Assembly: GCA_000447245.1 (NCBI GenBank)
Contig: AUYT01000001.1
Span: forward strand, 804,106-868,105
Source of the DNA: a candidate division Zixibacteria bacterium RBG-1
GTDB lineage: Bacteria > Zixibacteria > MSB-5A5 > DSPP01 > RBG-1
DNA: 64,000 nucleotides
Direction of reading: 5' to 3'
Shown here: positions 1 through 64,000 of the stretch, piece after piece
How positions within the stretch are numbered: position 1 is the stretch's first letter
How the letters are laid out: the number at the start of each line of letters is the position of its first letter
The notes under the pieces: generated by a model
Database searches by the model: none
What the model saw: only the letters and a program-made list of their open reading frames with translations
What the model was told of the DNA's origin: nothing
Position numbers and translations under genes: made by a program

Positions 1-170
1 GTCCGTTTTTGGTGCCGGTTTTGAAAGTAGTGGTCTGTTCGTAGGGAACCGGTAAAATTACAAATTTAGATTTTTTAAAATCGGAATAAGGGGGAGGAAG
101 ACCCAAAAAAGAAAAAGCAGAGTTAGAGGTCATATGGTTCGACTGCGCTCACCATAAAAGGAAAATCAGA

Positions 171-1250
171 TTACCACTTGACATTAAAACCGTTCTCAAA
201 AACAAAGCTGGGTCTTTTTCGTTTGCTGATATTTTTCCCCATATTTTTAGCCAAAGCGGTCACTAAAATCGGCAACACAATAGTCGCATCACAATAAACC
301 GCGCACATCCGGGCGTCATGGCGAATTTTCCCCCAGCTTTGGGATTCCTGGAAAGTACAGCCGGACAACCCTCCCCAGTGGGGGGCATCGGTGGTGACCT
401 GAATACAATATTTGTAGCCCCAGGCCTCATACCCTAAATGAATGTTAGCGGTAACTTCGGCCTGCTGGATGAAGTTCTTGGGTGTGCCTCCTCCAATAGA
501 TATAATGGCGGTATTAGGGGAGTTAGCCACAATCAAGGCGGTTTCCTGCACGTCTTTAATCACATCAAAAGTAAAAGATTTTTTATGGCGGTGGTTATGA
601 GTGGCCAAGGCAATTCCCACCGAAGAATCCGCCACTGCCGGACAGTAAATCGGAATCCCGGCCCGGTAAGCCGAAGTCACAATCCCTTTTTGCTTTTTCA
701 TCTTCCAGATTTTTTCTCCCAGAAGATTGAAAAACTCTCGGGTGGTATAAGGTCTGGATAAATCCAGACTCTGGGTAAACTCCACGATGGTAGAATCCAG
801 ATCCCTGAACTCCAGTTCTTTGGCATAGGTATCATACACCCGGTCAATCAGCTGTTTTTGCAGTTCCACATCGTTGACATGAGGAGACCCGATGAAATGG
901 AAACGCCCCAGGGATTCGTGCATATCGTGAAAAAGATTAGCCCCGGTGGAAACCACACAGTCCACATAGCGGTTTTCAATCAGGTAGCTGACTATGTTAC
1001 GCATCCCTCCCGCCGACATGGCCCCGGCAATCCCCAGAAATATGGCCACTTCATCATTGAGCATATCTTTCCAGACCGAAAGGGCTTTCCCCAGATTTCT
1101 CCCTTGAAAGGAGATATTCTCCATTTTGCCCAAAAGCTCATCTAAATCCAGGGTAGGGTCAATTTCCAAGGGCTGGGTGGGCTGGGAGAGAAAATTTCTC
1201 TCTTTAAGCTTGGTCTTGTGATTATTTTTCATAGTTTCACTCGTTGACAA
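171..1250 (-). CDS. deoxyhypusine synthase-like protein
   Basis: 359 aa ORF; full-length resemblance to the deoxyhypusine synthase family (e.g. [24 protein letters not shown] segments); start overlaps the upstream arginine decarboxylase gene. Confidence 0.75.
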
Positions 1251-1788
1251 AGATGCAGGCGGTTATGACTGAGGTCCATAAACCGTTTTTGTCTCCCTCA
1301 GCCGATTGGGTGATGTTCATGGTCCGGTAAATCTTACCGGAAATTTTCCACAGCTCTTTTTTCTCGTCATAACTTTTTTCCACGTCGAATTCAATCCCCA
1401 GGGTAGTGGCCAGCATCCCGGCTGCCAAATCTTCGGCATATTCACCGGCTTTTTTCTCGGTCTGTCCGTAGGCGTGATGTTCCGACAGATACCCGTACAT
1501 CCTGCGGTCCTGGGGAATGGCCAGTCCGATGGAAGAAGAAATCAGACGGTTGGGTTCGTTGGTGGAATTTCGGCTCATGACACAGAAGACAATCTGTCCG
1601 TCATAAAGCATCTGCAATCCGGCGTTTCTGGAAATCAGCTTGCACTTGGGGGGAAAGATGGAAGAGACCGGGACCAAGTTAAAACGGGCAATACCGGCTG
1701 ACCTCAAAGCCAACTCAAAAGAGGAGAGGTATTCTTTATGCCTGCCCACTCCTTTGGTTAAAAAACTTTTTTTAGGGACTACTAACAT
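1237..1788 (-). CDS. pdaD: pyruvoyl-dependent arginine decarboxylase
   Basis: 183 aa; N-terminus [29 protein letters not shown] and [12 protein letters not shown] are typical of PvlArgDC proenzymes (self-cleaving Ser-Ser site); overlaps the DHS-like gene. Confidence 0.7.
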
Positions 1789-1854
1789 TTATCCTCCTTA
1801 TGTACCACCTCCCACTTTTACTATTCATCCTCCGCCCTTGGAATCTTCTCGGTT

Positions 1855-3327
1855 TTAATCCACCTGCGGCGGGACTAAGGCGATTTCTGTCACTTTCCCC
1901 AATTCCTCCAGGGATTCGTCAAAATCGGCTTTATGTCCCACCACATAAATGGTCAGGGCTTCCGGATGCAGATACTGCTGGGCCACTCTCAAAACATCCT
2001 TGGCGGACACTTTTCTGATATTGTCCAGATAATTTTTGTAATAATCGGCCGGACGCTTATCGTATTCTAAGCCCATTAGCAATCCAACAATCTGCTCGGT
2101 GGTGGTGAATCTGAACACGAAGTTGTTGATGTAGGCATCCTTGGCGGTATTTAATTCCTCCTCGGTCACCAGATTCTCCCTGATCATTTTGATTTCATCC
2201 AGCATATAACTTAAAGCTCTGCAGGTGGATTTGGTTTTGGTCTGACAGCTGGCAAAAAAGACCCCCAAATCCTGAGTGGTGAAAGGAAAGGAAGAACCGA
2301 CACTGTAAGCTAGACCTTCATCCGAACGAACCCGGGAGGTCAAGCGAGAGGAAAAGCTTCCCCCACCCAGAATAAAGTTCATCAATGACAGAGCGTATTG
2401 GTCCGGATTGTTTAAATCAGAGCCCAGATGACCCAGCATGATGTTGGACTGATTGATCTCTTTTTCAATAAAATAAATCCCGGGCTTGAATTTCTTCTCC
2501 ACTTTGGGCTTGGAAGGATAATCCATCTCTTTTTTCTGCCAATCGCCGAAGACTTTCTCCAATTTTTGCAGAATTTTAGCTTCTTTGAAATCACCGCTTA
2601 TCCCCAGCATTATTTGGTGGGGTTGAAAATATTTCTGGTGAAACCCTGCCAACTCTTTTTGGGTGATACTTTTGATATTATCCCATTCCAGACTGCGGCC
2701 GTAGGGATGGTCCCCGTAAATGGTTTTGTAGAATTCCCGGTTGATGATGGAGCCGGGGGTATCGTTGCGCCTGCGAATCTGCTCTTTGAGCTGGTCTTTG
2801 ACCAATTGCAATTTATCTTTATTGAAAGTTGGATTTCTTAGAATATCCGCCAGGAGTTTCAAGCCCTCATCTGTATCCTTGGATAGAATTGACAAGCTGG
2901 CTCGTCCGGCTTCGGTTCCAATCGAAGTTTCCACAGAGCCGGCCATATATTCCAGTTTTTGATTAATCTCATCCGGTTTTAAAGATTTGGTTCCGCCGGT
3001 CCGTAAAACCGTGCCGGTCAGTTGAGCCAAACCCGCCTTCTGGGCGGGTTCATAAACCGCACCGGTATTAATCAAGACCTGAACATTGAATAAAGGCAGG
3101 GTGTGGTCTTCTTTCAGGTAAACTATAATTCCGTTTTTCAGCTCTACTCTTTTGACTTCTTTTCCCACCTGGGGAACCTGCCATACTAAATCTTGGTACT
3201 TAAAGGTGGCGATTTTTTTAGCAGCCGGAGAGGTTTTTTGAGTTTCGGCGGCCCAGAGTAAGACAGCCAAAATCAAAACCAGAGATAAGCTGGCTACTAT
3301 CACAAATTTCCTATTTATTTTCTTCAT
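1855..3327 (-). CDS. M16 family peptidase, non-catalytic-type subunit (no HxxEH)
   Basis: 490 aa with N-terminal signal peptide; M16/pitrilysin-like length and layout but no HxxEH zinc motif; directly downstream of an HxxEH-containing M16 gene. Confidence 0.7.
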   Translation of the reverse strand: MKKINRKFVIVASLSLVLILAVLLWAAETQKTSPAAKKIATFKYQDLVWQVPQVGKEVKRVELKNGIIVYLKEDHTLPLFNVQVLINTGAVYEPAQKAGLAQLTGTVLRTGGTKSLKPDEINQKLEYMAGSVETSIGTEAGRASLSILSKDTDEGLKLLADILRNPTFNKDKLQLVKDQLKEQIRRRNDTPGSIINREFYKTIYGDHPYGRSLEWDNIKSITQKELAGFHQKYFQPHQIMLGISGDFKEAKILQKLEKVFGDWQKKEMDYPSKPKVEKKFKPGIYFIEKEINQSNIMLGHLGSDLNNPDQYALSLMNFILGGGSFSSRLTSRVRSDEGLAYSVGSSFPFTTQDLGVFFASCQTKTKSTCRALSYMLDEIKMIRENLVTEEELNTAKDAYINNFVFRFTTTEQIVGLLMGLEYDKRPADYYKNYLDNIRKVSAKDVLRVAQQYLHPEALTIYVVGHKADFDESLEELGKVTEIALVPPQVD

Positions 3328-3357
3328 TTAAACTCCTCCTCTTGCTTTCAAATTTTT

Positions 3358-4899
3358 TTAATCGCTCAGCTTCTTTTCCGGTACAAAAGAAGTGGGTTTG
3401 CTTTCGGTTTTGGTTTTGACCAGAGTAGCCACGGTGCGGTTGGCTTTATTGAAATATTTCTGGGCCACCCGCATAATCTCCTCCGGGGTCACTTTCTTAC
3501 GCTCTTCTTTCAGAGTCAGCATGAATTTCCAGCTGCCGGTGACCGCATCATAGTTGGTCAGCTGAAAAGCCAGACCGGTATTGGAATTCAAAGAACGGGT
3601 AAAATCCGCCTCCAGCTGGTTGCGGGTTTTTTCCAGTTCCCATTGGGAGACCGGTTCGGTCTTTAATTTTTCCAGCTCGGTGTAAATTTCTTCCTCTAAT
3701 TCCTGAGTAGTATGAGGTGCCAGTGGGGTGGCTTGGATAGTGAATAAATCTGGATAACGGGACTGATAACTGGAAGCGTTAACATTCAGGGCTATTTTTT
3801 TAGCCTCTACTAAGTTTTTATAATATCTGGAAGTTCTACCACGAGATAGAATGCTGGATATTACATCCAGAACATAAGTATCCGGATGTCCGGCCTGAGG
3901 GGTATGATAACCGATTAACATCTGGGGATTGGCGTCGAATTGCACTTCGATTCTTCTTTCCCCCTGTTGCTCCGGCTCGGAAGTAAAAACTGCTTCCGGA
4001 GTGGGTTGAGGCGGAATATCGCCAAAATATTTTTCCACCAGCCTAACAACTTCTTTGGGATTTATATCCCCCACAATGGCTATCACACAATTGTTGGGGG
4101 AATAATGTCTTCTAAAATATTCCTGAACCTGTTCTCGTTTGACGGTGGAAATATCCGAAGCCCAGCCCACCACCGGCCAGCCGTAAGGATGAGCGGTAAA
4201 AGCTGTGGCGGCGAACTGCTCCCACAGTTTACCCAGAGGCTGGGTGTCTGTTCTAAGCCGTCTTTCTTCAAACACCACATCTCTTTCGGAATAAAATTCT
4301 CTTAAAACCGGCTCCCGCATCCGGTCCGATTCAATATAAGCCCACATCTCCAAACGGTTGGAAGGCAAGCTCACAAAATATTGAGTTCCGTCCTCGCTGG
4401 TGGAAGCATTCAACCCGGAGCCGCCGTTTCTCATATAGGTTTCCCACAGTTCATCTTTGAGAATGAATTTCTTTTGTTTTTGCTGCAGCTCTCTCAATTT
4501 CTCCCGCAGTTGCTTTAACTTGGGTTCATCTCCGCCAGCCAAAGGATTTTGCAGTCTCTTTTCTTCTTTTTCCATTTCCGCGGCGGTCTTATCAATCTCT
4601 TTCATCAGAGACACTTCGGCCTCATAATTCCAGGTTCCGATATTTTTGGTCCCCTTGAAGAGCATATGTTCCAGAAGATGGGAAGTTCCGGTAATGCCGG
4701 GCTCTTCATCCACACTTCCGACTTTGAACCGAATTACACAGGAGACCACCGGGGCGGTGTGCTTTTCCACCATTAAAAGTTGTAGGCCGTTCTTTAAGGT
4801 GTGCTCCTGGACATCCAGTTTGAATTCACCGGCCCAGAGAAGAGAGGAAAATATTATCAGAAGACTTACTGCTACATAAACCCTGAAACTCTTTTTCAC
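3358..4899 (-). CDS. M16 family zinc peptidase (catalytic subunit)
   Basis: 513 aa, signal peptide, inverted zinc motif HLLEHMLFKGT (HxxEH). Confidence 0.8.
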   Translation of the reverse strand: MKKSFRVYVAVSLLIIFSSLLWAGEFKLDVQEHTLKNGLQLLMVEKHTAPVVSCVIRFKVGSVDEEPGITGTSHLLEHMLFKGTKNIGTWNYEAEVSLMKEIDKTAAEMEKEEKRLQNPLAGGDEPKLKQLREKLRELQQKQKKFILKDELWETYMRNGGSGLNASTSEDGTQYFVSLPSNRLEMWAYIESDRMREPVLREFYSERDVVFEERRLRTDTQPLGKLWEQFAATAFTAHPYGWPVVGWASDISTVKREQVQEYFRRHYSPNNCVIAIVGDINPKEVVRLVEKYFGDIPPQPTPEAVFTSEPEQQGERRIEVQFDANPQMLIGYHTPQAGHPDTYVLDVISSILSRGRTSRYYKNLVEAKKIALNVNASSYQSRYPDLFTIQATPLAPHTTQELEEEIYTELEKLKTEPVSQWELEKTRNQLEADFTRSLNSNTGLAFQLTNYDAVTGSWKFMLTLKEERKKVTPEEIMRVAQKYFNKANRTVATLVKTKTESKPTSFVPEKKLSD

Positions 4900-4997
4900 C
4901 GCAACCTCCTTGAGGTTAAATTTTTTGGTGGTTGATTATAATAATTTTTTGTTAACTTGTCAATAAATTTTAAAAAAATTTCGATAAAATTTAAAAC

Positions 4998-5025
4998 TTG
5001 ACTTTTGGTTTCGAAAAACTATTTT
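4998..5025 (+). promoter_or_regulatory. putative sigma70-type promoter (TTGACT-16-TATTTT) upstream of the SDR gene
   Basis: -35/-10-like hexamers with 16-nt spacer about 15 nt before the ATG at 5040. Confidence 0.3.
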
Positions 5026-5039
5026 TGTAAAAACCAACT

Positions 5040-5771
5040 ATGATTTCAGTCCAGGACAAAATTGTCATCATCACCGGCGCCAGCCGGGGAATCGGCAAAG
5101 CCACGGCTCTGCTTTTTGGTGAAAAGGGGGCTAGGGTTGTTATAGCCGCCAGAAGCCAGGATGATTCGGAAAAAACCGCTTCGGAAATGATCAAGAAAAA
5201 TCCGAAAAGTGAGGTTCTGGCCGTGGTCAGTGATGTCACCCAGGAAAAGAGTATTAAAAATTTGGTTCAACAGGCCATCCAGAAGTTCGGTGGGATCGAT
5301 ATTCTGGTCAATAACGCCGGAATCGGTATAAATAAGCCGGTGGCGGAATTTACCACTTTGGATTGGGACCTGACTCTGGATACTAATTTAAAGGGACCTT
5401 TTTTAATTTCACGGGAAGTTTTGCCGATAATGATAAAGCAGAGAGGGGGGCAGATTATCAATATCTCCTCCGGAGCCGGGAAAAACCCCATTAAAAATTA
5501 CGCGGCTTACTGTGCTTCCAAATTCGGACTGATCGGTTTTTCAGAATCCTTGGCTTTGGAAGTGAGAAATTATAATATCAAGGTATCAGTTTTGTTGCCC
5601 GGTACCACTGCCACTCATTTCGGAGATAAAAAAAGAGAATATGTGGGTCTAAGACCGAAAAACTCTTTATTGCCCAAGGAGGTAGCCGAAGCGATTTTAA
5701 CTCTGGCAACGCAGGAGCCGCAGGCCTGGACTTCTGAAATGAATTTAAGACCATTAATTATTGAACCATAA
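5040..5771 (+). CDS. short-chain dehydrogenase/reductase (SDR) family oxidoreductase
   Basis: 243 aa; TGASRGIGKA Rossmann motif, NNAG, catalytic YAAYCASK (YxxxK). Confidence 0.85.
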   Translation: MISVQDKIVIITGASRGIGKATALLFGEKGARVVIAARSQDDSEKTASEMIKKNPKSEVLAVVSDVTQEKSIKNLVQQAIQKFGGIDILVNNAGIGINKPVAEFTTLDWDLTLDTNLKGPFLISREVLPIMIKQRGGQIINISSGAGKNPIKNYAAYCASKFGLIGFSESLALEVRNYNIKVSVLLPGTTATHFGDKKREYVGLRPKNSLLPKEVAEAILTLATQEPQAWTSEMNLRPLIIEP

Positions 5772-5787
5772 AAAAGGGAGGTGCAGT

Positions 5788-6195
5788 ATGTTTAAAAAAA
5801 TAGCAGGGCTTTTAGCTCTGACGTTTTTGGCGAGTAGCCTAGCCGTGGCCCAAGAAGATACTACAGCGGCTGTCTCCGTAAATATCGACCAGATTTTATT
5901 CGGGACCGGAATCGAGAGCCGGGAAGCTATCGGCGTGGATACGGTTTTTACAGCAGATGTGGGAAATGTTTACTGCTGGGTTCTGGCAACCGGTGCCGAA
6001 GGTGAAACCCAGATTTCTTTTGTGTGGTATCACGGGGATGAACAGGTGGCGGAAGTGAATGTGCCGGTCAGGTCAGCCCGCTGGAGATGCTGGACTTCCA
6101 AGACCATAATGCCGGATATGACCGGGACCTGGAAAGTAGAAATTAAAGATGAAGCCGGAAAAGTTCTGGAATCAGCCAGTTTTCAAGTAAAATAA
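5788..6195 (+). CDS. hypothetical secreted protein
   Basis: ORF 5761..6195; likely start at ATG 5788 preceded by AAGGGAGG; N-terminal signal peptide MFKKIAGLLALTFLASSLAVAQ. Confidence 0.45.
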   Translation: MFKKIAGLLALTFLASSLAVAQEDTTAAVSVNIDQILFGTGIESREAIGVDTVFTADVGNVYCWVLATGAEGETQISFVWYHGDEQVAEVNVPVRSARWRCWTSKTIMPDMTGTWKVEIKDEAGKVLESASFQVK

Positions 6196-6238
6196 TTCAG
6201 GGAATTGAATTCTAAACAATGGTTCGTTAGTCAATAAT

Positions 6239-6280
6239 GGTCAACAATAGTCAATAATGATATTATTGTTGACCATAAAC
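6239..6280. promoter_or_regulatory. inverted repeat GGTCAACAATA-N14-TATTGTTGACC with flanking TCAATAAT direct repeats; candidate operator
   Basis: Perfect 11-bp inverted repeat arms at 6239-6249 and 6264-6274, about 30 bp upstream of the M24 start; the motif TATTGTTGACCAT recurs at 48895-48908. Confidence 0.4.
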
Positions 6281-6300
6281 TCACCATAAAGGAGAGAAAA

Positions 6301-7551
6301 TTGAGATGGAGATCAATCGGCAGGATGTTGTTTTTTACTCTGGCGATAAGTTCAGTCGCCTTTGCCAAACAGGGTTTGGAAACCAAAGTCAAAGCGGTCC
6401 AGAAATATTTAAAGGAAAATAAAATTTCCGGCTGGCTGTTATACGATTTTCACGGCAATAATCCGGTTGCCACGGAATTTGTCCAGCCCCAGGGGATGCA
6501 GACCAGAAGGTGGTATTATTTCATTCCCCAGTCCGGTTCGGCGTGGGGATTGGTGCATAGAATCGAACAGGCCAATTTCAAAGGTTTATACGGCAAGTTT
6601 GAAGTGTACTCCTCCTGGGATGAGCAGAAACGGAAGTTGAAAGAGATTTTGGCCGGACATAAAGAGATTGCCATGGAGTACTCGCCTCTGAATGCCATTC
6701 CCTATGTTTCCAGAGTGGATGCCGGTACGATTGAACTGCTCAGGTCTTTCGGGCTAAAAGTTATCTCTTCGGCTGATTTGGTGCAGTATTTCCAGGCCCG
6801 CTGGGATAAAGAAGCTTACCTGACTCACAAAGAGGCGGTCAAAGCTTTGATGGAGATTAAAGACAAGGCCTTCAACTTAGTGCGAGATAAAATCAGAAAA
6901 AATCAGAAAATTACAGAGTATGATTTACAACAATTTATCTGGAATCAGTATAAACAGTATAATATGATATCCGATTATTTTCCCATCTGTGCCGTGAACG
7001 AAAACGCCGGTAATCCGCACTATGAACCGACCAAAGAAAATCACCAGGAGATTAAAAAAGGGGATTTTCTCCTGATTGATATCTGGGCTAAAAAGAGTCA
7101 ACCTGGTTCGATTTACGGGGATATCACCTGGACGGCTTATGTGGGTGAAAAAGTGCCGGAAAAATTTGTGATGATTTTCAATATTGTCAAAGAGGCCCGG
7201 GATGCGGCGGTCAAGTTCCTGAAAGATAACTGGAAGAAGAAAACCATTTACGGCTGGCAGGTGGATGATGTTTCCAGAGGGGTAATTAAAAAAGCCGGCT
7301 ATGCTGATTTTTTCACCCACCGAACCGGGCATTCGATTGCCACGGAAGTGCACGGCAACGGGGTCAATATCGATAATTTTGAGACCAAGGATGAAAGAAA
7401 AATAATCCCCGGGGTGGGTTTTTCGATTGAGCCGGGAATCTACCTGAAAAATTTCGGAGTCCGTTCGGAAATTGATGTCTATGCCGGAGAGGATGGTATC
7501 GAGGTGACTTCGCTTCCTCTGCAGATGGAAATTATTCCTCTTTTGAAATAA
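6301..7551 (+). CDS. M24 family metallopeptidase (Xaa-Pro aminopeptidase/creatinase-like)
   Basis: 416 aa; TTG start 5 nt after AAGGAGAG; pita-bread motifs DFLLIDIW, HRTGHSIATEVHG, EPGIYL. Confidence 0.8.
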   Translation: MRWRSIGRMLFFTLAISSVAFAKQGLETKVKAVQKYLKENKISGWLLYDFHGNNPVATEFVQPQGMQTRRWYYFIPQSGSAWGLVHRIEQANFKGLYGKFEVYSSWDEQKRKLKEILAGHKEIAMEYSPLNAIPYVSRVDAGTIELLRSFGLKVISSADLVQYFQARWDKEAYLTHKEAVKALMEIKDKAFNLVRDKIRKNQKITEYDLQQFIWNQYKQYNMISDYFPICAVNENAGNPHYEPTKENHQEIKKGDFLLIDIWAKKSQPGSIYGDITWTAYVGEKVPEKFVMIFNIVKEARDAAVKFLKDNWKKKTIYGWQVDDVSRGVIKKAGYADFFTHRTGHSIATEVHGNGVNIDNFETKDERKIIPGVGFSIEPGIYLKNFGVRSEIDVYAGEDGIEVTSLPLQMEIIPLLK

Positions 7552-7980
7552 ATGAGAATATCTCCATCCAGAGTAAAAATCCAGCTCCGGAAATTTAAGA
7601 ATACCCCTTTTGCCCAGAACTTGGGGATAAAGATTGTGAAATTGAAACCGGGTTACGCAGAATTATCTTTAGCTTACCAGAAAAGAATAACACAACCCTA
7701 CGGTTTTATGCATGGAGGGGCTATTGCGGCTCTGGCAGATACTGCGGCGGCTACCTCGATTCATACTCTCTTGGAGCCGGAGGATAAGATGGTGAGTATT
7801 GAGATGAAGGTTAATTATATTGCGCCGGTGACTAAGGGGAGGATTTTTGCGGGGGCTAAAGTTATTCATAAAGGGAGGAAGACCGCGGTGACGGATGTGG
7901 ATATTAAAGATAGTGAGGGGAAGCTGTGCGCTAAGTCGATTGTGACTTATATGCTTTTTCCGGGTGGGAAGATAAAGTAA
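7552..7980 (+). CDS. PaaI/YbgC-type hotdog-fold thioesterase
   Basis: 142 aa; motif FMHGGAIAALADTAAATS typical of the PaaI thioesterase family. Confidence 0.7.
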   Translation: MRISPSRVKIQLRKFKNTPFAQNLGIKIVKLKPGYAELSLAYQKRITQPYGFMHGGAIAALADTAAATSIHTLLEPEDKMVSIEMKVNYIAPVTKGRIFAGAKVIHKGRKTAVTDVDIKDSEGKLCAKSIVTYMLFPGGKIK

Positions 7981-7995
7981 AATTAAGTTCCTTAA

Positions 7996-8850
7996 ATGCA
8001 GATTTGTCTACTTAAAGCATTATTTATTTCCTCTCATATTTTTTTTGTGACATTACTGGTGGTACAACCGTCTCTGGCATATGATGACGAAGGAGCAGTC
8101 GGATTTCAATCCTCAAAGACCAAATTGCAGAGTTTGACTGACTCACTTCCATCACAACTTGAAAAGACAAAAAAACGTTCAGATTTCGGAGTATTAGTTA
8201 ATTTCCGTCTTGGTCTTGGGCGACATGATAACTTGACTAAAGCTAAATCATGGACAGGACCTGAGCTAAAATCAAGTAATACCCATTTTACAGTTTTGAT
8301 TGAGAGTGGCGTTACCTATAAAAAAGCCTCAAGCAGTTTTTTTATTTCTTACCTGGCACCTATTCCCAGGATACAAAATATTTCCGGTTATGGACACAAG
8401 GCAGAGGCGGTGGATATCGGTTTGTTATTTAAAATGAGATTATTATCAATGAAATCTAAGGTCAACTTCACACCAGCCGTAGGATATATGTGGGCGAAAG
8501 AAATTGCGAACATTTATGACCCCAATGGGTCGCAACCAGATTCACTGGACTTGACCTATGCAGATAACGGGATGTCCTTTGGTGTGGACTTTCAATATAG
8601 ACTTGCAAAAAGCGGAAGAGTATCAGAGCATAGAATAGTCTTTGGTTACTTGCACGAAAATCTACGTAGAGAAGCGGATAGATATCAGTTGGAATGGAGA
8701 TTTTTAGGTTTTAATAAAGAGAAAGGTCAGGGAGGAAAGATGCTTTTTGACGATTTTGACTTTCTCGCTATTGGTTTGGAGCATGTAAGATGGTCAGATG
8801 GTAGAAATGACTGGTTTTTGATAGGTTCTTTTGGGGGGGTATTTAAGTAA
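7996..8850 (+). CDS. hypothetical exported protein (possible outer-membrane protein)
   Basis: 284 aa, N-terminal hydrophobic signal, no recognisable catalytic motif. Confidence 0.35.
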   Translation: MQICLLKALFISSHIFFVTLLVVQPSLAYDDEGAVGFQSSKTKLQSLTDSLPSQLEKTKKRSDFGVLVNFRLGLGRHDNLTKAKSWTGPELKSSNTHFTVLIESGVTYKKASSSFFISYLAPIPRIQNISGYGHKAEAVDIGLLFKMRLLSMKSKVNFTPAVGYMWAKEIANIYDPNGSQPDSLDLTYADNGMSFGVDFQYRLAKSGRVSEHRIVFGYLHENLRREADRYQLEWRFLGFNKEKGQGGKMLFDDFDFLAIGLEHVRWSDGRNDWFLIGSFGGVFK

Positions 8851-9069
8851 GGTATTATTTTAAGAGTTCCGTCAGGAGCTACTCCTGACGGCTATAACTG
8901 ACCTCACCCTACCCTCTCCTACAGGAGAGGGAGCAAAAATCCCTCCCATTGTAGGGGTTCACCCTGAAGGGAGGGGTCAGGATCACGAAGACACGAAAGC
9001 AACGAAAACAGTGGGTAGCCCAGCGGCTTCTGCCACTGGGTAAATGTGCGATAAATCGCACCGCTACAA
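8851..9069. repeat. composite intergenic palindromic repeat array (CCCTCTCC..GGAGAGGG hairpins plus GTGCGATAAATCGCACCGCTAC unit)
   Basis: Stacked hairpin units (CCGTCAGGAGCTACTCCTGACGG; ACCCTCTCCTACAGGAGAGGG; TCCCTCCCATTGTAGGGG) whose relatives recur at 27346, 32470, 36922, 37367, 41290, 44200, 46238, 48576, 50091. Confidence 0.6.
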
Positions 9070-9076
9070 CTTTAAA

Positions 9077-10450
9077 TTACGGTTTCGTCATCTCAATTTT
9101 CCCCAACCCCTCCAAATCCTTTCTGGTCTCTTTCGGATTGGTCACCACCACAAACACCACATCCTGATAGTCGAAATATTTATTCGCCACCCTTTTAATA
9201 TCATCCAAAGTCACCGCATCTATTTTTTGCATATAAGTATCAACATACTTGGAGTCCAAATTATAAAATTCAATATCGCTAATCTGCGAAGCCAAGGCCT
9301 CCGGTGTTTGAAGCCGGGAGGGAAAAAGCCCTTTCAAATAATTCTTAGCACCAGCCAGTTCATCTGGGCTGACCCCTTTTTCTCTAAACTTTTTCACTTC
9401 CTCTAAAGCCACATCAATAGTCTTTCTGGTAGTTTTATTCTTAGTAAAAGTAGAAATCAGATAAGCGCCGGTTTCTTTGAACATATTGAATCTGGAAGAA
9501 ACTCCATAAGTCAAACCTTGGTTGACTCTGATTTCATTGACTAATCTTGAAGAAAATCCTCCACCTAAAATAGTGTTAGCCACAACCACAGGGAAATAAT
9601 CGGGATTGTTACGAGGCACTGAAATATTCCCAATTCTAATCTGGGTTTGGGTCACGTCTGGTTTTTCCACAATCAGAAGTTTACGCCCTTTGTACTTAGT
9701 TGGAGCAGGAACTTTGTCTAGGCTAGAATTAGATTTTTGCCAATTGGCTAAAGTATTTTCAACTTTCTGTTTTACGCTCTGGGAACTGAAATCGCCTACC
9801 AAAGTTAAAATAGAATACTGGGGCACGAAATATTTTTTGTAAAAATTCATCACATCTTCGCGGGTAATGTTTTTCAAAGAAGTTTCGGTTCCAGAAACCG
9901 GATGTGAGTAAGGATTTTTTTCAAATAAAAATTGATAAAAAGCTTTAGTGGCAATGGTGGAGGGGTCATCTTTTTCTTCCTGTAAACCAGCTAAGGTCAG
10001 CTCTTTTTCCCGCTCAAACTCTTCTTGGGAAAAAACCGAATTGAGCAGAATGTCGGAAAGTAGATTCAAAGCTAAATCAACATCTTTGCTTAAAAATTCT
10101 CCACTGATAAAAGCATAATCGGGACTGGCTCCGCTGTTTAAACTCCCACCTACAAATTCAATTTCCTCTGAAATCTGTTCAAAAGATTTAGTTTTGGTCC
10201 CTTTTCTTATCAAGGTTGCGGTTAAGTCCGCCAAGCCTTCTTTTCCCAGCGGGTCATAGACAGAGCCGGCTTTGAGGACTAATCTAAAGTTTACCAAAGG
10301 GAGTTTCTTATTCTCCATTACCAGCAAAGTCAAATCATTTCCTAAGCTGGATTTTTGATAGGGGGGAAGTTTGATTTCGGATGCTAAAATTAAATTAGAA
10401 AAAACAACCAAGAGTAAAGAAACAATTATGGTAAGCTTAAATATTTTCAT
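9077..10450 (-). CDS. M16 family peptidase, non-catalytic-type subunit (no HxxEH)
   Basis: 457 aa, signal peptide, M16-like but no HxxEH; downstream of the catalytic M16 at 10486..11811. Confidence 0.7.
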   Translation of the reverse strand: MKIFKLTIIVSLLLVVFSNLILASEIKLPPYQKSSLGNDLTLLVMENKKLPLVNFRLVLKAGSVYDPLGKEGLADLTATLIRKGTKTKSFEQISEEIEFVGGSLNSGASPDYAFISGEFLSKDVDLALNLLSDILLNSVFSQEEFEREKELTLAGLQEEKDDPSTIATKAFYQFLFEKNPYSHPVSGTETSLKNITREDVMNFYKKYFVPQYSILTLVGDFSSQSVKQKVENTLANWQKSNSSLDKVPAPTKYKGRKLLIVEKPDVTQTQIRIGNISVPRNNPDYFPVVVANTILGGGFSSRLVNEIRVNQGLTYGVSSRFNMFKETGAYLISTFTKNKTTRKTIDVALEEVKKFREKGVSPDELAGAKNYLKGLFPSRLQTPEALASQISDIEFYNLDSKYVDTYMQKIDAVTLDDIKRVANKYFDYQDVVFVVVTNPKETRKDLEGLGKIEMTKP

Positions 10451-10485
10451 AAAGATTCATCTCCTTATAGTTTAAGGTCCAAATT

Positions 10486-11811
10486 TTAGATTCCAGCTTT
10501 TTCGGGCACTAAGGTTGCCACAGTCCGATTTCTATCAGTAAAATATTTTTGGGCTACTTTTTTTATATCCTCCACAGTGAGGGCTTTGTATTTATCCAAC
10601 ACTTTGTTTAAAAGAGTGTAGTCTCCGAATAAAGTCTGGTAAGTCCCAATCAAATTGGCTCTGCCGTTGTTGGTCTTCATAGATTTTATAAAGTTGGCTT
10701 CCAAAATATTTTTGGCTTTTTGCAGTTCTTTTTCAGTTACTCCAAGATTTTTGACTTTCTCTATTTCGTCATACAAAACCTTTTCCGCCTCGGTGGTATT
10801 AAAATTAGGTTTCATTCCCACATAAATATAAAACAGACCCGGGTCAATGGTGTAAAAGTAAGAAGACCAGACATCCGTAGCCATCTGTTTCTCATAAACC
10901 AAAGTTTTGTATAAGCGGGAGGATTCCCCTTCTGTCAAAATAATTTGCAAAACATCCAGAGCATAGATATCCTCACTCTGCGCACTGGGAATATGGAAGC
11001 CAGCCATAAAAGCTGGCAGTTGAGCTTCTTTGTAATATTGGACTCTTCTTTCCCCTTTTTGCTCTGGTTCGGCATTCACTACTTTAGGAATTGTAGGACC
11101 AGGTTTCAGATGTCCATAATATTTGTCTATTAACTTGAAAGCTTCAGCTGGATTTACATCTCCCACTATAATAATGGTGGCATTTCCTACTGAATAATAA
11201 GTCTTGAAGTAATTAACACAATCTTCGCGAGTGATAGCATCTAAATCCCCCATCCAACCCACCACCGGCCAATGATAAGGGTGGGCTTGAAAGGCAGCCG
11301 CGTATAATTCTTCTTCTAATTTTCCCTCATTGGAGTTGTCGGTCCGTAATCTTCTTTCTTCTTTGACCACTTCTCTTTCAGATGAAAGATTTTCTTCATT
11401 CAAAAGCAGGTTTTCCAGCCGGTCAGCATCTAGATCGATTATCAATTCTAATTTGTTAGAAGGAAAATCTTCAAAATAAGCGGTGAAATCGTTAGCGGTA
11501 TAAGCATTAGATACTCCACCATTGGATTCTAAAATTCTATCAAATTCTTTGGGACCATATCTTTTGGCACCGTTGAACATCATATGTTCAAACAGATGAG
11601 AAATTCCAGTGATGGCCTGTTTTTCGTTGCGGGAGCCGACTTTGAAGAAAGTAAAATAAGTGCAAATCGGCAAAGTATGGTCTTCTAATGTCAGAATCTT
11701 CAATCCATTCGGAAGTTGCTGGGATTTTATGTCTAAATCTAAGGCGAAAGCTAAACTGCTGAAAAATAAAAATGATATTAAGCTGGCGATTACAATTAAA
11801 CGCTTCATCAT
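10486..11811 (-). CDS. M16 family zinc peptidase (catalytic subunit)
   Basis: 441 aa, signal peptide, zinc motif HLFEHMMFNGAK (HxxEH). Confidence 0.8.
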   Translation of the reverse strand: MMKRLIVIASLISFLFFSSLAFALDLDIKSQQLPNGLKILTLEDHTLPICTYFTFFKVGSRNEKQAITGISHLFEHMMFNGAKRYGPKEFDRILESNGGVSNAYTANDFTAYFEDFPSNKLELIIDLDADRLENLLLNEENLSSEREVVKEERRLRTDNSNEGKLEEELYAAAFQAHPYHWPVVGWMGDLDAITREDCVNYFKTYYSVGNATIIIVGDVNPAEAFKLIDKYYGHLKPGPTIPKVVNAEPEQKGERRVQYYKEAQLPAFMAGFHIPSAQSEDIYALDVLQIILTEGESSRLYKTLVYEKQMATDVWSSYFYTIDPGLFYIYVGMKPNFNTTEAEKVLYDEIEKVKNLGVTEKELQKAKNILEANFIKSMKTNNGRANLIGTYQTLFGDYTLLNKVLDKYKALTVEDIKKVAQKYFTDRNRTVATLVPEKAGI

Positions 11812-11826
11812 ATTAACCCTCCTGTT

Positions 11827-12696
11827 TTAAGATTTTTTTCTTTGAGCTAAGACTACTCTTTCTATTCCGGCTAAATCTTTTTTGATTTGGATTTTCTCAA
11901 AATTGTCTGCTCGTTCAATCAACTTCACCACTTTTTTGGCTTGACCTAGAGCTACCTCTAAAGTTATTAGACCTCCCTTGCTCAAAAAATGTTTCCCCTG
12001 TTCAATTATTTGTTGCAGATAAAATAAGCCATTTTTTTTGGAAAGTAAAGCGACTTTGGGCTCGAATTTTTTTATCTCCTGAGGCAATGTTTTGAAGTCT
12101 GATTTTCTGACATAGGGGGGATTGGATACGATAGCGTCAATTTTTCCTTCCAGTTTTTTATCTAATTTCTTAAAGCCGTCACTCCGCAGGAATTTTATTT
12201 TTTTTGCAATTTTGTTGCTTAAAGCATTTTTTCGAGCCAGTTTTAACGCGGGTTGGGATACATCCAGTGCATAGACGAAGCAATTTAAATTCTTTGCCAA
12301 AGCAATGGCTATATTTCCAGAGCCGGCCCCCCAGTCAACTATTTGTAATTTTTCGCTTCTATCTTTGAAAAAGTTTATTACATTCTCCACTAAAATTTCC
12401 GTTTCCGGTCTGGGGATTAAAACATTTTTATCCACTTTTAATTTTAAACCATAAAATTCGGTCTCTCCTAAAATGTATTGTAACGGCTTACCTCTGACTC
12501 GTTCTTGAATCAATTTTTTATATTTCTGCTCTTGATTCTTGGTTAAAAACTGGTTGCCGTTGAGATACAATTCTACTTTGGGTTTTTTTACAACATGGCT
12601 TAACAGAAGTTCGGCGTTTACTCCCGGCGAACTGACTTTGCTTTTTTTGAAAATTTGTTTGGCTTTGCGAAGAGATTGTAAGTAAGTTTGATTCAT
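11827..12696 (-). CDS. prmC: release factor glutamine N5-methyltransferase
   Basis: 289 aa; SAM motif VDWGAGSGNIAIALA and catalytic NPPY (IVSNPPYV). Confidence 0.85.
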   Translation of the reverse strand: MNQTYLQSLRKAKQIFKKSKVSSPGVNAELLLSHVVKKPKVELYLNGNQFLTKNQEQKYKKLIQERVRGKPLQYILGETEFYGLKLKVDKNVLIPRPETEILVENVINFFKDRSEKLQIVDWGAGSGNIAIALAKNLNCFVYALDVSQPALKLARKNALSNKIAKKIKFLRSDGFKKLDKKLEGKIDAIVSNPPYVRKSDFKTLPQEIKKFEPKVALLSKKNGLFYLQQIIEQGKHFLSKGGLITLEVALGQAKKVVKLIERADNFEKIQIKKDLAGIERVVLAQRKKS

Positions 12697-13295
12697 TTTC
12701 GGCTGGTTAAACTCTGCAGGTATTTTTTTACTTTCTCTAAAGCTTTGGCTCGATGGCTGATTTCATTTTTTTGCTTCAATGAAAGCTGGGCAAAAGTTTT
12801 CTGCAATTTTGGGATATAAAATAAAGGGTCGTAGCCGAAACCAGATTTCCCTTTTCTTTCCGTGGCAATATAGCCGGAAATGTTTCCTTCCAAAAATTTT
12901 GCTTTTTTATCACTTAACATTAAAGCCATTACACATCTGAACCGGGCTTTCCGTTTCCGGAAGGGAACATTTTTCAATAGCTTCAACAATTTCAGATTAT
13001 TGTCTAAATAAGTGGCTTTTTCTCCGGCAAATCTTGAAGACCTGACCCCCGGTTTTCCTTTTAAGTAATCTACTTCTAAGCCGGAGTCGTCCGCTAAAAC
13101 AGGGAGCTTGGTCAATTTATAAACTTGGTCTGCTTTCTGCAGAGCGTTTTCTTCTAAAGTCTGGCCGGTCTCTTTGAGCTTGGAGATAGGTTTGAATTTA
13201 TCTAAAGTGAGTATCTGAATTTTCAAATCCGACAGGAGATTTTTTATTTCTTTGACTTTGTCTTTATTCTGGGTGGCTAAAATTAATTTCATCAA
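12693..13295 (-). CDS. rdgB: non-canonical purine NTP pyrophosphatase (RdgB/HAM1 family)
   Basis: 200 aa; N-terminus LILATQNKDKVKEI and SGFGYDPLF motif; 4-nt overlap with neighbours. Confidence 0.8.
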   Translation of the reverse strand: MMKLILATQNKDKVKEIKNLLSDLKIQILTLDKFKPISKLKETGQTLEENALQKADQVYKLTKLPVLADDSGLEVDYLKGKPGVRSSRFAGEKATYLDNNLKLLKLLKNVPFRKRKARFRCVMALMLSDKKAKFLEGNISGYIATERKGKSGFGYDPLFYIPKLQKTFAQLSLKQKNEISHRAKALEKVKKYLQSLTSRK

Positions 13296-14101
13296 TACTT
13301 GTTTATGTCAATCCTCTCAACCGAATTGACATTATTTTTTATGAATCTTCGGGCTAACTTGATAAATTTCTCTGGCAGGTCACTGACATAAAATTTTGGA
13401 TGTGGCTGGTGGTCGTTGTTCAGCAGATTTCTTTCCTCCAAAACTTTTTTGGTCTCCAAGGCAATAGCTTCTGCTGAATCCACTAGTTTAACTTTATTTT
13501 TCACCACTTTCTGAATCACATTTTTCAAAAGAGGATAATGGGTACAGCCCAAAATAATGGTATCCACTTTGGCTCTAATCAAAGGTTTCAGATAATCCTG
13601 TGCTATCAGGTAAGTGGCTTTTTTGTTGATATACCCTTCTTCAGCTAAGGAGACAAATAAAGGACAGGGGTAGGAAAAAACTTTCACACTCGGGTCAATT
13701 TGTCTGAGCGCTTCCGGGTAAGAATTGGAGGCCACAGTTCCTTCAGTTCCGATCACACCGATTCGCTTATTTTTAGTGGTCGCCAGCGCTTTTTTGACTC
13801 CCGGCTCTATCACTCCTAAAATCGGCAGAGGATAATTTTGCTTCAAAAAACTCAAGGCCTGGGCTGAAGCGGTGTTGCAAGCCACCACGATTATTTTAAC
13901 ATCCTGTCCCAGCAAAAATTTCACCGCCTGTTCGGAAAATCCCTGAATCACCTCTTTAGACCTGGTTCCGTATGGGAATCTGCCGGTATCTCCGAAGTAA
14001 ACTATTTCCTCCTGCGGAAGCTTTCTGAAAATCTCTTTGACAACCGTCAATCCTCCTACACCGGAATCAAATACCCCGACTTTCTGGGCAGGTGAATTCA
14101 T
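13292..14101 (-). CDS. murI: glutamate racemase
   Basis: 269 aa; VGVFDSGVGGLTV, VVACNTASA and ILGCTHYPLL motifs. Confidence 0.9.
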   Translation of the reverse strand: MNSPAQKVGVFDSGVGGLTVVKEIFRKLPQEEIVYFGDTGRFPYGTRSKEVIQGFSEQAVKFLLGQDVKIIVVACNTASAQALSFLKQNYPLPILGVIEPGVKKALATTKNKRIGVIGTEGTVASNSYPEALRQIDPSVKVFSYPCPLFVSLAEEGYINKKATYLIAQDYLKPLIRAKVDTIILGCTHYPLLKNVIQKVVKNKVKLVDSAEAIALETKKVLEERNLLNNDHQPHPKFYVSDLPEKFIKLARRFIKNNVNSVERIDINKY

Positions 14102-15549
14102 TTAGCTAAGGCCTCATATTTTTCTTTGAAATCCAGGATACTATTCAAAACTCCTTCGGCTATTTTTTGCTTGAAAGAAGAAGATTTCAAAAGTTTCTCT
14201 TCGCTTTTATTGGAGATGAAAGCGGTCTCCACCAAGACCGCAGGCATGTAGGCCTTGTTCAGTACAAAAAATCCGGCCTGGTCCACTCCCCGATTGGGAA
14301 TAGGCAGTTTTCTCCCCATATTCTCCTGAATCATATAAGCCAAATCGCTGGATTCTTTTAAAAACTGATTTTGCACCAGGTCCAGCAGAATGAAATCCAG
14401 ATCGGACAACTCCTCCTGATTTTCTTTTTCAAACCTCAAAGAAGAGTTTTCCAAGGCGGCCACGGCCCGGGCTTCATCATTTTTGGCTTGGTCTAGAAAA
14501 TAAGTTTCGAATCCAGAGATGTTCCGTTTCTTAGAAGAATTAGCATGGATGGAAATAAATAAATCCGCTCCGTTGCTGTTGGCTATCTGGGTTCTTTCAG
14601 CAAGAGGAATAAAAGTATCATCCTTTCTGGTCAAAATCACTTTGAAACCGGCTTTGCTCAAAAGTTTTTCCAGCCTCAGAGCCATATCCAGGGTTACATC
14701 TTTTTCAGCCAAGCCAGTGGGACCAATCGCTCCATAATCCTGTCCACCATGCCCGGCGTCAATTACAATCACATCCACTAAATTATCAAAATTTTTAGGT
14801 GAATTTTTAGGATTACCGTTGGAATTGGAAGTGGATATTGAGATTTGCAGACGCAGGGGGTCAGTTAAAATTTCATCCCGGTAGTTGACGAAAGTTTTGC
14901 TTAATCTGAAGGAAAGCTGAGTTGAGATTTCCAGCGGATAAAATTTGATTTCCGTCACCGGAGAGTTTTTCAAGACTGGGAAATCGGCCTCATTGACTTT
15001 GGCGGAGAAAAAATTGATATTAATCCAGCGGTTTTCGGAAGTATAAATCTCGTACTGCAGCTTTTCGGTCAGGAAAATCTCCAATAAAATTCCGTTGGAT
15101 TTTTCGGTGGCCTGGTAACCCAAAAGGTTTAACTCTTTTTTTTCAAACCTTAAGGACATCTGCCCCTCATCCCAGAAAACTCTTTGAGTGCAGATTAGCT
15201 CCAACACCGGAACTAAAGTGACAATGGCCAAGTAGAAATCTCCGTTTTTGAGCTGCACCGGATAGGTTAAATTATAAGGGGTCTGGTCGATTTCGATAAA
15301 AGGGGAGAACAAGCTCAGCTTGGCGGAATGGTTTTCAATTTTTACCACGGCTTTTTTGGTGATGGAGTTGAAATAAATTTCGGAGCCGAAAATTCTGGCT
15401 AAATCGGATGCTGAAATGTGTAAAATTCCCTCGATTCTTTCCGCTTCGATGGTGAAAACCTGGCCGTCTTTTTCTACCTGAACCGGTTCGGCATTACCCA
15501 AACCAATCAATGCTAATCCCCAGAACAACAAAAAGATTTTTTTTGGCAT
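14098..15549 (-). CDS. N-acetylmuramoyl-L-alanine amidase (Amidase_3, AmiC-like)
   Basis: 483 aa, signal peptide; catalytic-domain motifs VIDAGHGGQDYGA and ISIHANS. Confidence 0.8.
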   Translation of the reverse strand: MPKKIFLLFWGLALIGLGNAEPVQVEKDGQVFTIEAERIEGILHISASDLARIFGSEIYFNSITKKAVVKIENHSAKLSLFSPFIEIDQTPYNLTYPVQLKNGDFYLAIVTLVPVLELICTQRVFWDEGQMSLRFEKKELNLLGYQATEKSNGILLEIFLTEKLQYEIYTSENRWININFFSAKVNEADFPVLKNSPVTEIKFYPLEISTQLSFRLSKTFVNYRDEILTDPLRLQISISTSNSNGNPKNSPKNFDNLVDVIVIDAGHGGQDYGAIGPTGLAEKDVTLDMALRLEKLLSKAGFKVILTRKDDTFIPLAERTQIANSNGADLFISIHANSSKKRNISGFETYFLDQAKNDEARAVAALENSSLRFEKENQEELSDLDFILLDLVQNQFLKESSDLAYMIQENMGRKLPIPNRGVDQAGFFVLNKAYMPAVLVETAFISNKSEEKLLKSSSFKQKIAEGVLNSILDFKEKYEALAK

Positions 15550-15553
15550 ACTT

Positions 15554-16021
15554 TTAGTTTCTCTTCTTCATTTGTCGGGATATTTCTCTTTTGGCTTCTT
15601 TTTCTTTTATAGTTTTACGCTTGTCGTACAGTTTTTTACCTTTGACCAAAGCCAGCTCCAGTTTGGCGACCCCGTCTTTGAAATAGATTTTCAAAGGGAC
15701 TAAAGTTAGTCCTTTTTCCTGCACTTTCCCTATTAGACGGAAAATCTCCCGTTTATGTAATAATAATTTACGTATTCTCTCTGGCTCCACGTTGTAGCGG
15801 TTTCCCTTTTCATAGGGGCTGATGTGCATTTTGTTCAACCACAGCTCCCCGTCTTTAATGCTGGCGTAAGAATCTTTCAGATTCACTGTCCCCTCTCGCA
15901 AAGATTTTACCTCGGTTCCCTTCAAGACTAGCCCTGCTTCATAGGTCTCCAGAACAAAGTACTCATGCAACGCTTTGCGATTGGCGGCGATTACTTTTAT
16001 TTTATCGTCTGACTTTTCCAC
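15554..16021 (-). CDS. smpB: SsrA-binding protein
   Basis: 155 aa; highly conserved SmpB sequence ([17 protein letters not shown]). Confidence 0.9.
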
Positions 16022-16186
16022 TTTTTACAATATATTGTATGAAAAAAAGCAAGGCAAGGTAATTCACTTAGTAGGAAGTTTAGATTTTATAAAAATTTTG
16101 GGTTGAACTTAGGCGTGTTCTTTACAAAAAGATTTAATCTTTAAGTAGAAATAGGGGACTCAATTTAGGATATCGGTTGAATCTCG

Positions 16187-17212
16187 CTAATGTGAGTGAG
16201 GTGGTAAGTCATCGTGTATATGTTCAGGTATACGATGATACTTTTCACCTAAGGCGTTGGCAGGGTCAATATGGATGGTGGCATTGGATAGATGGGGTAA
16301 AAAGTGTAATAGCTGATGCCGTACCTCTTTGGCAATTTCATGCCCTTCCTCCACAGAAATCTCTGGACTCACAGCTACATTTACCTCTGCATGCAGCCGA
16401 TGCCCCACCCACCGAGCCCGTACTTCGGTCACTTCATGAACACCAGCTGTGTGCTTGGCCGTGTGAGTTATCTCATAAATTACCTTGTGGTCAACACCAT
16501 CCAGGAAGCGAGTGAAAACTGCTTTTATAGATACCCAGCAGATTCGCAAAATGGCGATGCTAATGAGAAGACCCACAATCGGGTCTGCCAGTGGGTACCC
16601 AAGCCAAACTCCAGTGGCTCCGACCAGCACAGCCAAGCTGGTCAAACCGTCTACCCGAGCGTGATACCCATCGGCTATAAGAGCAGCGCTGCCAATTTCC
16701 TTTCCAACCTTAATGCGAAGCATCGCCACGAGTTCATTGCCAAGAAAGCCGATCACTGATGCAGCGGCCACCGCCCAAAGATACTCAACTTTTTGAGGAT
16801 GAAACAGTCGATTTATGGATTCATAGCCGGTGATACAGGCACTGAACAGTATGACCAGAACAATGGTAACTCCGGCTAGATCTTCGACGCGACCGTATCC
16901 ATAAGTAAACTTTTGGCTGGGTTTCCAGCGGGCCATGGCAAAAGCAATCCAGAGAGGGATTGAAGTAGCAGCATCACCGAAGTTGTGAATAGTGTCAGCC
17001 AGAAGCGCCACACTTCCTGAAAATAATACCACAATGACTTGTAGTAAGGCAGTTACAAACAATCCCAGAAACGACCATTTGATGGCCCAGATTCCTCGTT
17101 GAGTGGTAAGAATGACCGGGTCTAGGGCGGTGTGGGTATGGTCATGAGCATGATGTCCCTGGCCCTCTCTTTTAGGTCTATTGTCTTCCGACGAATTTTT
17201 ATTTCCGAGCAT
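16187..17212 (-). CDS. cation diffusion facilitator (CDF) family metal efflux transporter
   Basis: 341 aa; His-rich N-terminus, TM helices, CDF signature SGSVALLADTIHNFGD, His-rich C-terminus. Confidence 0.8.
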   Translation of the reverse strand: MLGNKNSSEDNRPKREGQGHHAHDHTHTALDPVILTTQRGIWAIKWSFLGLFVTALLQVIVVLFSGSVALLADTIHNFGDAATSIPLWIAFAMARWKPSQKFTYGYGRVEDLAGVTIVLVILFSACITGYESINRLFHPQKVEYLWAVAAASVIGFLGNELVAMLRIKVGKEIGSAALIADGYHARVDGLTSLAVLVGATGVWLGYPLADPIVGLLISIAILRICWVSIKAVFTRFLDGVDHKVIYEITHTAKHTAGVHEVTEVRARWVGHRLHAEVNVAVSPEISVEEGHEIAKEVRHQLLHFLPHLSNATIHIDPANALGEKYHRIPEHIHDDLPPHSH

Positions 17213-17415
17213 AAATAAATGGTCTTTCAGGTATCATCCCTTTATTTAATTATATCTACGCACTAAATCGTCATCTCCATATAAAAATTTATTATATACA
17301 AAAAAACCGGCATCCGTCAAGTCAAAAATTTCGATAAATTGTAATTTGAAGCTGCTTTCATAGTTTCGACTTTCTACTTGCTTGCCAATTTAAATTAAAT
17401 TATATTTTCGCTCAA

Positions 17416-17500
17416 GCCGAAGTGGTGGAATTGGCAGACACGCTGTGTTCAGGGCGCAGTGAGGTTACCCCTCGTGCGGGTTCGACTCCCGCCTTCGGCA
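17416..17500 (+). tRNA. tRNA-Leu (anticodon CAG)
   Basis: Hand-folded cloverleaf: acceptor GCCGAAG/CTTCGGC, anticodon stem CTGTG/CGCAG with loop TTCAGGG, long variable arm, T-arm CGGG-TTCGACT-CCCG. Confidence 0.8.
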
Positions 17501-17542
17501 AAAGAGAGATTGTCACTTTAACTTAATATAGCTTACAACTTA

Positions 17543-18769
17543 ATGTTAGCGCTGACCAAACCCAGACCCAAACCCAGCCACATCTGGGACAAAGGGCTTA
17601 ATCTCAAAGAGAAAAAAGAACCCCAAATTCAAAAGCCGGACGAAGTCAAAATCGAAGTTTTGGCCAGCGGAATCTGCGGCACGGATTTGGGAATCTACAA
17701 CAGCAAAGAATCAGTAAAAAAGGAGATGGCTCACGCCCAAATTGATCCTGTCACCATCGGCCATGAATTTGGCGGCAAAATAAATCAGGCCGGAGATTCG
17801 GCTTTGGAAGATTTGGGACGAATGCTGATTGAAAAACATTGGATAACTGAAACTGAAAAACGATCTTTAGGTCTGAACAATGGCAAAGTCACCAAAAAAG
17901 CCAACCTGTTAAAGTTTCTGAGCCAAAATTTCCTGGTCTCGGCTGAGATGCATCTGACCTGTCAACACTGCCGCCAGTGTATAACCGGCCAAAAACATGC
18001 CTGCCCTTATACCAGAATCAAGGGAATACACCAGGACGGTGCCTTTGCCAAATATGTGATTGTTCCTATATCTAACTTAGTTTTGTTTAGAAAAGATGAA
18101 CTGCCCATCGAAATTATTGCTTTTATGGACGCCATTGGAAACGCCATGCATACAGTTCAGGAAGGGGGAGTATTAGGGAACAATGTGGCTGTCTTGGGGT
18201 GCGGGGTGCAAGGACTTTTGGCTACCGCTGTGGCAAGAGTTTCGGGTGCCAGCAAAATTTTTGTAACCGGGGCCTCTAATCCTCTGGTGAGAGAAAGCCA
18301 AAAAAGAATGAACAAAAAATTTCTGTTGGCCAGAAAATTGGGAGCGGATTTTTGTTTTGATGTGAGTTTTAAATCTGACCGATTAAAATTTTTGGAGCAG
18401 GTGAAAAAAGAGACCAAAGGAGTAGGGATAGATTGTGTCCTGGAGATGTCCGGCAATTACCAGGCTTATCATGATGCCTTCGAGGTCATCCGTAACGGAG
18501 GGAAAATGGCTCTCTTGGGCCTGCCGGCCGGAGAGACCAAAATTGATTTTTCCAATCAGATTATTTTTCGAGGGATTACCATACAGGGAATCATCGGCAG
18601 AAAAGTTTTTTCTTCCTGGGAAACCATGACAGCCCTTTTAAAATCCGGCTTAGCCAAAAAACTTTTAGATTTGGGGTTTGTGACCCATCAGTTGGATTTG
18701 AAAAATTATGTAAAAGGGTTCAAAGCCATGCAGGCCGGGGAAGCGATTAAAGTTCTGTTAAGACCTTAA
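17543..18769 (+). CDS. tdh: zinc-dependent L-threonine 3-dehydrogenase-like (MDR family)
   Basis: 408 aa; GICGTDLGIY, GHEFGG, structural-zinc Cys cluster CQHCRQCITGQKHAC, NAD motif GCGVQG; immediately upstream of kbl; unusually long. Confidence 0.6.
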   Translation: MLALTKPRPKPSHIWDKGLNLKEKKEPQIQKPDEVKIEVLASGICGTDLGIYNSKESVKKEMAHAQIDPVTIGHEFGGKINQAGDSALEDLGRMLIEKHWITETEKRSLGLNNGKVTKKANLLKFLSQNFLVSAEMHLTCQHCRQCITGQKHACPYTRIKGIHQDGAFAKYVIVPISNLVLFRKDELPIEIIAFMDAIGNAMHTVQEGGVLGNNVAVLGCGVQGLLATAVARVSGASKIFVTGASNPLVRESQKRMNKKFLLARKLGADFCFDVSFKSDRLKFLEQVKKETKGVGIDCVLEMSGNYQAYHDAFEVIRNGGKMALLGLPAGETKIDFSNQIIFRGITIQGIIGRKVFSSWETMTALLKSGLAKKLLDLGFVTHQLDLKNYVKGFKAMQAGEAIKVLLRP

Positions 18770-18773
18770 AAGT

Positions 18774-20006
18774 TTGAATGAAATAGTTATGCAACCCATA
18801 CTAGAAATTTTAAATAAAGCTTTAGGGGATTTTAAAACCTCGAACACTTATAAATACGAAACCCCCTTAGAATCCCCCCAAGATGCGGTGGTCAAGGTCA
18901 AAGGGAAAAAAGTGGTGATGCTGGCCTCCAATAATTACCTGGGTCTGGCCTCCCATCCTAAAATCAAAAAGGCGGTCATTGACGGTGTCAGAAAATTCGG
19001 TCCGGGAATGGCTTCGGTTCGCTTTATCTGCGGCACCAATAAAGTTCATTTAGAATTAGAGAAAAGGATAGCTTCCTTTCTGAAATGTGAGGATACTATC
19101 CTGTATTTATCCTGTTTTTCCGCCAACGAAGGACTTTTTGCCGGACTTTTAAATGATAAATTGGGGTATGAAAATTACCATGACGTTCTTTACTCCGACC
19201 GACTTAATCATGCTTCTATTATAGATGGGGGGCGGTTGTGTAAAGCTGAAACTACCGAGAGAAAAATTTATGAGCACAAAGATGTGGCACATTTACAAAG
19301 ACTTTTGGAAGAGGATAAAGATAAAAATTATCGCTTCCGAATCATCGCCACTGATGGGGTTTTTTCTATGGAGGGGGATTTAGCTCCGCTGCCAGAGTTG
19401 GTTTCTTTGGCAAGAGAATATAATGCCCTGCTTGTGGTGGATGACTCCCATGCCTTGGGAGTTTTGGGTAAGACTGGTAGAGGTACTCCCGAAGAGTTAA
19501 ACGTATTAGGCCAGGTAGATATTCTCACCGGCACTTTGGGAAAGGCCATGGGAGGAGCTGTGGGTGGATTTATTTCTGGAAAAAAAGAGATTATCTCCTA
19601 CCTGAGACAAACTTCCCGGCCTTATATTTTTTCCAATTCTCTGCCACCCTGTCTGGCGTATTCAGCTATGAAAGCCTTTGAGCTTCTGCAGAAAGATAAA
19701 TCCCTGGTGAAAAAATTAAGAGATAATACTATCTATTTCAGAAAAGAGATTAAAAATTTGGGATATAAAATTATAGATGGGATTCATCCGATTGTGCCGA
19801 TTATGTTGGGTGAGGCAGCTTTGGCGCAGAATGCCAGTTTTGAATTGCTTAAAGAAGGAGTATATATCAAAGGTTTATGGTTTCCGGTAGTGCCCAGAGG
19901 AGAAGCCCGTTTAAGAGGGCAGATTTCGGCGGCTCATTCTAAAAAAGATCTGGATAAGGCACTAAACGCTTTTCAGAAAGTAGGGAAGAGGTTGAAAATT
20001 ATTTAA
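18774..20006 (+). CDS. kbl: 2-amino-3-ketobutyrate CoA ligase (glycine C-acetyltransferase)
   Basis: 410 aa; PLP-dependent class II aminotransferase fold; DDSHALG and TGTLGKAMGG (PLP lysine) motifs. Confidence 0.85.
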   Translation: MNEIVMQPILEILNKALGDFKTSNTYKYETPLESPQDAVVKVKGKKVVMLASNNYLGLASHPKIKKAVIDGVRKFGPGMASVRFICGTNKVHLELEKRIASFLKCEDTILYLSCFSANEGLFAGLLNDKLGYENYHDVLYSDRLNHASIIDGGRLCKAETTERKIYEHKDVAHLQRLLEEDKDKNYRFRIIATDGVFSMEGDLAPLPELVSLAREYNALLVVDDSHALGVLGKTGRGTPEELNVLGQVDILTGTLGKAMGGAVGGFISGKKEIISYLRQTSRPYIFSNSLPPCLAYSAMKAFELLQKDKSLVKKLRDNTIYFRKEIKNLGYKIIDGIHPIVPIMLGEAALAQNASFELLKEGVYIKGLWFPVVPRGEARLRGQISAAHSKKDLDKALNAFQKVGKRLKII

Positions 20007-20615
20007 ATGGACCGCTTCATAAATCTTTACATCCTGTTTTACCTAATCGTGGGGAATATTATATTCGGAATTGTTAACCGAAAGTTTTCCTCTGACGATG
20101 CGCCTATTATTAAAAGAGACAAAAGCTACCGGATGCTGCATACTATCCGCTTCAGCTTACTTTTTATCTGGGCAGTGGGATTTTTTCTGGCGGAGTTAAA
20201 TCAGCTTAAATTACTTCCACAAGCAGAACCAACCCGAACTTATATAAGACTTTTCGGCTTGATTTTATTTACACTAGGAGGTTTGTGGATTTTATGGTCA
20301 CGCTGGACCTTGGGGAAATGGTTTTCCACCAAGTTTGCCATCAAAAAGGGACATCAGATTATAAAGACCGGTCCTTACAAGATTATGCGGCATCCTATTT
20401 ATTTGGGAGGCACTTTAGCCATCTGGGGATTTACTCTGGCTTTGGATAGTTTGATAACTTTGCTAATTTTGGCCATCCCCATACCCATTACCTTTTATCT
20501 GAATATCAAAGCCGAAGAGAGATTATTCCTAAAAGAGATGGCTGGCGAATATCAGAAATATCAGCAAGAAGTTCCTCGCTTAATTCCCTTTCTGAAAACA
20601 AAAGCCAAAACTTAA
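20007..20615 (+). CDS. ICMT/PEMT-family membrane methyltransferase
   Basis: 202 aa, multi-TM; C-terminal motif MRHPIYLGG...EERLFLKEMAGEYQKYQQEVPRLIP typical of isoprenylcysteine carboxyl methyltransferase-like proteins. Confidence 0.65.
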   Translation: MDRFINLYILFYLIVGNIIFGIVNRKFSSDDAPIIKRDKSYRMLHTIRFSLLFIWAVGFFLAELNQLKLLPQAEPTRTYIRLFGLILFTLGGLWILWSRWTLGKWFSTKFAIKKGHQIIKTGPYKIMRHPIYLGGTLAIWGFTLALDSLITLLILAIPIPITFYLNIKAEERLFLKEMAGEYQKYQQEVPRLIPFLKTKAKT

Positions 20616-20630
20616 TAAAAAATAGTACCA

Positions 20631-20720
20631 GTCATCCTGAACCCTTCGGCTGACTCAGGGTAAATGCAGTGAAGGATCTAGAAGGAAAAGATGAGATTCT
20701 TCGCCTACGCTCAGAATGAC
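20631..20720. mobile_element. MITE-like element with imperfect terminal inverted repeats GTCATCCTGAA / CTCAGAATGAC
   Basis: About 90 bp; related copies at 30208-30300 (same orientation) and 33268-33367, 34849-34933 (inverted). Confidence 0.55.
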
Positions 20721-20804
20721 AAAAATGAAATTCCCAGTGTTAGAAACCACTGGGCTATCCTAACTTTTTTTAAGCTCTCCCGGAGCTTATTTATTCTTGG
20801 ACCC

Positions 20805-21341
20805 TCAGCCGGCTTTAAAGGCGGGGACATAACTTTCACGGGCGAAAATATTGACCGGGGACGAACCGATTCTTTGAGCAATTTCCTGGGATATTTTGTC
20901 TAAATCCTCTTTGGCAAAGCCTTCACAGGTGAACAAAATCTCCTGATTTTTATCAATCAGAAACAAAGTCGGCACGACCGTGATTCCATAGGCATAAGAG
21001 ATTTGATAATTATTCTGGTCCAACAAGAGAGGGAAACTGATTTTGTACTCTCTGGCAAACTGCAGGGTCTCGGCCTGGTTATTCTGCGAAATTCCCCAAA
21101 GGGTGAATCCTTTTCCGGCATAATTTTTATGTAATCTTTCTAAAAAGGGAAAAGTGAACTGGCAGGTGGGGCAGTTGATTTTGAAAAAAGCGATTAAAGT
21201 TAAATCGGTGCTTAGTTTTTCCTTTCCCGACATTGTCGGATCCGCCTTTGGCGGAAAAGAGTAAGTTTTACCATCTGTTCCGCTTAATTTAAAATCCGGG
21301 GCTTTGGTTCCTGTTTCTAAAAGCGCCATTTTCACCTCCAA
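20805..21341 (-). CDS. thioredoxin-fold redoxin (TlpA/AhpC-TSA-like)
   Basis: 178 aa; CxxC motif in FFKINCPTCQF. Confidence 0.65.
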   Translation of the reverse strand: MEVKMALLETGTKAPDFKLSGTDGKTYSFPPKADPTMSGKEKLSTDLTLIAFFKINCPTCQFTFPFLERLHKNYAGKGFTLWGISQNNQAETLQFAREYKISFPLLLDQNNYQISYAYGITVVPTLFLIDKNQEILFTCEGFAKEDLDKISQEIAQRIGSSPVNIFARESYVPAFKAG

Positions 21342-21384
21342 CGTTCAGTCAATATAAAAAATTTGTTATTTGTGTCAACTGTTT

Positions 21385-21440
21385 GGGTCGGGAGACCCAA
21401 ACCTACACACAATATCCGAGTAGGTCAAGGTCTCCTGACC
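21385..21440. repeat. palindromic hairpin repeat (GGGTCAGGAGACCC family)
   Basis: Two arms (GGGTCGGGAGACCCAAACCTAC / GTAGGTCAAGGTCTCCTGACC) forming a long inverted repeat; copies at 25795, 33932, 37241. Confidence 0.6.
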
Positions 21441-21447
21441 TTGACAT

Positions 21448-21771
21448 TTATTTTTTACGATGAAACAGATGCCGGATGGTTCGTACAATCAATTTTACAT
21501 CCCCCTTCAACCCTAATTCTTTGATTTGATTGATTATTTTTTGCTGGTCTAATTCATCTTTTTGGTAGATTACCTCAATTCTACGGTTGTCTGCATCCAC
21601 TCTGGCTTCTACTACTCCCGAAAGCCCTTCCAGGACTTTTTTGGTTCTATTAGCTCAGAAGCCGCAGGGAATGCCTATTACTTCCAAGGAAAGTTGGTTT
21701 AGATTGTTCTCCTTGGGTGTATCAGAGAGGGCCTTGATTTTTAATCTGGCGAATAGATTTTTCAGTTTCAA
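21448..21771 (-). CDS. HMA (heavy-metal-associated) domain protein with in-frame TGA at the second Cys of the CxxC motif; candidate selenoprotein or pseudogene
   Basis: Hand translation of the minus strand gives ...LEVIGIPCGF[TGA]ANRTKKVLEGLSGVVEARVDADNRRIEVIYQKDELDQQKIINQIKELGLKGDV..., matching the ferredoxin-like HMA fold across the TGA (plus-strand 21655-21657); start uncertain (TTG at 21771 or 21687). Confidence 0.45.
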
Positions 21772-21912
21772 TTTGATGGCTATTTATCTTATTTACGAAT
21801 TGAAACAGGAAATCCGTAACTTCCGGTTTTATATAATACCAAGCCCTAATCTAATTTCATTCACTCTACTCAAAAACCTTTCAACTTTCGGATAAATACT
21901 TCGTAGCATAAA

Positions 21913-22251
21913 TTGAAAATGAAATTTTACCCAAAAAGTATAGCTTTTTTTCAAGCCCTGGGCTTAGCCCTCTATGTGGGCCTGTTTGCCTTTCTGGCGA
22001 TTCATATCGTGCCCTGGTTTGAAAATAATCCAGCCACGCATCCGGCCTTAGGAATCATTCTTTTTCTATTGGCCTTCGTCATTTCAGCCGTCATTTCAGG
22101 GTCGATAATTCTGGGATATCCGATTTTTCTTTTCTTTGAGGGCAAGAGAAAGGATGCCTTAAAAATAGTCTTGTGGAGTGTGGTCTGGCTCCTGCTTTTA
22201 CTAGGGATTTTTGTGGTCATGGCCCTTCTTTCCTTACCCGCTAAGAGCTAG
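21913..22251 (+). CDS. hypothetical small membrane protein
   Basis: 112 aa with three predicted hydrophobic helices. Confidence 0.35.
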   Translation: MKMKFYPKSIAFFQALGLALYVGLFAFLAIHIVPWFENNPATHPALGIILFLLAFVISAVISGSIILGYPIFLFFEGKRKDALKIVLWSVVWLLLLLGIFVVMALLSLPAKS

Positions 22252-22319
22252 AGCTTTCCTTAGTGGTTCAGGCTTACTTTAGATCGAAATCTGTGGCTGG
22301 AATTTTTGGTCTGTTTGAT

Positions 22320-22352
22320 ATAAAAAAATTAGGTCGGGTGTTATCCCGACCT
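22320..22352 (-). terminator. putative rho-independent terminator
   Basis: Hairpin AGGTCGGG-TGTTAT-CCCGACCT (22331-22352) followed on the minus strand by a T-run, downstream of the minus-strand gene 22407..22946. Confidence 0.4.
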
Positions 22353-22406
22353 AACCTAACGGGGGAAAATAGCTCCTTTATATCTTTACCCTAGTTTCAA
22401 TTTTTT

Positions 22407-22946
22407 TTAAGGCGCAGTCTGAACTAAACCCGGACCGCTGAACTCAACCAGCCCGGTGCTTAATTTCTCTTCGGTGTCAAACCTAAGTACAACTTGGTCC
22501 TGGTGGTCCTTCCCTAAATCTTCGGCTTCAATCTCCAGCATCAATCCCACAAAATCGGCGGTATTGGAGACGATAATTTCCGCCATCAGTCTGATTTTGT
22601 CATTTACCTCAAAACCGGTAAGCTCAAATTCGCTGTAGAAGCTGGAATCGTCTGACTTTTGGATATGTCCGGAACCGAAACAGTTTTTCCCATTGGTTCT
22701 ATGACCTGTCACTGTCAGATAAATCGTGCCCATCTGCCCGTTGGTCAGCTGGTTGGACTCAATGGCCACATTGTTGACTTCGGCCCGTGTGGGCCCGCCC
22801 TGGGAATTGAAGATTCTGCTGGTAGAATCACATCCCAGAAGAGCAAAACTTAAAAGCAAAAGAATTCCAAATAATCCGAGGGTTTCGGCTTCGCCAATCC
22901 TGGCGGATTGGGCTTTTATCCTGTAGGGACAAATTGACTTCTGCAC
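22407..22946 (-). CDS. hypothetical lipoprotein
   Basis: 179 aa; hydrophobic leader ending in lipobox-like LLGC. Confidence 0.4.
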   Translation of the reverse strand: MQKSICPYRIKAQSARIGEAETLGLFGILLLLSFALLGCDSTSRIFNSQGGPTRAEVNNVAIESNQLTNGQMGTIYLTVTGHRTNGKNCFGSGHIQKSDDSSFYSEFELTGFEVNDKIRLMAEIIVSNTADFVGLMLEIEAEDLGKDHQDQVVLRFDTEEKLSTGLVEFSGPGLVQTAP

Positions 22947-23188
22947 AAATCTCCTGTCTCTGAGCTTTTTTTGTCCCCCGCTCGTTATAAATATAGCTTA
23001 AAGTCGATTTTTGTCAATATGCAAAATGGAGGCAATGGGCTGATTTTAGCGTAAAATCGGGCTTTTGAGACGGGTCTACGATAGAGTAATTATCTTATTG
23101 ACTTTTCTGGAGGTTTTGATTATATTTTGAACAGGGATGGGTCAGAGGGTTGCAAAAATAGACCCTTAAGGTAAATCCGGGGGGATTT

Positions 23189-25690
23189 ATGAGATGCTGT
23201 AATAGCTACAAATTAACCAGGTGGGTGGCTGTAAGTATACTAATCCTCACCTCCAGCTTTGTTCAAGCGAAATTAAAAAGCGACCAATCTAAATCAGTTC
23301 ATCAGTATCCACAAACTGCAGCCGACCCCCTGACTCAAACCAGGGTTCATAAAATCGGGAATATCTGGCTCTCGATTACGAACTTCGGCCAAATTGGAAG
23401 TGGAGGGAAAACCTATAAAGATGTATGCACCAACCAACCAGCCCCATCTTGTCAGTTTCCGGCTGGCTCGGGGATTGAATATCTTTACATAGGGGCTCTC
23501 TGGATAGGGGCAGTGATGAATGATACGGATACTTTGGTTGCGGTGGGGCATGATGGCTGGCAGAATGTGCAGGAATTTGGTCCTACGTCAACCGGGGCCA
23601 TAGTTTCGAGAACTATCCGACCTGATGGTTATCAACAAGATAACTGTTTTGTTCCCTATTCAGATTCGGCAAAGTCGGAACTGGATTATATTGCCGTGTA
23701 TTATGATACGGTAACAAGACAGGATATCCCCAGCATACCGGAAAGAGATAGACCACTAAATTTAGAGATTACCCAAAAAAGCTACAGCTGGAGTTATGAA
23801 TATGCCAATGATTTTGTACTGTTCGATTATTCAATAAAGAATATTGGGACCAATAAATTAACCAGTGTTTATATAGGATTTTATATTGATTTTGATATCT
23901 ATAATCAGAGTTTTGATGGAGGTGGTTATTTTGATGATATTGCCGGCTTTAAGTTTTCAGTGCCTTCACCCTATGATCCCCGTCTGGAAGATACAGTCAG
24001 CATTGCCTGGGGTGCGGATAATGATGGATTATCTGCTGCGCGAGTGGAAGGAGACGTTTTCCTAGACAATTTTAGCCCTACAGGAGTCCTGGGAACGAGA
24101 GTGCTTCGGTCACCAAATCCTGATTTAAAGCATTCTTTTAACTGGTGGGTTTCTAATGGAAATCCTCAGTTGGATTTTGGACCCTGGACCCAAGCCAATC
24201 TTGCCAGGCGCCCAAACTATTTCGTTCCTAATGGCCAATCCGGAACTCCGGAATCTGATCGGTCTAAATATTTCATCATGAGTAATAATGAATTTGATTA
24301 TGACCAATTGTTTGCTGCTTTACCAGAGATTTGGGAGCGACAGGGTTGGGTAAACCAGACCCAAATTTCACCCGACAATCTGGCAGATATTGCCGACGGT
24401 TTTGATAGCCGCTATCTGTTGTCTTTCGGTCCTTTCGACATTGATTCTGGTGAGGTTCTTCCGTTGACCATCGCTTTAGTGGCCGGAGAAGATTTTCATG
24501 TTAAGCCGACTGATTTTAATTCGTATAGTGCGACTGACAGTGCGGCGGTCTTTAATTTTTACAATAAGCTTGATTTTACCTCTTTAGCCGCCAATGCCCA
24601 TTGGGCTGCCTGTGTCTATGACAATCCGGGGTTTGATACTGACGGGGACGGTTATAGAGGGGAATTCCGAATAATTGCTGGTGATACAATCTATAAATGC
24701 GGGGACGGAGTTCCAGATTTTCAAGGTCCGCCTCCCCCACCTGCTCCCCAATTGAAATTTGAAACCTCCTACGGAACCGTAAAAATCAAATGGAATGGCA
24801 AAACGACTGAAAAGTTTTTTGACCAATTTACCAATCGAAGAGATTTTGAGGGTTACCGAATCTATGGCAGCTGGACTGGAATTTTGGGGGATTTTTTTCT
24901 TCTGGATTCATTTGACAAAATGAATTATAAGTTTTTCTACTGGGATAAAGGGAGAAAAAAATGGGTTTACAAGCTTACCGACTTAAGCCTGGACTCTCTT
25001 GTGACTTTGTTTAAGCCAGACGACCCTTGTGAGGGTGCAAGACCTTGCCCCTTGGAGAGCTTATCTTTTTGTTCTGACCCTGACACTTGTGACGACTGGG
25101 ATGTTGCCAGATGGAATTTATATCATCCTTATATCTATCAGGGAACCCAAATAGAAACTTTAAGGATTGCTCCCAATTTAATCATTACCAGGGGGGATTC
25201 GATTTATTTCGACAGGCAGGACTATAACAGAGGTCTATTACCAATCAAGACTTACAAAGACAGTATCTTGAATGGGAGCATTGGTTCAGATGATGACAGA
25301 TATTATGAGTATGAATATGTAATTGATAACTTGAATCCCAATGAGCCCCTTTATTTCGCAGTTACGACTTTTGATTTCGGAGATCCAATAACACGTTTGA
25401 CCCCTTTGGAAACCAGTGTTCTGGCTAATTCTAAATTAGTTTATCCCCGAGTTTGTCTGGCTAAACCGGGGGATGTTAATGAAGATGGGGAGGTTCTGTT
25501 ATCGGACGTGATAGCTATGATTAATATCCGTTTTACATGGTGGCCCCCTCGTCCCATTCATACCTGCAGAATGGACATGAATGGTGATGGGTGGGAACTA
25601 TTTGCAGATATAATCTATCTGGTTAATTACCTATTTAAAGGTGGCCCAAAGCCACAGGTTGTTGAAGAGTGTTGTTTGGTAGGTAATTGA
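23189..25690 (+). CDS. large secreted hypothetical protein with C-terminal dockerin-like tandem repeats
   Basis: 833 aa; signal peptide; C-terminus GDVNEDGEVLLSDVIAMIN...MDMNGDGWELFADIIYLVNYLFKGGPKP...CCLVGN resembles duplicated dockerin Ca-binding loops (DxNxDGxxxxxD). Confidence 0.55.
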   Translation: MRCCNSYKLTRWVAVSILILTSSFVQAKLKSDQSKSVHQYPQTAADPLTQTRVHKIGNIWLSITNFGQIGSGGKTYKDVCTNQPAPSCQFPAGSGIEYLYIGALWIGAVMNDTDTLVAVGHDGWQNVQEFGPTSTGAIVSRTIRPDGYQQDNCFVPYSDSAKSELDYIAVYYDTVTRQDIPSIPERDRPLNLEITQKSYSWSYEYANDFVLFDYSIKNIGTNKLTSVYIGFYIDFDIYNQSFDGGGYFDDIAGFKFSVPSPYDPRLEDTVSIAWGADNDGLSAARVEGDVFLDNFSPTGVLGTRVLRSPNPDLKHSFNWWVSNGNPQLDFGPWTQANLARRPNYFVPNGQSGTPESDRSKYFIMSNNEFDYDQLFAALPEIWERQGWVNQTQISPDNLADIADGFDSRYLLSFGPFDIDSGEVLPLTIALVAGEDFHVKPTDFNSYSATDSAAVFNFYNKLDFTSLAANAHWAACVYDNPGFDTDGDGYRGEFRIIAGDTIYKCGDGVPDFQGPPPPPAPQLKFETSYGTVKIKWNGKTTEKFFDQFTNRRDFEGYRIYGSWTGILGDFFLLDSFDKMNYKFFYWDKGRKKWVYKLTDLSLDSLVTLFKPDDPCEGARPCPLESLSFCSDPDTCDDWDVARWNLYHPYIYQGTQIETLRIAPNLIITRGDSIYFDRQDYNRGLLPIKTYKDSILNGSIGSDDDRYYEYEYVIDNLNPNEPLYFAVTTFDFGDPITRLTPLETSVLANSKLVYPRVCLAKPGDVNEDGEVLLSDVIAMINIRFTWWPPRPIHTCRMDMNGDGWELFADIIYLVNYLFKGGPKPQVVEECCLVGN

Positions 25691-25794
25691 ATCTCTGAAA
25701 GCTACCCTGTAACGTCCCGTTTTACACTTAACAGTATCCCGTAGGGACACGGGACGTACGCCCTATGTAAAATAGGGGGTTACAGATATATTTT

Positions 25795-25850
25795 GGGTCA
25801 GGAGACCCAAATCTACCCAGGAATCCAGGGTAGGTCGAGGTCTCCTGACC
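25795..25850. repeat. palindromic hairpin repeat (GGGTCAGGAGACCC family)
   Basis: GGGTCAGGAGACCCAAATCTACCC...GGGTAGGTCGAGGTCTCCTGACC; a further inverted-repeat region (ACGTCCCG / CGGGACGT) lies at 25700-25790. Confidence 0.6.
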
Positions 25851-25888
25851 TCGACTGAAGCAAAAATGAAATTCCCTGAACTTTCTAC

Positions 25889-25917
25889 TTGACAAATAAT
25901 TAGCCGATAATTAAATT
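25889..25917 (+). promoter_or_regulatory. putative sigma70-type promoter (TTGACA-17-TAAATT) of the Rrf2-suf operon
   Basis: Consensus -35 hexamer and 17-nt spacer, about 55 nt upstream of the Rrf2 start. Confidence 0.4.
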
Positions 25918-25970
25918 AGTTACAGGGAAACCTAACAAATCTGTCGGGTTTTCGTATATGTAGTGTAGAT

Positions 25971-26420
25971 ATGAGGATAACTAAACAAGAAGAGTATGGG
26001 TTGCGCTGTATTTTGCAGTTAGCCCAGAATGGGACTGACTCTAAAACTACGGTGGAAATAGCGGCTAAAGAGGGGCTGTCCATGGATTACGTGACCAAAC
26101 TCTTAATCTTGTTAAGAAGACATAAGATTGTGGAGTCGGTCCGGGGTGTTAAAGGCGGTTATCGACTGGCAAGAAATCCCGAGAAAATAACTGTCGGGCA
26201 GGTGATGCGGGCTTTGGGTTGGTCGGTTCTGGATGAATCTTTATGCCGACATTATCCGGGGAAACTGGATAGCTGCATCCATCTGCAGGGCTGTGGTATC
26301 AGACCAATCTGGATGAAAGCGGCTAAGATGATGTATAAGCTTTTGGATTCAACTACCTTGGCAGGATTGTTAAAAGAAGAAGGGGTTATCACGCAAGAAT
26401 TGGAAAGCAAAGAAGCATAG
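25971..26420 (+). CDS. Rrf2 family transcriptional regulator (IscR/SufR-like)
   Basis: 149 aa; N-terminal wHTH typical of Rrf2 (ITKQEEYGLRCILQLA, GVKGGYRLAR); first gene of the suf operon. Confidence 0.8.
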   Translation: MRITKQEEYGLRCILQLAQNGTDSKTTVEIAAKEGLSMDYVTKLLILLRRHKIVESVRGVKGGYRLARNPEKITVGQVMRALGWSVLDESLCRHYPGKLDSCIHLQGCGIRPIWMKAAKMMYKLLDSTTLAGLLKEEGVITQELESKEA

Positions 26421-26539
26421 TATATTTTTTGTTGCAATAGTGGACTTTTTTGTCAGGTTTCGTATAATGAAAGATAAAAAGTTTCAATAGGTTACACTAT
26501 CCCGTAGGGAAAAGTTAAATTAAGAAATAACGAGGAGAA

Positions 26540-27310
26540 ATGAGCAAGGAACCAATTCTAAAAATTGAAGACCTGCATGTGGCAGTTGAAGGAAAAGAGA
26601 TTTTAAAAGGGTTAAACTTAACCATAAACAAAGGGGAAGTGCATGCCTTAATGGGCCCAAATGGCTCCGGGAAATCCACTCTGGCCTATGTGCTAATGGG
26701 GCATCCGAAATATCAGGTTACATCTGGTAGGGTGTGGTATAAAGGAGAAGAGATATTAGCTCTAAAACCGAATGAGAGAGCCAAGAAAGGTTTATTTTTG
26801 GCGTTTCAGTATCCAACACCGATTCCGGGTGTGACGGTAATGAACTTTTTACGGGCGGCTTTGAAAGCAGTCCAAGGGAAAGAGATTCCAGCCAAAGATT
26901 TTTTGAAACTTTTAAAAGAGAAAATGAAATTTTTGGAAATTTCGGATCAGTTTTCTAACCGCTATATCAATGATGGTTTCTCCGGCGGGGAAAAGAAAAG
27001 GCATGAGATTTTGCAGATGGCGATTTTGGAGCCGGAGATGGCGATTTTAGATGAAACTGATTCAGGTTTGGATATTGATGCTTTGAAAACTGTGGCCAAA
27101 GGAGTCAATCGTTTAATCGGACCCAATCTGGGTATTTTATTGATCACTCATTATCAGAGAATGCTGAATTACATTAAACCGGATTTCGTGCATGTCTTAG
27201 TAGATGGAAAAATTGTCCAGTCCGGTGGAGATAAATTAGCTTTGAAATTAGAAGAGTTGGGGTATGATTGGACCGTGGAGAAAACAGAAACACTTTCAGT
27301 TGAGAAATGA
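26540..27310 (+). CDS. sufC: Fe-S cluster assembly ATPase SufC
   Basis: 256 aa; Walker [13 protein letters not shown] signature FSGGEKKR; ends with TGA stop. Confidence 0.9.
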
Positions 27311-27345
27311 TTGTCTGGATATGGAGGAAATTAAATAAGGAGTGT

Positions 27346-27433
27346 TCCCTCTCCTTTAAGGAGAGGGTTAGGGAGAGGTCAGTAGTAAAATATAAAAACT
27401 GACCCCTCCTTTATCCTCCCCTCTAGGGGAGGA
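27346..27433. repeat. palindromic repeat unit (CCCTCTCC..GGAGAGGG family)
   Basis: CCCTCTCCTTTAAGGAGAGGG and TCCTCCCCTCTAGGGGAGGAG hairpins between sufC and sufB. Confidence 0.55.
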
Positions 27434-27467
27434 GATGAAAAATAAAATTAAGAAAGGAAGTAATTTT

Positions 27468-28883
27468 ATGGCAGAAAAAGAATTTACAGATGTTCAGGAC
27501 ATAGGCAAAGATTATAAATACGGATTCAAAGACCCGGAGAAACATGTTTTTAAATCCAAAAGGGGCTTAACTCGTGAAGTTGTAGAGGAAATCTCCTGGA
27601 TGAAAAAAGAACCGGAGTGGATGCGGAATTTCCGCTTAAGAGCGCTGGATATCTTTTTGAAAAAACCGATGCCTACTTGGGGAAGTCCGATTTTAGCCGA
27701 GATTGATTTCGACAACATTTTTTACTACATCAAACCCATGGAAAATCAGGGAAAATCTTGGGATGACGTTCCCGAAGATATCAAAAGGACCTATGAAAAA
27801 TTGGGGATTCCGGAAGCGGAAAGAAAATTTTTGGGCGGGGTGTCAGCTCAGTATGAATCGGAAGTGGTTTATCACAGCTTAAGAAAAGACTTGCAAGCCC
27901 AAGGAGTGATTTTCTTGGATATGGACTCAGGCTTGAGAGAATATCCAGATATTGTCAAAAAATATTTTGCAACTGTAATTCCAGCAGGTGATAACAAATT
28001 TTCGGCTTTAAATTCAGCGGTTTGGTCCGGGGGTTCATTTATCTATGTTCCAAAAGGAGTGGATGTCAAGATTCCTCTGCAGGCCTATTTCAGAATCAAT
28101 GCTGAAAATATGGGGCAGTTTGAGAGAACTTTGATTATTGCGGATGAAGGTTCATCGGTCCATTATATCGAAGGATGCACAGCACCAGTTTACTCCACCG
28201 ATTCATTGCATTCAGCGGTAGTGGAGCTGATTGCACTCAAAGGTTCAAAATTGCGATACACCACTATTCAGAACTGGTCTAAAAATGTTTACAACTTGGT
28301 CACCAAAAGAGGAATTGCTCACGAGGATGCCACGATTCGATGGGTGGATGGAAATTTAGGCAGCAAATTGACTATGAAATATCCTTCGGTTTATATGGTG
28401 GGTAAAGGTGCTTACGGTGAAGTTTTATCCATCGCTTTTGCCGGAAAAGGGCAGCATCAGGATGCCGGGGCTAAGATGGTGCACGTGGCGCCAGGTACTT
28501 CATCTACCATTGTTTCCAAATCTATTTCCAAAGATTCCGGCAGAACTTCTTATCGGGGTCTGGTTAAGGTTTACAAGGGTGCTACCGGGGTGAAATCTAA
28601 TGTCAGATGTGATGCTCTTTTGATGGATGAAGAGTCCCGTTCAGACACTTATCCTACAATGGAGATTGATGAAGAAAATGTCAATGTCGGTCACGAAGCC
28701 ACAGTTTCCAAAGTAGGGGAAGAGCAGCTGTTCTATCTAACTTCTAGAGGAATTTCAGAGCAGGAAGCAACTTTGATGATTGTGAATGGATTCATTGAGC
28801 CTTTTACCAAAGAGTTGCCTCTGGAATATGCGGTGGAGCTGAATCGTCTGATACAATTGGAGATGGAAGGTTCGGTAGGATAG
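27468..28883 (+). CDS. sufB: Fe-S cluster assembly protein SufB
   Basis: ORF 27435..28883; likely start at ATG 27468 (AAGGAAG RBS); strong SufB-family similarity throughout. Confidence 0.85.
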
Positions 28884-28892
28884 TAGAATAAA

Positions 28893-30206
28893 ATGTTTGA
28901 ATTTGAAAAAAATTTCACCAAAGAAAAATTAGAGCTACTTTCCAAATCCAGAAATGAGCCGCAGTGGGTTTTAGAAAAAAGGAAAAAGGCATTTGATGCC
29001 TTTCAAGCTTTAAACTGGCCTACCAAGCAGGAAGAGGACTGGAGAAGGACTGATTTTTCTCCATTGGAGAAGTCAAATTTTGACTTGAACAGATTTTTAA
29101 ACTCCTCTAAATTCATTACCAATGGTTCGGCTTCGCTCACCACAAGCGGTCAACCGACTGCACAGTTCTCAGCGCAACTTTTACAGTCTGATTCAGAGTC
29201 TATTTTCTCCGGTGAAGCGGAGTTTAAGTCATCCAAAATAATTTTTACTGACTTAGATTCTGCTATTAAAAATCATTCTGAAATTCTTTCAAAATATTCT
29301 GATTTAATCAATCCCAATGATGGGAAATTTTTGGCTTTCAATAAAGCTTTCTGGAATAAGGGTATGCTTCTGTATGTTCCAAAAGGAGTGACGGTATCTC
29401 TGCCACTTTATCATCAGCTAAATCTGAAATCTTCCGGCTGGGGAGTTTTTCCTTACACTATAATTATTGCAGAGCCAAATAGTAAAATAATTTTGGTGGA
29501 TGATTACACCAGCCAAGAGCAAAAAGATTGGGCTTTCTCCGATGCTCTGACAGAAATTTATCTGCAGAGAGATGCTCAATTAATTTATGTCAACTCTCAA
29601 AGATGGTCTGGGAACGTTTATCATTTGTTGAGACAAAAAGCCAAATTAGAAGCTAATGCCCAGCTGATTACTTTGACAGTCAATTTAGGCAGTCAAAAAT
29701 CCCGTTCGGAAATTGAGACAGAATTGGCAGGTTCCGGCGCTTCTGCCTACATTTTCGGTTTGACAATTGGCAACGGGCAACAAACTTTTGAGCAACATAC
29801 TCTGCAGGATCACAAAGCACCCCATACCACCAGTGATTTGTTATTCAAAACAGCTTTGCTTGATTCGGCTTATGCGGTTTATTCCGGCCTAATCAAAGTG
29901 GAAAAACAAGCCCAAAAAACTGATGCCTATCAAGCCAATCGGAATTTACTTCTCTCGGACAAAGCCAAAGCCGATACTTTGCCGAAGTTGGAAATTTTGG
30001 CCAATGATGTCCGCTGTACGCACGGTGCCACAGTCGGTCCGATTGACCCGGAGCAGTTTTTTTATTTAATTTCCCGAGGAATTGAAGACAAGGTTGCCAA
30101 ACAACTTTTGATCGAAGGGTTTTTTGATGAAGTTCTGGGTCGCATAAAAGAAAATGGATTTAAAGATAAGATTAAAGAATTTTTGGAGGAAAAGATTGTT
30201 GAATAG
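28893..30206 (+). CDS. sufD: Fe-S cluster assembly protein SufD
   Basis: 437 aa; SufB/SufD-family beta-helix region; position between sufB and sufS. Confidence 0.8.
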   Translation: MFEFEKNFTKEKLELLSKSRNEPQWVLEKRKKAFDAFQALNWPTKQEEDWRRTDFSPLEKSNFDLNRFLNSSKFITNGSASLTTSGQPTAQFSAQLLQSDSESIFSGEAEFKSSKIIFTDLDSAIKNHSEILSKYSDLINPNDGKFLAFNKAFWNKGMLLYVPKGVTVSLPLYHQLNLKSSGWGVFPYTIIIAEPNSKIILVDDYTSQEQKDWAFSDALTEIYLQRDAQLIYVNSQRWSGNVYHLLRQKAKLEANAQLITLTVNLGSQKSRSEIETELAGSGASAYIFGLTIGNGQQTFEQHTLQDHKAPHTTSDLLFKTALLDSAYAVYSGLIKVEKQAQKTDAYQANRNLLLSDKAKADTLPKLEILANDVRCTHGATVGPIDPEQFFYLISRGIEDKVAKQLLIEGFFDEVLGRIKENGFKDKIKEFLEEKIVE

Positions 30207-30207
30207 T

Positions 30208-30300
30208 GTCATCCTGAATGAAAGTGAAGGATCTGATTTTTTCAAAAGAGAGATTCTTCGCTACAGTTTACCCTGAGCCTGTCGAAGGGCTCAGAATGAC
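30208..30300. mobile_element. MITE-like element (GTCATCCTGAA...CTCAGAATGAC)
   Basis: Begins 2 nt after the sufD stop and ends 11 nt before the Rieske gene start; same family as 20631-20720. Confidence 0.55.
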
Positions 30301-30311
30301 AAATAAAAATT

Positions 30312-30620
30312 ATGGAATACAAAGTGGCTGAAATTGGAGAAGTTACTCACGGAGGGATGAAAATCGCGAAGGCTGGGGAGAAAAATTTGATGTTATGCAA
30401 CGTGGCTGGGGAATATTATTGTGTGGATAATGTTTGCACCCATGATGGAGGAACTCTAAGTGAAGGTGAATTAATCGATGATGAAATTGAATGTCCCCGG
30501 CATGGGGCTCATTTTAATGTTAAAACTGGAGCCGTGATGACTCTACCTGCAATTTTCCCAATTGCTACGTATTCGGTGAAAGTGGAAGGGAAAGATATAA
30601 AAGTCATTATTAAAGAGTAA
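30312..30620 (+). CDS. Rieske [2Fe-2S] ferredoxin-like protein
   Basis: 102 aa; CTHDGGTLSEG (CxH) and CPRHGAHF (CxxH) Rieske ligands. Confidence 0.8.
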   Translation: MEYKVAEIGEVTHGGMKIAKAGEKNLMLCNVAGEYYCVDNVCTHDGGTLSEGELIDDEIECPRHGAHFNVKTGAVMTLPAIFPIATYSVKVEGKDIKVIIKE

Positions 30621-30624
30621 AAGT

Positions 30625-31884
30625 ATGCTAAACGTTCAAAAAATCAGAGAAGATTTTCCAATATTAAATCAAAAAATTCACGACAAGCCCTTGGCTTATC
30701 TGGACAATGGCTCCACTTCCCAGAAGCCTAAAGTGGTAATTGATGCCATTACTAATTATTACAACTGGTATAATTCCAATATCCATCGGGGGATTCATAC
30801 TTTGAGTGAGAAAGCCACCGAAGCTTACGAAAATGTTAGAAAAATCGTGGCTGATTTTATAAAAGCTCCTGACCCAGAAGAAATAATTTTTACCCGCAAT
30901 GCTACCGAAGCTGTAAATTTGGTAGCTTATGCCTGGGGGAGAAAAAATATTTCTACCGGTGATGAGATTCTTTTAACTGAAATGGAACATCACTCTAATT
31001 TAATCCCCTGGCAGATTTTGGCTAAGGAGAAGAAAGCGGTCTTGCGGTTTATTCCTATCACTCAAAATTTCACTCTGGACTTAGATAAAATTGAAGATTT
31101 GATAACTTCTAAAACCAAGCTGGTAGCTGTGACCCAGATGTCCAATGTTTTGGGAACTATAAATCCGGTTAAAAAAATAGCTGGGTTGGCTCATAAGGCC
31201 AAGGCCTTATTCTTGATAGATGGAGCCCAGGGTGTGCCTCATTCTGGTATCGATGTAGCCAATGTCAACTGTGACTTTTTAGCATTCACTGCTCACAAAA
31301 TGTTAGGACCAACTGGCGTGGGAGTTCTATACGGTAAGAAAAAATTGTTAGAAGAGATGGACCCCTTTATTGCTGGGGGAAGTATGATTTTAGAGGTTTG
31401 GCAAGATCGAGCTACTTGGAACAAAGTCCCTTACAAATATGAAGCCGGAACTCCCAATATTGCAGACGTCATTGCCTTTGGTGAAGCGATAAAATATTTG
31501 CAAAATATCGGCATGGAAAATGTCAGAAACCATGAGAAAGAGTTGACCGCTTACGCTTTGAAAAAACTTTGTGAAACTGAAGACTTAACTATCTATGGTC
31601 CTAAAAATCCGGAACTTCAAGGAGGAATAATCTCTTTTAATTTCTCCGCCAAAGGCGGATCCGACTCTGTCGGAATAGATATACATCCACATGATGTTGG
31701 TACTATCGTGGATCAAGAAGGAGTAGCAATAAGAGCTGGGCATCACTGCTGTCAGCCTTTGATGAGAAAATTAGGGATTCCGGGAACTGCGCGAGCCAGC
31801 TTTTATATTTACAATACTAAAGAAGAAATTGACCAGTTGACTTTTGCTCTGGGAAAAGTCAAAGAGGTGTTTGCACGTTTATAG
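30625..31884 (+). CDS. sufS: cysteine desulfurase SufS
   Basis: 419 aa; PLP-lysine region TAHKMLGPTGVG and active-site Cys region GHHCCQPLMRK. Confidence 0.9.
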   Translation: MLNVQKIREDFPILNQKIHDKPLAYLDNGSTSQKPKVVIDAITNYYNWYNSNIHRGIHTLSEKATEAYENVRKIVADFIKAPDPEEIIFTRNATEAVNLVAYAWGRKNISTGDEILLTEMEHHSNLIPWQILAKEKKAVLRFIPITQNFTLDLDKIEDLITSKTKLVAVTQMSNVLGTINPVKKIAGLAHKAKALFLIDGAQGVPHSGIDVANVNCDFLAFTAHKMLGPTGVGVLYGKKKLLEEMDPFIAGGSMILEVWQDRATWNKVPYKYEAGTPNIADVIAFGEAIKYLQNIGMENVRNHEKELTAYALKKLCETEDLTIYGPKNPELQGGIISFNFSAKGGSDSVGIDIHPHDVGTIVDQEGVAIRAGHHCCQPLMRKLGIPGTARASFYIYNTKEEIDQLTFALGKVKEVFARL

Positions 31885-31989
31885 CACGAATAAATAGTCG
31901 GGTGCAGGGACCCGACTTCTACCCGGCTTTGGGTAGCACTGGGTCCCTGAACCCAGTGCTAAGCTCATATAAAGCGAGTGAAATAAATT

Positions 31990-32454
31990 ATGTCAGCCAT
32001 TGAAGATTTATATCGAGAAATAATTTTGGACCATTATTCTTCTCCCCGTAATCGAGGAGAATTACCGGCTCCAGCTTTAAAAATTGAAGGGGCAAATCCG
32101 CTTTGTGGGGATGAGCTGGTTTTATACATTGAAGAAAAAGATGGCCAAATCAAGCAGGTAAAAATAAATACCAAAGGTTGCTCTATCTCACAGGCCTCGG
32201 CTTCTTTGATGACCGAAGCTATCGTTGGGAAAAAAATCGAAGAAATTCAGAAAATTATTGAGAATTTTAAAGATATGATGCTAAAAGATGGTTCATTTAC
32301 TCCTACAGTTGATTTGGGGGATTTGGAGGTTCTGGAAGGGGTCAAAAAATATCCGGTCAGGATTAAATGTGCTTTGTTGGCTTGGAATACTTTGATAGAG
32401 GGGCTGAAAGCATTACAGAATCACAAAAAGCCAGAGCCGGTGGTGATGGAGTGA
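31990..32454 (+). CDS. sufU: SufU/IscU-like Fe-S scaffold / sulfur acceptor
   Basis: 154 aa; conserved Cys in NPLCGDE and KGCSISQASAS typical of SufU. Confidence 0.8.
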   Translation: MSAIEDLYREIILDHYSSPRNRGELPAPALKIEGANPLCGDELVLYIEEKDGQIKQVKINTKGCSISQASASLMTEAIVGKKIEEIQKIIENFKDMMLKDGSFTPTVDLGDLEVLEGVKKYPVRIKCALLAWNTLIEGLKALQNHKKPEPVVME

Positions 32455-32469
32455 ATATTAAAAGATATT

Positions 32470-32518
32470 TACCTCTCCCCATCCCTCCCCTAAAAGGGGA
32501 GGGTAAGGGAGGGGTTAG
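32470..32518. repeat. palindromic repeat unit (CCCTCCCCTAAAAGGGGAGGG family)
   Basis: TCCCTCCCCTAAAAGGGGAGGGTAAGGGAGGGGTTAGT between sufU and the DUF59 gene. Confidence 0.5.
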
Positions 32519-32534
32519 TTAAGAAGGTGAAATT

Positions 32535-32876
32535 ATGACGGAAAACCTGAATAATCAAAATCAACAGTCGAATAATCTGGACGCGGAGACTTTGAAAGAG
32601 CAATTGAAACAGATTGTGGACCCGGAGATTAATATCAATATCGTGGATCTAGGTTTGGTTTACAAAGTTGAAAATAAAGACGGGGATATTTTAATCGATA
32701 TGACTCTGACCTCACCGGTCTGCCCTTTTGGGGAAGTGGTGAAATCAGAAACTATCAGAATTTTAAAAGAGCTTCCCGGTGTCAAAGAAGTTCATATAAA
32801 TATCGTCTGGGACCCTCCTTGGAATCCCTGGGAGATGGCATCCGAGGAAGCAAAATTACAATTAGGTTTGTTATGA
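32535..32876 (+). CDS. DUF59/MIP18-family Fe-S assembly protein (SufT-like)
   Basis: 113 aa; motif IVDLGLVY...TLTSPVCPFG characteristic of the DUF59 family. Confidence 0.75.
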   Translation: MTENLNNQNQQSNNLDAETLKEQLKQIVDPEININIVDLGLVYKVENKDGDILIDMTLTSPVCPFGEVVKSETIRILKELPGVKEVHINIVWDPPWNPWEMASEEAKLQLGLL

Positions 32877-32895
32877 ATTTAAAGAGAGGAGTGAT

Positions 32896-33255
32896 ATGAT
32901 AACTTTAACCAAAATTGCAGCAGAAGAATTGAAAAGAGTCATCAAAGAAAATAATTTGCCGGAGAGTTCGGCTTTAAGAGTAGAAGTGAGAGAGGATGGA
33001 TGTTCTTCGCATGGAACTCCTTATTCTTACTACATTAAACTGGAAGAAAGCCCAGCCACTTCTCAGGATAATGTCTTTGAATCAGAAGGGGTAAAAGTTT
33101 TGGTTGCCCAGGCCAGCTTGCAATATATTCAGGGTCTTAGTCTGGATTTTGTGGAGTCGATCCACGGACGGGGATTTGCCTTTACCAATCCAAATGCCAA
33201 GCGCTCCTGCGGGTGCGGGCACTCATTTAGCGTAGACGAAGAAAAAGAGAATTAA
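32896..33255 (+). CDS. A-type Fe-S cluster carrier (HesB/IscA/SufA family)
   Basis: 119 aa; C-terminal SCGCGHSF signature and upstream Cys (DGCSSHG). Confidence 0.85.
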   Translation: MITLTKIAAEELKRVIKENNLPESSALRVEVREDGCSSHGTPYSYYIKLEESPATSQDNVFESEGVKVLVAQASLQYIQGLSLDFVESIHGRGFAFTNPNAKRSCGCGHSFSVDEEKEN

Positions 33256-33267
33256 CCTCTATTTTTT

Positions 33268-33367
33268 GTCATTCTGAGCCCCGACCCCTACGGGATGGTG
33301 TAACCATAAATCGGGGCGAAGAATCTCATCATTCAAAAAAAAGATCCTTCACTTCGTTCAGGATGAC
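33268..33367. mobile_element. MITE-like element (inverted orientation of the GTCATCCTGAA family)
   Basis: GTCATTCTGAGCCCCGACCCCTACGGGATGGTGTAACCAT...TTCAGGATGAC; first 45 nt identical to the copy at 34849. Confidence 0.6.
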
Positions 33368-33410
33368 CCAATTATCTTTGGAGTGGCAGAGTTAAAATAA
33401 GGGAGGAGAA

Positions 33411-33914
33411 ATGGATGTAGCCAGAATTCAGGAGTTATATAAATATAATGCCTGGGCCAATGGCCAGGTTTTTGAATCAGTCGCAAAATTAACCCCGGAG
33501 CAATTTAATAAGGATTTGGCTACCAGTTATCGTTCGGTCAAAGGTACTCTGGTTCATATCGTGGGAGCGGAATGGATCTGGCTCAGAAGGTGGCTGGGAA
33601 CTTCTCCCAAAGCTCTTTGGGACCCGGCCGAATTTTCTTCGGTAGAACAAATCAAAAACCGTTGGGAAGAGGTGGAACGGGAAAGAAAAGAATTCCTCTC
33701 CGACCTAACCGAAGACTCTCTCAGGAAACCTTTGGCTTATACCAATATCAAAGGGCAACCTTTTAGTTATCCTTTGTGGCAGGCCTTGCAGCATCTGGTT
33801 AATCATTCCACTTATCACCGGGGACAGGTTACGACCCTGCTCAGGCAATTGGGTGCCCAGCCAAAGGGGACAGACCTTCTGGCATATTACGATGCTAAAT
33901 TCGGGCAAAGATAA
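33411..33914 (+). CDS. DinB/YfiT-like family protein
   Basis: 167 aa; N-terminal YKYNAWANGQVF and His residues of the DinB_2 four-helix-bundle family. Confidence 0.65.
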   Translation: MDVARIQELYKYNAWANGQVFESVAKLTPEQFNKDLATSYRSVKGTLVHIVGAEWIWLRRWLGTSPKALWDPAEFSSVEQIKNRWEEVERERKEFLSDLTEDSLRKPLAYTNIKGQPFSYPLWQALQHLVNHSTYHRGQVTTLLRQLGAQPKGTDLLAYYDAKFGQR

Positions 33915-33931
33915 CTTGAATGCCAGGCCTT

Positions 33932-33992
33932 GGGTCAGGAGACCCAAGGCTACCCAAGAAATGCATATAGGGTAGGGTCGGGTCTCCTGACC
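33932..33992. repeat. palindromic hairpin repeat (GGGTCAGGAGACCC family)
   Basis: GGGTCAGGAGACCCAAGGCTACCC...GGGTAGGGTCGGGTCTCCTGACC. Confidence 0.6.
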
Positions 33993-34008
33993 TAACCAAA
34001 ATAAAATT

Positions 34009-34833
34009 TTATTTCACCAAAAGATTTTTTTCTTGGTAAATTTCTAATCTTCTATCTTTGAAAATATGATTCTTGGAATTTACCTGTTTAAGGTTGGCTA
34101 ATTTGGGATTAATCTCTGCCACTTGTAGTTCTTCTTTGTCAGCCGAAGCTTGAGCTAAGATATTTCCGTCCGGGTCCACTATCATACTGCGACCGGCAAA
34201 TTTTAATTTTCTTTCCACCCCTACACGGTCACTAGTGACAATAAAAATTCTATTTACAATAGCGTGTCCAGGTAAAGCTCTGAAAGATAATTTCGGGACA
34301 ATTAAATTAGAAGGATGAGCGATAATCTGTGCCCCCTTCAAAGCTAAAATTCTCCAGGCCTCCGGAAATCTCCAGTCAAAACAAACTAAAATTCCCACCT
34401 TGACTCCGTTTATCCTGAAAATCGGCAATCCTAAATTCCCCGGCTCAAATATATCCTTTTCTTTGTAGAATAAATGCAGTTTGCGGTAAGTTCCGATATA
34501 ACCTTTCGGTCCGACCAAAACTGCTGAATTGTAAAGTTTTTTCCCTTTTATGGTGAGTTTTGTCGAACCATCTTTTTCATTTATTCCGGCTACAATGAAA
34601 CATTTTTTCTGCTTGGCCAGAGAAATCAGAAATTGAGAGGATTTGCCGTGTGGTATCTCTTCAGCAAATTTAAAAGCTTCTTTCGTATCTCTGAAATTGT
34701 AACCGGAATTGCAAAGTTCCGGCAAGACTAAAAGGTTTAAATTTTTAATCCGGGAAAGACTTTTTTCAATCTTTTTTAAATTGTAATCTATTTTCCCTAA
34801 TTTAGGGTCGAACTGAAAAAAAGCGACTTTCAT
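34009..34833 (-). CDS. carbon-nitrogen hydrolase family protein (nitrilase superfamily)
   Basis: 274 aa; Glu (VLPELC), Lys and Cys (ILVCFDWRFPE) catalytic-triad contexts. Confidence 0.8.
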   Translation of the reverse strand: MKVAFFQFDPKLGKIDYNLKKIEKSLSRIKNLNLLVLPELCNSGYNFRDTKEAFKFAEEIPHGKSSQFLISLAKQKKCFIVAGINEKDGSTKLTIKGKKLYNSAVLVGPKGYIGTYRKLHLFYKEKDIFEPGNLGLPIFRINGVKVGILVCFDWRFPEAWRILALKGAQIIAHPSNLIVPKLSFRALPGHAIVNRIFIVTSDRVGVERKLKFAGRSMIVDPDGNILAQASADKEELQVAEINPKLANLKQVNSKNHIFKDRRLEIYQEKNLLVK

Positions 34834-34848
34834 CTTCTCATTTTATGT

Positions 34849-34933
34849 GTCATTCTGAGCCCCGACCCCTACGGGATGGTGTAACCATGAATCGAGGTCA
34901 GCATGACTTATATGGCACTTCGTTCAGGATGAC
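34849..34933. mobile_element. MITE-like element (GTCATCCTGAA family, inverted orientation)
   Basis: Direct repeat of the 33268-33367 copy; the two flank the DinB and CN-hydrolase genes. Confidence 0.6.
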
Positions 34934-34944
34934 AAATACAAAAC

Positions 34945-36672
34945 TTATTCCTTCAGTCTGACATAAATCACCTGACCGTCGAAAATGGTAGCTTCGACCT
35001 GGGTTTTTAAAATCTCTTCCGGGGGTAAAGTAAAAATGTCCTTGCTCAAAACCACCATGTCCGCCAATTTTCCCTCTTCCAAAGACCCTTTCAAACTATC
35101 CTGAAATTCGGCATAAGCGGCCCCGATGGTGTAGCCCTTGAGGGCTTCCATAAGTGAAATACATTCCCTCCGGTACCAGCCCGCACCCGGCTCCGGATTT
35201 TGGGGGTCTTTTCTGGTGACCGCGGCGTATAAACCAATCAAAGGATTTAAGGGTTCCACCGGCCAGTCGGTCCCGAATGCCAGATGGGCACCATTCACTA
35301 AGAGTGATTTCCAGGCATAAGCTCCTTGGCATCTTTTCTTCCCCAGCCTATCTTCGGCCCATCTCTTGTCGGAGGTGCAATGGGTTGGCTGCATGGAGGC
35401 AACCACTCCCAGCTTTCCAAACAGGGGAATATCCTCTTCCCGCAGCACCTGGGCATGCTCAATGCGGTGCCGGGAATTTTTTCTTTTGTTGGTTAAGAGA
35501 GCTTTCTCAAAGGCCTTCAAAACCAGGTAATTTCCTTTGTCACCGATGGCATGAAAGCAGATCTGAAAACCCATTTTGTCCGCTTTGGTTATCAAAGAAC
35601 CGAGCTCCTCCTGCTTATACTGGGGAATTCCCATGGTGCTGGTGTCATCTGAATACGGTTCGAATAAATAAGCAGTGCGGGAGCCCAGAGTCCCGTCTAC
35701 GTATCCTTTGAAGGGACCCAATTTCAGCAAATTTGGTCTTTCAGTGAAGGCGGACTTCAAGCTGTCTATTTTCTCCGGAGTTTTTATCCATTCAAACGGC
35801 AGCCACTCCGAAATTCTGACGGTCAGATTCCCCTGCTCGGCCAGGGTGTTATAAATCGGCAGAACATTCAAATCAGAATTATCCTGAATGCTGGTGATGC
35901 CGTTTTCTTTGGCTTCCGCGATGGCGGTTTGGATGGCTTTCTGCATATCCGCTTCTGTGGGTGGAGGGATAAGGTTAGCCACTAAATCAGCGGCGTTTTC
36001 TTTTAAAATTCCGGTGGGATTTCCCATAGAATCCCGCACAATCTCTCCCCCTTCCGGGTCGGGAATATCCTTATCAATTTTGGCTTCCAGCAAAGCTAGA
36101 CTGTTGACCCAGGCCACGTGTCCGTCGATTCTGGTCAGATAGACCGGATGCAGCGAAGTGAGTTGGTTTAAAAACTTTTTATCAGGCCACTGGCTTTTGT
36201 TAAAAAGAGTATGGTCCCAGCCCCGGCCTACAATCCAGCTTCCTTCGGGGGTTTCCTTTATTTTTTGTTTGAGTTTGGCAGTGATTTCGGCTTTGGTTTT
36301 GCAGCCGGCCAGATTGACTCGCATAAGGGATAAACCCCCGGAGAGAAAATGCAGATGGGCATCGTTGAAACCGGGAATGACTGGCTTCCCGCGCAGGTCA
36401 ATCATCTCCGTTTTTCCCTTCTCAACATAATCCATCACCTGCACGTTGTTTCCCACAAACAGGATTCTGTTTCCCTTTACCGCGATGGCATGAGCTTGGG
36501 TGTTGTGTTCGTCCAGAGTAATTATTTTTCCATTTAACAGAACCAGGTCCGCTCGTGGTGAATCCTCGCGATGAAGCGCTTTCTGATTCTGTTTTTGAGA
36601 GAAGGTTACCCCGGCCAAAGATAGGATTGTGACAAGAAATAATAAGCCCAGGATTTTTCGGTTTGGTCTCAT
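34945..36672 (-). CDS. amidohydrolase-family metal-dependent hydrolase (Amidohydro_3-like), exported
   Basis: 575 aa; signal peptide; metal-binding motif FNDAHLHFLSGG and C-terminal HxxGD-type motifs. Confidence 0.75.
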   Translation of the reverse strand: MRPNRKILGLLFLVTILSLAGVTFSQKQNQKALHREDSPRADLVLLNGKIITLDEHNTQAHAIAVKGNRILFVGNNVQVMDYVEKGKTEMIDLRGKPVIPGFNDAHLHFLSGGLSLMRVNLAGCKTKAEITAKLKQKIKETPEGSWIVGRGWDHTLFNKSQWPDKKFLNQLTSLHPVYLTRIDGHVAWVNSLALLEAKIDKDIPDPEGGEIVRDSMGNPTGILKENAADLVANLIPPPTEADMQKAIQTAIAEAKENGITSIQDNSDLNVLPIYNTLAEQGNLTVRISEWLPFEWIKTPEKIDSLKSAFTERPNLLKLGPFKGYVDGTLGSRTAYLFEPYSDDTSTMGIPQYKQEELGSLITKADKMGFQICFHAIGDKGNYLVLKAFEKALLTNKRKNSRHRIEHAQVLREEDIPLFGKLGVVASMQPTHCTSDKRWAEDRLGKKRCQGAYAWKSLLVNGAHLAFGTDWPVEPLNPLIGLYAAVTRKDPQNPEPGAGWYRRECISLMEALKGYTIGAAYAEFQDSLKGSLEEGKLADMVVLSKDIFTLPPEEILKTQVEATIFDGQVIYVRLKE

Positions 36673-36921
36673 AGCGCTCCTTTCATGGTGAGCTTAAGCC
36701 GAACCATGAGTTTTTTTAATATACGAAATTTTCGCGGCAATGCAAGCTCAAGCCATTCACCAAATCCTTTCAAAGTTGGCGATACATCACAAAATTTTGG
36801 TGATTACCAGCTGATACAAATGTGATTTACAAAATCTATTTGTCTGATTAGTTGACTGGTGGAATGTGAAATTGTTTTGGGAGCTTTGAAAAAAGTATAA
36901 CGAGATAAAAAACAAAATCAG

Positions 36922-36968
36922 ACCCTCTTTTCCCTCTCCTCTTAGGGGAGGGTAAGGGTGGGGTAAGT
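36922..36968. repeat. palindromic repeat unit (CCCTCTCC family)
   Basis: CCCTCTTTTCCCTCTCCTCTTAGGGGAGGGTAAGGGTGGGGTAAGT. Confidence 0.5.
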
Positions 36969-36994
36969 TAATCAAAAAAATGAAAACATAAACT

Positions 36995-37306
36995 ATGCCC
37001 AGAAAAATAAGCAAAGTCAGGGGGGAGCACGGCTTAAATTTTTTTATTAGCTACCAGCTGAAAAAAAGGTTACAAACCCTGGCCCAAAAATATGACACTT
37101 CTCTGGCGGAGATTGTCCGGACCCTGCTAAAAATCGGGATACCGGTTCTAGAAGGATATAAGCAAGCTCAAGAGCAGGCGGAGAAAGAGCTTGATAAATT
37201 GACCCATGTCCCTACAGGATTCAGTCGGAAAAAAATCTCTGGGTCAGGAGACCCAGAGCTGCCCCAGGGTAGGGTCAGGTCTCCTGACCTGACCAATGAA
37301 ATTTAA
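36995..37306 (+). CDS. small ribbon-helix-helix-like protein (putative DNA-binding)
   Basis: 103 aa; the segment LKKRLQTLAQKYDTSLAEIVRTLLKIGI resembles CopG/Arc RHH; the C-terminal 20 codons run through a hairpin repeat, so the true stop is uncertain. Confidence 0.35.
   Translation: MPRKISKVRGEHGLNFFISYQLKKRLQTLAQKYDTSLAEIVRTLLKIGIPVLEGYKQAQEQAEKELDKLTHVPTGFSRKKISGSGDPELPQGRVRSPDLTNEI
37241..37290. repeat. palindromic hairpin repeat (GGGTCAGGAGACCC family)
   Basis: GGGTCAGGAGACCCAGAGCTGCCCCAGGGTAGGGTCAGGTCTCCTGACC. Confidence 0.6.
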
Positions 37307-37317
37307 GCAGGGATAAA

Positions 37318-37911
37318 ATGAGAAAAATCAAATATCAGAATTGGATTTATGAGGTCATAAACGAGACCTCACCCCGGCCCTCTCCTACAGGAGAGGGAGA
37401 TTTTTCCCCTCCCCTAGTAGGGGAGGGGGATGGTTCGATAAACTCACCACAAAGGGGTGGGGTCAGTGCAGTTGACCCAGAAATTGAGAAACAGGTCAGA
37501 AAAGCTCTCGCCAGATTATCTGAAAAAGAAAAAATCTTTATCGAAGAATTTTACTATCAGGGGAGAAGCTATAAAGAAATTTCTGCGATTTTGAAAATCA
37601 ACCTCAAACAGAGCGAATATCTGCACCGCCGGGCGACATTCAAGCTGAGAAATCTTCTGGCTGGTTTTGTAGAAAGAAAATTCAAGATAAAAGTTGACCG
37701 AGTCAGCCCTGAAAAATCAGTGAAACACCGTAAATCTGTTTTTGCCTGTATCATCTGCCAGAATCCTAAGCAAAAAGAAATTGAGAAAGTTATCAGCTCC
37801 AAAAAAGATTTCCAGACCTGGGGTGTGGTTTTAAAAAAATTAAAAAACGAATTTAAGTTGCATATCAAAGCCCCTCAAATTCTTATAGGGCATATGAAGC
37901 ATAGAAGTTAA
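37318..37911 (+). CDS. sigma-70 region 4-like HTH protein with repeat-encoded N-terminal Pro/Gly-rich linker
   Basis: 197 aa; LARLSEKEKIFIEEFYYQGRSYKEISAILKINLKQSEYLHRRATFKLRNLL resembles sigma-70/ECF region 4; residues 17-45 are encoded by the palindromic repeat at 37367-37462. Confidence 0.4.
   Translation: MRKIKYQNWIYEVINETSPRPSPTGEGDFSPPLVGEGDGSINSPQRGGVSAVDPEIEKQVRKALARLSEKEKIFIEEFYYQGRSYKEISAILKINLKQSEYLHRRATFKLRNLLAGFVERKFKIKVDRVSPEKSVKHRKSVFACIICQNPKQKEIEKVISSKKDFQTWGVVLKKLKNEFKLHIKAPQILIGHMKHRS
37367..37462. repeat. palindromic repeat units (CCCTCTCC..GGAGAGGG, CCCCTCCCCTAGTAGGGGAGGGGG) lying inside ORF 37318..37911
   Basis: Same unit types as the intergenic copies; here in frame within a coding sequence. 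Confidence 0.5.
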
Positions 37912-38026
37912 AAAAGATTAGAGGCCATTTTAGTGGTAGCCGCAGACTTTAGTCTGCGCTTTAAGATTTCGCAACCTAAAGGTTGCGGCTACCAGGTTTT
38001 TTTATTAATCCTTAATCCCTGTTTTA

Positions 38027-39985
38027 TCAGGCACACCCCAGAAGAGGGGCTGTGCCGCTTTTGAAAACATAATTCACCAGATAAACAATATCTGCTAAAT
38101 TCACCGAACAATTCGCATTGGGATCTCCCAAAAACAGGGGGTTCGGTGCTGGTCCCCCTTTGAAAACAAAGTTCACCAGCCAAATAATGTCCGTCAAATT
38201 AATTCCCCCATCTGAATTGGCATCCCCGGCTAGGTAAGGAAAGGTCTTCAAACTATCCAAGGGAGACAAAATCCAATAGTTGGGGTCAAAGGTAATGGAA
38301 GTGGGATCACCGGTTACCAGGAAGAAAAAAGTCTGGTCTCTTTGGTTGTTTTGCAATGTGACGATTGTATCACCGGAGGTGGTGGAAACCTTGAATTCTA
38401 GCGGCATGGTATAAACTGAGGGGGTGGTCTGTTTCTGGCTGATGTTGAGATGAACCCTGGAGTTTCCTCCCACAGGGGTCTCAGCCCAGCTCCAGTTGTA
38501 TCTGGGAAAATTGGGGCTATAGACCCACTCATTGAAAAACCAATCCAAATCCTGTCCGGAGTAATTTTCCATTGAGGTTTGAAATTGCTGAGTATTGGCA
38601 GTGCTGTATTTATAGGTCTGTCCGTAATCCGCCATCCCGTTAAAGAACAAACTGTCGCCCAGTATGTATCTCAACATATGCAGAACCCAGGAGCCCTTGT
38701 CGTAGACCGCAGTTGAAAACCAGTAGTTGGAAGGTGGATTGTAAATCGGATAATGGACTGAGCCGTTGGGTAGCTGGTAAGAAGATTTAACGGCGTTTTC
38801 TTGCCCCGCTAACTGTGAATTTTTGGCTGATAGACCGTATTCATATTCCATCCACAAGACCTCGCAGTAGCTGGCAAACCCTTCGTTGAGCCAGATGTTG
38901 GGAAAGTCATTGCAGGTGACCATATCCCCCCACCACTGGTGGCCCAGCTCATGGGCATTCACCCATTCGTAAACAGCATTGCCGGGCATGGGAAATCCCC
39001 AGGAGGTGTTGGTCTGATGCTCCATAGCACCACCCAATTCTGCCTGCACGTTGGAGTATTTTTCACCCATAAAAGGATAAGGGACCCAGATAGAGGAGAA
39101 AAACTCAATCATCTCCGGAGTTTTTCGAAAATCCACCACTGCCGCAGCCGAATCCTCGTGATAAACCCAATAATGAACCGGCAGGGTGTCGTTGTTTACC
39201 ACCGCAAAAGAATCAATTCGGGCAAAATCACAGACCGTCAAAGAGATTAAATAAGTCACTATCGGATAATCTTCTTTCCAGTGATATGTCACTGTGGTAT
39301 CTGGATTGTTGGTAACTGAGAGAAGAGTTCCATTAGCTACCGCATAATTTCCTGCTGGAGCAGTGCAGATAATTTCTGAATAAGCTTTGTCGTTGGGAAA
39401 ATCAAAACAGGGAAACCAATAACGAGAGCCGTAAGGTTCGGTGAAGGAATAATAAATGGGAGTGCCGTAGGCATTGGCATCAAAATAAAATCCGCCACTC
39501 GGGTTTCCATGATAAAAAACTTCCACATTAAAAGAATCCCCGGGATTGTAGGGAACATCCAGGTCCACGGTCAATTTGGTGCTGGTTCTGGAAAAGGTGG
39601 TGCTGGAAAAATTGACCTTGCAGGAATCCACCGTCATACCCACAAAGTCTAAGACCAGGCTGGCCAGAAGGGAAATTTCCGACTTGGCGTGAATGGTCAC
39701 ATGCCCCCGGAATCTGTTGGTCAGGTCCGTGGGAACCAACCTGACATCTAAAATATATTTGGTAACGTCATAATCATGGGAGCTGTCGGCCGGCAGGGCT
39801 GGGGGAAAGGATTTTCCGAAGTGTAAAGATTTCCCCTCCTCCACCAGATTAGACTCCGGATCGCCTGCCGGGGAACCTGCTTGAGATTTGGGGACATAGG
39901 CAAATGCGGTAACAGTCAAGACCAGCAGGCAAATCAAAAAAATTAGACTTATAGCTTTGTTAGAGAATCTTTTTCCACCAGACAC
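38027..39985 (-). CDS. M1 family aminopeptidase (aminopeptidase N-like) with C-terminal dockerin-like module
   Basis: 652 aa; signal peptide; gluzincin motif HELGHQWWG...NEGFASY; C-terminus GDANSDGGINLTDIIWLVNFVFKGG...GDPNANCSVNLADIVYLVNYVFKSG...LLGCA. Confidence 0.8.
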   Translation of the reverse strand: MSGGKRFSNKAISLIFLICLLVLTVTAFAYVPKSQAGSPAGDPESNLVEEGKSLHFGKSFPPALPADSSHDYDVTKYILDVRLVPTDLTNRFRGHVTIHAKSEISLLASLVLDFVGMTVDSCKVNFSSTTFSRTSTKLTVDLDVPYNPGDSFNVEVFYHGNPSGGFYFDANAYGTPIYYSFTEPYGSRYWFPCFDFPNDKAYSEIICTAPAGNYAVANGTLLSVTNNPDTTVTYHWKEDYPIVTYLISLTVCDFARIDSFAVVNNDTLPVHYWVYHEDSAAAVVDFRKTPEMIEFFSSIWVPYPFMGEKYSNVQAELGGAMEHQTNTSWGFPMPGNAVYEWVNAHELGHQWWGDMVTCNDFPNIWLNEGFASYCEVLWMEYEYGLSAKNSQLAGQENAVKSSYQLPNGSVHYPIYNPPSNYWFSTAVYDKGSWVLHMLRYILGDSLFFNGMADYGQTYKYSTANTQQFQTSMENYSGQDLDWFFNEWVYSPNFPRYNWSWAETPVGGNSRVHLNISQKQTTPSVYTMPLEFKVSTTSGDTIVTLQNNQRDQTFFFLVTGDPTSITFDPNYWILSPLDSLKTFPYLAGDANSDGGINLTDIIWLVNFVFKGGPAPNPLFLGDPNANCSVNLADIVYLVNYVFKSGTAPLLGCA

Positions 39986-40327
39986 ACAGGCCTCCTTAAA
40001 GTCTAAGTAAGACTCATGCAGGTTTATTGAAAAGCACGCTCATGACCGTTATAAATATAAGCTAATTTATCCTTTTTGTAAAGGGAGAATTTTGGGTGAA
40101 ATTATGAATTAAAATGCAAGAAAATGCTGATATTTGCTCAAAAAACTTGCTTTTAAAAATCCATGGGGCATCTTTCATCAAGTTATTTTTGAATCGGGTC
40201 AATTTCCAGAGCCGAAGATACGTAGAAAATTAAACAAGAGTTTCGACAGAACCTATCATAAATGGTTCGACTCGTTCCCCCGATGAATCGGGGTCAGAGT
40301 AAACGAAGCTCACTAAAAGGAGGAGCA

Positions 40328-41176
40328 ATGAGAAGTTCGGTGAAGTGGCTGACGGTAATATTGGGCGTTTCTGCTTTTGGTGCGGCGACCGCCTCGGAGA
40401 AGATTTCCTGGAAAAAGATTGACGAGGCCTTAAGCTTAGCCAAAAGCCAGAATAAGAAATTATTAATCGATTTTTATTCCCCCACCTGAGGGGCCTGCAT
40501 AAAAATGGACAAAGAAACTTACTCGGATGACCGGGTGGTGGTTCTGTCCAAAGATTTCATCTTCGTCAAAGTCAACACCAAAGAAGATACCTTAACTAAA
40601 AAGCAATATCAAGTATTCGCCACTCCGACTGCGCTTATGGCCAATGCGGACGGGCAGGAGATAGACCGGGTGGTAGGTTTTCATCCCACCGAACAGTTTT
40701 TACCCATCATCAAAGATTACCAGAAAGGGAAAAATACTTTAGGTGATCTGGAGAAGAAAGCCGGCAAAAATCCCAAAGACGTAAAACTTTTGTACACTTT
40801 GGGGGACAAATATCAATGGCGAGGCGGTAATGAAAAAGCTGTGGAGATGTTTAACAAAGTGGTAGAGTTAGACCCGGAAAATAAATCCGGCAAAGCGGAC
40901 TCTTCGGCTTTTAATCTGGCTTACCTGAAATATCGCCAGAAAGATTATCAGAGTGCCATTGCTGATTTTGAAATGTTCAAGACCGAGTATACCAATCCCA
41001 ATCTGGTGGGTGATGCCCAGATTTACATCGCGGCCTCTTACGAAAAGTCAGATAACAAAGCCGAAGCTCTGAAACAGTACCAGAAATATCTGGAGATGTA
41101 TCCGGAGGGTGAAAACGCCGATTACGCCAAGGAGCAGATTGAAAAACTGACCCAGAAAGCGGAAAAGGCAGAATAA
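40328..41176 (+). CDS. exported thioredoxin-fold (DUF255/Thioredoxin_7-like) + TPR protein with in-frame TGA at the first Cys of the CxxC motif; candidate selenoprotein
   Basis: ATG 40328 preceded by AAAAGGAGG; signal peptide; ORFs 40262..40489 and 40505..41176 are in one frame, separated only by TGA 40487-40489; joined reading ...KKLLIDFYSPT[TGA]GACIKMDKETYSDDRVVVLSKDFIFVKV... aligns with the LLIDFYADWCGxCKxMDKE thioredoxin-like pattern. Confidence 0.5.
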
Positions 41177-41289
41177 GTTTAATTAGATTGCAATATAAAA
41201 ATTCCTGTCGGTGTCTTGTGGTTACACCATAAACTGTCAGGAATTTTTTATAATAAAAATCATTTTATGCCCCGCGTAGGGGTGGTTCA

Positions 41290-41470
41290 TTACGAGTTCG
41301 CCACGAGTGGAGCTTGTCTCCACCCGAGAAAATGGGGGAAGCTAAACTTCCGACCCCAGGTGACTGACCTCACCCCAACCCTCTCCTTAAAGGAGAGGGA
41401 GAAAATTCCCTCCCCTGTAGGGGAGGAAAAAGGAGGGGTTAGTGTTGGGTAGCTCTGGCTTCTGCCACAG
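41290..41470. repeat. composite palindromic repeat array
   Basis: GAGTGGAGCTTGTCTCCACCCG, ACCCTCTCCTTAAAGGAGAGGG, TCCCTCCCCTGTAGGGGAGG units plus GGGTAGCTCTGGCTTCTGCCACAGGG (cf. 9015-9040). Confidence 0.55.
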
Positions 41471-41493
41471 GGAGAAGGCCTCCGAAATTTCCC

Positions 41494-41522
41494 TTGACAA
41501 AAATGCTTAAAACCAATAGTAT
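41494..41522 (+). promoter_or_regulatory. putative sigma70-type promoter (TTGACA-17-TAGTAT)
   Basis: Consensus hexamers 16 nt upstream of the cbiX-like start. Confidence 0.4.
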
Positions 41523-41537
41523 CTAAAAAATATTTTT

Positions 41538-42047
41538 ATGAAGACCTTCTTAGTCTTAGCCATGCACGGGTCGCCCCCCAATGATTTCCCCAAAAATGAG
41601 CTGGCTGAGTATTTCGGTTTAAAGTCCCGCTTAGAAATGGGGGGCGGGATGAAGAACCCGGCTTTGGAAGAAAGGTATAACCAGCTGAATGAGAAAATCT
41701 GCTCCTGGCCCCGCACAGCTGAAAATGATCCCTTTTGGGCCGGCTCCCAAAAGTTAACTTTCGATCTGCAAAGAGCTACAGGTTTGGAGGTGCTTTTGGT
41801 TTTCAACGACTTCTGTTCTCCAAATTTAGAAGAGGGGATGGAAAAAGGGATCTCATCCGGGGCTGAAAAACTGATTGTCATTACTACCATGATGACTAAA
41901 GGAGGGGAGCACTCCGAGGTCGAAATCCCGGCTGCTATTCAAAAAGTTCAAAGCCATCACCCTCAAGTTAAAATTGTTTTTGCCTGGCCTTTTGAACCAA
42001 AAGAGGTGGCTTCTTTTTTAGCCCAACAGATCCAACGCTTCCTTTAG
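41538..42047 (+). CDS. CbiX/SirB-type sirohydrochlorin chelatase (small form)
   Basis: 169 aa; N-terminal LVLAMHGSP motif and overall CbiX-like architecture. Confidence 0.65.
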   Translation: MKTFLVLAMHGSPPNDFPKNELAEYFGLKSRLEMGGGMKNPALEERYNQLNEKICSWPRTAENDPFWAGSQKLTFDLQRATGLEVLLVFNDFCSPNLEEGMEKGISSGAEKLIVITTMMTKGGEHSEVEIPAAIQKVQSHHPQVKIVFAWPFEPKEVASFLAQQIQRFL

Positions 42048-42188
42048 TCTGATTAAACCCATTTACCTTTTTATTTTCTTCCTCTTTTTTCAATAGGCAC
42101 CCAAGAATTTTCCGAGAACGAAAGCTCAGGAGGTTTATTTAGGCATTTGTTAAACGAATCAATTCGACTTAAACTGTTAAAAAATCTT

Positions 42189-43232
42189 ATGCTGAGAATT
42201 GATGGAAACTACGGTGAAGGGGGAGGGCAGATTTTGCGAACTGCTCTGGCTTTGTCGCTGGTTCTACAAAAGCCGATTGAAATTTACAATATCAGAAAGG
42301 GTCGCAAAAATCCAGGGCTGGCTCCCCAGCATCTAACCAGCGTCAATGCAGCCGCTAAAATCTCCGGCGCACAGGTGGAAGGAAACAAACTAAAATCAGA
42401 AGAACTAAAATTTTCTCCCGGTCAAATAAAAGCCGGCCAGTATCTTTTCAATGTAGCCGAAGAAAGAGGTTCAGCCGGTTCGGTGGCTTTGGTTTTGCAG
42501 TCTATTTTGCTGCCACTGAGTTTAGCGGCTGGGTCTTCTAAAGTAACACTTTTAGGCGGAACGCATGTCCCTTTTTCCCCACCCTTTACTTATTATCAGG
42601 AGATTTTCTTTCCAACTTTGCAAAGATTAGGTTTAAACATTAAAAGTGAGATCAAAAGGTGTGGGTTTTACCCGAAGGGTGGAGGAGAAGTAGTTTGCGA
42701 AATTCAGCCGGTGGCTGAGATTAAAAATCTCAATCTTCTGGAAAGAGGAAAACTTTTAAAATTGTCCGGAATTTCAGCTATGGCTAATTTACCACTTTCC
42801 ATTGCCGACAGACAGAAAAATTCGGCCCTAAAACTTTTACAACAAAAAAATCTAAAAGCAGACATTAAAATTATTCCAGCTTTCTCATTCGGTCAAGGGA
42901 CATTTTTCTTTCTGAAAGCGGAATTTGAAAACTGTGCCGCTGGCTTTGGCTCCTTGGGTGAGATGGGGAAACGAGCTGAAATTGTGGCAGAAGAAGCGGT
43001 AAGTCAACTTTTACAATTTCTCTCCACAGATGCCGTCATAGAAGAACATTCGGCTGACCAGCTGATTCCGTTTTTGGCTTTGGCCAAGCAGAGTTCTGCG
43101 TTCACAGTTTCCAAGATTTCAAAACATCTATTGACTAATATTTGGGTGGTTAAACAGTTTTTGGAGATAGAGATTAGTCTGGAAGGGGAAGAGGGACAAG
43201 CCGGTAAAGTTATGATAAAACCTGCTGAGTAA
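42189..43232 (+). CDS. rtcA: RNA 3'-terminal phosphate cyclase
   Basis: ORF 42147..43232; likely ATG 42189 (MLRIDGNYGEGGGQILRTALALS); matches RtcA along its length, including the conserved His region SADQLIPFLALA. Confidence 0.85.
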   Translation: MLRIDGNYGEGGGQILRTALALSLVLQKPIEIYNIRKGRKNPGLAPQHLTSVNAAAKISGAQVEGNKLKSEELKFSPGQIKAGQYLFNVAEERGSAGSVALVLQSILLPLSLAAGSSKVTLLGGTHVPFSPPFTYYQEIFFPTLQRLGLNIKSEIKRCGFYPKGGGEVVCEIQPVAEIKNLNLLERGKLLKLSGISAMANLPLSIADRQKNSALKLLQQKNLKADIKIIPAFSFGQGTFFFLKAEFENCAAGFGSLGEMGKRAEIVAEEAVSQLLQFLSTDAVIEEHSADQLIPFLALAKQSSAFTVSKISKHLLTNIWVVKQFLEIEISLEGEEGQAGKVMIKPAE

Positions 43233-43313
43233 ATTCCCGCAGAGTTTGGCTAAGGTTCTGACTGGGCTATCTGGCTATCCGTTTGTGATACCTAAAAAAG
43301 TAAAAATAAGCCA

Positions 43314-43341
43314 TTGACAAAGATAAAACTATAGTTATACT
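43314..43341 (+). promoter_or_regulatory. putative sigma70-type promoter (TTGACA-16-TATACT)
   Basis: Near-consensus hexamers about 100 nt upstream of gene 43446. Confidence 0.4.
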
Positions 43342-43445
43342 ATTAAATAGTGAAAAAAATCACAAGCTGGAGTATAAAACAGACTGGGATGACCTTGGGG
43401 AGCGTATTAATAAGAAACAGTAGGAAAAAACATTGAGGAGGGTTT

Positions 43446-44171
43446 ATGAAAATAGTAAGAATCGCTTTACCCTGTATTTTTTTGATTCTTCTCTCTTTTT
43501 TAATCCTGACTGCTCATCCGAATTTTACCGGATATTCAGGGGCACCGGGCTGTAAAGGAACCTGCGCCTCATCCTGTCACGGTTTTGCGGGGGGAACTAT
43601 CTCAGTCAGCGGTTTTCCCAGCACCTATACTCCAGGACAAATCTATACTCTAAAGGTGAGTCATTCTGCCGGAGGAAGCATTGCCAATTTTAACGCTTCA
43701 GTCCGAATTGTAACAGACAGCAGCAATGCCGGAGTTTTATCAGCAGGACAGAGCACCGTTACCTACAATACAACCGGGGAGACCAATGGAATGCATTTTT
43801 CCAATGCCGATCAGGATAGTGGCACGTTTTCCTGGACTGCGCCGGATACTTCAGTAGGTGAAGTACGTCTTTATTTAGCCGGACATCAAGGGACTACCCC
43901 GGATGATCCCAACACTGAACTGGTATTGAGCGCCACCTCGGGGGTTTGTCTGGCGAAAGCCGGAGATGTCACCGGAGATGGCACCATTCTTTTGCCCGAC
44001 ATTATAGCCATAATAAATTTTCTATTTAGAGCCGGACCAACCCCCACCCCGCTCTGCCGGGGGGACGCCAACGGCAATGGAACTATTTTACTTCCGGATG
44101 TAATTTACTTAATCAATTTCCTGTTTAGGGCCGGCCCAGCCCCGGTTAAAACAGGGGTCTGTTGCCTGTAA
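43446..44171 (+). CDS. small secreted protein with C-terminal dockerin-like tandem repeats
   Basis: 241 aa; signal peptide; C-terminus GDVTGDGTILLPDIIAIINFLFRAGPTP...GDANGNGTILLPDVIYLINFLFRAGPAP...VCCL. Confidence 0.55.
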   Translation: MKIVRIALPCIFLILLSFLILTAHPNFTGYSGAPGCKGTCASSCHGFAGGTISVSGFPSTYTPGQIYTLKVSHSAGGSIANFNASVRIVTDSSNAGVLSAGQSTVTYNTTGETNGMHFSNADQDSGTFSWTAPDTSVGEVRLYLAGHQGTTPDDPNTELVLSATSGVCLAKAGDVTGDGTILLPDIIAIINFLFRAGPTPTPLCRGDANGNGTILLPDVIYLINFLFRAGPAPVKTGVCCL

Positions 44172-44199
44172 TATCTGATAGAAAGAGCTATTCGCATAG

Positions 44200-44305
44200 T
44201 GTGGAGACCAGCTCCACCCGAAAAATTAACCCCACCTTCACTCTCACCTCTAGGGGATGGATTTTTTGTCCCCTCTCCTGTAGGAGAGGATTAGGGTGAG
44301 GTTAG
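44200..44305. repeat. composite palindromic repeat array
   Basis: GTGGAGACCAGCTCCACCCG and CCCCTCTCCTGTAGGAGAGG units, ending GATTAGGGTGAGGTTAGT. Confidence 0.5.
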
Positions 44306-44319
44306 TATTTCATTCTCTG

Positions 44320-44348
44320 TTGACAAATCATTTGACTAAAACTATACT
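44320..44348 (+). promoter_or_regulatory. putative sigma70-type promoter (TTGACA-17-TATACT)
   Basis: Near-consensus hexamers 42 nt upstream of nadE. Confidence 0.4.
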
Positions 44349-44389
44349 TTGTGTAATTTTCATATTGAAAAAATTCGAATGAGGAAAAG

Positions 44390-46129
44390 ATGCGAATCTT
44401 AAGAGTGGGGATGGCGCAAATCAACTGCACGGTCGGGGACCTTGGGGGAAATGTCAAAAAGATTAAAGAGTATATCAGATTTGCTCAGGAGTCGGAAGTC
44501 GACATTATAGCTTTCCCTGAATTGGCCGTCACTGGCTATCCTCCCGAAGATTTACTTTTAAAACCCAAATTCATCGAAGATAATCTGGAAGCTCTGCAGG
44601 AGATTGTGCAGGAATCCCATAACATCTGCAGTATAGTCGGCTTTGTGGATAAAAAAGGTGATATCTACAACGGCGCCGCCATAATTTCCAACCAGAAACT
44701 TTTCGGAGTATTTCACAAAAAACAGCTTCCCAACTACGGGGTATTCGACGAGTACCGCTATTTCCATCCGGGAGAAGATCTGGCGGTCTATTTAATCAAC
44801 GGTGCCGTGGTAGGAATCAACATCTGCGAAGATATCTGGTATCCGGACGGTCCGGCCCATATCCAAGCAAAAAAAGGGGGAGCGGAGGTTATTCTCAACA
44901 TCAACGCCTCACCTTACCATATCGCCAAATGGAAAACCCGGGAGAAGATGCTATCCACCAGGGCTTTTGATAATGGTATCTATGTGGTGTATGTCAACTT
45001 AATCGGCGGTCAGGATGAGCTGGTGTTTGACGGGGACAGCATGATTTTCGACCCGGAAGGGGCATTGGTTGCCCGAGGCAAACAGTTTGAAGAGGATTTT
45101 ATAATCTATGATCTGGAATTAGCCAAGCCCTTAAGTGCCAAACTGCATTATCCCCGAGGAAGAGAAGAAAATCCGGAAGAAACCGAGGATAAAAATCACT
45201 TACAGCAGATTAAGATCTCCGAGAGTTCCTCTGATAAAAAGAAAAAATCCATACCCAAAAGAGAGATAACGACTCCTCATTCCACAGGTGAAATCTACAA
45301 CGCTCTGGTCTTGGGAACTTCCGATTATCTGCGGAAAAACGGCTTTGCCAAAGCGGTTATCGGGCTTTCCGGCGGAATCGATTCAGCTCTGGTTTCCACC
45401 ATTGCAGCGGATGCTATTGGTAAAGAGAATGTGATAGGTGTCTTCATGCCGTCAGTTTATACTGCGGAGCGGAGTGAAAAAGATGCTATGAAATTAGCTT
45501 CCAATTTGGGAATAAAGGTTTTGACTATCCCTATTCAGACCGTTTTTCAGGCCTATCTTTCCACCCTGCAGAAGGAGTTTAAAGGCAAGCCGGCAGATGT
45601 CACCGAAGAAAATCTGCAGGCCCGGATCAGGGGGAATATTCTTATGGCTCTTTCCAACAAATTCGGCTGGATAGTTCTTGCCACCGGCAACAAATCCGAG
45701 CTGGCCTGCGGCTATGCCACTTTATATGGAGATATGGCCGGAGGTTTTGCGGTAATCAAAGATATTTTCAAAACTTTGGTGTATGAATTAGCCAAATATA
45801 AAAATTCCACAGCCGGCAAAGAAATAATTCCTAAGTCCATTATAGAAAGGGAGCCGACCGCAGAATTGAGAGAAAAACAAAAAGATACAGACAGCCTTCC
45901 TCCCTATGATATTTTAGACCCGATTCTCAAGGCCTATGTGGAAGAGGATAAATCTTTTCAGGATATAATAGCGGCCGGATATGATGAAAAAATGGTTAAA
46001 AGGGTAATTTCCTTAGTTGACAAAAGCGAATATAAACGCCGCCAGGCACCTTTGGGGATAAAAGTTACCCAGAGGGCCTTCGGGAAGGACCGCCGGCTAC
46101 CCATTACCAATCGCTACACCGGATTTTAA
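44390..46129 (+). CDS. nadE: glutamine-dependent NAD+ synthetase
   Basis: 579 aa; N-terminal CN-hydrolase domain (FPELAVTGY, NICEDIW) plus C-terminal synthetase P-loop GLSGGIDSALVS. Confidence 0.9.
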   Translation: MRILRVGMAQINCTVGDLGGNVKKIKEYIRFAQESEVDIIAFPELAVTGYPPEDLLLKPKFIEDNLEALQEIVQESHNICSIVGFVDKKGDIYNGAAIISNQKLFGVFHKKQLPNYGVFDEYRYFHPGEDLAVYLINGAVVGINICEDIWYPDGPAHIQAKKGGAEVILNINASPYHIAKWKTREKMLSTRAFDNGIYVVYVNLIGGQDELVFDGDSMIFDPEGALVARGKQFEEDFIIYDLELAKPLSAKLHYPRGREENPEETEDKNHLQQIKISESSSDKKKKSIPKREITTPHSTGEIYNALVLGTSDYLRKNGFAKAVIGLSGGIDSALVSTIAADAIGKENVIGVFMPSVYTAERSEKDAMKLASNLGIKVLTIPIQTVFQAYLSTLQKEFKGKPADVTEENLQARIRGNILMALSNKFGWIVLATGNKSELACGYATLYGDMAGGFAVIKDIFKTLVYELAKYKNSTAGKEIIPKSIIEREPTAELREKQKDTDSLPPYDILDPILKAYVEEDKSFQDIIAAGYDEKMVKRVISLVDKSEYKRRQAPLGIKVTQRAFGKDRRLPITNRYTGF

Positions 46130-46237
46130 ATTTGAAAAAATTTAAAATTATTAAATCTTTCTAAGATTTCACTTGAAAAAAAATCAAAAAAAATGTATAT
46201 TTAGGCAACTAAAATGCTATTAAACTTTCACCTTCAC

Positions 46238-46320
46238 GGGTAGCGGTCGGATTTATCCGACTATAGATTTCATGTGCGATGAACCCCTCAGGTTCTTCGG
46301 GACAAGTCGCACCGCTACAA
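46238..46320. repeat. palindromic repeat (GTAGCGGTCGGATTTATCCGAC / GTGCGATGAA...GTCGCACCGCTAC family)
   Basis: Paired hairpin units related to 9046-9069, 48576-48659, 50091-50116. Confidence 0.55.
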
Positions 46321-46377
46321 AAAAAAGAGGGAGGATGAACGAGAAAAATTTTAACCGGTTTTATAGGATTTTTATTT

Positions 46378-46926
46378 TTGCTGACGGTCACTTTGATTTT
46401 GGCGGACCAGAACAAAGATAAAAAGGAACAGGAGGGTATGCTGATGGAAATGCCCAAACCCGGGCCGGAGTTAAAAAGATTGGATTTTTTTGTGGGAAAC
46501 TGGACGGCGGATGTGACTATGTATCCCAACGAATTTATGCCCGGAGGGAAAAGCAAGGGGAAAGAAAGTATGAAATGGGAACTGGACGGAATGTTTATCT
46601 CCATGGATTATCAGGACCAGCCCGGAGAAGAAAAGAAGATGCCGGCTTACAAGGGAAAAGGTTTTATGACTTATGATATGCAAAAGAAGACCTATCGCTC
46701 CTGGTGGATGGATAACTGGGGCTCGGCTTCCGAATCCGTGGGAGGCTGGCCAGATGACAAGACCCTGGTCTTAAGCCACCAAGGAGAATTCATGGGGAAG
46801 AAATTCCATGAAAAATTTGTGTACCAGATTTTGGACCAAAATAAGTTTCATTTCCAGATTGAGCACTCTCCGGACGGGAAAGAGTTTAAAAAAGTGATGG
46901 AAGCCACTTATACCAGGGAAAAATAA
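46378..46926 (+). CDS. DUF1579-like protein
   Basis: 182 aa; segment LDFFVGNWTADVTMYP...MKWELDGMFISMDYQD resembles the DUF1579 family; start uncertain (an upstream ATG with hydrophobic leader lies in another frame). Confidence 0.45.
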   Translation: MLTVTLILADQNKDKKEQEGMLMEMPKPGPELKRLDFFVGNWTADVTMYPNEFMPGGKSKGKESMKWELDGMFISMDYQDQPGEEKKMPAYKGKGFMTYDMQKKTYRSWWMDNWGSASESVGGWPDDKTLVLSHQGEFMGKKFHEKFVYQILDQNKFHFQIEHSPDGKEFKKVMEATYTREK

Positions 46927-47173
46927 GCTGTGTAAGGATAGTTTCAAAAAGGAGTTTTTATTTTAAAACCTGTTGTCAAAAACATACTTATCACTTACAA
47001 GTTCTCAATTTTGGCATTGATTTTGCTCATTTTCGTATCTGTGGCTTACCTAGTCAAAATCCAGGCAGGAGAAGAACCTTCTAAGAGTCAAGCCCAGCAG
47101 GGTGGATTTCCCAACCTAGTAGGTGGTTTAAAAGCAACTTAAGAGAAAAAATCATGCCCCCAAAAAACGGATA

Positions 47174-47656
47174 ATGATTCAGAGATATTTATACCAAGCC
47201 AAGCCGGAAAAAGTTTTCAAAGCTTTGACTGATGCCAAAGAGCTGACCAAATGGTTTTTAAAAGAGGCTCAGGTGCAGCTCAAGAAGGGGGGAAAGATGA
47301 GGTTTGTCTGGAGCCCCAAGGATAAGCACGAAAATAAGATTCTGGACTTAGTTCCCAATAAACGCTTAAGAATGACCTGGCCCACCATGGGCTGGGGAGG
47401 CACTCCTAAGACCGATACTTATGTCACCTTCAGTCTGACTCCTAAGGGAAAATCTACTCTTTTGCAGATAGAGCACACTGGTTTCGGACCCGGTGAGGAA
47501 TGGGTAATGTATTATGCCGGTACCTATTCGGGCTGGACTTATTATCTATTGAATTTGAAATCCTGGCTGGAGCACGGAATTGATTTGAGAGACAAAATAT
47601 CTGAAACTGTCATAACTGAAAACGATTCTGAAAAATCTAGGAAAGGGAAAAGATAG
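47174..47656 (+). CDS. SRPBCC-superfamily protein (AHSA1/START-like)
   Basis: 160 aa; pattern PEKVFKALTDAKELTKWF...TFSLTPKGKSTLLQIEHTGF typical of activator-of-Hsp90-ATPase-homologue-like proteins. Confidence 0.6.
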   Translation: MIQRYLYQAKPEKVFKALTDAKELTKWFLKEAQVQLKKGGKMRFVWSPKDKHENKILDLVPNKRLRMTWPTMGWGGTPKTDTYVTFSLTPKGKSTLLQIEHTGFGPGEEWVMYYAGTYSGWTYYLLNLKSWLEHGIDLRDKISETVITENDSEKSRKGKR

Positions 47657-47681
47657 TTTTTAAGATATCTTAAAAATTTAC

Positions 47682-48470
47682 ATGCGAAGATTTGGTTTAC
47701 ATCTGCTCCTCGGTTTCTTCCTGCTGATTTTTACAGCGGTTCAGCTTCAGGCCGGAAGACCCTTTGAGACGGAAGTTTCTGAAATTCATAATAATCAGAG
47801 GATTAAGTTCGATTTGGGGATAGATTATTCCCACATTGCTTCCCGGCAGGATTTGCTGGCTTTACCCTGGATAGGGATAAATTTTTCCACCGGTCAAATA
47901 GTGGAAATCCAGGCCTATTACGATTTTTTCTACCGCTTCACCAAGAGAGCTACCACAGTTTACGGCTCCGGGGATTTATCTTTGTGGACCAAATTAAGAT
48001 TCGTGGAAGAAAAAGGGAGTCGTCCAGCCGTCGGGTTACGCTTCGGTGTCAAACTTCCCAATGCCAAAGATGAGGTGGGATTGGGAACCGACCAGACCAA
48101 TTTCTACGCCGCTGGCTTAATCGGGAAAACCTGGAGAAAACTGGAGAATCATCTGAACTTAGGAATCGCCATCTACGACAGCCCCTTCCGGGTCAGGGAG
48201 CAAAAGGATTTGTTTACCTTAGCGTATTCTTCCATTTACAATTTTTCCCCTACCCTGCAGTTCGTTTTTGATTTCTACACCCAGCAAGGGGCCGACCTTC
48301 GCTTTAATCTGAATAAACTTACTCTGGGAAGCAGAATCGCGCATAAAAAATGGGTCTGGGAATTGGCTTTGAAAAAGGGAATCAACTCCATCAACAAAGG
48401 ATATCAGGGGGAACAATCCTTAGACTGGGGCTTAGTTTTATCCGCCAGCCGTTATTTTGATTTGAAGTAG
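47682..48470 (+). CDS. hypothetical outer-membrane beta-barrel protein
   Basis: 262 aa; signal peptide; alternating amphipathic beta-strand pattern; C-terminal aromatic-rich strand. Confidence 0.4.
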   Translation: MRRFGLHLLLGFFLLIFTAVQLQAGRPFETEVSEIHNNQRIKFDLGIDYSHIASRQDLLALPWIGINFSTGQIVEIQAYYDFFYRFTKRATTVYGSGDLSLWTKLRFVEEKGSRPAVGLRFGVKLPNAKDEVGLGTDQTNFYAAGLIGKTWRKLENHLNLGIAIYDSPFRVREQKDLFTLAYSSIYNFSPTLQFVFDFYTQQGADLRFNLNKLTLGSRIAHKKWVWELALKKGINSINKGYQGEQSLDWGLVLSASRYFDLK

Positions 48471-48497
48471 AGTTTATCACAACACACATCTTTGTAG

Positions 48498-48528
48498 GCG
48501 GGGATCTTTTCCCCGCTTTTTTTGTTTT
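48498..48528 (+). terminator. rho-independent terminator
   Basis: GCGGGGATCTTTTCCCCGC hairpin followed by TTTTTTTGTTTTG, 28 nt after the stop of gene 47682..48470. Confidence 0.6.
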
Positions 48529-48575
48529 GTCGGGAAGAGCTCGCGACCTACGAAATTGCAAGATTTGGCGATTCT

Positions 48576-48659
48576 GTAGCGGTGCGATTCATCGCACCTT
48601 AGCTGATATTTGGTTAAATCAAAGTAACCTTTTCAGGTCGGATAAATCCGACCGCTACA
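48576..48659. repeat. palindromic repeat (GTAGCGGTGCGATTCATCGCAC ... GTCGGATAAATCCGACCGCTAC)
   Basis: Same family as 46238-46320 with the units in swapped order. Confidence 0.55.
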
Positions 48660-48776
48660 TTATGTAACTATATTTGTCATAAAAAATGAAGATTAACAAA
48701 CAGGGGGGGGTAATATCCGTAAAAAGAGTAGTTAGCTGTTCTATAAAAATGCAATAAATGGGATAACATCAAGGAT

Positions 48777-48911
48777 AGTCAATAATACTCAACAATAGTA
48801 TTATTATTGACTATAGTTGAGTATTGAGGAGGTGAGGGACTAAATAGTTTAACTTCTAAATTTAAGGAAAATTAGTTAGTAGTCAAGCATATTACTATTG
48901 TTGACCATTAA
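48777..48911. promoter_or_regulatory. AT-rich interlocking inverted repeats (TAGTCAATAAT / ATTATTGACTA; CAACAATAGT) plus TATTGTTGACCAT motif; candidate operator region
   Basis: Palindromic block 48777-48830 and the motif TATTGTTGACCAT at 48895-48908 (also at 6264-6276), about 45 bp upstream of the HMA lipoprotein gene. Confidence 0.4.
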
Positions 48912-48955
48912 ATTCAAAGCGTTGAATTAGAAATTAACCTTAAAGGAGGGATTCA

Positions 48956-50017
48956 ATGAAGAGTTTCAAGGTATTGCTTTTAGCCGCCATTTTTTTGTGT
49001 AGTATGGTATTAATCGCAGCTGCCTGCGAAAAATCCTCTCAGACTTCCACCGCCCAAGCCCAATGTGACCACCAAGTTTGCAGCAAAAAAACGGCCTTGA
49101 GCAGTTCAGATAAAGAGCATAATTGTTGTGCCTCTAAAGTAAAGTCCGCTTCCTCGCATTGTGAGGGAGTTAAAGAGAGTAACTTAAATTTGAAAGCCGG
49201 AACCTGTGAAGGGAAGTTTGATGGCTCACAGACCTCAGCCCAGAATTTGTCAACCAAAGCGGATAAATGCTGTCTTAAATCCAGCTTAGCCAATGTGGAA
49301 ACCTTAGAGCCGGCCCAAAAAGCTACTTCCAACAAAGAAGAAGCCGTTACCCAGAAGGCGGTCTTAAATGTTTCCGGGATGACCTGCGGCGGTTGCGCTT
49401 CGGAAGTGAAGTCGGCTTTGACCAAAGTGAATGGGGTTAAAGAGTGTAAAGTGAGCTGGAAAGAAGGGAAAGCGGAGGTGGGATTCACAGGTGATCCAGC
49501 TAAAGCCAATGAGTTAGTAAAAGCAGTAAACAAGACCGGTTTCAAAGCCAGTTTAGCCAGTGTGGAAAGTATCACAGCGATGGAAGATGATGAGGACGAT
49601 GCCTATGACGCCGAAGATGCTGATGATTCTGATGATGGCGAAGATGCAGATGCCAAGCAGATGGTGGTCAAAGAGAAAGAGACTTTCAAAGCTACCAGTT
49701 ACGTGTGTGAAGATTGTGGTTACAGACAAGCCAAAGGTGGAAAATGTCCCAGCGGTAACTGCAAGTTAACCAAAGTTACCGAGAAACACACTTTTGTGTG
49801 TGAAGAATGTGATTATGCCCAAGCCAAAGCCGGTGTCTGTCCGAGTCATAAAACTTCTTTGGTCGAATACTCAGTCAAATATGAATGTCCGGCCTGCCAC
49901 ATGGTTTACGAGACTGCGGGAGTCTGCTCCATGTGCAAAAAGCAGTTGCAGATGGTAACCGACGAACCGATTGCGACTGGTAAAAAGATGATGAGCAAAG
50001 AGAAAGCCACTTATTAA
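48956..50017 (+). CDS. Cys-rich heavy-metal-binding lipoprotein with HMA domain and three C-terminal Cx2C...Cx3-4C modules
   Basis: 353 aa; lipobox LIAAAC; HMA motif VSGMTCGGCAS; acidic linker EDDEDDAYDAEDADDSDDGEDAD; repeats YVCEDCGY..GKCPSGNC, FVCEECDY..GVCPSH, YECPACHM..GVCSMC. Confidence 0.7.
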   Translation: MKSFKVLLLAAIFLCSMVLIAAACEKSSQTSTAQAQCDHQVCSKKTALSSSDKEHNCCASKVKSASSHCEGVKESNLNLKAGTCEGKFDGSQTSAQNLSTKADKCCLKSSLANVETLEPAQKATSNKEEAVTQKAVLNVSGMTCGGCASEVKSALTKVNGVKECKVSWKEGKAEVGFTGDPAKANELVKAVNKTGFKASLASVESITAMEDDEDDAYDAEDADDSDDGEDADAKQMVVKEKETFKATSYVCEDCGYRQAKGGKCPSGNCKLTKVTEKHTFVCEECDYAQAKAGVCPSHKTSLVEYSVKYECPACHMVYETAGVCSMCKKQLQMVTDEPIATGKKMMSKEKATY

Positions 50018-50051
50018 TTTTTTCCGAGACAATTAATGCAGTAATTCTGAA

Positions 50052-50090
50052 GGGTGTCGTTTGATAAAAAAAACGACACCCCTTTAGTTT
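50052..50090 (+). terminator. rho-independent terminator
   Basis: 11-bp stem GGGTGTCGTTT/AAACGACACCC with 8-nt loop, followed by CTTTAGTTT. Confidence 0.55.
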
Positions 50091-50245
50091 GTAGCGGTGA
50101 GATTTATCGCACATCGTTAATCTAAACCCACTGGCTTCCACCATTGGGAAATTTAAATGCTGTGAATCGCGTTTAACTAACCCCTCCCTACCCCTCTCGA
50201 TTACACTCGAGGGAAACCTCCCCTAAAAGGAGAGGGAACTCAAAA
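50091..50245. repeat. composite palindromic repeat array
   Basis: GTAGCGGTGAGATTTATCGCAC unit, CCACTGGCTTCCACCATTGGG, and CCCTCTC..GAGGG / CCCCTAAAAGGAGAGGG units. Confidence 0.5.
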
Positions 50246-50314
50246 ATGATTTGATTTTCCACCTTTTAAACTATATTTTAAGTCAAAAACATAAATCTCA
50301 ACCTTGGGGGAAAA

Positions 50315-50704
50315 ATGGAATTTGAGATAAAGAGAATCAACACCTGGTCAGCGGTCAAAATTTCTTTCGTGGTATATGGAGTCCTGGGGTTAGTCTTAGG
50401 GTTATTCTACGGTATGTTTATCTTCAGTTTGGGAGGGCTTCTGGGCGGGCTGGCCAATCAAGAGCTGGCTCCCTTTACGGGAATGTTTTCCAGCTTGGCT
50501 GGAGGGATTTTCTTCACTATTATAATTGGATTCTTTATTGCTTTCATAAGCGCGGTAGTTTATGGAGTAATTATTACCGCCATTGTGGTCTGGCTATACA
50601 ACCTATTTTCCAAGTGGACTGGAGGGATTAAAGTCAACTTGGAGAAGACCGTAACTATGGTCCCGGCCAGTTCCTCCTCAGAGTTAGGAGGTGCACCGGT
50701 TTAA
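50315..50704 (+). CDS. hypothetical integral membrane protein
   Basis: 129 aa; three to four Gly-rich hydrophobic helices; stop overlaps the gltX start. Confidence 0.4.
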   Translation: MEFEIKRINTWSAVKISFVVYGVLGLVLGLFYGMFIFSLGGLLGGLANQELAPFTGMFSSLAGGIFFTIIIGFFIAFISAVVYGVIITAIVVWLYNLFSKWTGGIKVNLEKTVTMVPASSSSELGGAPV

Positions 50705-52152
50705 TGTCTGAAATAAGAGTCAGAATCGCCCCCAGTCCTTCCGGTTACCTCCATGTAGGAACGGCACGGACCGCAGTTTACAACTGGCTTTTTGCCCAAA
50801 AGCATAAAGGGAAATTTGTTCTAAGAATCGAAGATACCGATGAAGCCCGCTCTTCCAATGAGATGGTCAAGGGAATCATTGATTCTCTGTTGTGGCTCGG
50901 CTTAAAATGGGACGAAGGACCCTTTTACCAATCCCAAAGAATGCCCTTGTATCAAAAATCCGCCCAGACGCTATTGGAGAATAAAAAGGCCTACTTCTGT
51001 TATTGCACACCGGAAGAATTGCAAACCAAAAGAGAAGAAGCCCAGAAGAAAAAAATCGCTTGGAAGTACGACCGAAAATGTTATTTTCTCTCCCAAGATG
51101 ATAAGCAAAATTTAGAGTCAAAAAAAGTTCCCAAAGCCATCAGATTGTTGGTCCCGGAAGGGAAGACATCTTTCCATGACCTTGTCTATCGGGATTTGGA
51201 AAAAGAAAATCGGAATATTGAAGACTTAATTCTGCTCCGCTCAGATGGGCGTCCTACTTATAATTTAGCTTGCGTGGTGGATGATTTGGAGATGAAAATT
51301 TCTCACGTCATCCGGGGGAACGACCATCTACCTAATACATTCAAACAGATTTTGATTTATCAAGCTTTGGGTGAAAAACCGCCGGCCTTTGCTCATTTAC
51401 CTTTAATTTTAGGTATGGATAGGGCCAAAATTTCCAAAAGATTTGACGCGGTTTCAGTCACCGATTACAGGGACCAGGGATTTTTGCCGGAAGCGGTGAT
51501 AAATTTTTTATCCCTTCTGGGCTGGTCCCCCAAAGATAATCAGGAGGTTTTATCTGTAGCTGAACTAATCGAAAAATTCTCTCTGGAAAATGTGCATCAG
51601 GCTAATCCGGTCTTCGATATCCAGAAATTGGAATGGATGAATGGGGAGTATATCAAAGCCCAGCCGGATGAAAAACTTCTGGGGCTGGTGAAAAAATTCT
51701 GGATAGAAGCCAGCCTGGTTACAGACGAAGATTTCTCCAAAAAGAAGGCATGGTTGTTGAAAATAGTGGGAATTCTGAAAGAACGATGCAAAAAGCTGAC
51801 TGATTTTGTGGATTTGGGGAAATTCTTTTTCACTTCTGAGTTTGAGTATGAAGAAAAAGCTCTGGGAAAGCAGTTTAAAAATTCGGAAGTTGTCGCAAGA
51901 TTGACCAAATTAAAAGAGAAATTCCAAGGACTTGATGGTTTTGATAAGGCCAAGTCAGAAGAATTGGTGAGAAATTTGGCTACTGACCTGAATGTGAAGC
52001 CGGCCGAGTTGATTCATCCTCTGCGTCTGGCGATTACGGGTATGTCTTTCGGTCCATCTTTGTTTGAGATTGTGGAGCTTTTGGGGAAGGAAGAGGTTGT
52101 CAAAAGATTGGAAAAAGCCGTAAATTTTATACACAATAAACTGGGAACGTAA
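50704..52152 (+). CDS. gltX: glutamate--tRNA ligase
   Basis: 482 aa; HIGH-class motif PSPSGYLHVGTAR and KMSKS-class motif KISKR. Confidence 0.9.
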   Translation: MSEIRVRIAPSPSGYLHVGTARTAVYNWLFAQKHKGKFVLRIEDTDEARSSNEMVKGIIDSLLWLGLKWDEGPFYQSQRMPLYQKSAQTLLENKKAYFCYCTPEELQTKREEAQKKKIAWKYDRKCYFLSQDDKQNLESKKVPKAIRLLVPEGKTSFHDLVYRDLEKENRNIEDLILLRSDGRPTYNLACVVDDLEMKISHVIRGNDHLPNTFKQILIYQALGEKPPAFAHLPLILGMDRAKISKRFDAVSVTDYRDQGFLPEAVINFLSLLGWSPKDNQEVLSVAELIEKFSLENVHQANPVFDIQKLEWMNGEYIKAQPDEKLLGLVKKFWIEASLVTDEDFSKKKAWLLKIVGILKERCKKLTDFVDLGKFFFTSEFEYEEKALGKQFKNSEVVARLTKLKEKFQGLDGFDKAKSEELVRNLATDLNVKPAELIHPLRLAITGMSFGPSLFEIVELLGKEEVVKRLEKAVNFIHNKLGT

Positions 52153-52213
52153 TTCCTGAACCGGTATTTTCTTGACAAGGTCTTAAATTTTTCTATTTTG
52201 ATTTTTGATTTTC

Positions 52214-52284
52214 TGGGGGATCGTCTAACGGCAGGACGAATGGCTCTGGACCATTTAATCGGGGTTCGAATCCCTGTCCCCCAG
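52214..52284 (+). tRNA. tRNA-Gln (anticodon CTG)
   Basis: Hand-folded: acceptor TGGGGGA/TCCCCCA, D-stem GTCT/GGAC, anticodon stem AATGG/CCATT with loop CTCTGGA, T-arm CGGGG-TTCGAAT-CCCTG; TTGACA -35-like hexamer about 25 nt upstream. Confidence 0.75.
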
Positions 52285-52418
52285 TTAATACCCCCGGTTC
52301 GAGAAACCTGAAATCGGTACGTCTGCATTTTTGAAATTTTACCTGACAGATAAAAAGTCGTTCGTAGTTATATTTAAGTTGCATTTTCTATCACCTTTTA
52401 TTAATTTCTGTATTCAAT

Positions 52419-52670
52419 TTGATAAAACTAGATATGAGAAAAGCCTGGTTTAAAAAATATGGATGGGTTTATTATCCTATTAGCTGGCAAGGTTGGGCCC
52501 TAACCATCTTAACTTTGCTTTTTTGTGGACAAGTATTTGTTGCCGTTGACAGTCGTTCTCACTCTGTAAGTGATACACTATATGGAGTGTTCCCTTTTGT
52601 AGTGTCAGCCCTGGTGATTTTAGGGTGGATTGCCTCTAATACAGCTGATAAAAGCAATAAATTGCAGTAA
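52419..52670 (+). CDS. hypothetical small membrane protein
   Basis: 83 aa with two hydrophobic helices; lies between tRNA-Gln and the duplicated tRNA 3' end. Confidence 0.3.
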   Translation: MIKLDMRKAWFKKYGWVYYPISWQGWALTILTLLFCGQVFVAVDSRSHSVSDTLYGVFPFVVSALVILGWIASNTADKSNKLQ

Positions 52671-52920
52671 AGACAAATTCCAGATTTTAGAGGACTACGG
52701 ACTTTTTCCAAAATGAACTGATAGTTTTTCCTTCAAGAAAAATTCCTATTTAGATATCTTTGAGTTGCATTACACCTTAAAACTTTTGTAAAGTTGGCTA
52801 TCCATGATTTGTAAAATTCTTTCTAATTGCAAAATCTCGGAAAAAAACTAAGATGGGATCTGAGAGTAGAGAAAAATATCGCAAAATGTGCCCACTAACT
52901 CAAGAATCTACCTAACGCAC

Positions 52921-53071
52921 AATTCTGGTGCAGAAATCAGAGTTCTAAAGTTGTCCGCTATTCCCAGTTTATCCCGAGCGAGCGTAGCGAGTCGAGGGAT
53001 TTATCTCGGAGCACACTGATGGAGTTTTCCTCGATTCAAGAACTCGGAACAAGCGAATCCCTGTCCCCCAG
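52921..53071. repeat. intergenic repeat (AATTCTGGTGCAGAAATCAGAGTTCTAAA...TTTCCTCGATTC...) ending in an 18-bp copy of the tRNA-Gln 3' end
   Basis: Similar to 55038-55200; the 3' 18 nt CGAATCCCTGTCCCCCAG (53054-53071) are identical to tRNA-Gln 52267-52284. Confidence 0.5.
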
Positions 53072-53081
53072 AGTTATTATC

Positions 53082-53109
53082 TTGACATATCTTCTACTTT
53101 ATCTAATAT
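53082..53109 (+). promoter_or_regulatory. putative sigma70-type promoter (TTGACA-16-TAATAT)
   Basis: Hexamers about 65 nt upstream of gene 53173. Confidence 0.35.
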
Positions 53110-53172
53110 TTAACTCCCGAGTATTTAGATAGCAACTTGAAACATTTCAACCTAATTTAGAGGAGGTTCGCC

Positions 53173-54720
53173 ATGAGAAACAAAGTTGTGTTAGCAGTGG
53201 TATTTTTATTATGGATGGGACTTGCTTGGGCAGATACTCCCCAGCTGATTAATTTTCAGGGTCGACTGACTGATTCTTTGGGAAACCCTGTGAGTAATGG
53301 TGCCTATAGTTTACGCTTCAGAATCTACGATGATTCTTTGGCTGGTAATATTTTGTGGGAAGAGACCGACCCGGTTCAGGTAAAATCTGGACTTTTTACG
53401 GTGCTTCTGGGTTCAACTAATTCAATTCCGGATAGCGCTTTTTATTCTGCTAATCGCTGGTTAGGAATAAAAATCGGTACAAACCCTGAAATTACACCCA
53501 GACAGAGATTGGCTTCCGTGGGTTACAGCTATGTTTCTTCCCAATGGAACTCGGCTGACTCGAATCTCTATCGGATAAAGGGAAAAGTCGGCATTGGAAC
53601 TTCCACTCCCACCTTCGCAAAGCTGGAGGTCGTCGCCTCCAGTGGCATCGGCGTTTTCGCTTCGGGCAGCCCTGGCGTTTACGGCACCAGCTCATCAGGC
53701 ACTGGTGTTTTTGGCGAGGGTTCCTTGTACGGCCTTTACGGCAACAGCAACGGCACTGGAGTTTTCGGCACGGGCCCCCAGTACGGCGTTCACGGTGATG
53801 GGTACAACGGCACGGGCGTTTACGGCGAGGGCGACACGGCTGGCGTTAGCGGCCAAAGTATATCAGGCACTGGCGTTCGCGCCTTATCATATAACGGCCC
53901 CGGTGTTGTCGCTTCGGGTAGCACGTACGGCGTTTCCGGCACAAGCACCGGAGGCACTGGCGTTAGAGGCATTAGCGGCAGCGGCTATGGCGTTTATGCC
54001 TCGGGCGGCCCGAACGGCGTTGTCGCTTATGCAACTAATTCTGGCGGCTCGGCTGTTTACGGCTCGGGCGTCACGTATGGTGTTTACGGTGTGGCAAGCG
54101 CCAACAACGGCTCCGGTGTTTATGGTTCAAACGGCGGGAATCCCTCGACATATGCCGGCTACTTCGTCGGAACCGTTTACGTGGCCGGTGACTTTTATGC
54201 TGTAGGAACAACCAAAAGCGCCGCCGTGAAAGTCAACAACGGCGAATATCGGGTGCTTTATGCGCAGGAATCCCCCGAAAACTGGTTTGAGGATTTCGGC
54301 ACGGCCCAGTTGGTGAATGGCCAAGCCACTGTGAATATCGATCCCCTCTATGCCCAAACGGTAAATACGGCAGTAACCTATTACGTCTTCTTGACTCCGG
54401 AAGGGGATTGTCAGGGACTTTTCGTTACCGGCAAGACCCCGGCCTGTTTTGAGGTGCGGGAACTGCAAAACGGGAAATCCAACCTGTCGGTGAGTTATCG
54501 AATCGTGGCCAAAAGGAAGGGCTATGAAAACGTCCGCCTGCCCAAACTGCCCGGCCTAACTCCGGAAGAGGTTCAAGCCAAAGACGTCAAGCTCCGGGCC
54601 GAGATGGCCAAAGAAAACGCTGGGCACCTAGAGGAACAAGCCCGAATGGAGCAGGAACGTAAGAAAATGGAAGAAGAGCGCACCAAAATGGAGCAAGAAT
54701 GTTTGCTTCCCAAGCGGTAA
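53173..54720 (+). CDS. secreted glycine-rich repeat protein with GC-rich repetitive core and C-terminal coiled-coil
   Basis: 515 aa; signal peptide; about 20 tandem G-x-GV(Y/F)G-like repeats encoded by locally GC-rich DNA (53600-54200); C-terminal globular region and charged tail EEQARMEQERKKMEEERTKMEQE. Confidence 0.5.
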   Translation: MRNKVVLAVVFLLWMGLAWADTPQLINFQGRLTDSLGNPVSNGAYSLRFRIYDDSLAGNILWEETDPVQVKSGLFTVLLGSTNSIPDSAFYSANRWLGIKIGTNPEITPRQRLASVGYSYVSSQWNSADSNLYRIKGKVGIGTSTPTFAKLEVVASSGIGVFASGSPGVYGTSSSGTGVFGEGSLYGLYGNSNGTGVFGTGPQYGVHGDGYNGTGVYGEGDTAGVSGQSISGTGVRALSYNGPGVVASGSTYGVSGTSTGGTGVRGISGSGYGVYASGGPNGVVAYATNSGGSAVYGSGVTYGVYGVASANNGSGVYGSNGGNPSTYAGYFVGTVYVAGDFYAVGTTKSAAVKVNNGEYRVLYAQESPENWFEDFGTAQLVNGQATVNIDPLYAQTVNTAVTYYVFLTPEGDCQGLFVTGKTPACFEVRELQNGKSNLSVSYRIVAKRKGYENVRLPKLPGLTPEEVQAKDVKLRAEMAKENAGHLEEQARMEQERKKMEEERTKMEQECLLPKR

Positions 54721-55037
54721 GGCAACTCTTGGCAGGTTACCGGTATCAGACAGGATGCTTATGCCAACGCCCATCGGATTCCTGTAGAAGAAGAAAAAAT
54801 AGCTAAGGAGAAAGGATATTATTTACATCCCGAACTTTTTGGCCAGCCGGAAGAAAAACAACTTGGATGGGTCCATCATCCAGAAATGATGAAACAAGCT
54901 AAAGAAAAAAGAGAGCAAGAGGCCAAGCAGATTAAAACAGAATAACTCTTGAGCAGTTGGCAAAAAATTTGTGAGTGGCCGATTATAAGATAGTTGTGAA
55001 TTTCATCCGCTAACCCCAGTTTTTTTATTTGACAGAA

Positions 55038-55200
55038 AATTCTGGTGCAAAAAATCAGAGTTCTAAACTTGTCCCAGATCCCCAATTTACACCGAGCGTA
55101 GTGGTTCGACTATGCTCACCATAAATCGAGGGACTTATGGACAAGTGTAACAAACGGGGGTTTCCTCGATTCGCTCAGGCAGGCTCGGAATAAACAAATC
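55038..55200. repeat. intergenic repeat related to 52921-53071
   Basis: AATTCTGGTGCAAAAAATCAGAGTTCTAAACTTGTCC...GGTTCGACTATGCTCACCATAAATCG...TTTCCTCGATTCGCTC; a partial relative (GGTTCGACTGCGCTCACCATAAAAGG) is at 137-162. Confidence 0.5.
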
Positions 55201-55249
55201 CTGGTCCTTCAGTAATTATTCGCCATTTTATACTTTTTTAATTTTTTAC

Positions 55250-55290
55250 TTGACAAGCCCCTTTAACCAGCGTATTCATATATATGAATA
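55250..55290 (+). promoter_or_regulatory. putative promoter (TTGACA-17-TATTCA) overlapped by perfect 18-bp palindrome TATTCATATATATGAATA
   Basis: Palindrome at 55273-55290 overlaps the -10 element upstream of the Rrf2 gene; a related motif GTATATTCATATAATATGACAT is at 55871-55892 upstream of nirK. Confidence 0.45.
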
Positions 55291-55322
55291 CAAGGTCATA
55301 TATTCTGTAAAGGAAAACAATT

Positions 55323-55757
55323 ATGATATTTACACCCAGCTTTGAATACGCCCTGCAGGCTTTGATATATCTAGCCGGGAAGGGCAATGGCAGCCCGGTT
55401 CAAGTCAAAGATATTGCCCAGGCCGAGGATATTCCTAAGTATTTTTTGGCTAAAATTCTGAATCATTTAGATCACGAAAATTTAGTAAAATCAGTCAAAG
55501 GTCCAGGAGGAGGGTTTAAACTTAGCCGGCCGGCCAATCGAATCAGGGTGAGTGAACTAATAGATGTATTTGAAGGGCTTGACCACCTAGACAAAGTTTG
55601 TATTTTAGGGTTGGATAGGTGTCAGGAACCAAACAGCTGTGCTTTGCATAAAGAGTGGAAGCAATTTCGCCAGTTGTTGAAAAAAAGGGTACAAAAATTG
55701 ACCATAGCTGATATGTGGAAAATACGGGAAACCAAAAGAGATCTCAATAAAAAATAG
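55323..55757 (+). CDS. Rrf2 family transcriptional regulator (NsrR-like by context)
   Basis: 144 aa; Rrf2 wHTH (FEYALQALIYLA, GPGGGFKLSR); two of the usual three cluster-ligand Cys visible (CILGLDRCQ). Confidence 0.75.
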   Translation: MIFTPSFEYALQALIYLAGKGNGSPVQVKDIAQAEDIPKYFLAKILNHLDHENLVKSVKGPGGGFKLSRPANRIRVSELIDVFEGLDHLDKVCILGLDRCQEPNSCALHKEWKQFRQLLKKRVQKLTIADMWKIRETKRDLNKK

Positions 55758-55820
55758 AAGATGACAGCAAATTTTAAGCCCAAACTCAAAGCCGAGGGAT
55801 TAAATTTTTATAAAAAATAC

Positions 55821-55849
55821 TTGACAAGGGTTTTTTTATTGTGTATCTA
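55821..55849 (+). promoter_or_regulatory. putative sigma70-type promoter (TTGACA-17-TATCTA) upstream of nirK
   Basis: Consensus -35 hexamer; followed by the Rrf2-site-like motif at 55871-55892. Confidence 0.4.
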
Positions 55850-55987
55850 ATAATAGATGAGTAAAGGTTCGTATATTCATATAATATGACATAATAAAAG
55901 TGAGAGAAAAAACTATAACACTAGATAACTTTTAAAAGGAGGAGCTATGTCATCTAACACATTAAAGAGCTCAAACTACCAACTATT

Positions 55988-57040
55988 ATGGTGGTCTCTC
56001 TGATGTCGGTGGTTTTATTGTTGGGTATTAGCTGGCTGGTTTCAGGTTGTGGCGGTGAAGGGCAAACCGAATCTTTGAAAGAGGCAGTTTATGGCTCCCC
56101 GGAAGCTCAAATTTCAATGGAGAAACCGACTACTTCTGAACTGTATTCGGGAGCGGCTTTGAGCATTGCGCCGGAAGTAAACCCAGTACCCAATGCCAAA
56201 GTCCATGAGGTCCGTTTGGACGTGACCCATAGCGAAATTCAGGTAACCGAAGGGGTGAAATTCGTAGCCTGGACTTTTGGTGGAACTTTACCAGGTCCGG
56301 TATTGCACGTTCGTCAAGGAGACCGAGTTAGATTTACCATGACTAATCGGTCTGACCAAACCGTATCCTTTTCACCGCCCACTCCACATTCCATCGATTT
56401 CCATGCCGCCATGGTCAATCCGGCTGACAAATATAGAGAAGTCATTCCCGGAGCCACCATCAAATTTGAATGGGTAGCCAATTATCCCGGTGTATTTATG
56501 TATCACTGCGGCTCTCCCGCAATTTTACAACATATGATTTATGGCATGATTGGGATGACCATTGTGGAGCCGAAAAATGGTTACCCCACCAAGGTAGACC
56601 GGGAATTTGCTTTAGTACAAAGCGAGTTATACTTAACTAAAATGAAAAGCGGTATGTATCTGGTGGATATGGAAGCCGCCAAACAAAAGAAAGCCACCTA
56701 TGTAACTTTTAATGGAATTCCCAAACAGTATGTCGACAAGCCCTTACAAGCTAAACCCGGTGAAAGAGTCAGAATATATATACTAAATGCGGGACCAAAC
56801 GGAACTTCCAGTTTCCATGTGGTGGGTACTTTATTCGATAAAGCCTGGTTTGATGGAAATCCACAAAATGAGCAAAGAGGGTTACAGACTGTAATTTTAG
56901 GTTCCAGCAACGGCGCTATTGTTGAATTTGTTATCCCGGAAGCGGGAACTTATACTTTTGTGGACCATGAATTTGCGGATGTAGAGTTAGGAGCAGTCGG
57001 ACAAATAGTGGCTAAAAGTGAGGCGATAGCCAGTAAGTAA
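55988..57040 (+). CDS. nirK: copper-containing nitrite reductase (NO-forming)
   Basis: 350 aa; lipoprotein-type leader (LVSGC); type-1/type-2 Cu ligand contexts HSIDFHAA and YHCGSPAILQHMIYGM (Cys-x8-His-x4-Met); C-terminal HVVG and FVDHEF regions parallel known NirK. Confidence 0.85.
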   Translation: MVVSLMSVVLLLGISWLVSGCGGEGQTESLKEAVYGSPEAQISMEKPTTSELYSGAALSIAPEVNPVPNAKVHEVRLDVTHSEIQVTEGVKFVAWTFGGTLPGPVLHVRQGDRVRFTMTNRSDQTVSFSPPTPHSIDFHAAMVNPADKYREVIPGATIKFEWVANYPGVFMYHCGSPAILQHMIYGMIGMTIVEPKNGYPTKVDREFALVQSELYLTKMKSGMYLVDMEAAKQKKATYVTFNGIPKQYVDKPLQAKPGERVRIYILNAGPNGTSSFHVVGTLFDKAWFDGNPQNEQRGLQTVILGSSNGAIVEFVIPEAGTYTFVDHEFADVELGAVGQIVAKSEAIASK

Positions 57041-57054
57041 AACAGGTTAAACCG

Positions 57055-57612
57055 ATGCGCAAATTTAGTTCCATATTTATATTAATGATCTTACCATGTC
57101 TGGTGTGGGGAAATACCTCCCTAAACGCTCCTCCTAAACAGGTTAGGAGTTTTTCCCCAGGAACCAAGGGCACAGTACTGATATTTGTTTCCAGTCTGTG
57201 CCCTTGTACTGATGCCCACAGGATTATGGTGGAAAATTTAATGACTAGAATGCCAGCCAGTGGATTCAAATTTTATGCGGTGTTCTCCAATAAAGGGGAA
57301 ACTACCGAACTGATAGAGTATTTCTATCGGACCATTGGCTGGCAGATGCCTTATATTTTGGATAGTAGCGGAACTTTGCAAAAAAAATATAAAGCCACCC
57401 ATACCCCTCAAGCCTTTGTGATAAGTCCTCAAAATAAAGTGCTTTATAGAGGACCAATCGACGACAGTAACTTAAATCAGGGACGAGTAGATAATCCTTA
57501 TTTAAAAAATGCTTTAGAGGATCTTTTGGCAGGAAGAGCTGTTAAAGCTTCTGAGGTGGCTGGGACCGGCTGCTGGATTGTTAGAAGTATTTCTTCAAAA
57601 GAACTGAAATAG
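57055..57612 (+). CDS. thioredoxin-fold protein (SCO/TlpA-like), exported
   Basis: 185 aa; signal peptide; Cys motif VSSLCPCTDAH in a thioredoxin-like context. Confidence 0.45.
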   Translation: MRKFSSIFILMILPCLVWGNTSLNAPPKQVRSFSPGTKGTVLIFVSSLCPCTDAHRIMVENLMTRMPASGFKFYAVFSNKGETTELIEYFYRTIGWQMPYILDSSGTLQKKYKATHTPQAFVISPQNKVLYRGPIDDSNLNQGRVDNPYLKNALEDLLAGRAVKASEVAGTGCWIVRSISSKELK

Positions 57613-57733
57613 AACCCGAGATGAATATAAAGCAGATTAAAACCTTAAAGATTGTGAAAAAAATCACAAAAAAAGGTAAAAAAACCTAGGTCAATTTAGA
57701 AAGTAAAAACTGTTGATAAAGAGAGGCTTGAAA

Positions 57734-58246
57734 ATGAAAAACTCAATGAAAACAATAGCTGGTTTAGCCATTGTTCTGGGATTCTTGATATTATCCGGAT
57801 GTAGTAAAAATACAAAAGTAATCTCCGGTCCCTCAAATCCTTTTGTTCTTTCAGTTCAACCAACTAATGGAGCCGTTAATGTCCCAATTTCATCTTCAGT
57901 GCAGATAATTTTCGCCTCTCCTATGGATACTCTTTCAGTAGCTCAAAACTTCTGCTTGATAGGAGGAGAGATGATGTATCAAGTGATGGATTCTTTGGAG
58001 CATGCTATGATGGATTATTCAGAGATGATGGAGTGGATGCATTCAGAGTCTTTTACTGGACAGTTTCAATGGAATTCAAAAAGAGATTCTTGTCTATTTT
58101 TACCAGATTCCAGCCTGATTCATCATACCGAATACATGATTTATATGGGAAGGAATATGGAGAGTAGGCATCGTGATATGATGATGGAACACCGAGAGAT
58201 GATGGGAGAAGATTTTATAACTCATTTTACAACCGAGGATAACTAA
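57734..58246 (+). CDS. Met/His-rich periplasmic lipoprotein (putative Cu(I)-binding)
   Basis: ORF 57713..58246; likely ATG 57734 (AGAGAGG RBS); lipobox LSGC; Met-rich stretches MMYQVMDSLEHAMMDYSEMMEWMH and HRDMMMEHREMMGED. Confidence 0.5.
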   Translation: MKNSMKTIAGLAIVLGFLILSGCSKNTKVISGPSNPFVLSVQPTNGAVNVPISSSVQIIFASPMDTLSVAQNFCLIGGEMMYQVMDSLEHAMMDYSEMMEWMHSESFTGQFQWNSKRDSCLFLPDSSLIHHTEYMIYMGRNMESRHRDMMMEHREMMGEDFITHFTTEDN

Positions 58247-58404
58247 CTCTTAGAAGAAGGAGGAAAAATGAAAAGAGTGTTAAAACTTTTATAGATTTAG
58301 AATTAACTGTCAAGAGTAATATTTTTTTCTTGACAAATTAATTCTGCTGGATGATATTTAGAGAAGTTAAAAAAAATTGAAACAAGGACGGGGAAGGAGG
58401 ACGA

Positions 58405-59319
58405 ATGAAAAAGAAAAATAAAGTTTGGGTAGGTCTGGGGGTACTCTATCTGGTTGTTTTTCTATTGTGTTGGGGAACGATAACTTCCAGAAGTCAAGAA
58501 ACTTCTGCTGGAGCTACCTATGTCGGCTCCGAGTTGTGCTTAACCTGCCACCAGGATCTTTTGGCAACCTACGAACACACCATCCATTACAAAATCGCCC
58601 AGGATCCCAGAAATGAACTGGAGCAAAAAGGGTGTGAATCCTGCCATGGTCCAGGAAGTATGCACACTGAAGACCCTAGTAATGTGAAAATTCCAGTTTC
58701 TTTTGCTAAAAAGACAAAAACTCCGGTAAAAGATCAGAATGAAGCCTGCTTACAATGTCATGAAAAAACCCACTTGAACTGGTCGGGTAGCATCCATGAC
58801 TCCAGAGAGTTAGCTTGTGCCACTTGCCATCATATTAAAGAAAATCTTACAGATAGATTTCTGTTGGCTAAGGCTAACCAGTCGGATTTATGTGGCTCCT
58901 GCCATAGGGCTCAAAAAGCCAAAACCATGAAGGCCTATCACATGACGGTAAGGGATGGAAAATTAGAATGCACTTCTTGTCATAATCCTCATGGAACTAA
59001 TACAGATAAGCTGTTAGTGGAGAACTCAGTCAATGAAACCTGCTATAAATGTCACGCTGAAAAAAGAGGCCCTTTTTTGTGGCCGCATCCTCCGGTGACG
59101 GAGAATTGTCTGAATTGTCATGACCCCCACGGCTCTAACCATAACAAGATGTTGCTTACCAAAGTGCGCCGGATCTGTCAGAGGTGCCATGTTGAAACCA
59201 GGCATCCCACCACCCCTCAGACTGCCAATAACCTTTATCTCATCAACCATGCCTGTGCTAACTGCCATTCTCAAATTCATGGTTCTAACCACCCCTCTGG
59301 GGTAAGATTTCTCAGATAG
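58405..59319 (+). CDS. decaheme c-type cytochrome (MtrA/DmsE/PioA-like)
   Basis: 304 aa; signal peptide; ten CxxCH motifs (CLTCH, CESCH, CLQCH, CATCH, CGSCH, CTSCH, CYKCH, CLNCH, CQRCH, CANCH); RBS GGAAGGAGG. Confidence 0.85.
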   Translation: MKKKNKVWVGLGVLYLVVFLLCWGTITSRSQETSAGATYVGSELCLTCHQDLLATYEHTIHYKIAQDPRNELEQKGCESCHGPGSMHTEDPSNVKIPVSFAKKTKTPVKDQNEACLQCHEKTHLNWSGSIHDSRELACATCHHIKENLTDRFLLAKANQSDLCGSCHRAQKAKTMKAYHMTVRDGKLECTSCHNPHGTNTDKLLVENSVNETCYKCHAEKRGPFLWPHPPVTENCLNCHDPHGSNHNKMLLTKVRRICQRCHVETRHPTTPQTANNLYLINHACANCHSQIHGSNHPSGVRFLR

Positions 59320-59327
59320 GAGGAAAA

Positions 59328-61538
59328 ATGAAAAAAAAGAGCTTATTTTTTTTAATCCTAAGTTTAACCCTTTTTTTGCCGGTATATAGCCAGACTACCT
59401 CCAGCGGAGATGTCGATATAGGCTTCTATCAGATTTCGGGATATACCTTATCCAACAAGTACTTAGAATACAGAGACTATAGAGAAGGAATTGCTTTAAA
59501 TGGATTATCTTATTTTCTGGGAAGCAAAATCGGGTTTCTGGATTTAAAAGCTACGGGAATTGCTAGAAATGACCAAACTTCTGCTTTGCGTTTAGGAAAA
59601 TACGGAAGATATTATCTCAATTTGAGCTGGGACCAGACTCCCCATATTTTTAGCAACCACTCTAAACTTTTCTTCAGCGAAACTCAAAAGGGAGTCTATA
59701 CACTTGCCGATTCAATCCAAGCCCGCCTGCAGGGAGCTTCCGATGCTCAAATACGGAGTTTGATGGCCAGCTACCTTTCACAAGCCCAGAGGTTCCCCCT
59801 CTCCTATCGCAGAGATAAGGCCATCGGTGAGGTAAAGATTTCTCCCACTCGGGATATAGCGCTAAAGGTTTCTTATACTAACGAGAAAAAGAAAGGATAC
59901 AAAGCCACCAGCGGGACCCCCGGAGGTTTTAACATGATTGACCTGCCGGAGCGGATTGATTTTTTGACTCATCAGGTTGATGCGCAAGCGCAGTATTCTC
60001 AAAAAAATTGGTCGATCATTGGAGATGTGGGAGTCTCGGTTTTCGACAATAAGCTGGAAGCTTTGAACTGGGATAATCCCTTCCGGCTCACCGACACAAC
60101 CGGCGGGGCCACCAGGACTTCTAAGATAAGAATGGGTGTAGCCCCGGATAACTGGTCCGGGAACACCAGTATTACCGGTTTTGCCAAGTTACCCTTTTAT
60201 AACATTCAATCCCGGGCTACCATAGGTTATGGAATAACCAGACAAGACGAAAACTTCTTGCCCCATACCAGTAACTCGGCTTTAGTGGATACCCTTGACC
60301 CCTTGATTCTGCCCAAGTCCAGTCTGGAAGGAGAAATCCGGACCGTAACCGGAAGTTATTTTGTCACCGCCCGACCGATTAAAGAACTCTTTTTGGAAGC
60401 CAATTTTAAATACGATGAATTCGACAATCAGACCGAAGAGATTATTTTCCCCAGCCGGGTGTCACAGGGCGATCAATCGCTCGACACCTTAGGCCGAGCC
60501 AGTTTACCATATGAATATATCAAGAGATACTACGGCCTCAAAGCCAATTTCAAACCGATCTCTTATGTCTCTGTAGGTCTGGGGTACAATTATGAACGCT
60601 TTTCGCGTGATTTCAGGAATGTGAGGAAGTCCGGCGAGAACAGCTATCGCTTTTCATTGGATTTGTTCCCGCTCTCCTGGGTAACGGTTCGCAACAGTTA
60701 TACCCGTTCAGAGCGAAAGGCCGAAGCTTACAACGCGGATGCAGTGGAAGAGACTTTTCCGGAAGGGGAGGCGGTGGTTAATCCACTCTTAGAAGAACTG
60801 AGGAGATTTGACCAGGCTGACCGAAATCGGGATAGATTTGTCTCTCAGGCATCGCTCGAGGTCTTTGATAAAGTGGATTTGATGTTGGGGGCTCATATTC
60901 AGTTGGATGATTATCCAGAGAGTCATTATGGGGTAAAAGAGGGTCGGTCCACGGCCCTTTCTGCGGGAGTTAATTACTATCCGATTCCCCGATTCAGTTT
61001 TTATGGAGATTACACCCGAGAATATTTGTTCACAGATATGCAGTCCCGCTATAGAAATGTGGTGGGTGGTGTCGGGACAGACGACACTTTGGATGATTGG
61101 GGTACCAAGGTCAGAGATTTGACAGATCTCTTTTCACTCGGATTTCTAGTGGACGTTATTCCCCAAAAATTGAGTTGGCAAGTCAACTACACCTATTCTT
61201 ACTCCTGGGGCAAAAACGACAACTATTTCACTCCTGGTGGAGCGCGATCCGGTGGTGGAGTGGATCCGGCCTACGATGATTCCTTACTCTGGCCTATGAC
61301 CAAAAATGAACTGCAGACAGCTAATTCCTTCATTAGGTATAAGATTTCAGAAAAGGTTTCGGTCTGGGGTGAGTACCGCTTCGAGAAATATTTTATCAAG
61401 GATTTCACCATAGATGACGTTGATCCCCAGGAGTTAGGAACCGGTGGTACTCAGGGAACTCGGTCGATATTTTTAGCTGCCACTCAGCCGGATTATGAAG
61501 GGCATTTATTTGGCTTGAAGTTGGCTTATTCATTTTGA
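59328..61538 (+). CDS. large outer-membrane beta-barrel protein (MtrB/PioB-like by context)
   Basis: 736 aa; signal peptide; long run of amphipathic beta-strands; C-terminal LKLAYSF with terminal Phe; follows the decaheme gene by 8 nt. Confidence 0.5.
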   Translation: MKKKSLFFLILSLTLFLPVYSQTTSSGDVDIGFYQISGYTLSNKYLEYRDYREGIALNGLSYFLGSKIGFLDLKATGIARNDQTSALRLGKYGRYYLNLSWDQTPHIFSNHSKLFFSETQKGVYTLADSIQARLQGASDAQIRSLMASYLSQAQRFPLSYRRDKAIGEVKISPTRDIALKVSYTNEKKKGYKATSGTPGGFNMIDLPERIDFLTHQVDAQAQYSQKNWSIIGDVGVSVFDNKLEALNWDNPFRLTDTTGGATRTSKIRMGVAPDNWSGNTSITGFAKLPFYNIQSRATIGYGITRQDENFLPHTSNSALVDTLDPLILPKSSLEGEIRTVTGSYFVTARPIKELFLEANFKYDEFDNQTEEIIFPSRVSQGDQSLDTLGRASLPYEYIKRYYGLKANFKPISYVSVGLGYNYERFSRDFRNVRKSGENSYRFSLDLFPLSWVTVRNSYTRSERKAEAYNADAVEETFPEGEAVVNPLLEELRRFDQADRNRDRFVSQASLEVFDKVDLMLGAHIQLDDYPESHYGVKEGRSTALSAGVNYYPIPRFSFYGDYTREYLFTDMQSRYRNVVGGVGTDDTLDDWGTKVRDLTDLFSLGFLVDVIPQKLSWQVNYTYSYSWGKNDNYFTPGGARSGGGVDPAYDDSLLWPMTKNELQTANSFIRYKISEKVSVWGEYRFEKYFIKDFTIDDVDPQELGTGGTQGTRSIFLAATQPDYEGHLFGLKLAYSF

Positions 61539-61766
61539 GAAATGATCACAAGAGCTTGACTACCAACTGGATAGGAGGGGTATTTAACATATATTAAGAG
61601 TGTTTGTGTCGACATAAGTCATTTAGACATACGACGTTGTAATTTACCGACGTTGGTCTAGAAGTGCAAATGAGGGAAATATTGTGAATTTTTTCACTTG
61701 CTAAGCAGATCTTACGTATGTATTATAAAGAATAGATAGAAACAGGTCTAAAAAGGAGGATAAAGT

Positions 61767-62174
61767 ATGAAGCTCAAAGAACTGGTCTTACTGATTTTGG
61801 TACTCGCAATTTCGGTCTTCGTTACTCGGTTTTTGGTTACAGTGGAACCGGCCCATGGAACAACACCGACCGGAAAAGAACTGTATCAAAAACATTGCGC
61901 TTCTTGTCATGGCGCGGATGCTAAGGGCGTGGAGAAGATGGCTAAAATGTTAAAAGTCACCATCAGGGATTTGACCAAGCTGGCTAACATTCCAGATTCC
62001 ACCAAAACCTGGCCGAAAATTATCGCAGACGGAAAAGCCAAGATGCCGGCTTTTAATAAAAAACTGAAAGAGGCAGAAGTGAGTTCCGTTATAGCCTACA
62101 TTCATACCTTGGCGCCGGCTTCAGGCAAGAGCGAGACTCCAGCAGCCAAGGATACCACTAAGGTTACAAAATAG
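61767..62174 (+). CDS. monoheme class I cytochrome c
   Basis: 135 aa; N-terminal membrane anchor or signal; single CASCHG motif; Lys/Thr-rich C-terminal tail. Confidence 0.7.
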   Translation: MKLKELVLLILVLAISVFVTRFLVTVEPAHGTTPTGKELYQKHCASCHGADAKGVEKMAKMLKVTIRDLTKLANIPDSTKTWPKIIADGKAKMPAFNKKLKEAEVSSVIAYIHTLAPASGKSETPAAKDTTKVTK

Positions 62175-62205
62175 AAACCAGAACCCAAATTTTTTAGGAG
62201 CAAAA

Positions 62206-62631
62206 ATGAAAAGCAAAAATTGGACAATATATCTGAGCCTCGTAATAATTACATCCTTAGCAGTTTTTTTGATTTTTAGAACTGGTCAGAGCCAAGCCCA
62301 AAAAGTGACTGCCAAAGATTTATACAAGAAAAGCTGTGCCGCCTGTCATGGAGAAGATGGCAAGGGTGTGGAAAAGATGGCCAAGATGCTGAAAGCCACC
62401 ATTCGAGACGTTACCAAACTAACTATGACAGCAGAGCTGTCCAAAGAATGGGATAAGGTCACTAAAGACGGAAAAGGAAAGATGCCGGCTTACAAAGCCA
62501 AACTCAAACCAGCTGAAATCGATTCGGTCCTGGCTTATATGCAAACCATGACTGTTAAACCGACTAAGTCAGAAACGGCTGAAGCTAAGGATACCACTAA
62601 GGTTTCTAAAGATACGACCAAAGTAAAATAG
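62206..62631 (+). CDS. monoheme class I cytochrome c (paralogue)
   Basis: 141 aa; CAACHG; core closely parallels the preceding gene (GKGVEKMAKMLKATIRD, DGKGKMPAYKAKLK). Confidence 0.7.
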   Translation: MKSKNWTIYLSLVIITSLAVFLIFRTGQSQAQKVTAKDLYKKSCAACHGEDGKGVEKMAKMLKATIRDVTKLTMTAELSKEWDKVTKDGKGKMPAYKAKLKPAEIDSVLAYMQTMTVKPTKSETAEAKDTTKVSKDTTKVK

Positions 62632-63257
62632 ATTTAGTTTTTAAAAATGGAATAGTAGGTTAAACCCAAGAGACTTTTCTTTGGAGGTGAAGTCTGTCTG
62701 AATAAATTATGCGGCTTTCCTGCTATTTCATCATTTTATAGATTAAATTCTCAAAGATTTCTTTCAGCAAAACAATCCTAATCCAGAACGTTTCTTAAAT
62801 GTACTTCTGTAAGAGGGGAGAGGTTTTTTACGGAAATAAATAAGGAGTTTGGGGTTCAATCATAGCCAATTCCATCTTACCCTTAAGCGGGCAAATTCTT
62901 TAATCTTTTTTACCTTCAGTTTCCTGTTCAATTTCAACCTCTTCTTTTTTTGGCTTTTCCGGTCAGCCAAGCCCAGTTCATAGGATAAACCCCGGGCTTA
63001 AATATCACCGCATAAAAGTGCCAGATAAAAATGGCTGTAAAAAAATCCGTCCTATTGTGAAAAATTTCACTAAATTTGAAAAAATGTCCTATCAAGTTGG
63101 GTTTACAATAAGTCAGGTATTTAGGTCACCGTAACTTCTTGTCAATCATAAGAATACAGACACGAAAACCTTCTTCCGCTGGCATTTCTTTTGCTATTTA
63201 AAGATTCAGTCAGTCTCTGAAGAGATTGATTCTGAAAAAGTAGGAAAGGAAGGCACG

Positions 63258-64000
63258 GTGGGAAATATCAATCGCCGCACGTTCTTAAAGTTTTCAGTAA
63301 TTGCCGCTACCTTGGGTGCAGCACCATCAGCCAAGAGTCAAGAGAATTTTTCCGGCTGGCCGGAAAGATATGGAATGCTGACAGACACTACCCTCTGCAT
63401 CGGTTTAAACTGTCGCAAATGCGAAGAAGCCTGCAAGAAGGTCAACAACCTCTCCCGAAAAAATCTTAATCTGTCAGACAACAGTGTATTTGAGCACAAG
63501 CGCCGTACTGATCCGGAAAACTATACCGTTGTCAACCGTTTTCCAAATCCCAATAAGCCTGAAACACCCTACTATGTAAAGAAGCAGTGTATGCACTGTG
63601 ATGAGCCAGCCTGCGCTTCAGCTTGTTTGGTCAAAGCTTTCAAAAAGACGCCGGAAGGACCGGTAATATATAACAAAGATGTATGTATAGGCTGCCGCTA
63701 TTGTATGGTGGCCTGCCCCTTTGGGATTCCATCTTACGATTACTTTGATGCCTATACTCCCCAGGTCAGGAAGTGCACCATGTGTTACGACCGCATCCAA
63801 CAGGGAAAAATTCCGGCTTGTGCTGAAATATGTCCCCAAGAAGCCATCACCTTCGGCAAGCGCAAAGACCTTATCGCCTTGGCTCGGGAGAGAATCCGCA
63901 GTCACCCAGAGCGCTATCATCCTCACATTTTCGGAGAAGAGGAAGCCGGCGGAACCAGCTGGCTGTACTTGACCGGACTTGACTCTGTTCAGCTGGGCTT
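63258..64000 (+). CDS. Tat-exported 4Fe-4S ferredoxin-type subunit (NrfC/HybA/PsrB/ActB-like), partial at window end
   Basis: GTG start after AGGAAAGGAAGG; twin-arginine leader NRRTFLKF; four Cys clusters (CIGLNCRKCEEAC, CMHCDEPACASAC, CIGCRYCMVACP, CTMCYDR...CAEICP); runs off the window. Confidence 0.7.
   Translation, partial: MGNINRRTFLKFSVIAATLGAAPSAKSQENFSGWPERYGMLTDTTLCIGLNCRKCEEACKKVNNLSRKNLNLSDNSVFEHKRRTDPENYTVVNRFPNPNKPETPYYVKKQCMHCDEPACASACLVKAFKKTPEGPVIYNKDVCIGCRYCMVACPFGIPSYDYFDAYTPQVRKCTMCYDRIQQGKIPACAEICPQEAITFGKRKDLIALARERIRSHPERYHPHIFGEEEAGGTSWLYLTGLDSVQLG

Follow-up and report, generated by a model that had tools for sequence, protein, structure and literature searches.

The electron donor of Geobacillus NirK is a membrane-tethered class I cytochrome c551; in Neisseria and Nitrosomonas, aniA and nirK are controlled by NsrR-type repressors of the Rrf2 family. 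In Geobacter, CbcL and ImcH act as quinol oxidases for outward electron transfer. The locus described here combines features of several such systems: like the clusters for MtoAB-MtoD-CymA in Sideroxydans lithotrophicus ES-1 and for PioAB in Rhodopseudomonas palustris TIE-1, it carries a decaheme cytochrome gene directly upstream of a gene for an MtrB/PioB-family barrel, and a copper nitrite reductase gene lies nearby.

The window, the whole 64-kb stretch of DNA that was analysed, comes from Zixibacteria RBG-1 itself: its barrel and decaheme proteins are identical to RBG1_1C00001G0769 and RBG1_1C00001G0768, and its NirK shares one 90% cluster with the RBG-1 protein annotated as 'Copper nitrite reductase'. 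Castelle et al. (2013, Nat Commun 4:2120, PMC3903129) published the same locus as an 'Mtr' gene cluster, with MtrA and MtrB homologs, two monoheme cytochromes, several multiheme cytochromes and PetAB among its parts. They inferred Fe(II) oxidation, which might depend on nitrate through an NXR-like enzyme, and left soluble Fe(III) reduction possible. Because they found no NO reductase in RBG-1, they thought a denitrification role for NirK unlikely and considered detoxification possible, and their main text handles NirK apart, without connection to the Mtr cluster. The conduit is therefore known, and any novelty may lie in its link to nitrite reduction. The initial annotation, which did not recognise a standard described arrangement, was only half right: the cluster had been published, with NirK left unconnected in the main text. 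Beyond that text go the linkage of nirK across lineages, a swap for NrfHA, a Cyc2-type insertion, the Rrf2 palindromes and a frameshift at the nirK start.

The conduit, the nitrite reductase and their neighbours

All nine genes of the order first proposed are open reading frames on the plus strand, and their initial identifications are correct. They and the accompanying features are as follows.

55247..55291, +, promoter-like block and perfect 20-bp palindrome 5' of the Rrf2 gene
55323..55757, +, Rrf2-family transcription regulator (PF02082, E 7e-31; TIGR00738, 110 bits, above cut-off)
55818..55890, +, promoter-like block of nirK with putative operator
55947..56003, +, 18-codon ORF at the canonical, RBS-preceded nirK start codon, overlapping the nirK ATG at 55988
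55988..57040, +, NirK, copper-containing nitrite reductase, class II (Geobacillus/AniA type), predicted lipoprotein (LVSGC lipobox)
57055..57612, +, periplasmic protein of thioredoxin fold, LCPC motif present (AhpC-TSA / Redoxin / DUF6436)
57734..58246, +, lipoprotein with a Big_5 domain (PF13205, E 3.8e-6), rich in Met and His in its C-terminal half
58322..58363, +, separate promoter-like block 5' of the decaheme gene (10/12 match)
58405..59319, +, decaheme cytochrome, DmsE/MtrA family (10 CxxCH; TIGR03508)
59328..61538, +, MtrB/PioB-family outer-membrane beta-barrel, sheath for the decaheme (PF11854, E 7.7e-93)
61767..62174, +, class I monoheme cytochrome c, paralog 1 (PF13442, PF00034); hydrophobic anchor or signal at the N-terminus
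62206..62631, +, class I monoheme cytochrome c, paralog 2, sharing 50% identity with paralog 1
62646..62732, +, long hairpin directly after the second cytochrome c gene, then a U-rich stretch
63258..64000, +, Tat-exported four-cluster Fe-S protein (HmcB/HybA-like; NF045715), running past the window end

The decaheme and barrel had been read as a porin-cytochrome conduit, and both the family cut-offs and the matches to solved MtrA and MtrB show that reading to be correct. With exactly 10 CxxCH motifs in 304 aa, the decaheme scores 254.8 on TIGR03508 (cut-off 192.2) in profile-HMM searches for the MtrA/DmsE and MtrB/PioB families and matches MtrA (6r2q_A) at E 5.9e-60 in a PDB search. The 736-aa barrel, which begins 8 nt after the decaheme stop, scores 259.2 on TIGR03509 (cut-off 240.05), and its only PDB sequence match is MtrB (6r2q_B, E 1e-16). 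Foldseek also puts 6r2q_B first (E 1.7e-19, the next hit at E 1e-6), at about 19% identity in the structural alignment; the underlying AF2 model has 22 strands, with a low-confidence mean pLDDT of 49.5 and both termini unmodelled. The cluster, taken as the window and the genes downstream, holds no gene for an MtrC/OmcA-type extracellular cytochrome, in agreement with Castelle et al. (PMC3903129).

Judged by its residues, NirK is a class II CuNiR despite a score of 191 on the NCBIfam equivalog TIGR02376, below the cut-off of 296: the motifs HSIDFH(134), YHCGSPAILQHMIYGM(172), SFHVVG(275) and VDHEF(325) align with every T1Cu and T2Cu ligand and with the catalytic Asp and His, and the best PDB matches are Geobacillus NirK (3x1e and 3wkq, E ~5e-70). 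Some NirK homologs bear a fused C-terminal cytochrome c domain, which adds to the plausibility of a cytochrome donor. The thioredoxin-fold gene follows nirK in ten relatives (L004, L009, L010, L011, L020, L021, L022, L024, L047 and L048); going by this gene order, its product is the constant partner of the window's NirK clade, and it may handle copper or thiols. The lipoprotein ORF opens at 57713, with ATG 57734 the likelier start; 16 Met and 7 His in residues 81-177 suggest a Cu(I)-binding accessory. Its slot varies, being occupied by a Cyc2-type gene in L004 and L009 and by an extra monoheme protein in L024.

Beyond the barrel, monoheme paralog 2 is the copy that relatives keep directly after the barrel, while the nearest PDB relatives of paralog 1 are CcoP, the bc1 cytochrome c subunit, c6 and Kuenenia c552, and it is a candidate periplasmic carrier between the decaheme, NirK and inner-membrane complexes. 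The hairpin behind them (folding z -3.18; 1 of 200 shuffles folds as well) is a candidate terminator closing the conduit transcription unit. After a gap of 626 nt, the Tat Fe-S gene starts at a GTG (63258); its partial product scores 344 bits on NF045715 and has an RRTFLK motif, 16 Cys in four groups and a C-terminal TM helix. A quinone-interacting membrane subunit, sought past the window, is indeed encoded just beyond it: an NrfD/HmcC-like protein (390 aa, 523 bits). Behind it, as read on the identical contig L001, come a 13-heme cytochrome and a fusion of an 11-heme part with cytochrome b. The Tat Fe-S gene opens this downstream quinone-interacting module. The conduit-adjacent fusions of multiheme and FdnI-type cytochrome b domains have 11 CxxCH and 5 TM helices in one case and about 19 CxxCH and a TM domain in the other. 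We take these, and a NapC/NrfH-type protein of ~480 aa with 2-3 TM helices in relatives, to resemble Geobacter CbcL and ImcH. The CbcL-like and Hmc-like modules, and the ImcH-like one in relatives, fit either direction of electron flow.

Control of the cassette and the start of nirK

Profile searches place the regulator in the Rrf2 family at large: its scores on the equivalog models for NsrR, IscR and RirA all fall well short of the cut-offs (NsrR 60.7 against 182). Its Cys93, Cys100 and Cys106 could ligate an Fe-S cluster. Upstream of its gene, TACTTGACAAG (55247-55257) precedes the palindrome GTATTCATATATATGAATAC (55272-55291), which overlaps the -10 position and is a candidate autoregulatory operator. 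The same TACTTGACAAG recurs before nirK (55818-55828), with a -10-like TAATAAT near 55848 and the palindrome TTCATATAATATGAC at 55876-55890. The Rrf2 protein probably binds TTCATAT..ATATGAA palindromes before its own gene and nirK. Allowing at most one mismatch, these are the only two sites for the motif in the 64-kb window; at two mismatches there are four, against ~3.3 expected in shuffles. The nirK block is kept upstream of nirK in L009 and L024, and upstream of the decaheme gene in L006. The decaheme gene has a different block, TTTTTTTCTTGACAAAT, a 17-nt spacer and GATATT, kept in L024, L009 and L006, and the spacer 5' of this gene holds no Rrf2-type palindrome; nirK and the conduit may therefore be regulated separately.

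The start of nirK is unusual in RBG-1. Orthologs encode proteins of 361-364 aa with an N-terminus such as MSFNTLKRLKLPTIM; compared with them, a 1-nt deletion puts the canonical ATG (55947) out of frame with nirK, and the residual start at 55988 has neither an RBS nor a Lys/Arg-charged n-region. An identical deletion occurs in four more assemblies of the same population (L001, L002, L003 and L026), two of them from separate sequencing runs, and the 98%-identical relative P0029 retains the long form.

Linkage in relatives and the route of electrons

Does the neighbourhood of nirK and conduit reflect a shared function? Within the barrel clade (at least 35% identity to the query barrel), nirK lies no more than 10 kb away in 7 distinct lineages and in three gene orders: upstream in RBG-1, L024, L004/5 and L009, downstream of a Rieske/cyt b unit in L010 and L011, and as barrel-cyt c-NapC-like-nirK in L029. 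The linked NirKs form two separate clades with unlinked NirKs between them, and a prediction from the tree held in L047, where Rieske/cyt b adjoins Rrf2-nirK-redoxin. By our estimate, two single-copy genes would fall within 10 kb of each other by chance in about 1% of ~2-Mb genomes. Among ~10 more distant barrels (identity up to 32%), none has nirK within 10 kb. Against the link, the conduit lineage L007/8/36 has no nitrite reductase in that range. L006 has the order Rrf2-decaheme-barrel-cyt c-NrfH-NrfA (barrel 64% and Rrf2 79% identical), its NrfH exceeding the equivalog cut-off and its NrfA matching Wolinella NrfA at E 6e-67; its Rrf2-decaheme spacer consists of a nirK-type promoter and operator, then a decaheme-type promoter. 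In L004/5 and L009, a gene for a Cyc2-type fused cytochrome-porin sits between nirK-trx and the decaheme gene (AF2 pLDDT 88.8; top PDB folds are 16-strand porins including OprP).

These observations favour, at a rough probability of 0.45, a model in which the MtoAB-type conduit and NirK are joined by a shared periplasmic cytochrome c pool; the most likely route for electrons runs from Fe(II) to nitrite. The locus would be a respiratory island of three units: an Rrf2-controlled cassette (Rrf2, nirK, the thioredoxin-fold gene and the Met/His-rich lipoprotein gene); an MtoAB/PioAB-type conduit (the MtrC-less porin-decaheme pair and two class I monoheme cytochromes c) with its own promoter-like block; and a separate Hmc-like FeS/NrfD/13-heme module, then CbcL-like multiheme/cytochrome b fusions. 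Outside the cell, the decaheme within its barrel would exchange electrons with a redox partner, in all likelihood Fe(II), and would hand them on to the monoheme cytochromes c in the periplasm. These would feed lipoprotein NirK, a periplasmic sink that reduces nitrite to NO. Their pool would also join the inner-membrane modules and hence the quinone pool, making conduit and nitrite reductase two ends of one periplasmic cytochrome c network. Coupling and direction we infer from synteny among genes of established identity.

The initial annotation had already suggested such a path, and the seven lineages, the NrfHA swap and the Cyc2-type insertion lend it comparative support; it stays a proposal because Rrf2-nirK-trx also occurs without a conduit, because a conserved promoter-like block free of the Rrf2 palindrome precedes the decaheme gene, and because electrons could flow either way. 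Since the pairing recurs in relatives, a direct iron-to-nitrite path is a testable idea. The nitrite/NO couple lies near +0.35 V, above Fe(II)/Fe(III) at neutral pH and above Cyc2. Published values are 0 +/- 0.1 V for neutral-pH Fe(II)/Fe(III) and +0.208 V for Cyc2 (PMC8406198). Weighing against the link, a purely periplasmic chain from Fe(II) to NirK would by itself conserve no energy; the frameshifted nirK start and the lack of an NO reductase in RBG-1 also count against it.

An unlikely but serious contender is an island for outward extracellular electron transfer, in which CbcL-like, Hmc-like and Rieske/cyt b modules would oxidise quinol, the decaheme and barrel would deliver the electrons to Fe(III), Mn(IV), humics or a partner cell, and NirK (NrfA in L006) would be a further terminal reductase, supplied in parallel from the same pool of cytochrome c, with no extracellular donor. 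The CbcL-like fusions beside the conduit, the ImcH-like protein of relatives and the solved MtrA and MtrB as nearest structures all suit it; FeGenie places Zixibacteria porin-cytochrome operons under iron reduction, and soluble Fe(III) reduction was not excluded by Castelle et al. (PMC3903129). However, the MtrC/OmcA-type cytochrome is missing, the cluster of two relatives includes an inserted gene for a Cyc2-type Fe(II) oxidase, and the succession of decaheme, barrel and monoheme c genes, extended in relatives by a NapC-like gene, matches mtoA-mtoB-mtoD-cymA in Fe(II) oxidisers (PMC10654088). CbcL-like fusions also stand beside a Cyc2-like gene in the unrelated genome L046, and are thus not diagnostic of outward flow.

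We judge it improbable that there is no electron-transfer link at all, Rrf2-nirK-trx being an autonomous nitrite/NO-stress cassette, often in or beside respiratory islands, and its adjacency a product of shared ancestry and island architecture. In L020, L022 and L048 (another Zixibacteria genome, RBG_16_48_11), the cassette does lie amid housekeeping genes and no conduit is present within 10 kb; nirK stands alone in L023, and cassette and conduit have their separate control elements. The frameshifted start and the lack of a known NO reductase in RBG-1, whose authors thought detoxification possible (PMC3903129), also favour this reading. Yet linkage persists through three gene orders and both NirK clades, NrfHA fills the module in L006 behind a nirK-type promoter and operator, and NirK requires a donor in the periplasm, for which the two monoheme cytochromes of the conduit unit are the sole small carriers with genes nearby. 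Finally, because the start is frameshifted, nirK could be decaying or poorly expressed in RBG-1 and the coupling seen in relatives weakened or lost there, a very doubtful reading given an intact remaining ORF with all ligands, a surviving signal-peptide hydrophobic core and lipobox, and an 18-codon upstream ORF whose overlap with the nirK ATG could permit translational coupling.

Likeness to described systems

MtrCAB of Shewanella (6R2Q) is the nearest solved relative of both decaheme and barrel, although the window lacks the extracellular decaheme and the barrel identity in structural alignment is low. Like Geobacillus NirK (3X1E, 3WKQ) and Neisseria AniA (1KBV), the window NirK has two cupredoxin domains, the T1Cu/T2Cu ligands and catalytic Asp/His, and an N-terminal lipoprotein signal. 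Unlike theirs, its cassette always includes the thioredoxin-fold partner and sits in an extracellular-electron-transfer island, and its Rrf2 protein differs from the NsrR repressors of aniA/nirK in falling far below the equivalog cut-off.

Likeness to Cyc2 (Keffer et al. 2021, PMC8406198) concerns L004/5 and L009, the gene being absent from the window. Against the published motif AXPXFAR[Q/K][T/Y] (PMC8406198), their proteins, of 416-438 aa, have AMPNFAR[Q/K][T/Y] upstream of a single CXXCH, with PXL 4 residues after, and a predicted fold resembling 16-strand porins, OprP among its neighbours. The L004 copy departs in having N at the [Q/K] position; 'Cyc2-type' refers to motif, length and predicted fold.

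MtoAB and PioAB share with the window the lack of an MtrC-type outer cytochrome and a small monoheme class I cytochrome c gene after the barrel (PMC10654088). As in MtoAB-MtoD-CymA, a NapC/NrfH-type tetraheme gene comes next in the relatives L006, L010, L011, L025 and L029. A PDB search detected no sequence similarity between the window's monoheme cytochromes and any entry for MtoD, and in place of a CymA-like gene the locus has the Hmc-like FeS/NrfD/13-heme module and CbcL-like fusions. A literature search found no report of a nitrite reductase cassette attached to mto or pio clusters. The RBG-1 conduit, which comes from a different phylum, has one attached.

A porin-cytochrome conduit beside a copper nitrite reductase

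The arrangement reported by the initial annotation at the end of the window, a nitrite reductase gene next to a porin-cytochrome module, is confirmed, and all nine ORFs of its gene list were found on the + strand. In profile searches the first four genes encode an Rrf2 regulator, a NirK-like protein with two cupredoxin domains, a thioredoxin-fold protein and a lipoprotein with a Big_5 domain, which holds 16 Met and 7 His in its last 97 residues.

Features of the locus in the window
55.2-64 kb, + strand: genes for Rrf2, NirK, thioredoxin-fold protein (trx), Big_5 lipoprotein, decaheme cytochrome, barrel, two cytochromes c and Fe-S protein
55988, + strand: annotated nirK ATG
58405-59319, + strand: decaheme cytochrome gene
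59328-61538, + strand: MtrB/PioB-family barrel gene

The 304-aa cytochrome is a decaheme, as had been proposed, with exactly 10 CxxCH motifs. It scores above the cut-off on the DmsE/MtrA family profile TIGR03508 (254.8 vs 192.2), and its best match among solved structures is MtrA (6r2q_A, E 5.9e-60, residues 40-300). The 736-aa protein, which starts 8 nt after the decaheme stop, had been read as an outer-membrane barrel, a reading that would fail if it bore no MtrB/PioB similarity. Family profiles (PF11854 MtrB_PioB, E 7.7e-93; TIGR03509, 259.2 vs a cut-off of 240.05), the sole PDB sequence match (MtrB 6r2q_B, E 1e-16) and fold matches all point to MtrB/PioB. The AF2 model of the barrel, made from 12 sequences, has a mean pLDDT of 49.5, with 22 long strands in residues 85-691 and no confident modelling of 1-137 and 690-736; it is too poor for a strand count against the 26 strands of a barrel wide enough to sheathe a decaheme, and only its fold ranking is usable, in which MtrB 6r2q_B comes first (E 1.7e-19) and 22-strand TonB-dependent receptors stand at ~1e-6. 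The conduit assignment is secure. The two monoheme cytochromes c encoded after the barrel are paralogs, both class I and 50% identical to each other, and both have C-terminal Lys/Thr-rich low-complexity tails with AKDTTKV-type repeats (62120-62174 and 62560-62631).

The NirK-like protein is taken to be a class II copper nitrite reductase of the AniA/Geobacillus type. Its predicted T1Cu ligands (His, Cys, His, Met), T2Cu ligands (3 His) and catalytic Asp and His all align to Geobacillus NirK 3x1e, in the motifs HSIDFH, YHCGSPAILQHMIYGM, SFHVVG and VDHEF; it carries a lipobox and matches solved class II NirKs (Geobacillus structures) at E ~5e-70. Its score on the NCBIfam equivalog TIGR02376 falls below the cut-off (191.1 vs 296.3 bits), consistent with divergence of this protein from the enzymes in that model.

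The remaining 1-55 kb of the window contain housekeeping genes and no further denitrification genes. The stretch 48956-50017, some 5 kb before the Rrf2 gene, encodes a Cys-rich protein of 353 aa that has a single HMA (heavy-metal-associated) domain, a linker rich in Asp and Glu and several C-terminal CxxC pairs, and that may serve in metal handling. The gene at 53173-54720, where GC reaches 0.565 against ~0.40 in the flanks, encodes a secreted protein of 515 aa with Gly-rich repeats (YGV.G/TGV.G), a C-terminus rich in Glu and Lys, and no Pfam match. An 833-aa ORF at 23189-25690 likewise has no Pfam match.

Proposed electron path and direction

How might conduit and nitrite reductase be connected? 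A compact and testable hypothesis, which we put not far below even odds (roughly 0.45), is that a shared periplasmic cytochrome c pool links an MtoAB-type conduit to NirK. Electrons would most likely pass from Fe(II) through the conduit and the pool to NirK and nitrite, and the modules encoded downstream would join the same pool to quinones.

Relatives bear on the direction of flow. Two related loci, L004/5 and L009, carry a Cyc2-type gene encoding 416-438 aa in the interval from nirK-trx to the decaheme gene.

Cyc2-type genes in relatives of the locus
L004, 7059-8375: fused monoheme cytochrome-porin gene
L009, 2012-3277: fused monoheme cytochrome-porin gene

The family counts at least 320 unannotated proteins from Acidobacteria, Ignavibacteria, Kryptoniota and Bacteroidota and carries the published Cyc2 motif. 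Cyc2 has been delimited by a single CXXCH, an upstream AXPXFAR[Q/K][T/Y], PXL at +4, a length of at least 365 aa and a 16-strand porin (Keffer et al., PMC8406198). The family consensus (AMPNFARKYGxxCxxCHTxIPRLN) agrees in this motif, in its one heme site and in where PXL stands; the L009 copy is exact to the published motif (AMPNFARQT..CTGCH..PKL), and in the L004 copy the [Q/K] residue is N. An AF2 model of the protein reached a confident pLDDT of 88.8, and its nearest PDB folds are the 16-strand porins PorB, DcaP and OprP. No Cyc2-nirK linkage was seen in the two contexts sampled outside this clade (L045 and L046).

The metal-reducing MtrCAB subtype has a gene for an MtrC/OmcA-type extracellular decaheme lipoprotein, whereas none was found between 55 and 64 kb or in the next 10 kb on L001, a contig identical to the window that was used for genes beyond 64000. 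Matches to MtrC domains were faint or below cut-off, partial and confined to the decaheme cytochrome, and the genome paper likewise concluded that such a gene is absent from the cluster (PMC3903129). With a Cyc2-type gene beside nirK and the MtoAB-type pair, and with no MtrC-type gene found, the balance shifts toward electron uptake from Fe(II) as the predicted direction.

The Fe-S protein encoded 626 nt after the cytochrome c genes has the expected Tat signal and four cysteine groups (16 Cys). Its full length on L001 is 315 aa with a C-terminal TM helix, and the window-truncated protein reaches 344 bits on the HmcB model against a cut-off of 420. The quinone-interacting membrane subunit that the initial annotation had advised looking for beyond the window is present as the next gene, an NrfD-type subunit with 522.9 bits on the HmcC model (cut-off 550), followed by a cytochrome with 13 CxxCH and a weak HmcA match of 41 bits. 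Further on are a 647-aa protein in which 11 CxxCH are fused to a five-helix FdnI-type cytochrome b and, on the opposite strand, a ~19-heme cytochrome whose membrane domain is similar to the FdnI-type fusion. These Hmc-like and multiheme/cytochrome b modules could carry electrons either way. The cluster might be an island for outward transfer with NirK as a parallel branch, a somewhat unlikely alternative that would suit the CbcL-like fusions, which resemble quinol oxidases of Geobacter for outward transfer, and would suit the Cyc2-type gene and the missing MtrC less well. CbcL-like fusions also accompany a Cyc2-like gene in the unrelated metagenome contig L046 (8001-15120: Cyc2-like gene, 185-aa multiheme, 747-aa multiheme/Ni_hydr_CYTB fusion, 689-aa multiheme and separate cytochrome b), and the fusions therefore leave the direction unsettled.

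Linkage and predicted control of the nirK cassette

Relatives of the barrel were gathered from assemblies, reference genomes and metagenomes, and the module genes were located in each locus by tblastn.

Nitrite reductase genes within 10 kb of the conduit, by barrel identity
At least 35%: RBG-1, L024, L004/5, L009: nirK upstream of conduit
At least 35%: L010, L011: nirK downstream, beyond a Rieske/cytochrome b unit and multiheme genes
At least 35%: L029: barrel, cytochrome c, NapC-like, nirK
At least 35%: L006: NrfH-NrfA in place of NirK
At least 35%: L007/8/36: no nitrite reductase
At most 32%: L012-L019, L032, L040: no nirK

Among the barrels of at least 35% identity there are seven nirK-linked lineages with three gene orders; those of at most 32% include NC10, Methylomirabilota, Ca. 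Manganitrophus, Gemmatimonadota, Myxococcota, Betaproteobacteria and others. A rough NirK tree places the linked nirKs in two separate clades with unlinked ones in between. Two predictions from the tree held: the gene for homolog P0058 adjoins Rieske/cytochrome b as in L011, on a contig that ends at that point, and that for P0036 is unlinked, as is its sister in L020. Searches from NirK recovered Rrf2-nirK-trx in L020, L022 and L048 (RBG_16_48_11, another Zixibacteria genome), each time surrounded by housekeeping genes and free of a conduit for 10 kb around, and nirK alone in L023. The cassette is thus an autonomous unit that associates facultatively with the conduit. This would suit adjacency without electron-transfer coupling, a reading that we regard as unlikely and that the recurrence of the linkage in three gene orders and two NirK clades speaks against; were the linkage only architectural, the locus would still be a candidate iron-cycling cluster, as published in 2013.

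What lies between trx and the decaheme gene differs from relative to relative: Big_5 alone, a monoheme protein plus Big_5, or the Cyc2-type gene. In L024, an additional 211-aa membrane-anchored protein with one CxxCH (CLNCH) is encoded between trx and the Big_5 lipoprotein gene (7551-8186). Directly 5' of Rrf2-nirK in L004, a close relative (1-3750), are genes for a molybdopterin oxidoreductase, a 4Fe-4S subunit, an NrfD-type protein and a 396-aa c-type cytochrome with four CxxCH; the set is a Psr/ACIII-like module, with a similar one in L044.

The Rrf2 protein scores above cut-off on PF02082 and TIGR00738, and Cys93, Cys100 and Cys106 are potential cluster ligands. Assignment as NsrR was not reached by equivalog score (NF008240, 60.7 bits vs a cut-off of 182), and the IscR model scores higher (77.9). 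Upstream of the Rrf2 gene, TACTTGACAAG is followed by a perfect 20-bp palindrome, GTATTCATATATATGAATAC, that covers the -10 position; upstream of nirK the TACTTGACAAG block recurs, followed by the palindrome TTCATATAATATGAC. At one mismatch or fewer, the TTCATAT/ATATGAA motif has only these two sites in the 64-kb window; a two-mismatch site at 57070, inside the trx coding start, was set aside as coding conservation. The palindromes in front of the Rrf2 gene and nirK are kept in L009, L024 and L006, and the nirK site itself in L009 and L024.

The decaheme gene has its own conserved promoter-like block, TTTTTTTCTTGACAAAT-17-GATATT, which differs from the nirK block, and no palindrome of this type lies upstream of the decaheme, first cytochrome c or Fe-S gene in the window. 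Between nirK, trx, Big_5, decaheme, barrel and cytochrome c genes, a consensus scan for intrinsic terminators was at chance level and spacer folds were non-significant; in particular, no convincing terminator was found between nirK and the decaheme gene. The sole significant spacer fold is a long imperfect hairpin directly 3' of the second cytochrome c gene (62646-62732, z -3.2), in a 626-nt spacer without an ORF of at least 60 aa. Rfam gave no structured RNA in this or the 228-nt gap; its only match in the window is tRNA-Gln (CTG) at 52213-52285, directly 3' of the glutamyl-tRNA synthetase gene (50704-52152). The nirK and decaheme units probably have two promoters, with read-through from the nirK unit into the conduit genes possible. 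With two likely promoters and no convincing terminator, separate transcription units under unrelated regulation, which would have told against the initial proposal, are neither established nor dismissed. In L006 (2009-8922: Rrf2, decaheme, barrel, cytochrome c, NrfH, NrfA, NapC-like) the spacer between the Rrf2 and decaheme genes is composite: promoter and operator of nirK align to its 5' portion, the decaheme promoter to its 3' portion; conduit and NrfHA genes therefore stand directly behind a predicted Rrf2-controlled promoter there.

The start of nirK in RBG-1 is altered. In orthologs translation begins 14 codons earlier, from an ATG preceded by a strong RBS, which gives an N-terminus such as MSFNTLKRLKLPTIM. 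A 1-nt deletion near 55969 (AAAGAGCTC vs AAAGAGGCTC in orthologs) throws this canonical ATG out of frame and opens an 18-codon ORF (55947-56003, + strand) that overlaps the annotated ATG at 55988, which has neither an RBS nor a charged n-region; the ORF from there retains the lipobox as well as the hydrophobic core. Four more assemblies of the RBG-1 population, two of them from separate runs, show the identical deletion. Because of the frameshifted start and the missing RBS, NirK may be translated by coupling, poorly expressed or in early decay in this population. Outright loss of nirK function in RBG-1, which this start would favour and the complete set of copper ligands would not, is quite improbable, and would be compatible with the other readings.

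Prior descriptions and known systems

The initial annotation did not recognise the arrangement as one already described. The locus was in fact published in 2013, and its core is therefore not new: barrel and decaheme are RBG-1 proteins RBG1_1C00001G0769 and G0768 by exact look-up, and the annotated 'Copper nitrite reductase' EQB63186.1 shares a 90% cluster with the NirK of the window. The main text of Castelle et al. (PMC3903129) describes a cluster of MtrA and MtrB homologs, two monoheme cytochromes, several multiheme cytochromes and PetAB, notes no extracellular cytochromes, and favours Fe(II) oxidation, possibly nitrate-dependent via an NXR-like enzyme; NirK is treated in a separate paragraph, where a denitrifying role is called unlikely, no NO reductase being encoded. 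FeGenie later assigned porin-cytochrome operons for iron reduction to Zixibacteria, among other taxa. No report tying nirK to this or any mto/pio-type cluster was found in the literature, the main text of the 2013 paper included. What appears new is the comparative evidence, drawn from gene neighbourhoods, that nitrite reductases travel with this conduit clade.

Debate continues in the field on whether enzymes truly drive nitrate- or nitrite-dependent Fe(II) oxidation, and on the path by which electrons would run from an outer-membrane Fe(II) oxidase to nitrogen-oxide reductases; a preprint on Ferrigenium straubiae (2026) still terms the periplasmic part of the chain unknown. The recurrent linkage of nirK (or nrfHA) to the MtoAB-type conduit, with Cyc2 added in some lineages, offers a compact set of 4-6 genes for testing. 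A bolder reading, possible though tentative, is that Zixibacteria and relatives hold a dedicated enzymatic Fe(II):nitrite oxidoreductase pathway in one conserved supercluster. Its outer-membrane Fe(II) oxidases would be the MtoAB-type conduit and, in some lineages, also Cyc2; class I cytochromes c would pass electrons directly to periplasmic NirK, or to NrfA in one lineage; and the pathway would be under the Rrf2 sensor. If true, biological nitrite-dependent Fe(II) oxidation, whose enzymatic basis remains debated, would have a genetically defined route. Zixibacteria are abundant in aquifer and marine sediments, and the coupling, if true, would also refine their metabolic picture.

Among known systems, the Mto cluster runs mtoA-mtoB-mtoD-cymA, and in RBG-1 the barrel gene is followed by two class I monoheme cytochromes c. 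Homology of these to MtoD was dropped, no MtoD entry appearing among PDB sequence matches of a window cytochrome c (E up to 0.01) or of a Betaproteobacteria homolog from L016 (E up to 1), so that 'MtoD-like' is true by position only. Unlike the Mto cluster with its cymA, RBG-1 has no CymA/NapC-type tetraheme quinol-interacting cytochrome in the window or downstream on L001; a NapC/NrfH-like tetraheme of 197 aa occurs in relatives L006, L010, L011, L025 and L029. The Hmc complex combines the HmcB Fe-S protein, the NrfD-type HmcC and a 16-heme HmcA; the Hmc-like RBG-1 module has 13 CxxCH, an HmcC score below cut-off and, for the window-truncated Fe-S protein, an HmcB score below cut-off. Heme 1 of the L006 NrfA is CLHCH, in contrast to CxxCK in Wolinella NrfA. 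An OprP-like fold has been reported for Cyc2, and OprP is likewise among the nearest folds of the Cyc2-type model. The window Rrf2 protein matches NsrR-type repressors in fold, in its three cluster cysteines and in its palindromic, predicted operators.

Follow-up and report, generated by a model that had tools for sequence, protein, structure and literature searches.

A conserved 24-bp dyad in the promoters of an Rrf2-family regulator gene and nirK, a probable operator of the regulator in Zixibacteria

Background

A locus in the genome of the Zixibacteria bacterium RBG-1 raises the question of which DNA element, if any, connects the gene for an Rrf2-family regulator with the copper nitrite reductase gene behind it. 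The stretch of 64 kb analysed here is referred to as the window, and all positions are counted from its first letter. The original prediction held that a perfect 18-bp palindrome overlapping the -10 box of rrf2 and a related motif upstream of nirK are the cognate operator pair of an NsrR-type repressor.

Several Rrf2 regulators offer models for such a connection. IscR is a [2Fe-2S] regulator of Fe-S cluster biogenesis that is autoregulated through sites in its own promoter. The NsrR of Neisseria controls nirK (aniA) and norB, and that of Streptomyces coelicolor controls hmpA1, hmpA2 and its own gene. NsrR is an NO-sensing [4Fe-4S] Rrf2 repressor, and in Nitrosomonas europaea it represses nirK. 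The Zixibacteria genome paper describes an Mtr-like cluster and a NirK that is not accompanied by a nitric oxide reductase, with no regulation noted (PMC3903129).

Materials and methods

Twelve non-redundant orthologous rrf2 loci with 62-100% protein identity were compared, the close relatives among them being labelled Zixibacteria. The scan reached over 64 kb of the window genome and about 8 kb or less at each other locus. A weight matrix was built from 17 sites of other genomes with the window excluded. These sites are orthologous and paralogous copies and therefore not independent samples, and the conservation among relatives with 85-91% identity is partly owed to shared ancestry. One locus, L020, equals the window over the compared stretches, and because of this exact match it may come from the same source.

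Results

The regulator gene (rrf2, 55323-55757) lies on the forward strand, as do the promoters and genes that are placed in the window below, and encodes a protein of 144 amino acids with a winged helix-turn-helix. The predicted family holds: PF02082 matches residues 6-132 with 7e-31 and 107.5 bits (cut-off 30), and the Rrf2 family profile TIGR00738 reaches 110.5 (cut-off 73.3), so that by its scores above the curated family thresholds the protein is a member of the Rrf2 superfamily. The three cluster-ligand cysteines for which a check had been proposed are present in the arrangement C93-x6-C100-x5-C106-x2-H109. They are invariant across 13 Rrf2 orthologues and align with the cluster positions of IscR. 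Conservation extends to H109, which occupies the IscR-type ligand position, and E8 is nearly invariant in the orthologues at the position of Asp8 in S. coelicolor NsrR (ScNsrR). Judged by its three cysteines, the protein belongs to the Fe-S subgroup of IscR, NsrR and RirA type.

The narrower label NsrR-type did not fare as well. With the NsrR equivalog NF008240 the protein reaches 60.7 bits, where 182 are required, and neither promoter contains the NsrR consensus. The best match among the NCBIfam equivalogs is IscR, yet it is far below its cut-off (77.9 bits against 207.55 for TIGR02010, 59.9 against 275 for NF008110), and the RirA equivalog gives 56.3 bits against 193. Among solved structures the best match is E. 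coli IscR (4hf2, E = 6e-12), whereas the structure of ScNsrR (5n07) is matched with only E = 1e-7. The best reading of these scores and of the sites described below is an uncharacterised Rrf2 subfamily with a new operator consensus, its members being predicted Fe-S autoregulated repressors.

The rrf2 promoter R1 consists of a -35 hexamer TTGACA (55250-55255), a 17-nt spacer and a -10 hexamer TATTCA (55273-55278). The heptamer CTTGACA is invariant or nearly so in the 12 orthologous promoters, and TACTTGACAAG at the -35 box of R1 recurs at the downstream promoter R2. The -10 boxes of the relatives align at the same place and read TATAAT, TATGAT, TATAGT or TATATT in most of them. The 18-bp palindrome TATTCATATATATGAATA is indeed found at 55273-55290 and overlaps this -10 box. 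Its true extent is 20 bp (P1, 55272-55291, with the perfectly complementary arms GTATTCATAT and ATATGAATAC), and it joins the -10 region to the left arm of O1, an element introduced below.

Taken by itself, P1 is only moderately unusual according to the whole-window and local chance figures. Randomising the whole window (Markov-1) yields a perfect palindrome with arms of at least 10 bp in 11.5% of cases, a second one lies at 47657-47676, and the probability of a perfect palindrome in the 832 nt of local intergenic sequence is about 0.001. No further copy of the 18-mer was found in the 64-kb window with up to three mismatches, and at least one such match occurred in 6 of 100 shuffles. The genome had been described as AT-rich, which it is not to any marked degree: its GC content is 38-47% in 2-kb windows, mostly 40-45%.

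The alignment of R1 across the 12 loci directs attention to a different unit. Only the -35 box and a 24-mer are kept as blocks, while the spacer, the details of the -10 box, the leader and the upstream genes all vary. The 24-mer is an imperfect dyad with the consensus ATGARTAnAnGG in its left half and TCATnTATTCAn in its right half, and with the symmetric core GARTAnAnG-nn-CnTnTAYTC. It is located 2-7 nt past the -10 hexamer in the rrf2 promoter and, in nine loci, also past the -10 box of the promoter just downstream of rrf2. In the window, the first copy (O1, 55284-55307, halves ATGAATACAAGG and TCATATATTCTG) begins 5 nt past its -10 box over the rrf2 transcription start, and the second (O2, 55857-55880, halves ATGAGTAAAGGT and TCGTATATTCAT) begins 7 nt past the -10 box of the nirK promoter R2. 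Both are proposed operators of the Rrf2 protein and are identical at 17 of 24 bases. The -35 hexamer TTGACA of R2 (55821-55826) is invariant in nine orthologous R2 promoters. The -10 box of R2 is disrupted (55844-55851, TATCTA at 17-nt spacing), as a 5-bp insertion within 55845-55851 splits the TATAAT of the eight relatives. The dyad follows TATAAT-AG in seven of these relatives, and L025 has TAAACT and a longer gap.

With the matrix that excludes the window, O1 and O2 score 30.4 and 30.3 bits, and the next best site in the 64-kb window scores 13.8. The maximum per sequence in 200 Markov-1 randomisations was 12.8 +/- 2.2 bits on average and 18.4 at the highest. The degenerate core pattern likewise matches O1 and O2 alone within the window, and no such site lies before the other cluster genes of the window (Big_5 gene, mtrA, cytochrome c genes), where scores are below 0. 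The rrf2 and nirK promoters thus share, in line with the expectation, a conserved dyad-symmetric element placed as a repressor operator would be. Its boundaries were misplaced: the conserved dyads at 55284-55307 and 55857-55880 are offset by 573, and the intervals 55273-55290 and 55871-55892 by about 601.

The second of these intervals does contain the related motif, GTATATTCATATAATATGACAT, between the nirK promoter with its TTGACA and the ribosome-binding site (GGAGG, 55938-55942). This motif combines the right arm of O2 with AT-rich sequence that includes TATAAT, and its core is a 13-bp palindrome (P2, TCATATAATATGA, 55877-55889) which overlaps the right arm of O2 and reads TCATAT-A-ATATGA. 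The claimed relation between the two motifs stands in so far as they have the exact 10-mer TATTCATATA in common. They are nevertheless different dyads, since P2 has one extra central base (a central spacing of 1 nt against 0 nt in P1), and since there is no second copy of the 18-mer, they cannot be aligned without a gap. The frequency of P2-type patterns is no higher than chance, and TCATATAATATGA presumably fits none of the Fur-, PerR- and FNR-type boxes.

It is improbable that P1 and the motif at 55871-55892 themselves are a cognate NsrR-type operator pair. P1 is perfect and unique in the window, its local probability is low (about 0.001), both sequences have TCAT...ATGA arms around the shared TATTCATATA, and the core TCATATAATATGA is kept in five of eight relatives. 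These five are the closer relatives only, and the core is absent in L025 and L039. In L022, the closest relative with promoters (91% protein identity), a 3-bp insertion within the second motif breaks its palindromic spacing, and P1 has no counterpart; the arms in L021, TCATATAT-T-ATATATGA, are spaced differently again. The left half of P1 is the -10 box, which differs in 11 of 11 orthologous promoters, and P1 is identical only in L020. Furthermore, the half-sites of the palindrome pair are everted in comparison with those of the conserved dyad, -10 regions rich in (TA)n are self-complementary by nature, TCATATNATATGA-like patterns are no commoner than chance, the NsrR consensus is lacking, and the regulator is not an NsrR equivalog. 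P1 arose when mutation in this lineage turned the -10 region into TATTCAT, by chance the reverse complement of the left arm of O1, ATGAATA. By these sequence comparisons it is a lineage-specific by-product overlapping the operator and not the conserved unit. The locus may serve as a cautionary case in which the most conspicuous feature, a perfect palindrome, differs from the conserved functional unit.

A less doubtful explanation for the conservation of TCATATAATATGA, though still an unlikely one, is that it holds the second -10 box (TATAAT, 55880-55885) of a tandem promoter and is not a palindromic site. TATAAT, TATATT or TATTAT stands at this position in eight of nine R2 promoters, and the 3-bp insertion of L022 follows TATAAT, so that the palindrome is destroyed while the hexamer remains intact. 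A second promoter would also be useful in the window because its upstream -10 box is split by the 5-bp insertion. The left arm of O2, ATGAGT, would serve as a weak -35 box 17 nt upstream, with O2 inside the spacer. This -35 box matches at only three of six positions, a consensus scan did not call the promoter, and AT-rich leaders often hold -10-like hexamers by chance.

The two-fold symmetry of the 24-mer is strong and confined to one register. Compared with its reverse complement, the matrix shows a correlation of r = 0.70 in a single register and of no more than 0.18 in the other six tested. Positions 3-22, 4-21, 6-19, 7-18, 9-16 and 11-14 are complementary in 14-19 of 19 sites, and symmetric pairs are complementary in 82.5% of cells, compared to 30-56% with the partner columns slid. 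The best dyads are near-perfect 11+11 repeats, for example TGAGTAGATGG and TCATCTATTCA in L038. This symmetry, together with the left arm lying at or before the expected start site and the real ribosome-binding sites lying farther downstream, speaks against another reading, in which RNA polymerase, the ribosome or an RNA-binding factor would read the block as an oriented element near the promoter or in the 5' leader, for instance as a standby site, a stability element or an initial-transcribed sequence. Some properties would suit a leader element: all copies have one orientation relative to transcription and one position just past the -10 box, the non-symmetric centre (AAGG/GGTC, with GG and TC meeting at the axis) is conserved, AAAGG resembles a Shine-Dalgarno core, and the downstream promoters of L006 keep the left half and centre only. 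Considering both sides, a leader element has a low probability.

Two specific forms of it were rejected. Translation of a leader peptide from the left-arm ATG is not compatible with the other sites, in which this ATG is replaced by CTG, TAG, AAG, CAG, ACG or TTA. An RNA hairpin or riboswitch is unsupported, as Rfam gave no relevant match, leader folding was no better than that of shuffled sequences (z = +0.61), covariation did not exceed that of shuffles, and the pair 11-14 would close a loop of 2 nt. As a side observation, L001, L004 and L006 have an ORF of 11 codons whose end overlaps the rrf2 start in the sequence ATGA.

In the clade of L004 and L006, the downstream promoters keep only the left half and centre of the dyad (10.9-12.4 bits), and the nirK promoter of L004 is without it (3.2 bits). 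In the GC-rich genome L032, a homologue with 46% identity is preceded by a weaker copy (14.9 bits), which follows a -10-like box. Apart from this, no convincing upstream motif was found at distant homologues with 43-50% identity from GC-rich genomes of Gemmatimonadota, Eiseniibacteriota and others. By eye, the upstream regions of L028 and L029 show very weak resemblances to GARTT-N10-TACTC.

The dyad precedes rrf2 in 12 of 12 loci whatever the neighbouring genes, a classic pattern of autoregulation, and no other regulator gene is consistently near it across the inspected loci. Solved Rrf2-DNA complexes contain imperfect palindromes of 23-29 bp under a dimer about 80 Å long (PMC9338935), and by this analogy the size and shape of the 24-bp dyad match. 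These points weigh against the dyad being the operator of another, unlinked transcription factor, with rrf2 as a target and not the binder. We infer the binder from linkage, within 64 kb of the window genome and about 8 kb or less per other locus, which gives such a factor some room; it is nonetheless very improbable. Most likely, from its sequence context, the dyad is the regulator's own operator.

The gene after rrf2 encodes, as had been stated, a NirK-like copper nitrite reductase. The ORF (55988-57040, 350 AA as it stands) contains Cu-oxidase_3 and Cu-oxidase_2, is 97% identical to the L041 orthologue and matches TIGR02376 with E = 3e-56, its 191.1 bits being below the cut-off of 296.3. 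By eye, HSIDFH, YHCGSPAILQHMIYGM, SSFHVVG and FVDHEF appear to fit the copper-ligand motifs. An N-terminal fragment of 18 codons behind the strong GGAGG (55947-56003) is detached by a 1-nt deletion relative to the orthologues: at the place where the window has AAGAGCTC, L021, L022 and L041 have AAGAGGCTC and a continuous nirK ORF of 364 AA. A redoxin/AhpC-like gene follows 14 nt past nirK (57055-57612) and is probably co-transcribed with it from R2; the same gene pair is present in L004.

An O2-type promoter stands directly before nirK in the window, L021 and L022, and very probably also in L007 and L037, where the contigs end before the gene. In other relatives it stands before genes for Cyc2-like cytochrome-porins or mtrAB-type genes, and no hmp, norB or hcp was seen at the inspected loci. 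Cyc2 is recognised by a single N-terminal CXXCH with PXFAR[Q/K][T/Y] before and PXL after it, a length of at least 365 AA and a porin-like remainder (PMC8406198). A protein of 471 AA in L006 has this motif (AFPAFARKT..CTGCH..PVL), one of 438 AA in L004 is near it (MPNFARNT..CTGCH..PKL), and those of 430-433 AA in L001 and L038 diverge from it (WTRKY or WSRKY..CxxCH..PRL). Searches of these proteins against Pfam and NCBIfam gave no matches, and the designation Cyc2-like is based on motif and length.

Discussion

Both promoters share the dyad at an operator position, which makes autoregulation combined with control of the downstream genes the best reading. We assign a probability of about two thirds to a homodimer of the 144-aa Rrf2 protein binding O1 and O2, with negative autoregulation and repression of nirK as the consequence. 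The dimer would recognise the 24-bp imperfect inverted repeat, O1 at its own promoter and O2 at the promoter of nirK and probably of the genes behind it. Both sites extend from about -6 to +20 and so include the position where transcription is expected to begin; RNA polymerase should therefore be blocked by a dimer bound there. The predicted cluster would be held by C93, C100 and C106 plus E8 and/or H109, and a change in the cluster would release the protein from DNA, with NO, redox state and iron or Fe-S supply as candidate triggers.

The likeness to NsrR extends to the Rrf2 fold with three cluster cysteines and to a half-site that starts with ATG. The regulator gene adjoins a copper nitrite reductase gene (PMC1274295), the regulon appears small and includes the regulator's own gene, the operator resembles the imperfect palindrome of about 23 bp of NsrR in kind (PMC9338935), and position 8 is acidic, with E8 here and the ligand Asp8 in ScNsrR (PMC5411485). 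The differences lie mainly in the operator and the targets. The NsrR consensus is gATGyAT-N5-ATrCATc (PMC1274295), whereas the dyad has GARTA/TAYTC arms 10 bp apart and a conserved centre. Within 55200-55960 the best match to this consensus has 4 mismatches in 14 positions and lies inside the coding region, none is in the promoters, and matches across the window are fewer than chance. In the same interval there was no acceptable match to the 11-1-11 motif of E. coli NsrR, to the IscR types 1 and 2, to RirA or to the 23-mer of S. coelicolor hmpA1. Moreover, a histidine is found here at the IscR-type fourth-ligand position, and the targets in relatives are Cyc2-like and MtrA/MtrB-type genes, not hmp.

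With IscR, the protein shares the pattern C...C-x5-C-x2-H, which aligns with Cys92/98/104 of IscR (alanine in the crystallised variants), and we take H109 to correspond to IscR His107. It differs in that nirK, cytochromes and porins are its neighbours here and no isc or suf genes adjoin, the best matches to the type-1 and type-2 motifs have 7-9 mismatches, and position 43 of the recognition helix is Ala instead of Glu43. RirA and RsrR, two further Fe-S regulators of the Rrf2 family, respond to iron and redox state; both are repressors that act as dimers at inverted-repeat operators lying over promoters, an arrangement that is predicted here as well. An exact RirA box TGA-N9-TCA does not occur in the promoter regions, because the dyad has TGA-N8-TCA, which is not centred on its symmetry axis. 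For His12 and Cys110, the ligands of RsrR, there presumably is no counterpart, position 12 being Q. Iron or redox state is a conceivable signal given the link of rrf2 to iron-related cytochromes of the outer membrane.

If confirmed, the findings would give an uncharacterised Rrf2 subfamily of an uncultivated phylum a defined operator consensus, together with a small regulon that is open to testing. Zixibacteria genomes can be annotated for the candidate regulon with the weight matrix, and the small size of protein and operator allows EMSA, DAP-seq and cluster spectroscopy to be applied directly. As nirK is tied to Cyc2/Mto-type genes, which are markers of neutrophilic Fe(II) oxidation, one Fe-S regulator may gate a nitrite-linked iron-oxidation module. 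A tentative extension, which we hold to be possible but not probable, is that this clade comprises Fe-S sensors with a new operator that coordinate NirK nitrite reduction with outer-membrane conduits of the Fe(II)-oxidation type in Zixibacteria. Equally tentatively, these conduits would be Cyc2-like cytochrome-porins, MtoA/MtoB-type decahaem-porin pairs and periplasmic cytochromes c. Such coordination would make the regulator a transcriptional switch dedicated to an iron-oxidation module linked to nitrite or NO, and no report of a regulator for such a module was found in the literature searched.

In the window itself, both -10 boxes are deviant and nirK carries a frameshift, so the module may be decaying or differently regulated here. 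Separately, mtrA in the window was observed to have a promoter of its own, TTGACA-17-GATATT.

The conserved dyad at the rrf2 and nirK promoters

The evidence for a proposed shared operator comes from 12 non-redundant, promoter-containing loci that were retrieved for comparison. Locus L020 equals the window over the stretches compared (100% Rrf2 identity, identical flanks); it may share the window's source and does not count as independent. When the 12 rrf2 promoters were aligned, only two prominent blocks emerged, the -35 element (CTTGACA) and a 24-mer starting 2-5 nt past the -10 hexamer. This 24-mer also stands behind the -10 of the next promoter, immediately downstream of rrf2, where most of nine loci read TATAAT-AG-ATGAGTAAAGGTTCRTATATTCAT. 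In the window, these copies are O1 at the rrf2 promoter (55284-55307, ATGAATACAAGGTCATATATTCTG) and O2 at the nirK promoter (55857-55880, ATGAGTAAAGGTTCGTATATTCAT), which are identical at 17 of 24 positions, and both promoters have the same -35 region, TACTTGACAAG (55247-55257 and 55818-55828).

The specificity of the sites was assessed with a weight matrix trained on 17 sites, all from other genomes. O1 and O2 scored 30.4 and 30.3 bits. No other position in the 64 kb, both strands included, exceeded 13.8 bits, and the maxima of 200 Markov-1 randomisations averaged 12.8 +/- 2.2 bits (highest 18.4); as the training sites are evolutionarily related, these scores express conservation and not independent recurrence. 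The degenerate core GARTANNNGKYYNNNTAWTC likewise matched only O1 and O2 in a pattern search of the window.

The 24-mer is an imperfect dyad with the consensus ATGARTAnAnGG/TCATnTATTCAn (slashes mark centres), in which G3, A4, T6, A7, G11, T13, C14, T16, T18, A19, T21 and C22 are invariant or nearly so. The matrix correlates with its own reverse complement in one register (r = 0.70; at most 0.18 in neighbouring registers). Watson-Crick complementarity holds between positions 3-22, 4-21, 6-19, 7-18, 9-16 and 11-14 in 14-19 of the 19 sites, and complementary cells amount to 82.5% overall, compared with 30-56% when the partner columns are slid. Several sites are almost perfect 11+11 inverted repeats, such as TGAGTAGATGG/TCATCTATTCA in L038. 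In length and imperfect symmetry the dyad resembles crystallised Rrf2-DNA sites, where dimers about 80 A long cover 23-29-bp imperfect palindromes (PMC9338935). All copies share one orientation and their centre, GG/TC, is conserved yet asymmetric, a feature that a purely symmetric operator leaves unexplained.

Four observations argue against an RNA element instead of a DNA site. A hairpin would require an impossible 2-nt loop at the invariant symmetric pair 11-14, and the symmetric pairs are conserved without covarying. Folding of the nirK leader is not better than that of shuffled controls (z = +0.61), and an Rfam search returned nothing relevant. Finally, if transcription starts about 7 nt past the -10, the left arm is situated at or upstream of +1. 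A leader peptide beginning at the left-arm ATG was excluded because this ATG is not conserved.

The originally predicted operator pair

The original prediction had proposed the 18-mer TATTCATATATATGAATA (55273-55290) and GTATATTCATATAATATGACAT (55871-55892) as a cognate NsrR-type operator pair. Both sequences are present, and the first does overlap the rrf2 -10, its left half being the -10 box itself. Its perfect symmetry extends to 20 bp (GTATTCATAT/ATATGAATAC, 55272-55291), and there is no second copy in the window with up to 3 mismatches. When the 64 kb were randomised with a Markov-1 model, 11.5% of the randomisations had a perfect palindrome with arms of at least 10 bp, and the window itself contains another, so this length, taken alone, is not overwhelming evidence; for the 832 nt of local intergenic sequence, P is about 0.001. 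The other perfect 20-bp palindrome, TTTTTAAGATATCTTAAAAA (47657-47676), occupies most of a 25-bp gap between the co-directional ORFs 47174-47656 and 47682-48470. The window, at 38-47% GC in 2-kb steps, is not markedly AT-rich as had been assumed for the genome.

The two proposed motifs have the 10-mer TATTCATATA in common. The core of the second, TCATAT-A-ATATGA, has one additional central base, so the two do not represent the same dyad. Their offset is about 601, against 573 in the conserved O1/O2 register. By comparison with the relatives, the first palindrome consists of the -10 region and the O1 left arm: the -10 variant TATTCAT, restricted to this lineage, happens to be the reverse complement of the left arm ATGAATA, which creates the perfect palindrome. 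L022, the closest relative with promoters (91% protein identity), reads TATAAT-TC-AAGAGTA without a palindrome, and the palindrome of L021 is (TA)n-based with other spacing (TCATATAT-T-ATATATGA). The second motif joins the O2 right arm (TATTCAT) to ATAATATGAC. Closer relatives retain its palindromic core, which bears a 3-bp insertion in L022 and is gone in L025 and L039. This stretch does retain a TATAAT-like hexamer (55880-55885), 17 nt after the ATGAGT of O2, which makes conservation as a second -10 a plausible alternative reason for its retention. The probable functional unit is the 24-bp dyad, which only overlaps both motifs, the perfect palindrome being lineage-specific.

Both promoters deviate in this lineage. 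For the rrf2 -10, most relatives have TATAAT, TATGAT, TATAGT, TATATT or CATAAT; TATTCA occurs in the window only. The nirK-type -10 is TATAAT in all eight relatives; here it is split by 5 bp inserted in this genome alone (TAT-CTAAT-AAT, within 55845-55851), leaving TATCTA at canonical spacing and O2 five bases further off.

The Rrf2 protein

The ORF at 55323-55757 matches PF02082 (7e-31), in agreement with the predicted Rrf2 family. The three cluster-ligand cysteines, C93, C100 and C106, are present and invariant, and E8 and H109 are almost invariant. The pattern C-x6-C-x5-C-x2-H aligns with the cluster positions of IscR, and E8 occupies the position of Asp8, the fourth ligand of S. coelicolor NsrR (PMC5411485); the cluster type can therefore not be inferred. 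Scores against subfamily models are similarly far below their cut-offs (IscR 77.9/207.55, NsrR 60.7/182, CymR 60.7/195, RirA 56.3/193 bits), which places the protein at about the same distance from each characterised subfamily; it is not demonstrably an NsrR. No operators of characterised Rrf2 subfamilies are present at the locus.

Twelve close homologues share 62-90% identity, and the taxonomically labelled ones are all Zixibacteria. A wider, GC-rich clade at 43-50% identity (L008-L017, L028-L035), whose labelled members include Gemmatimonadota and Eiseniibacteriota, retains C-x6-C-x5-C-x2-H and the recognition helix IPRHFLAKILN. In several of these loci the product of the gene 5' of rrf2 has the C-terminus GGRxLxWPPG, an ending typical of HIT-family proteins, and the genes 3' of rrf2 are not related to nirK. 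This clade probably has a different role.

Genes behind the O2-type promoter

In the window, L021/L041 and L022, nirK lies directly 3' of the O2-type promoter, and very probably also in L007 and L037, where the contig stops short of the gene. In L005 and L025 the promoter is followed by a decahaem mtrA, with mtrB next in L005. In L001 and L038 (a weak site of 11.4 bits in the latter) it precedes a 430-433-aa protein with one N-terminal CXXCH and a PRL motif but no family match, after which cytochromes c come next. In L039 (about 840-980; L040 identical) only the last approximately 50 nirK codons, ending in SSNGAIVEFVIPEAGIYTFVDHEFADVELGAGGQIVAKSEAIASK, stand behind the promoter, apparently after a deletion that removed most of the gene.

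Single-haem proteins of 430-471 aa are encoded in L001 (4583-5884), L038 (1201-2493), L006 (5369-6784) and L004 (6846-8162). Each has one CXXCH, near the N-terminus, they have no Pfam or NCBIfam match, and they end in a C-terminal aromatic residue. The diagnostic Cyc2 signature, PXFAR[Q/K][T/Y]...CXXCH...PXL (PMC8406198), is complete in the 471-aa protein of L006 (AFPAFARKT..CTGCH..PVL), nearly so in the 438-aa protein of L004 and divergent in L001 and L038. Judged from these sequences, they look like Cyc2-type fused cytochrome-porins adjoining rrf2 and nirK in Zixibacteria. In the L004/L006 clade, downstream promoters keep no more of the site than its left half and centre, and L004 nirK has no site. 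The gene order in L006 is rrf2, a 241-aa gene, cyc2, a dihaem cytochrome c and nirK; the 241-aa protein (4548-5273) has a cupredoxin-like H...C-x2-H-x2-M (CNVHGWM) and a weak CarboxypepD_reg match.

The Zixibacteria genome paper describes NirK without a nitric oxide reductase, reads the Mtr-like cluster as Fe(II) oxidation and does not mention Rrf2 (PMC3903129). A literature search that paired Rrf2 with Cyc2 or MtoA yielded no paper with both.

Proposed mechanism

The invariable linkage of O1 to rrf2 across differing neighbourhoods suggests Rrf2 as the binder of O1 and O2, and the placement of the sites points to repression. An Rrf2 dimer, probably cluster-bound, would sit on both sites, covering roughly -6 to +20 of each promoter and blocking polymerase binding or open-complex formation. 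In this way rrf2 would be negatively autoregulated and nirK (in relatives, Cyc2-like or Mtr-type genes) would be kept repressed until loss or modification of the cluster releases the repressor. NO is attractive as the signal because NirK makes it; iron, Fe-S status or redox state would fit the cytochrome targets equally well. The original interpretation was right in kind, a probable autoregulated Fe-S Rrf2 repressor, and wrong in the details of the operator, and its NsrR label is not supported. Such a system would be of a well-known kind, with a new operator consensus and a candidate regulon; proof of the signal and of a connection to Fe(II)-oxidation genes would add to its importance.

The nirK gene and its neighbourhood

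The nirK ORF (55988-57040) codes for a multicopper protein of two domains; its match to the copper nitrite reductase model (3e-56) stays under the equivalog cut-off. Compared with L021, L022 and L041, the gene is one G short (AAGAGGCTC to AAGAGCTC). Owing to this deletion, the first 18 codons (55947-56003), behind a strong GGAGG, are out of frame with the 350-aa ORF restarting at 55988, which is 97% identical to the L041 protein. The apparent frameshift could be a real lesion, a translational restart at 55988 or an assembly error; likewise, each of the genome-specific differences (rrf2 -10, nirK promoter insertion, nirK deletion) may be genuine or may have arisen in assembly.

The genes downstream, which share the nirK strand, encode a redoxin, a Big_5-domain protein and, at 58405-62631, a decahaem cytochrome of the DmsE/MtrA family (10 CXXCH), an MtrB/PioB porin and two monohaem cytochromes c, the latter cluster being an Mto/Pio-like outer-membrane electron conduit. 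The window mtrA has its own promoter-like site, TTGACA-17-GATATT (58330-58358), and no O-type site.

On the other side, the last approximately 300 nt before the rrf2 promoter contain no ORF. Further upstream, a 515-aa glycine-rich repeat protein without a Pfam match (53173-54720) ends at a TAA (54718-54720) that is followed by 74 in-frame sense codons up to the next stop (54943-54945). This extension is coding-like and charged (GNSWQVTG...KQIKTE), and the stop may stem from a nonsense mutation or a sequencing error, or may be read through.
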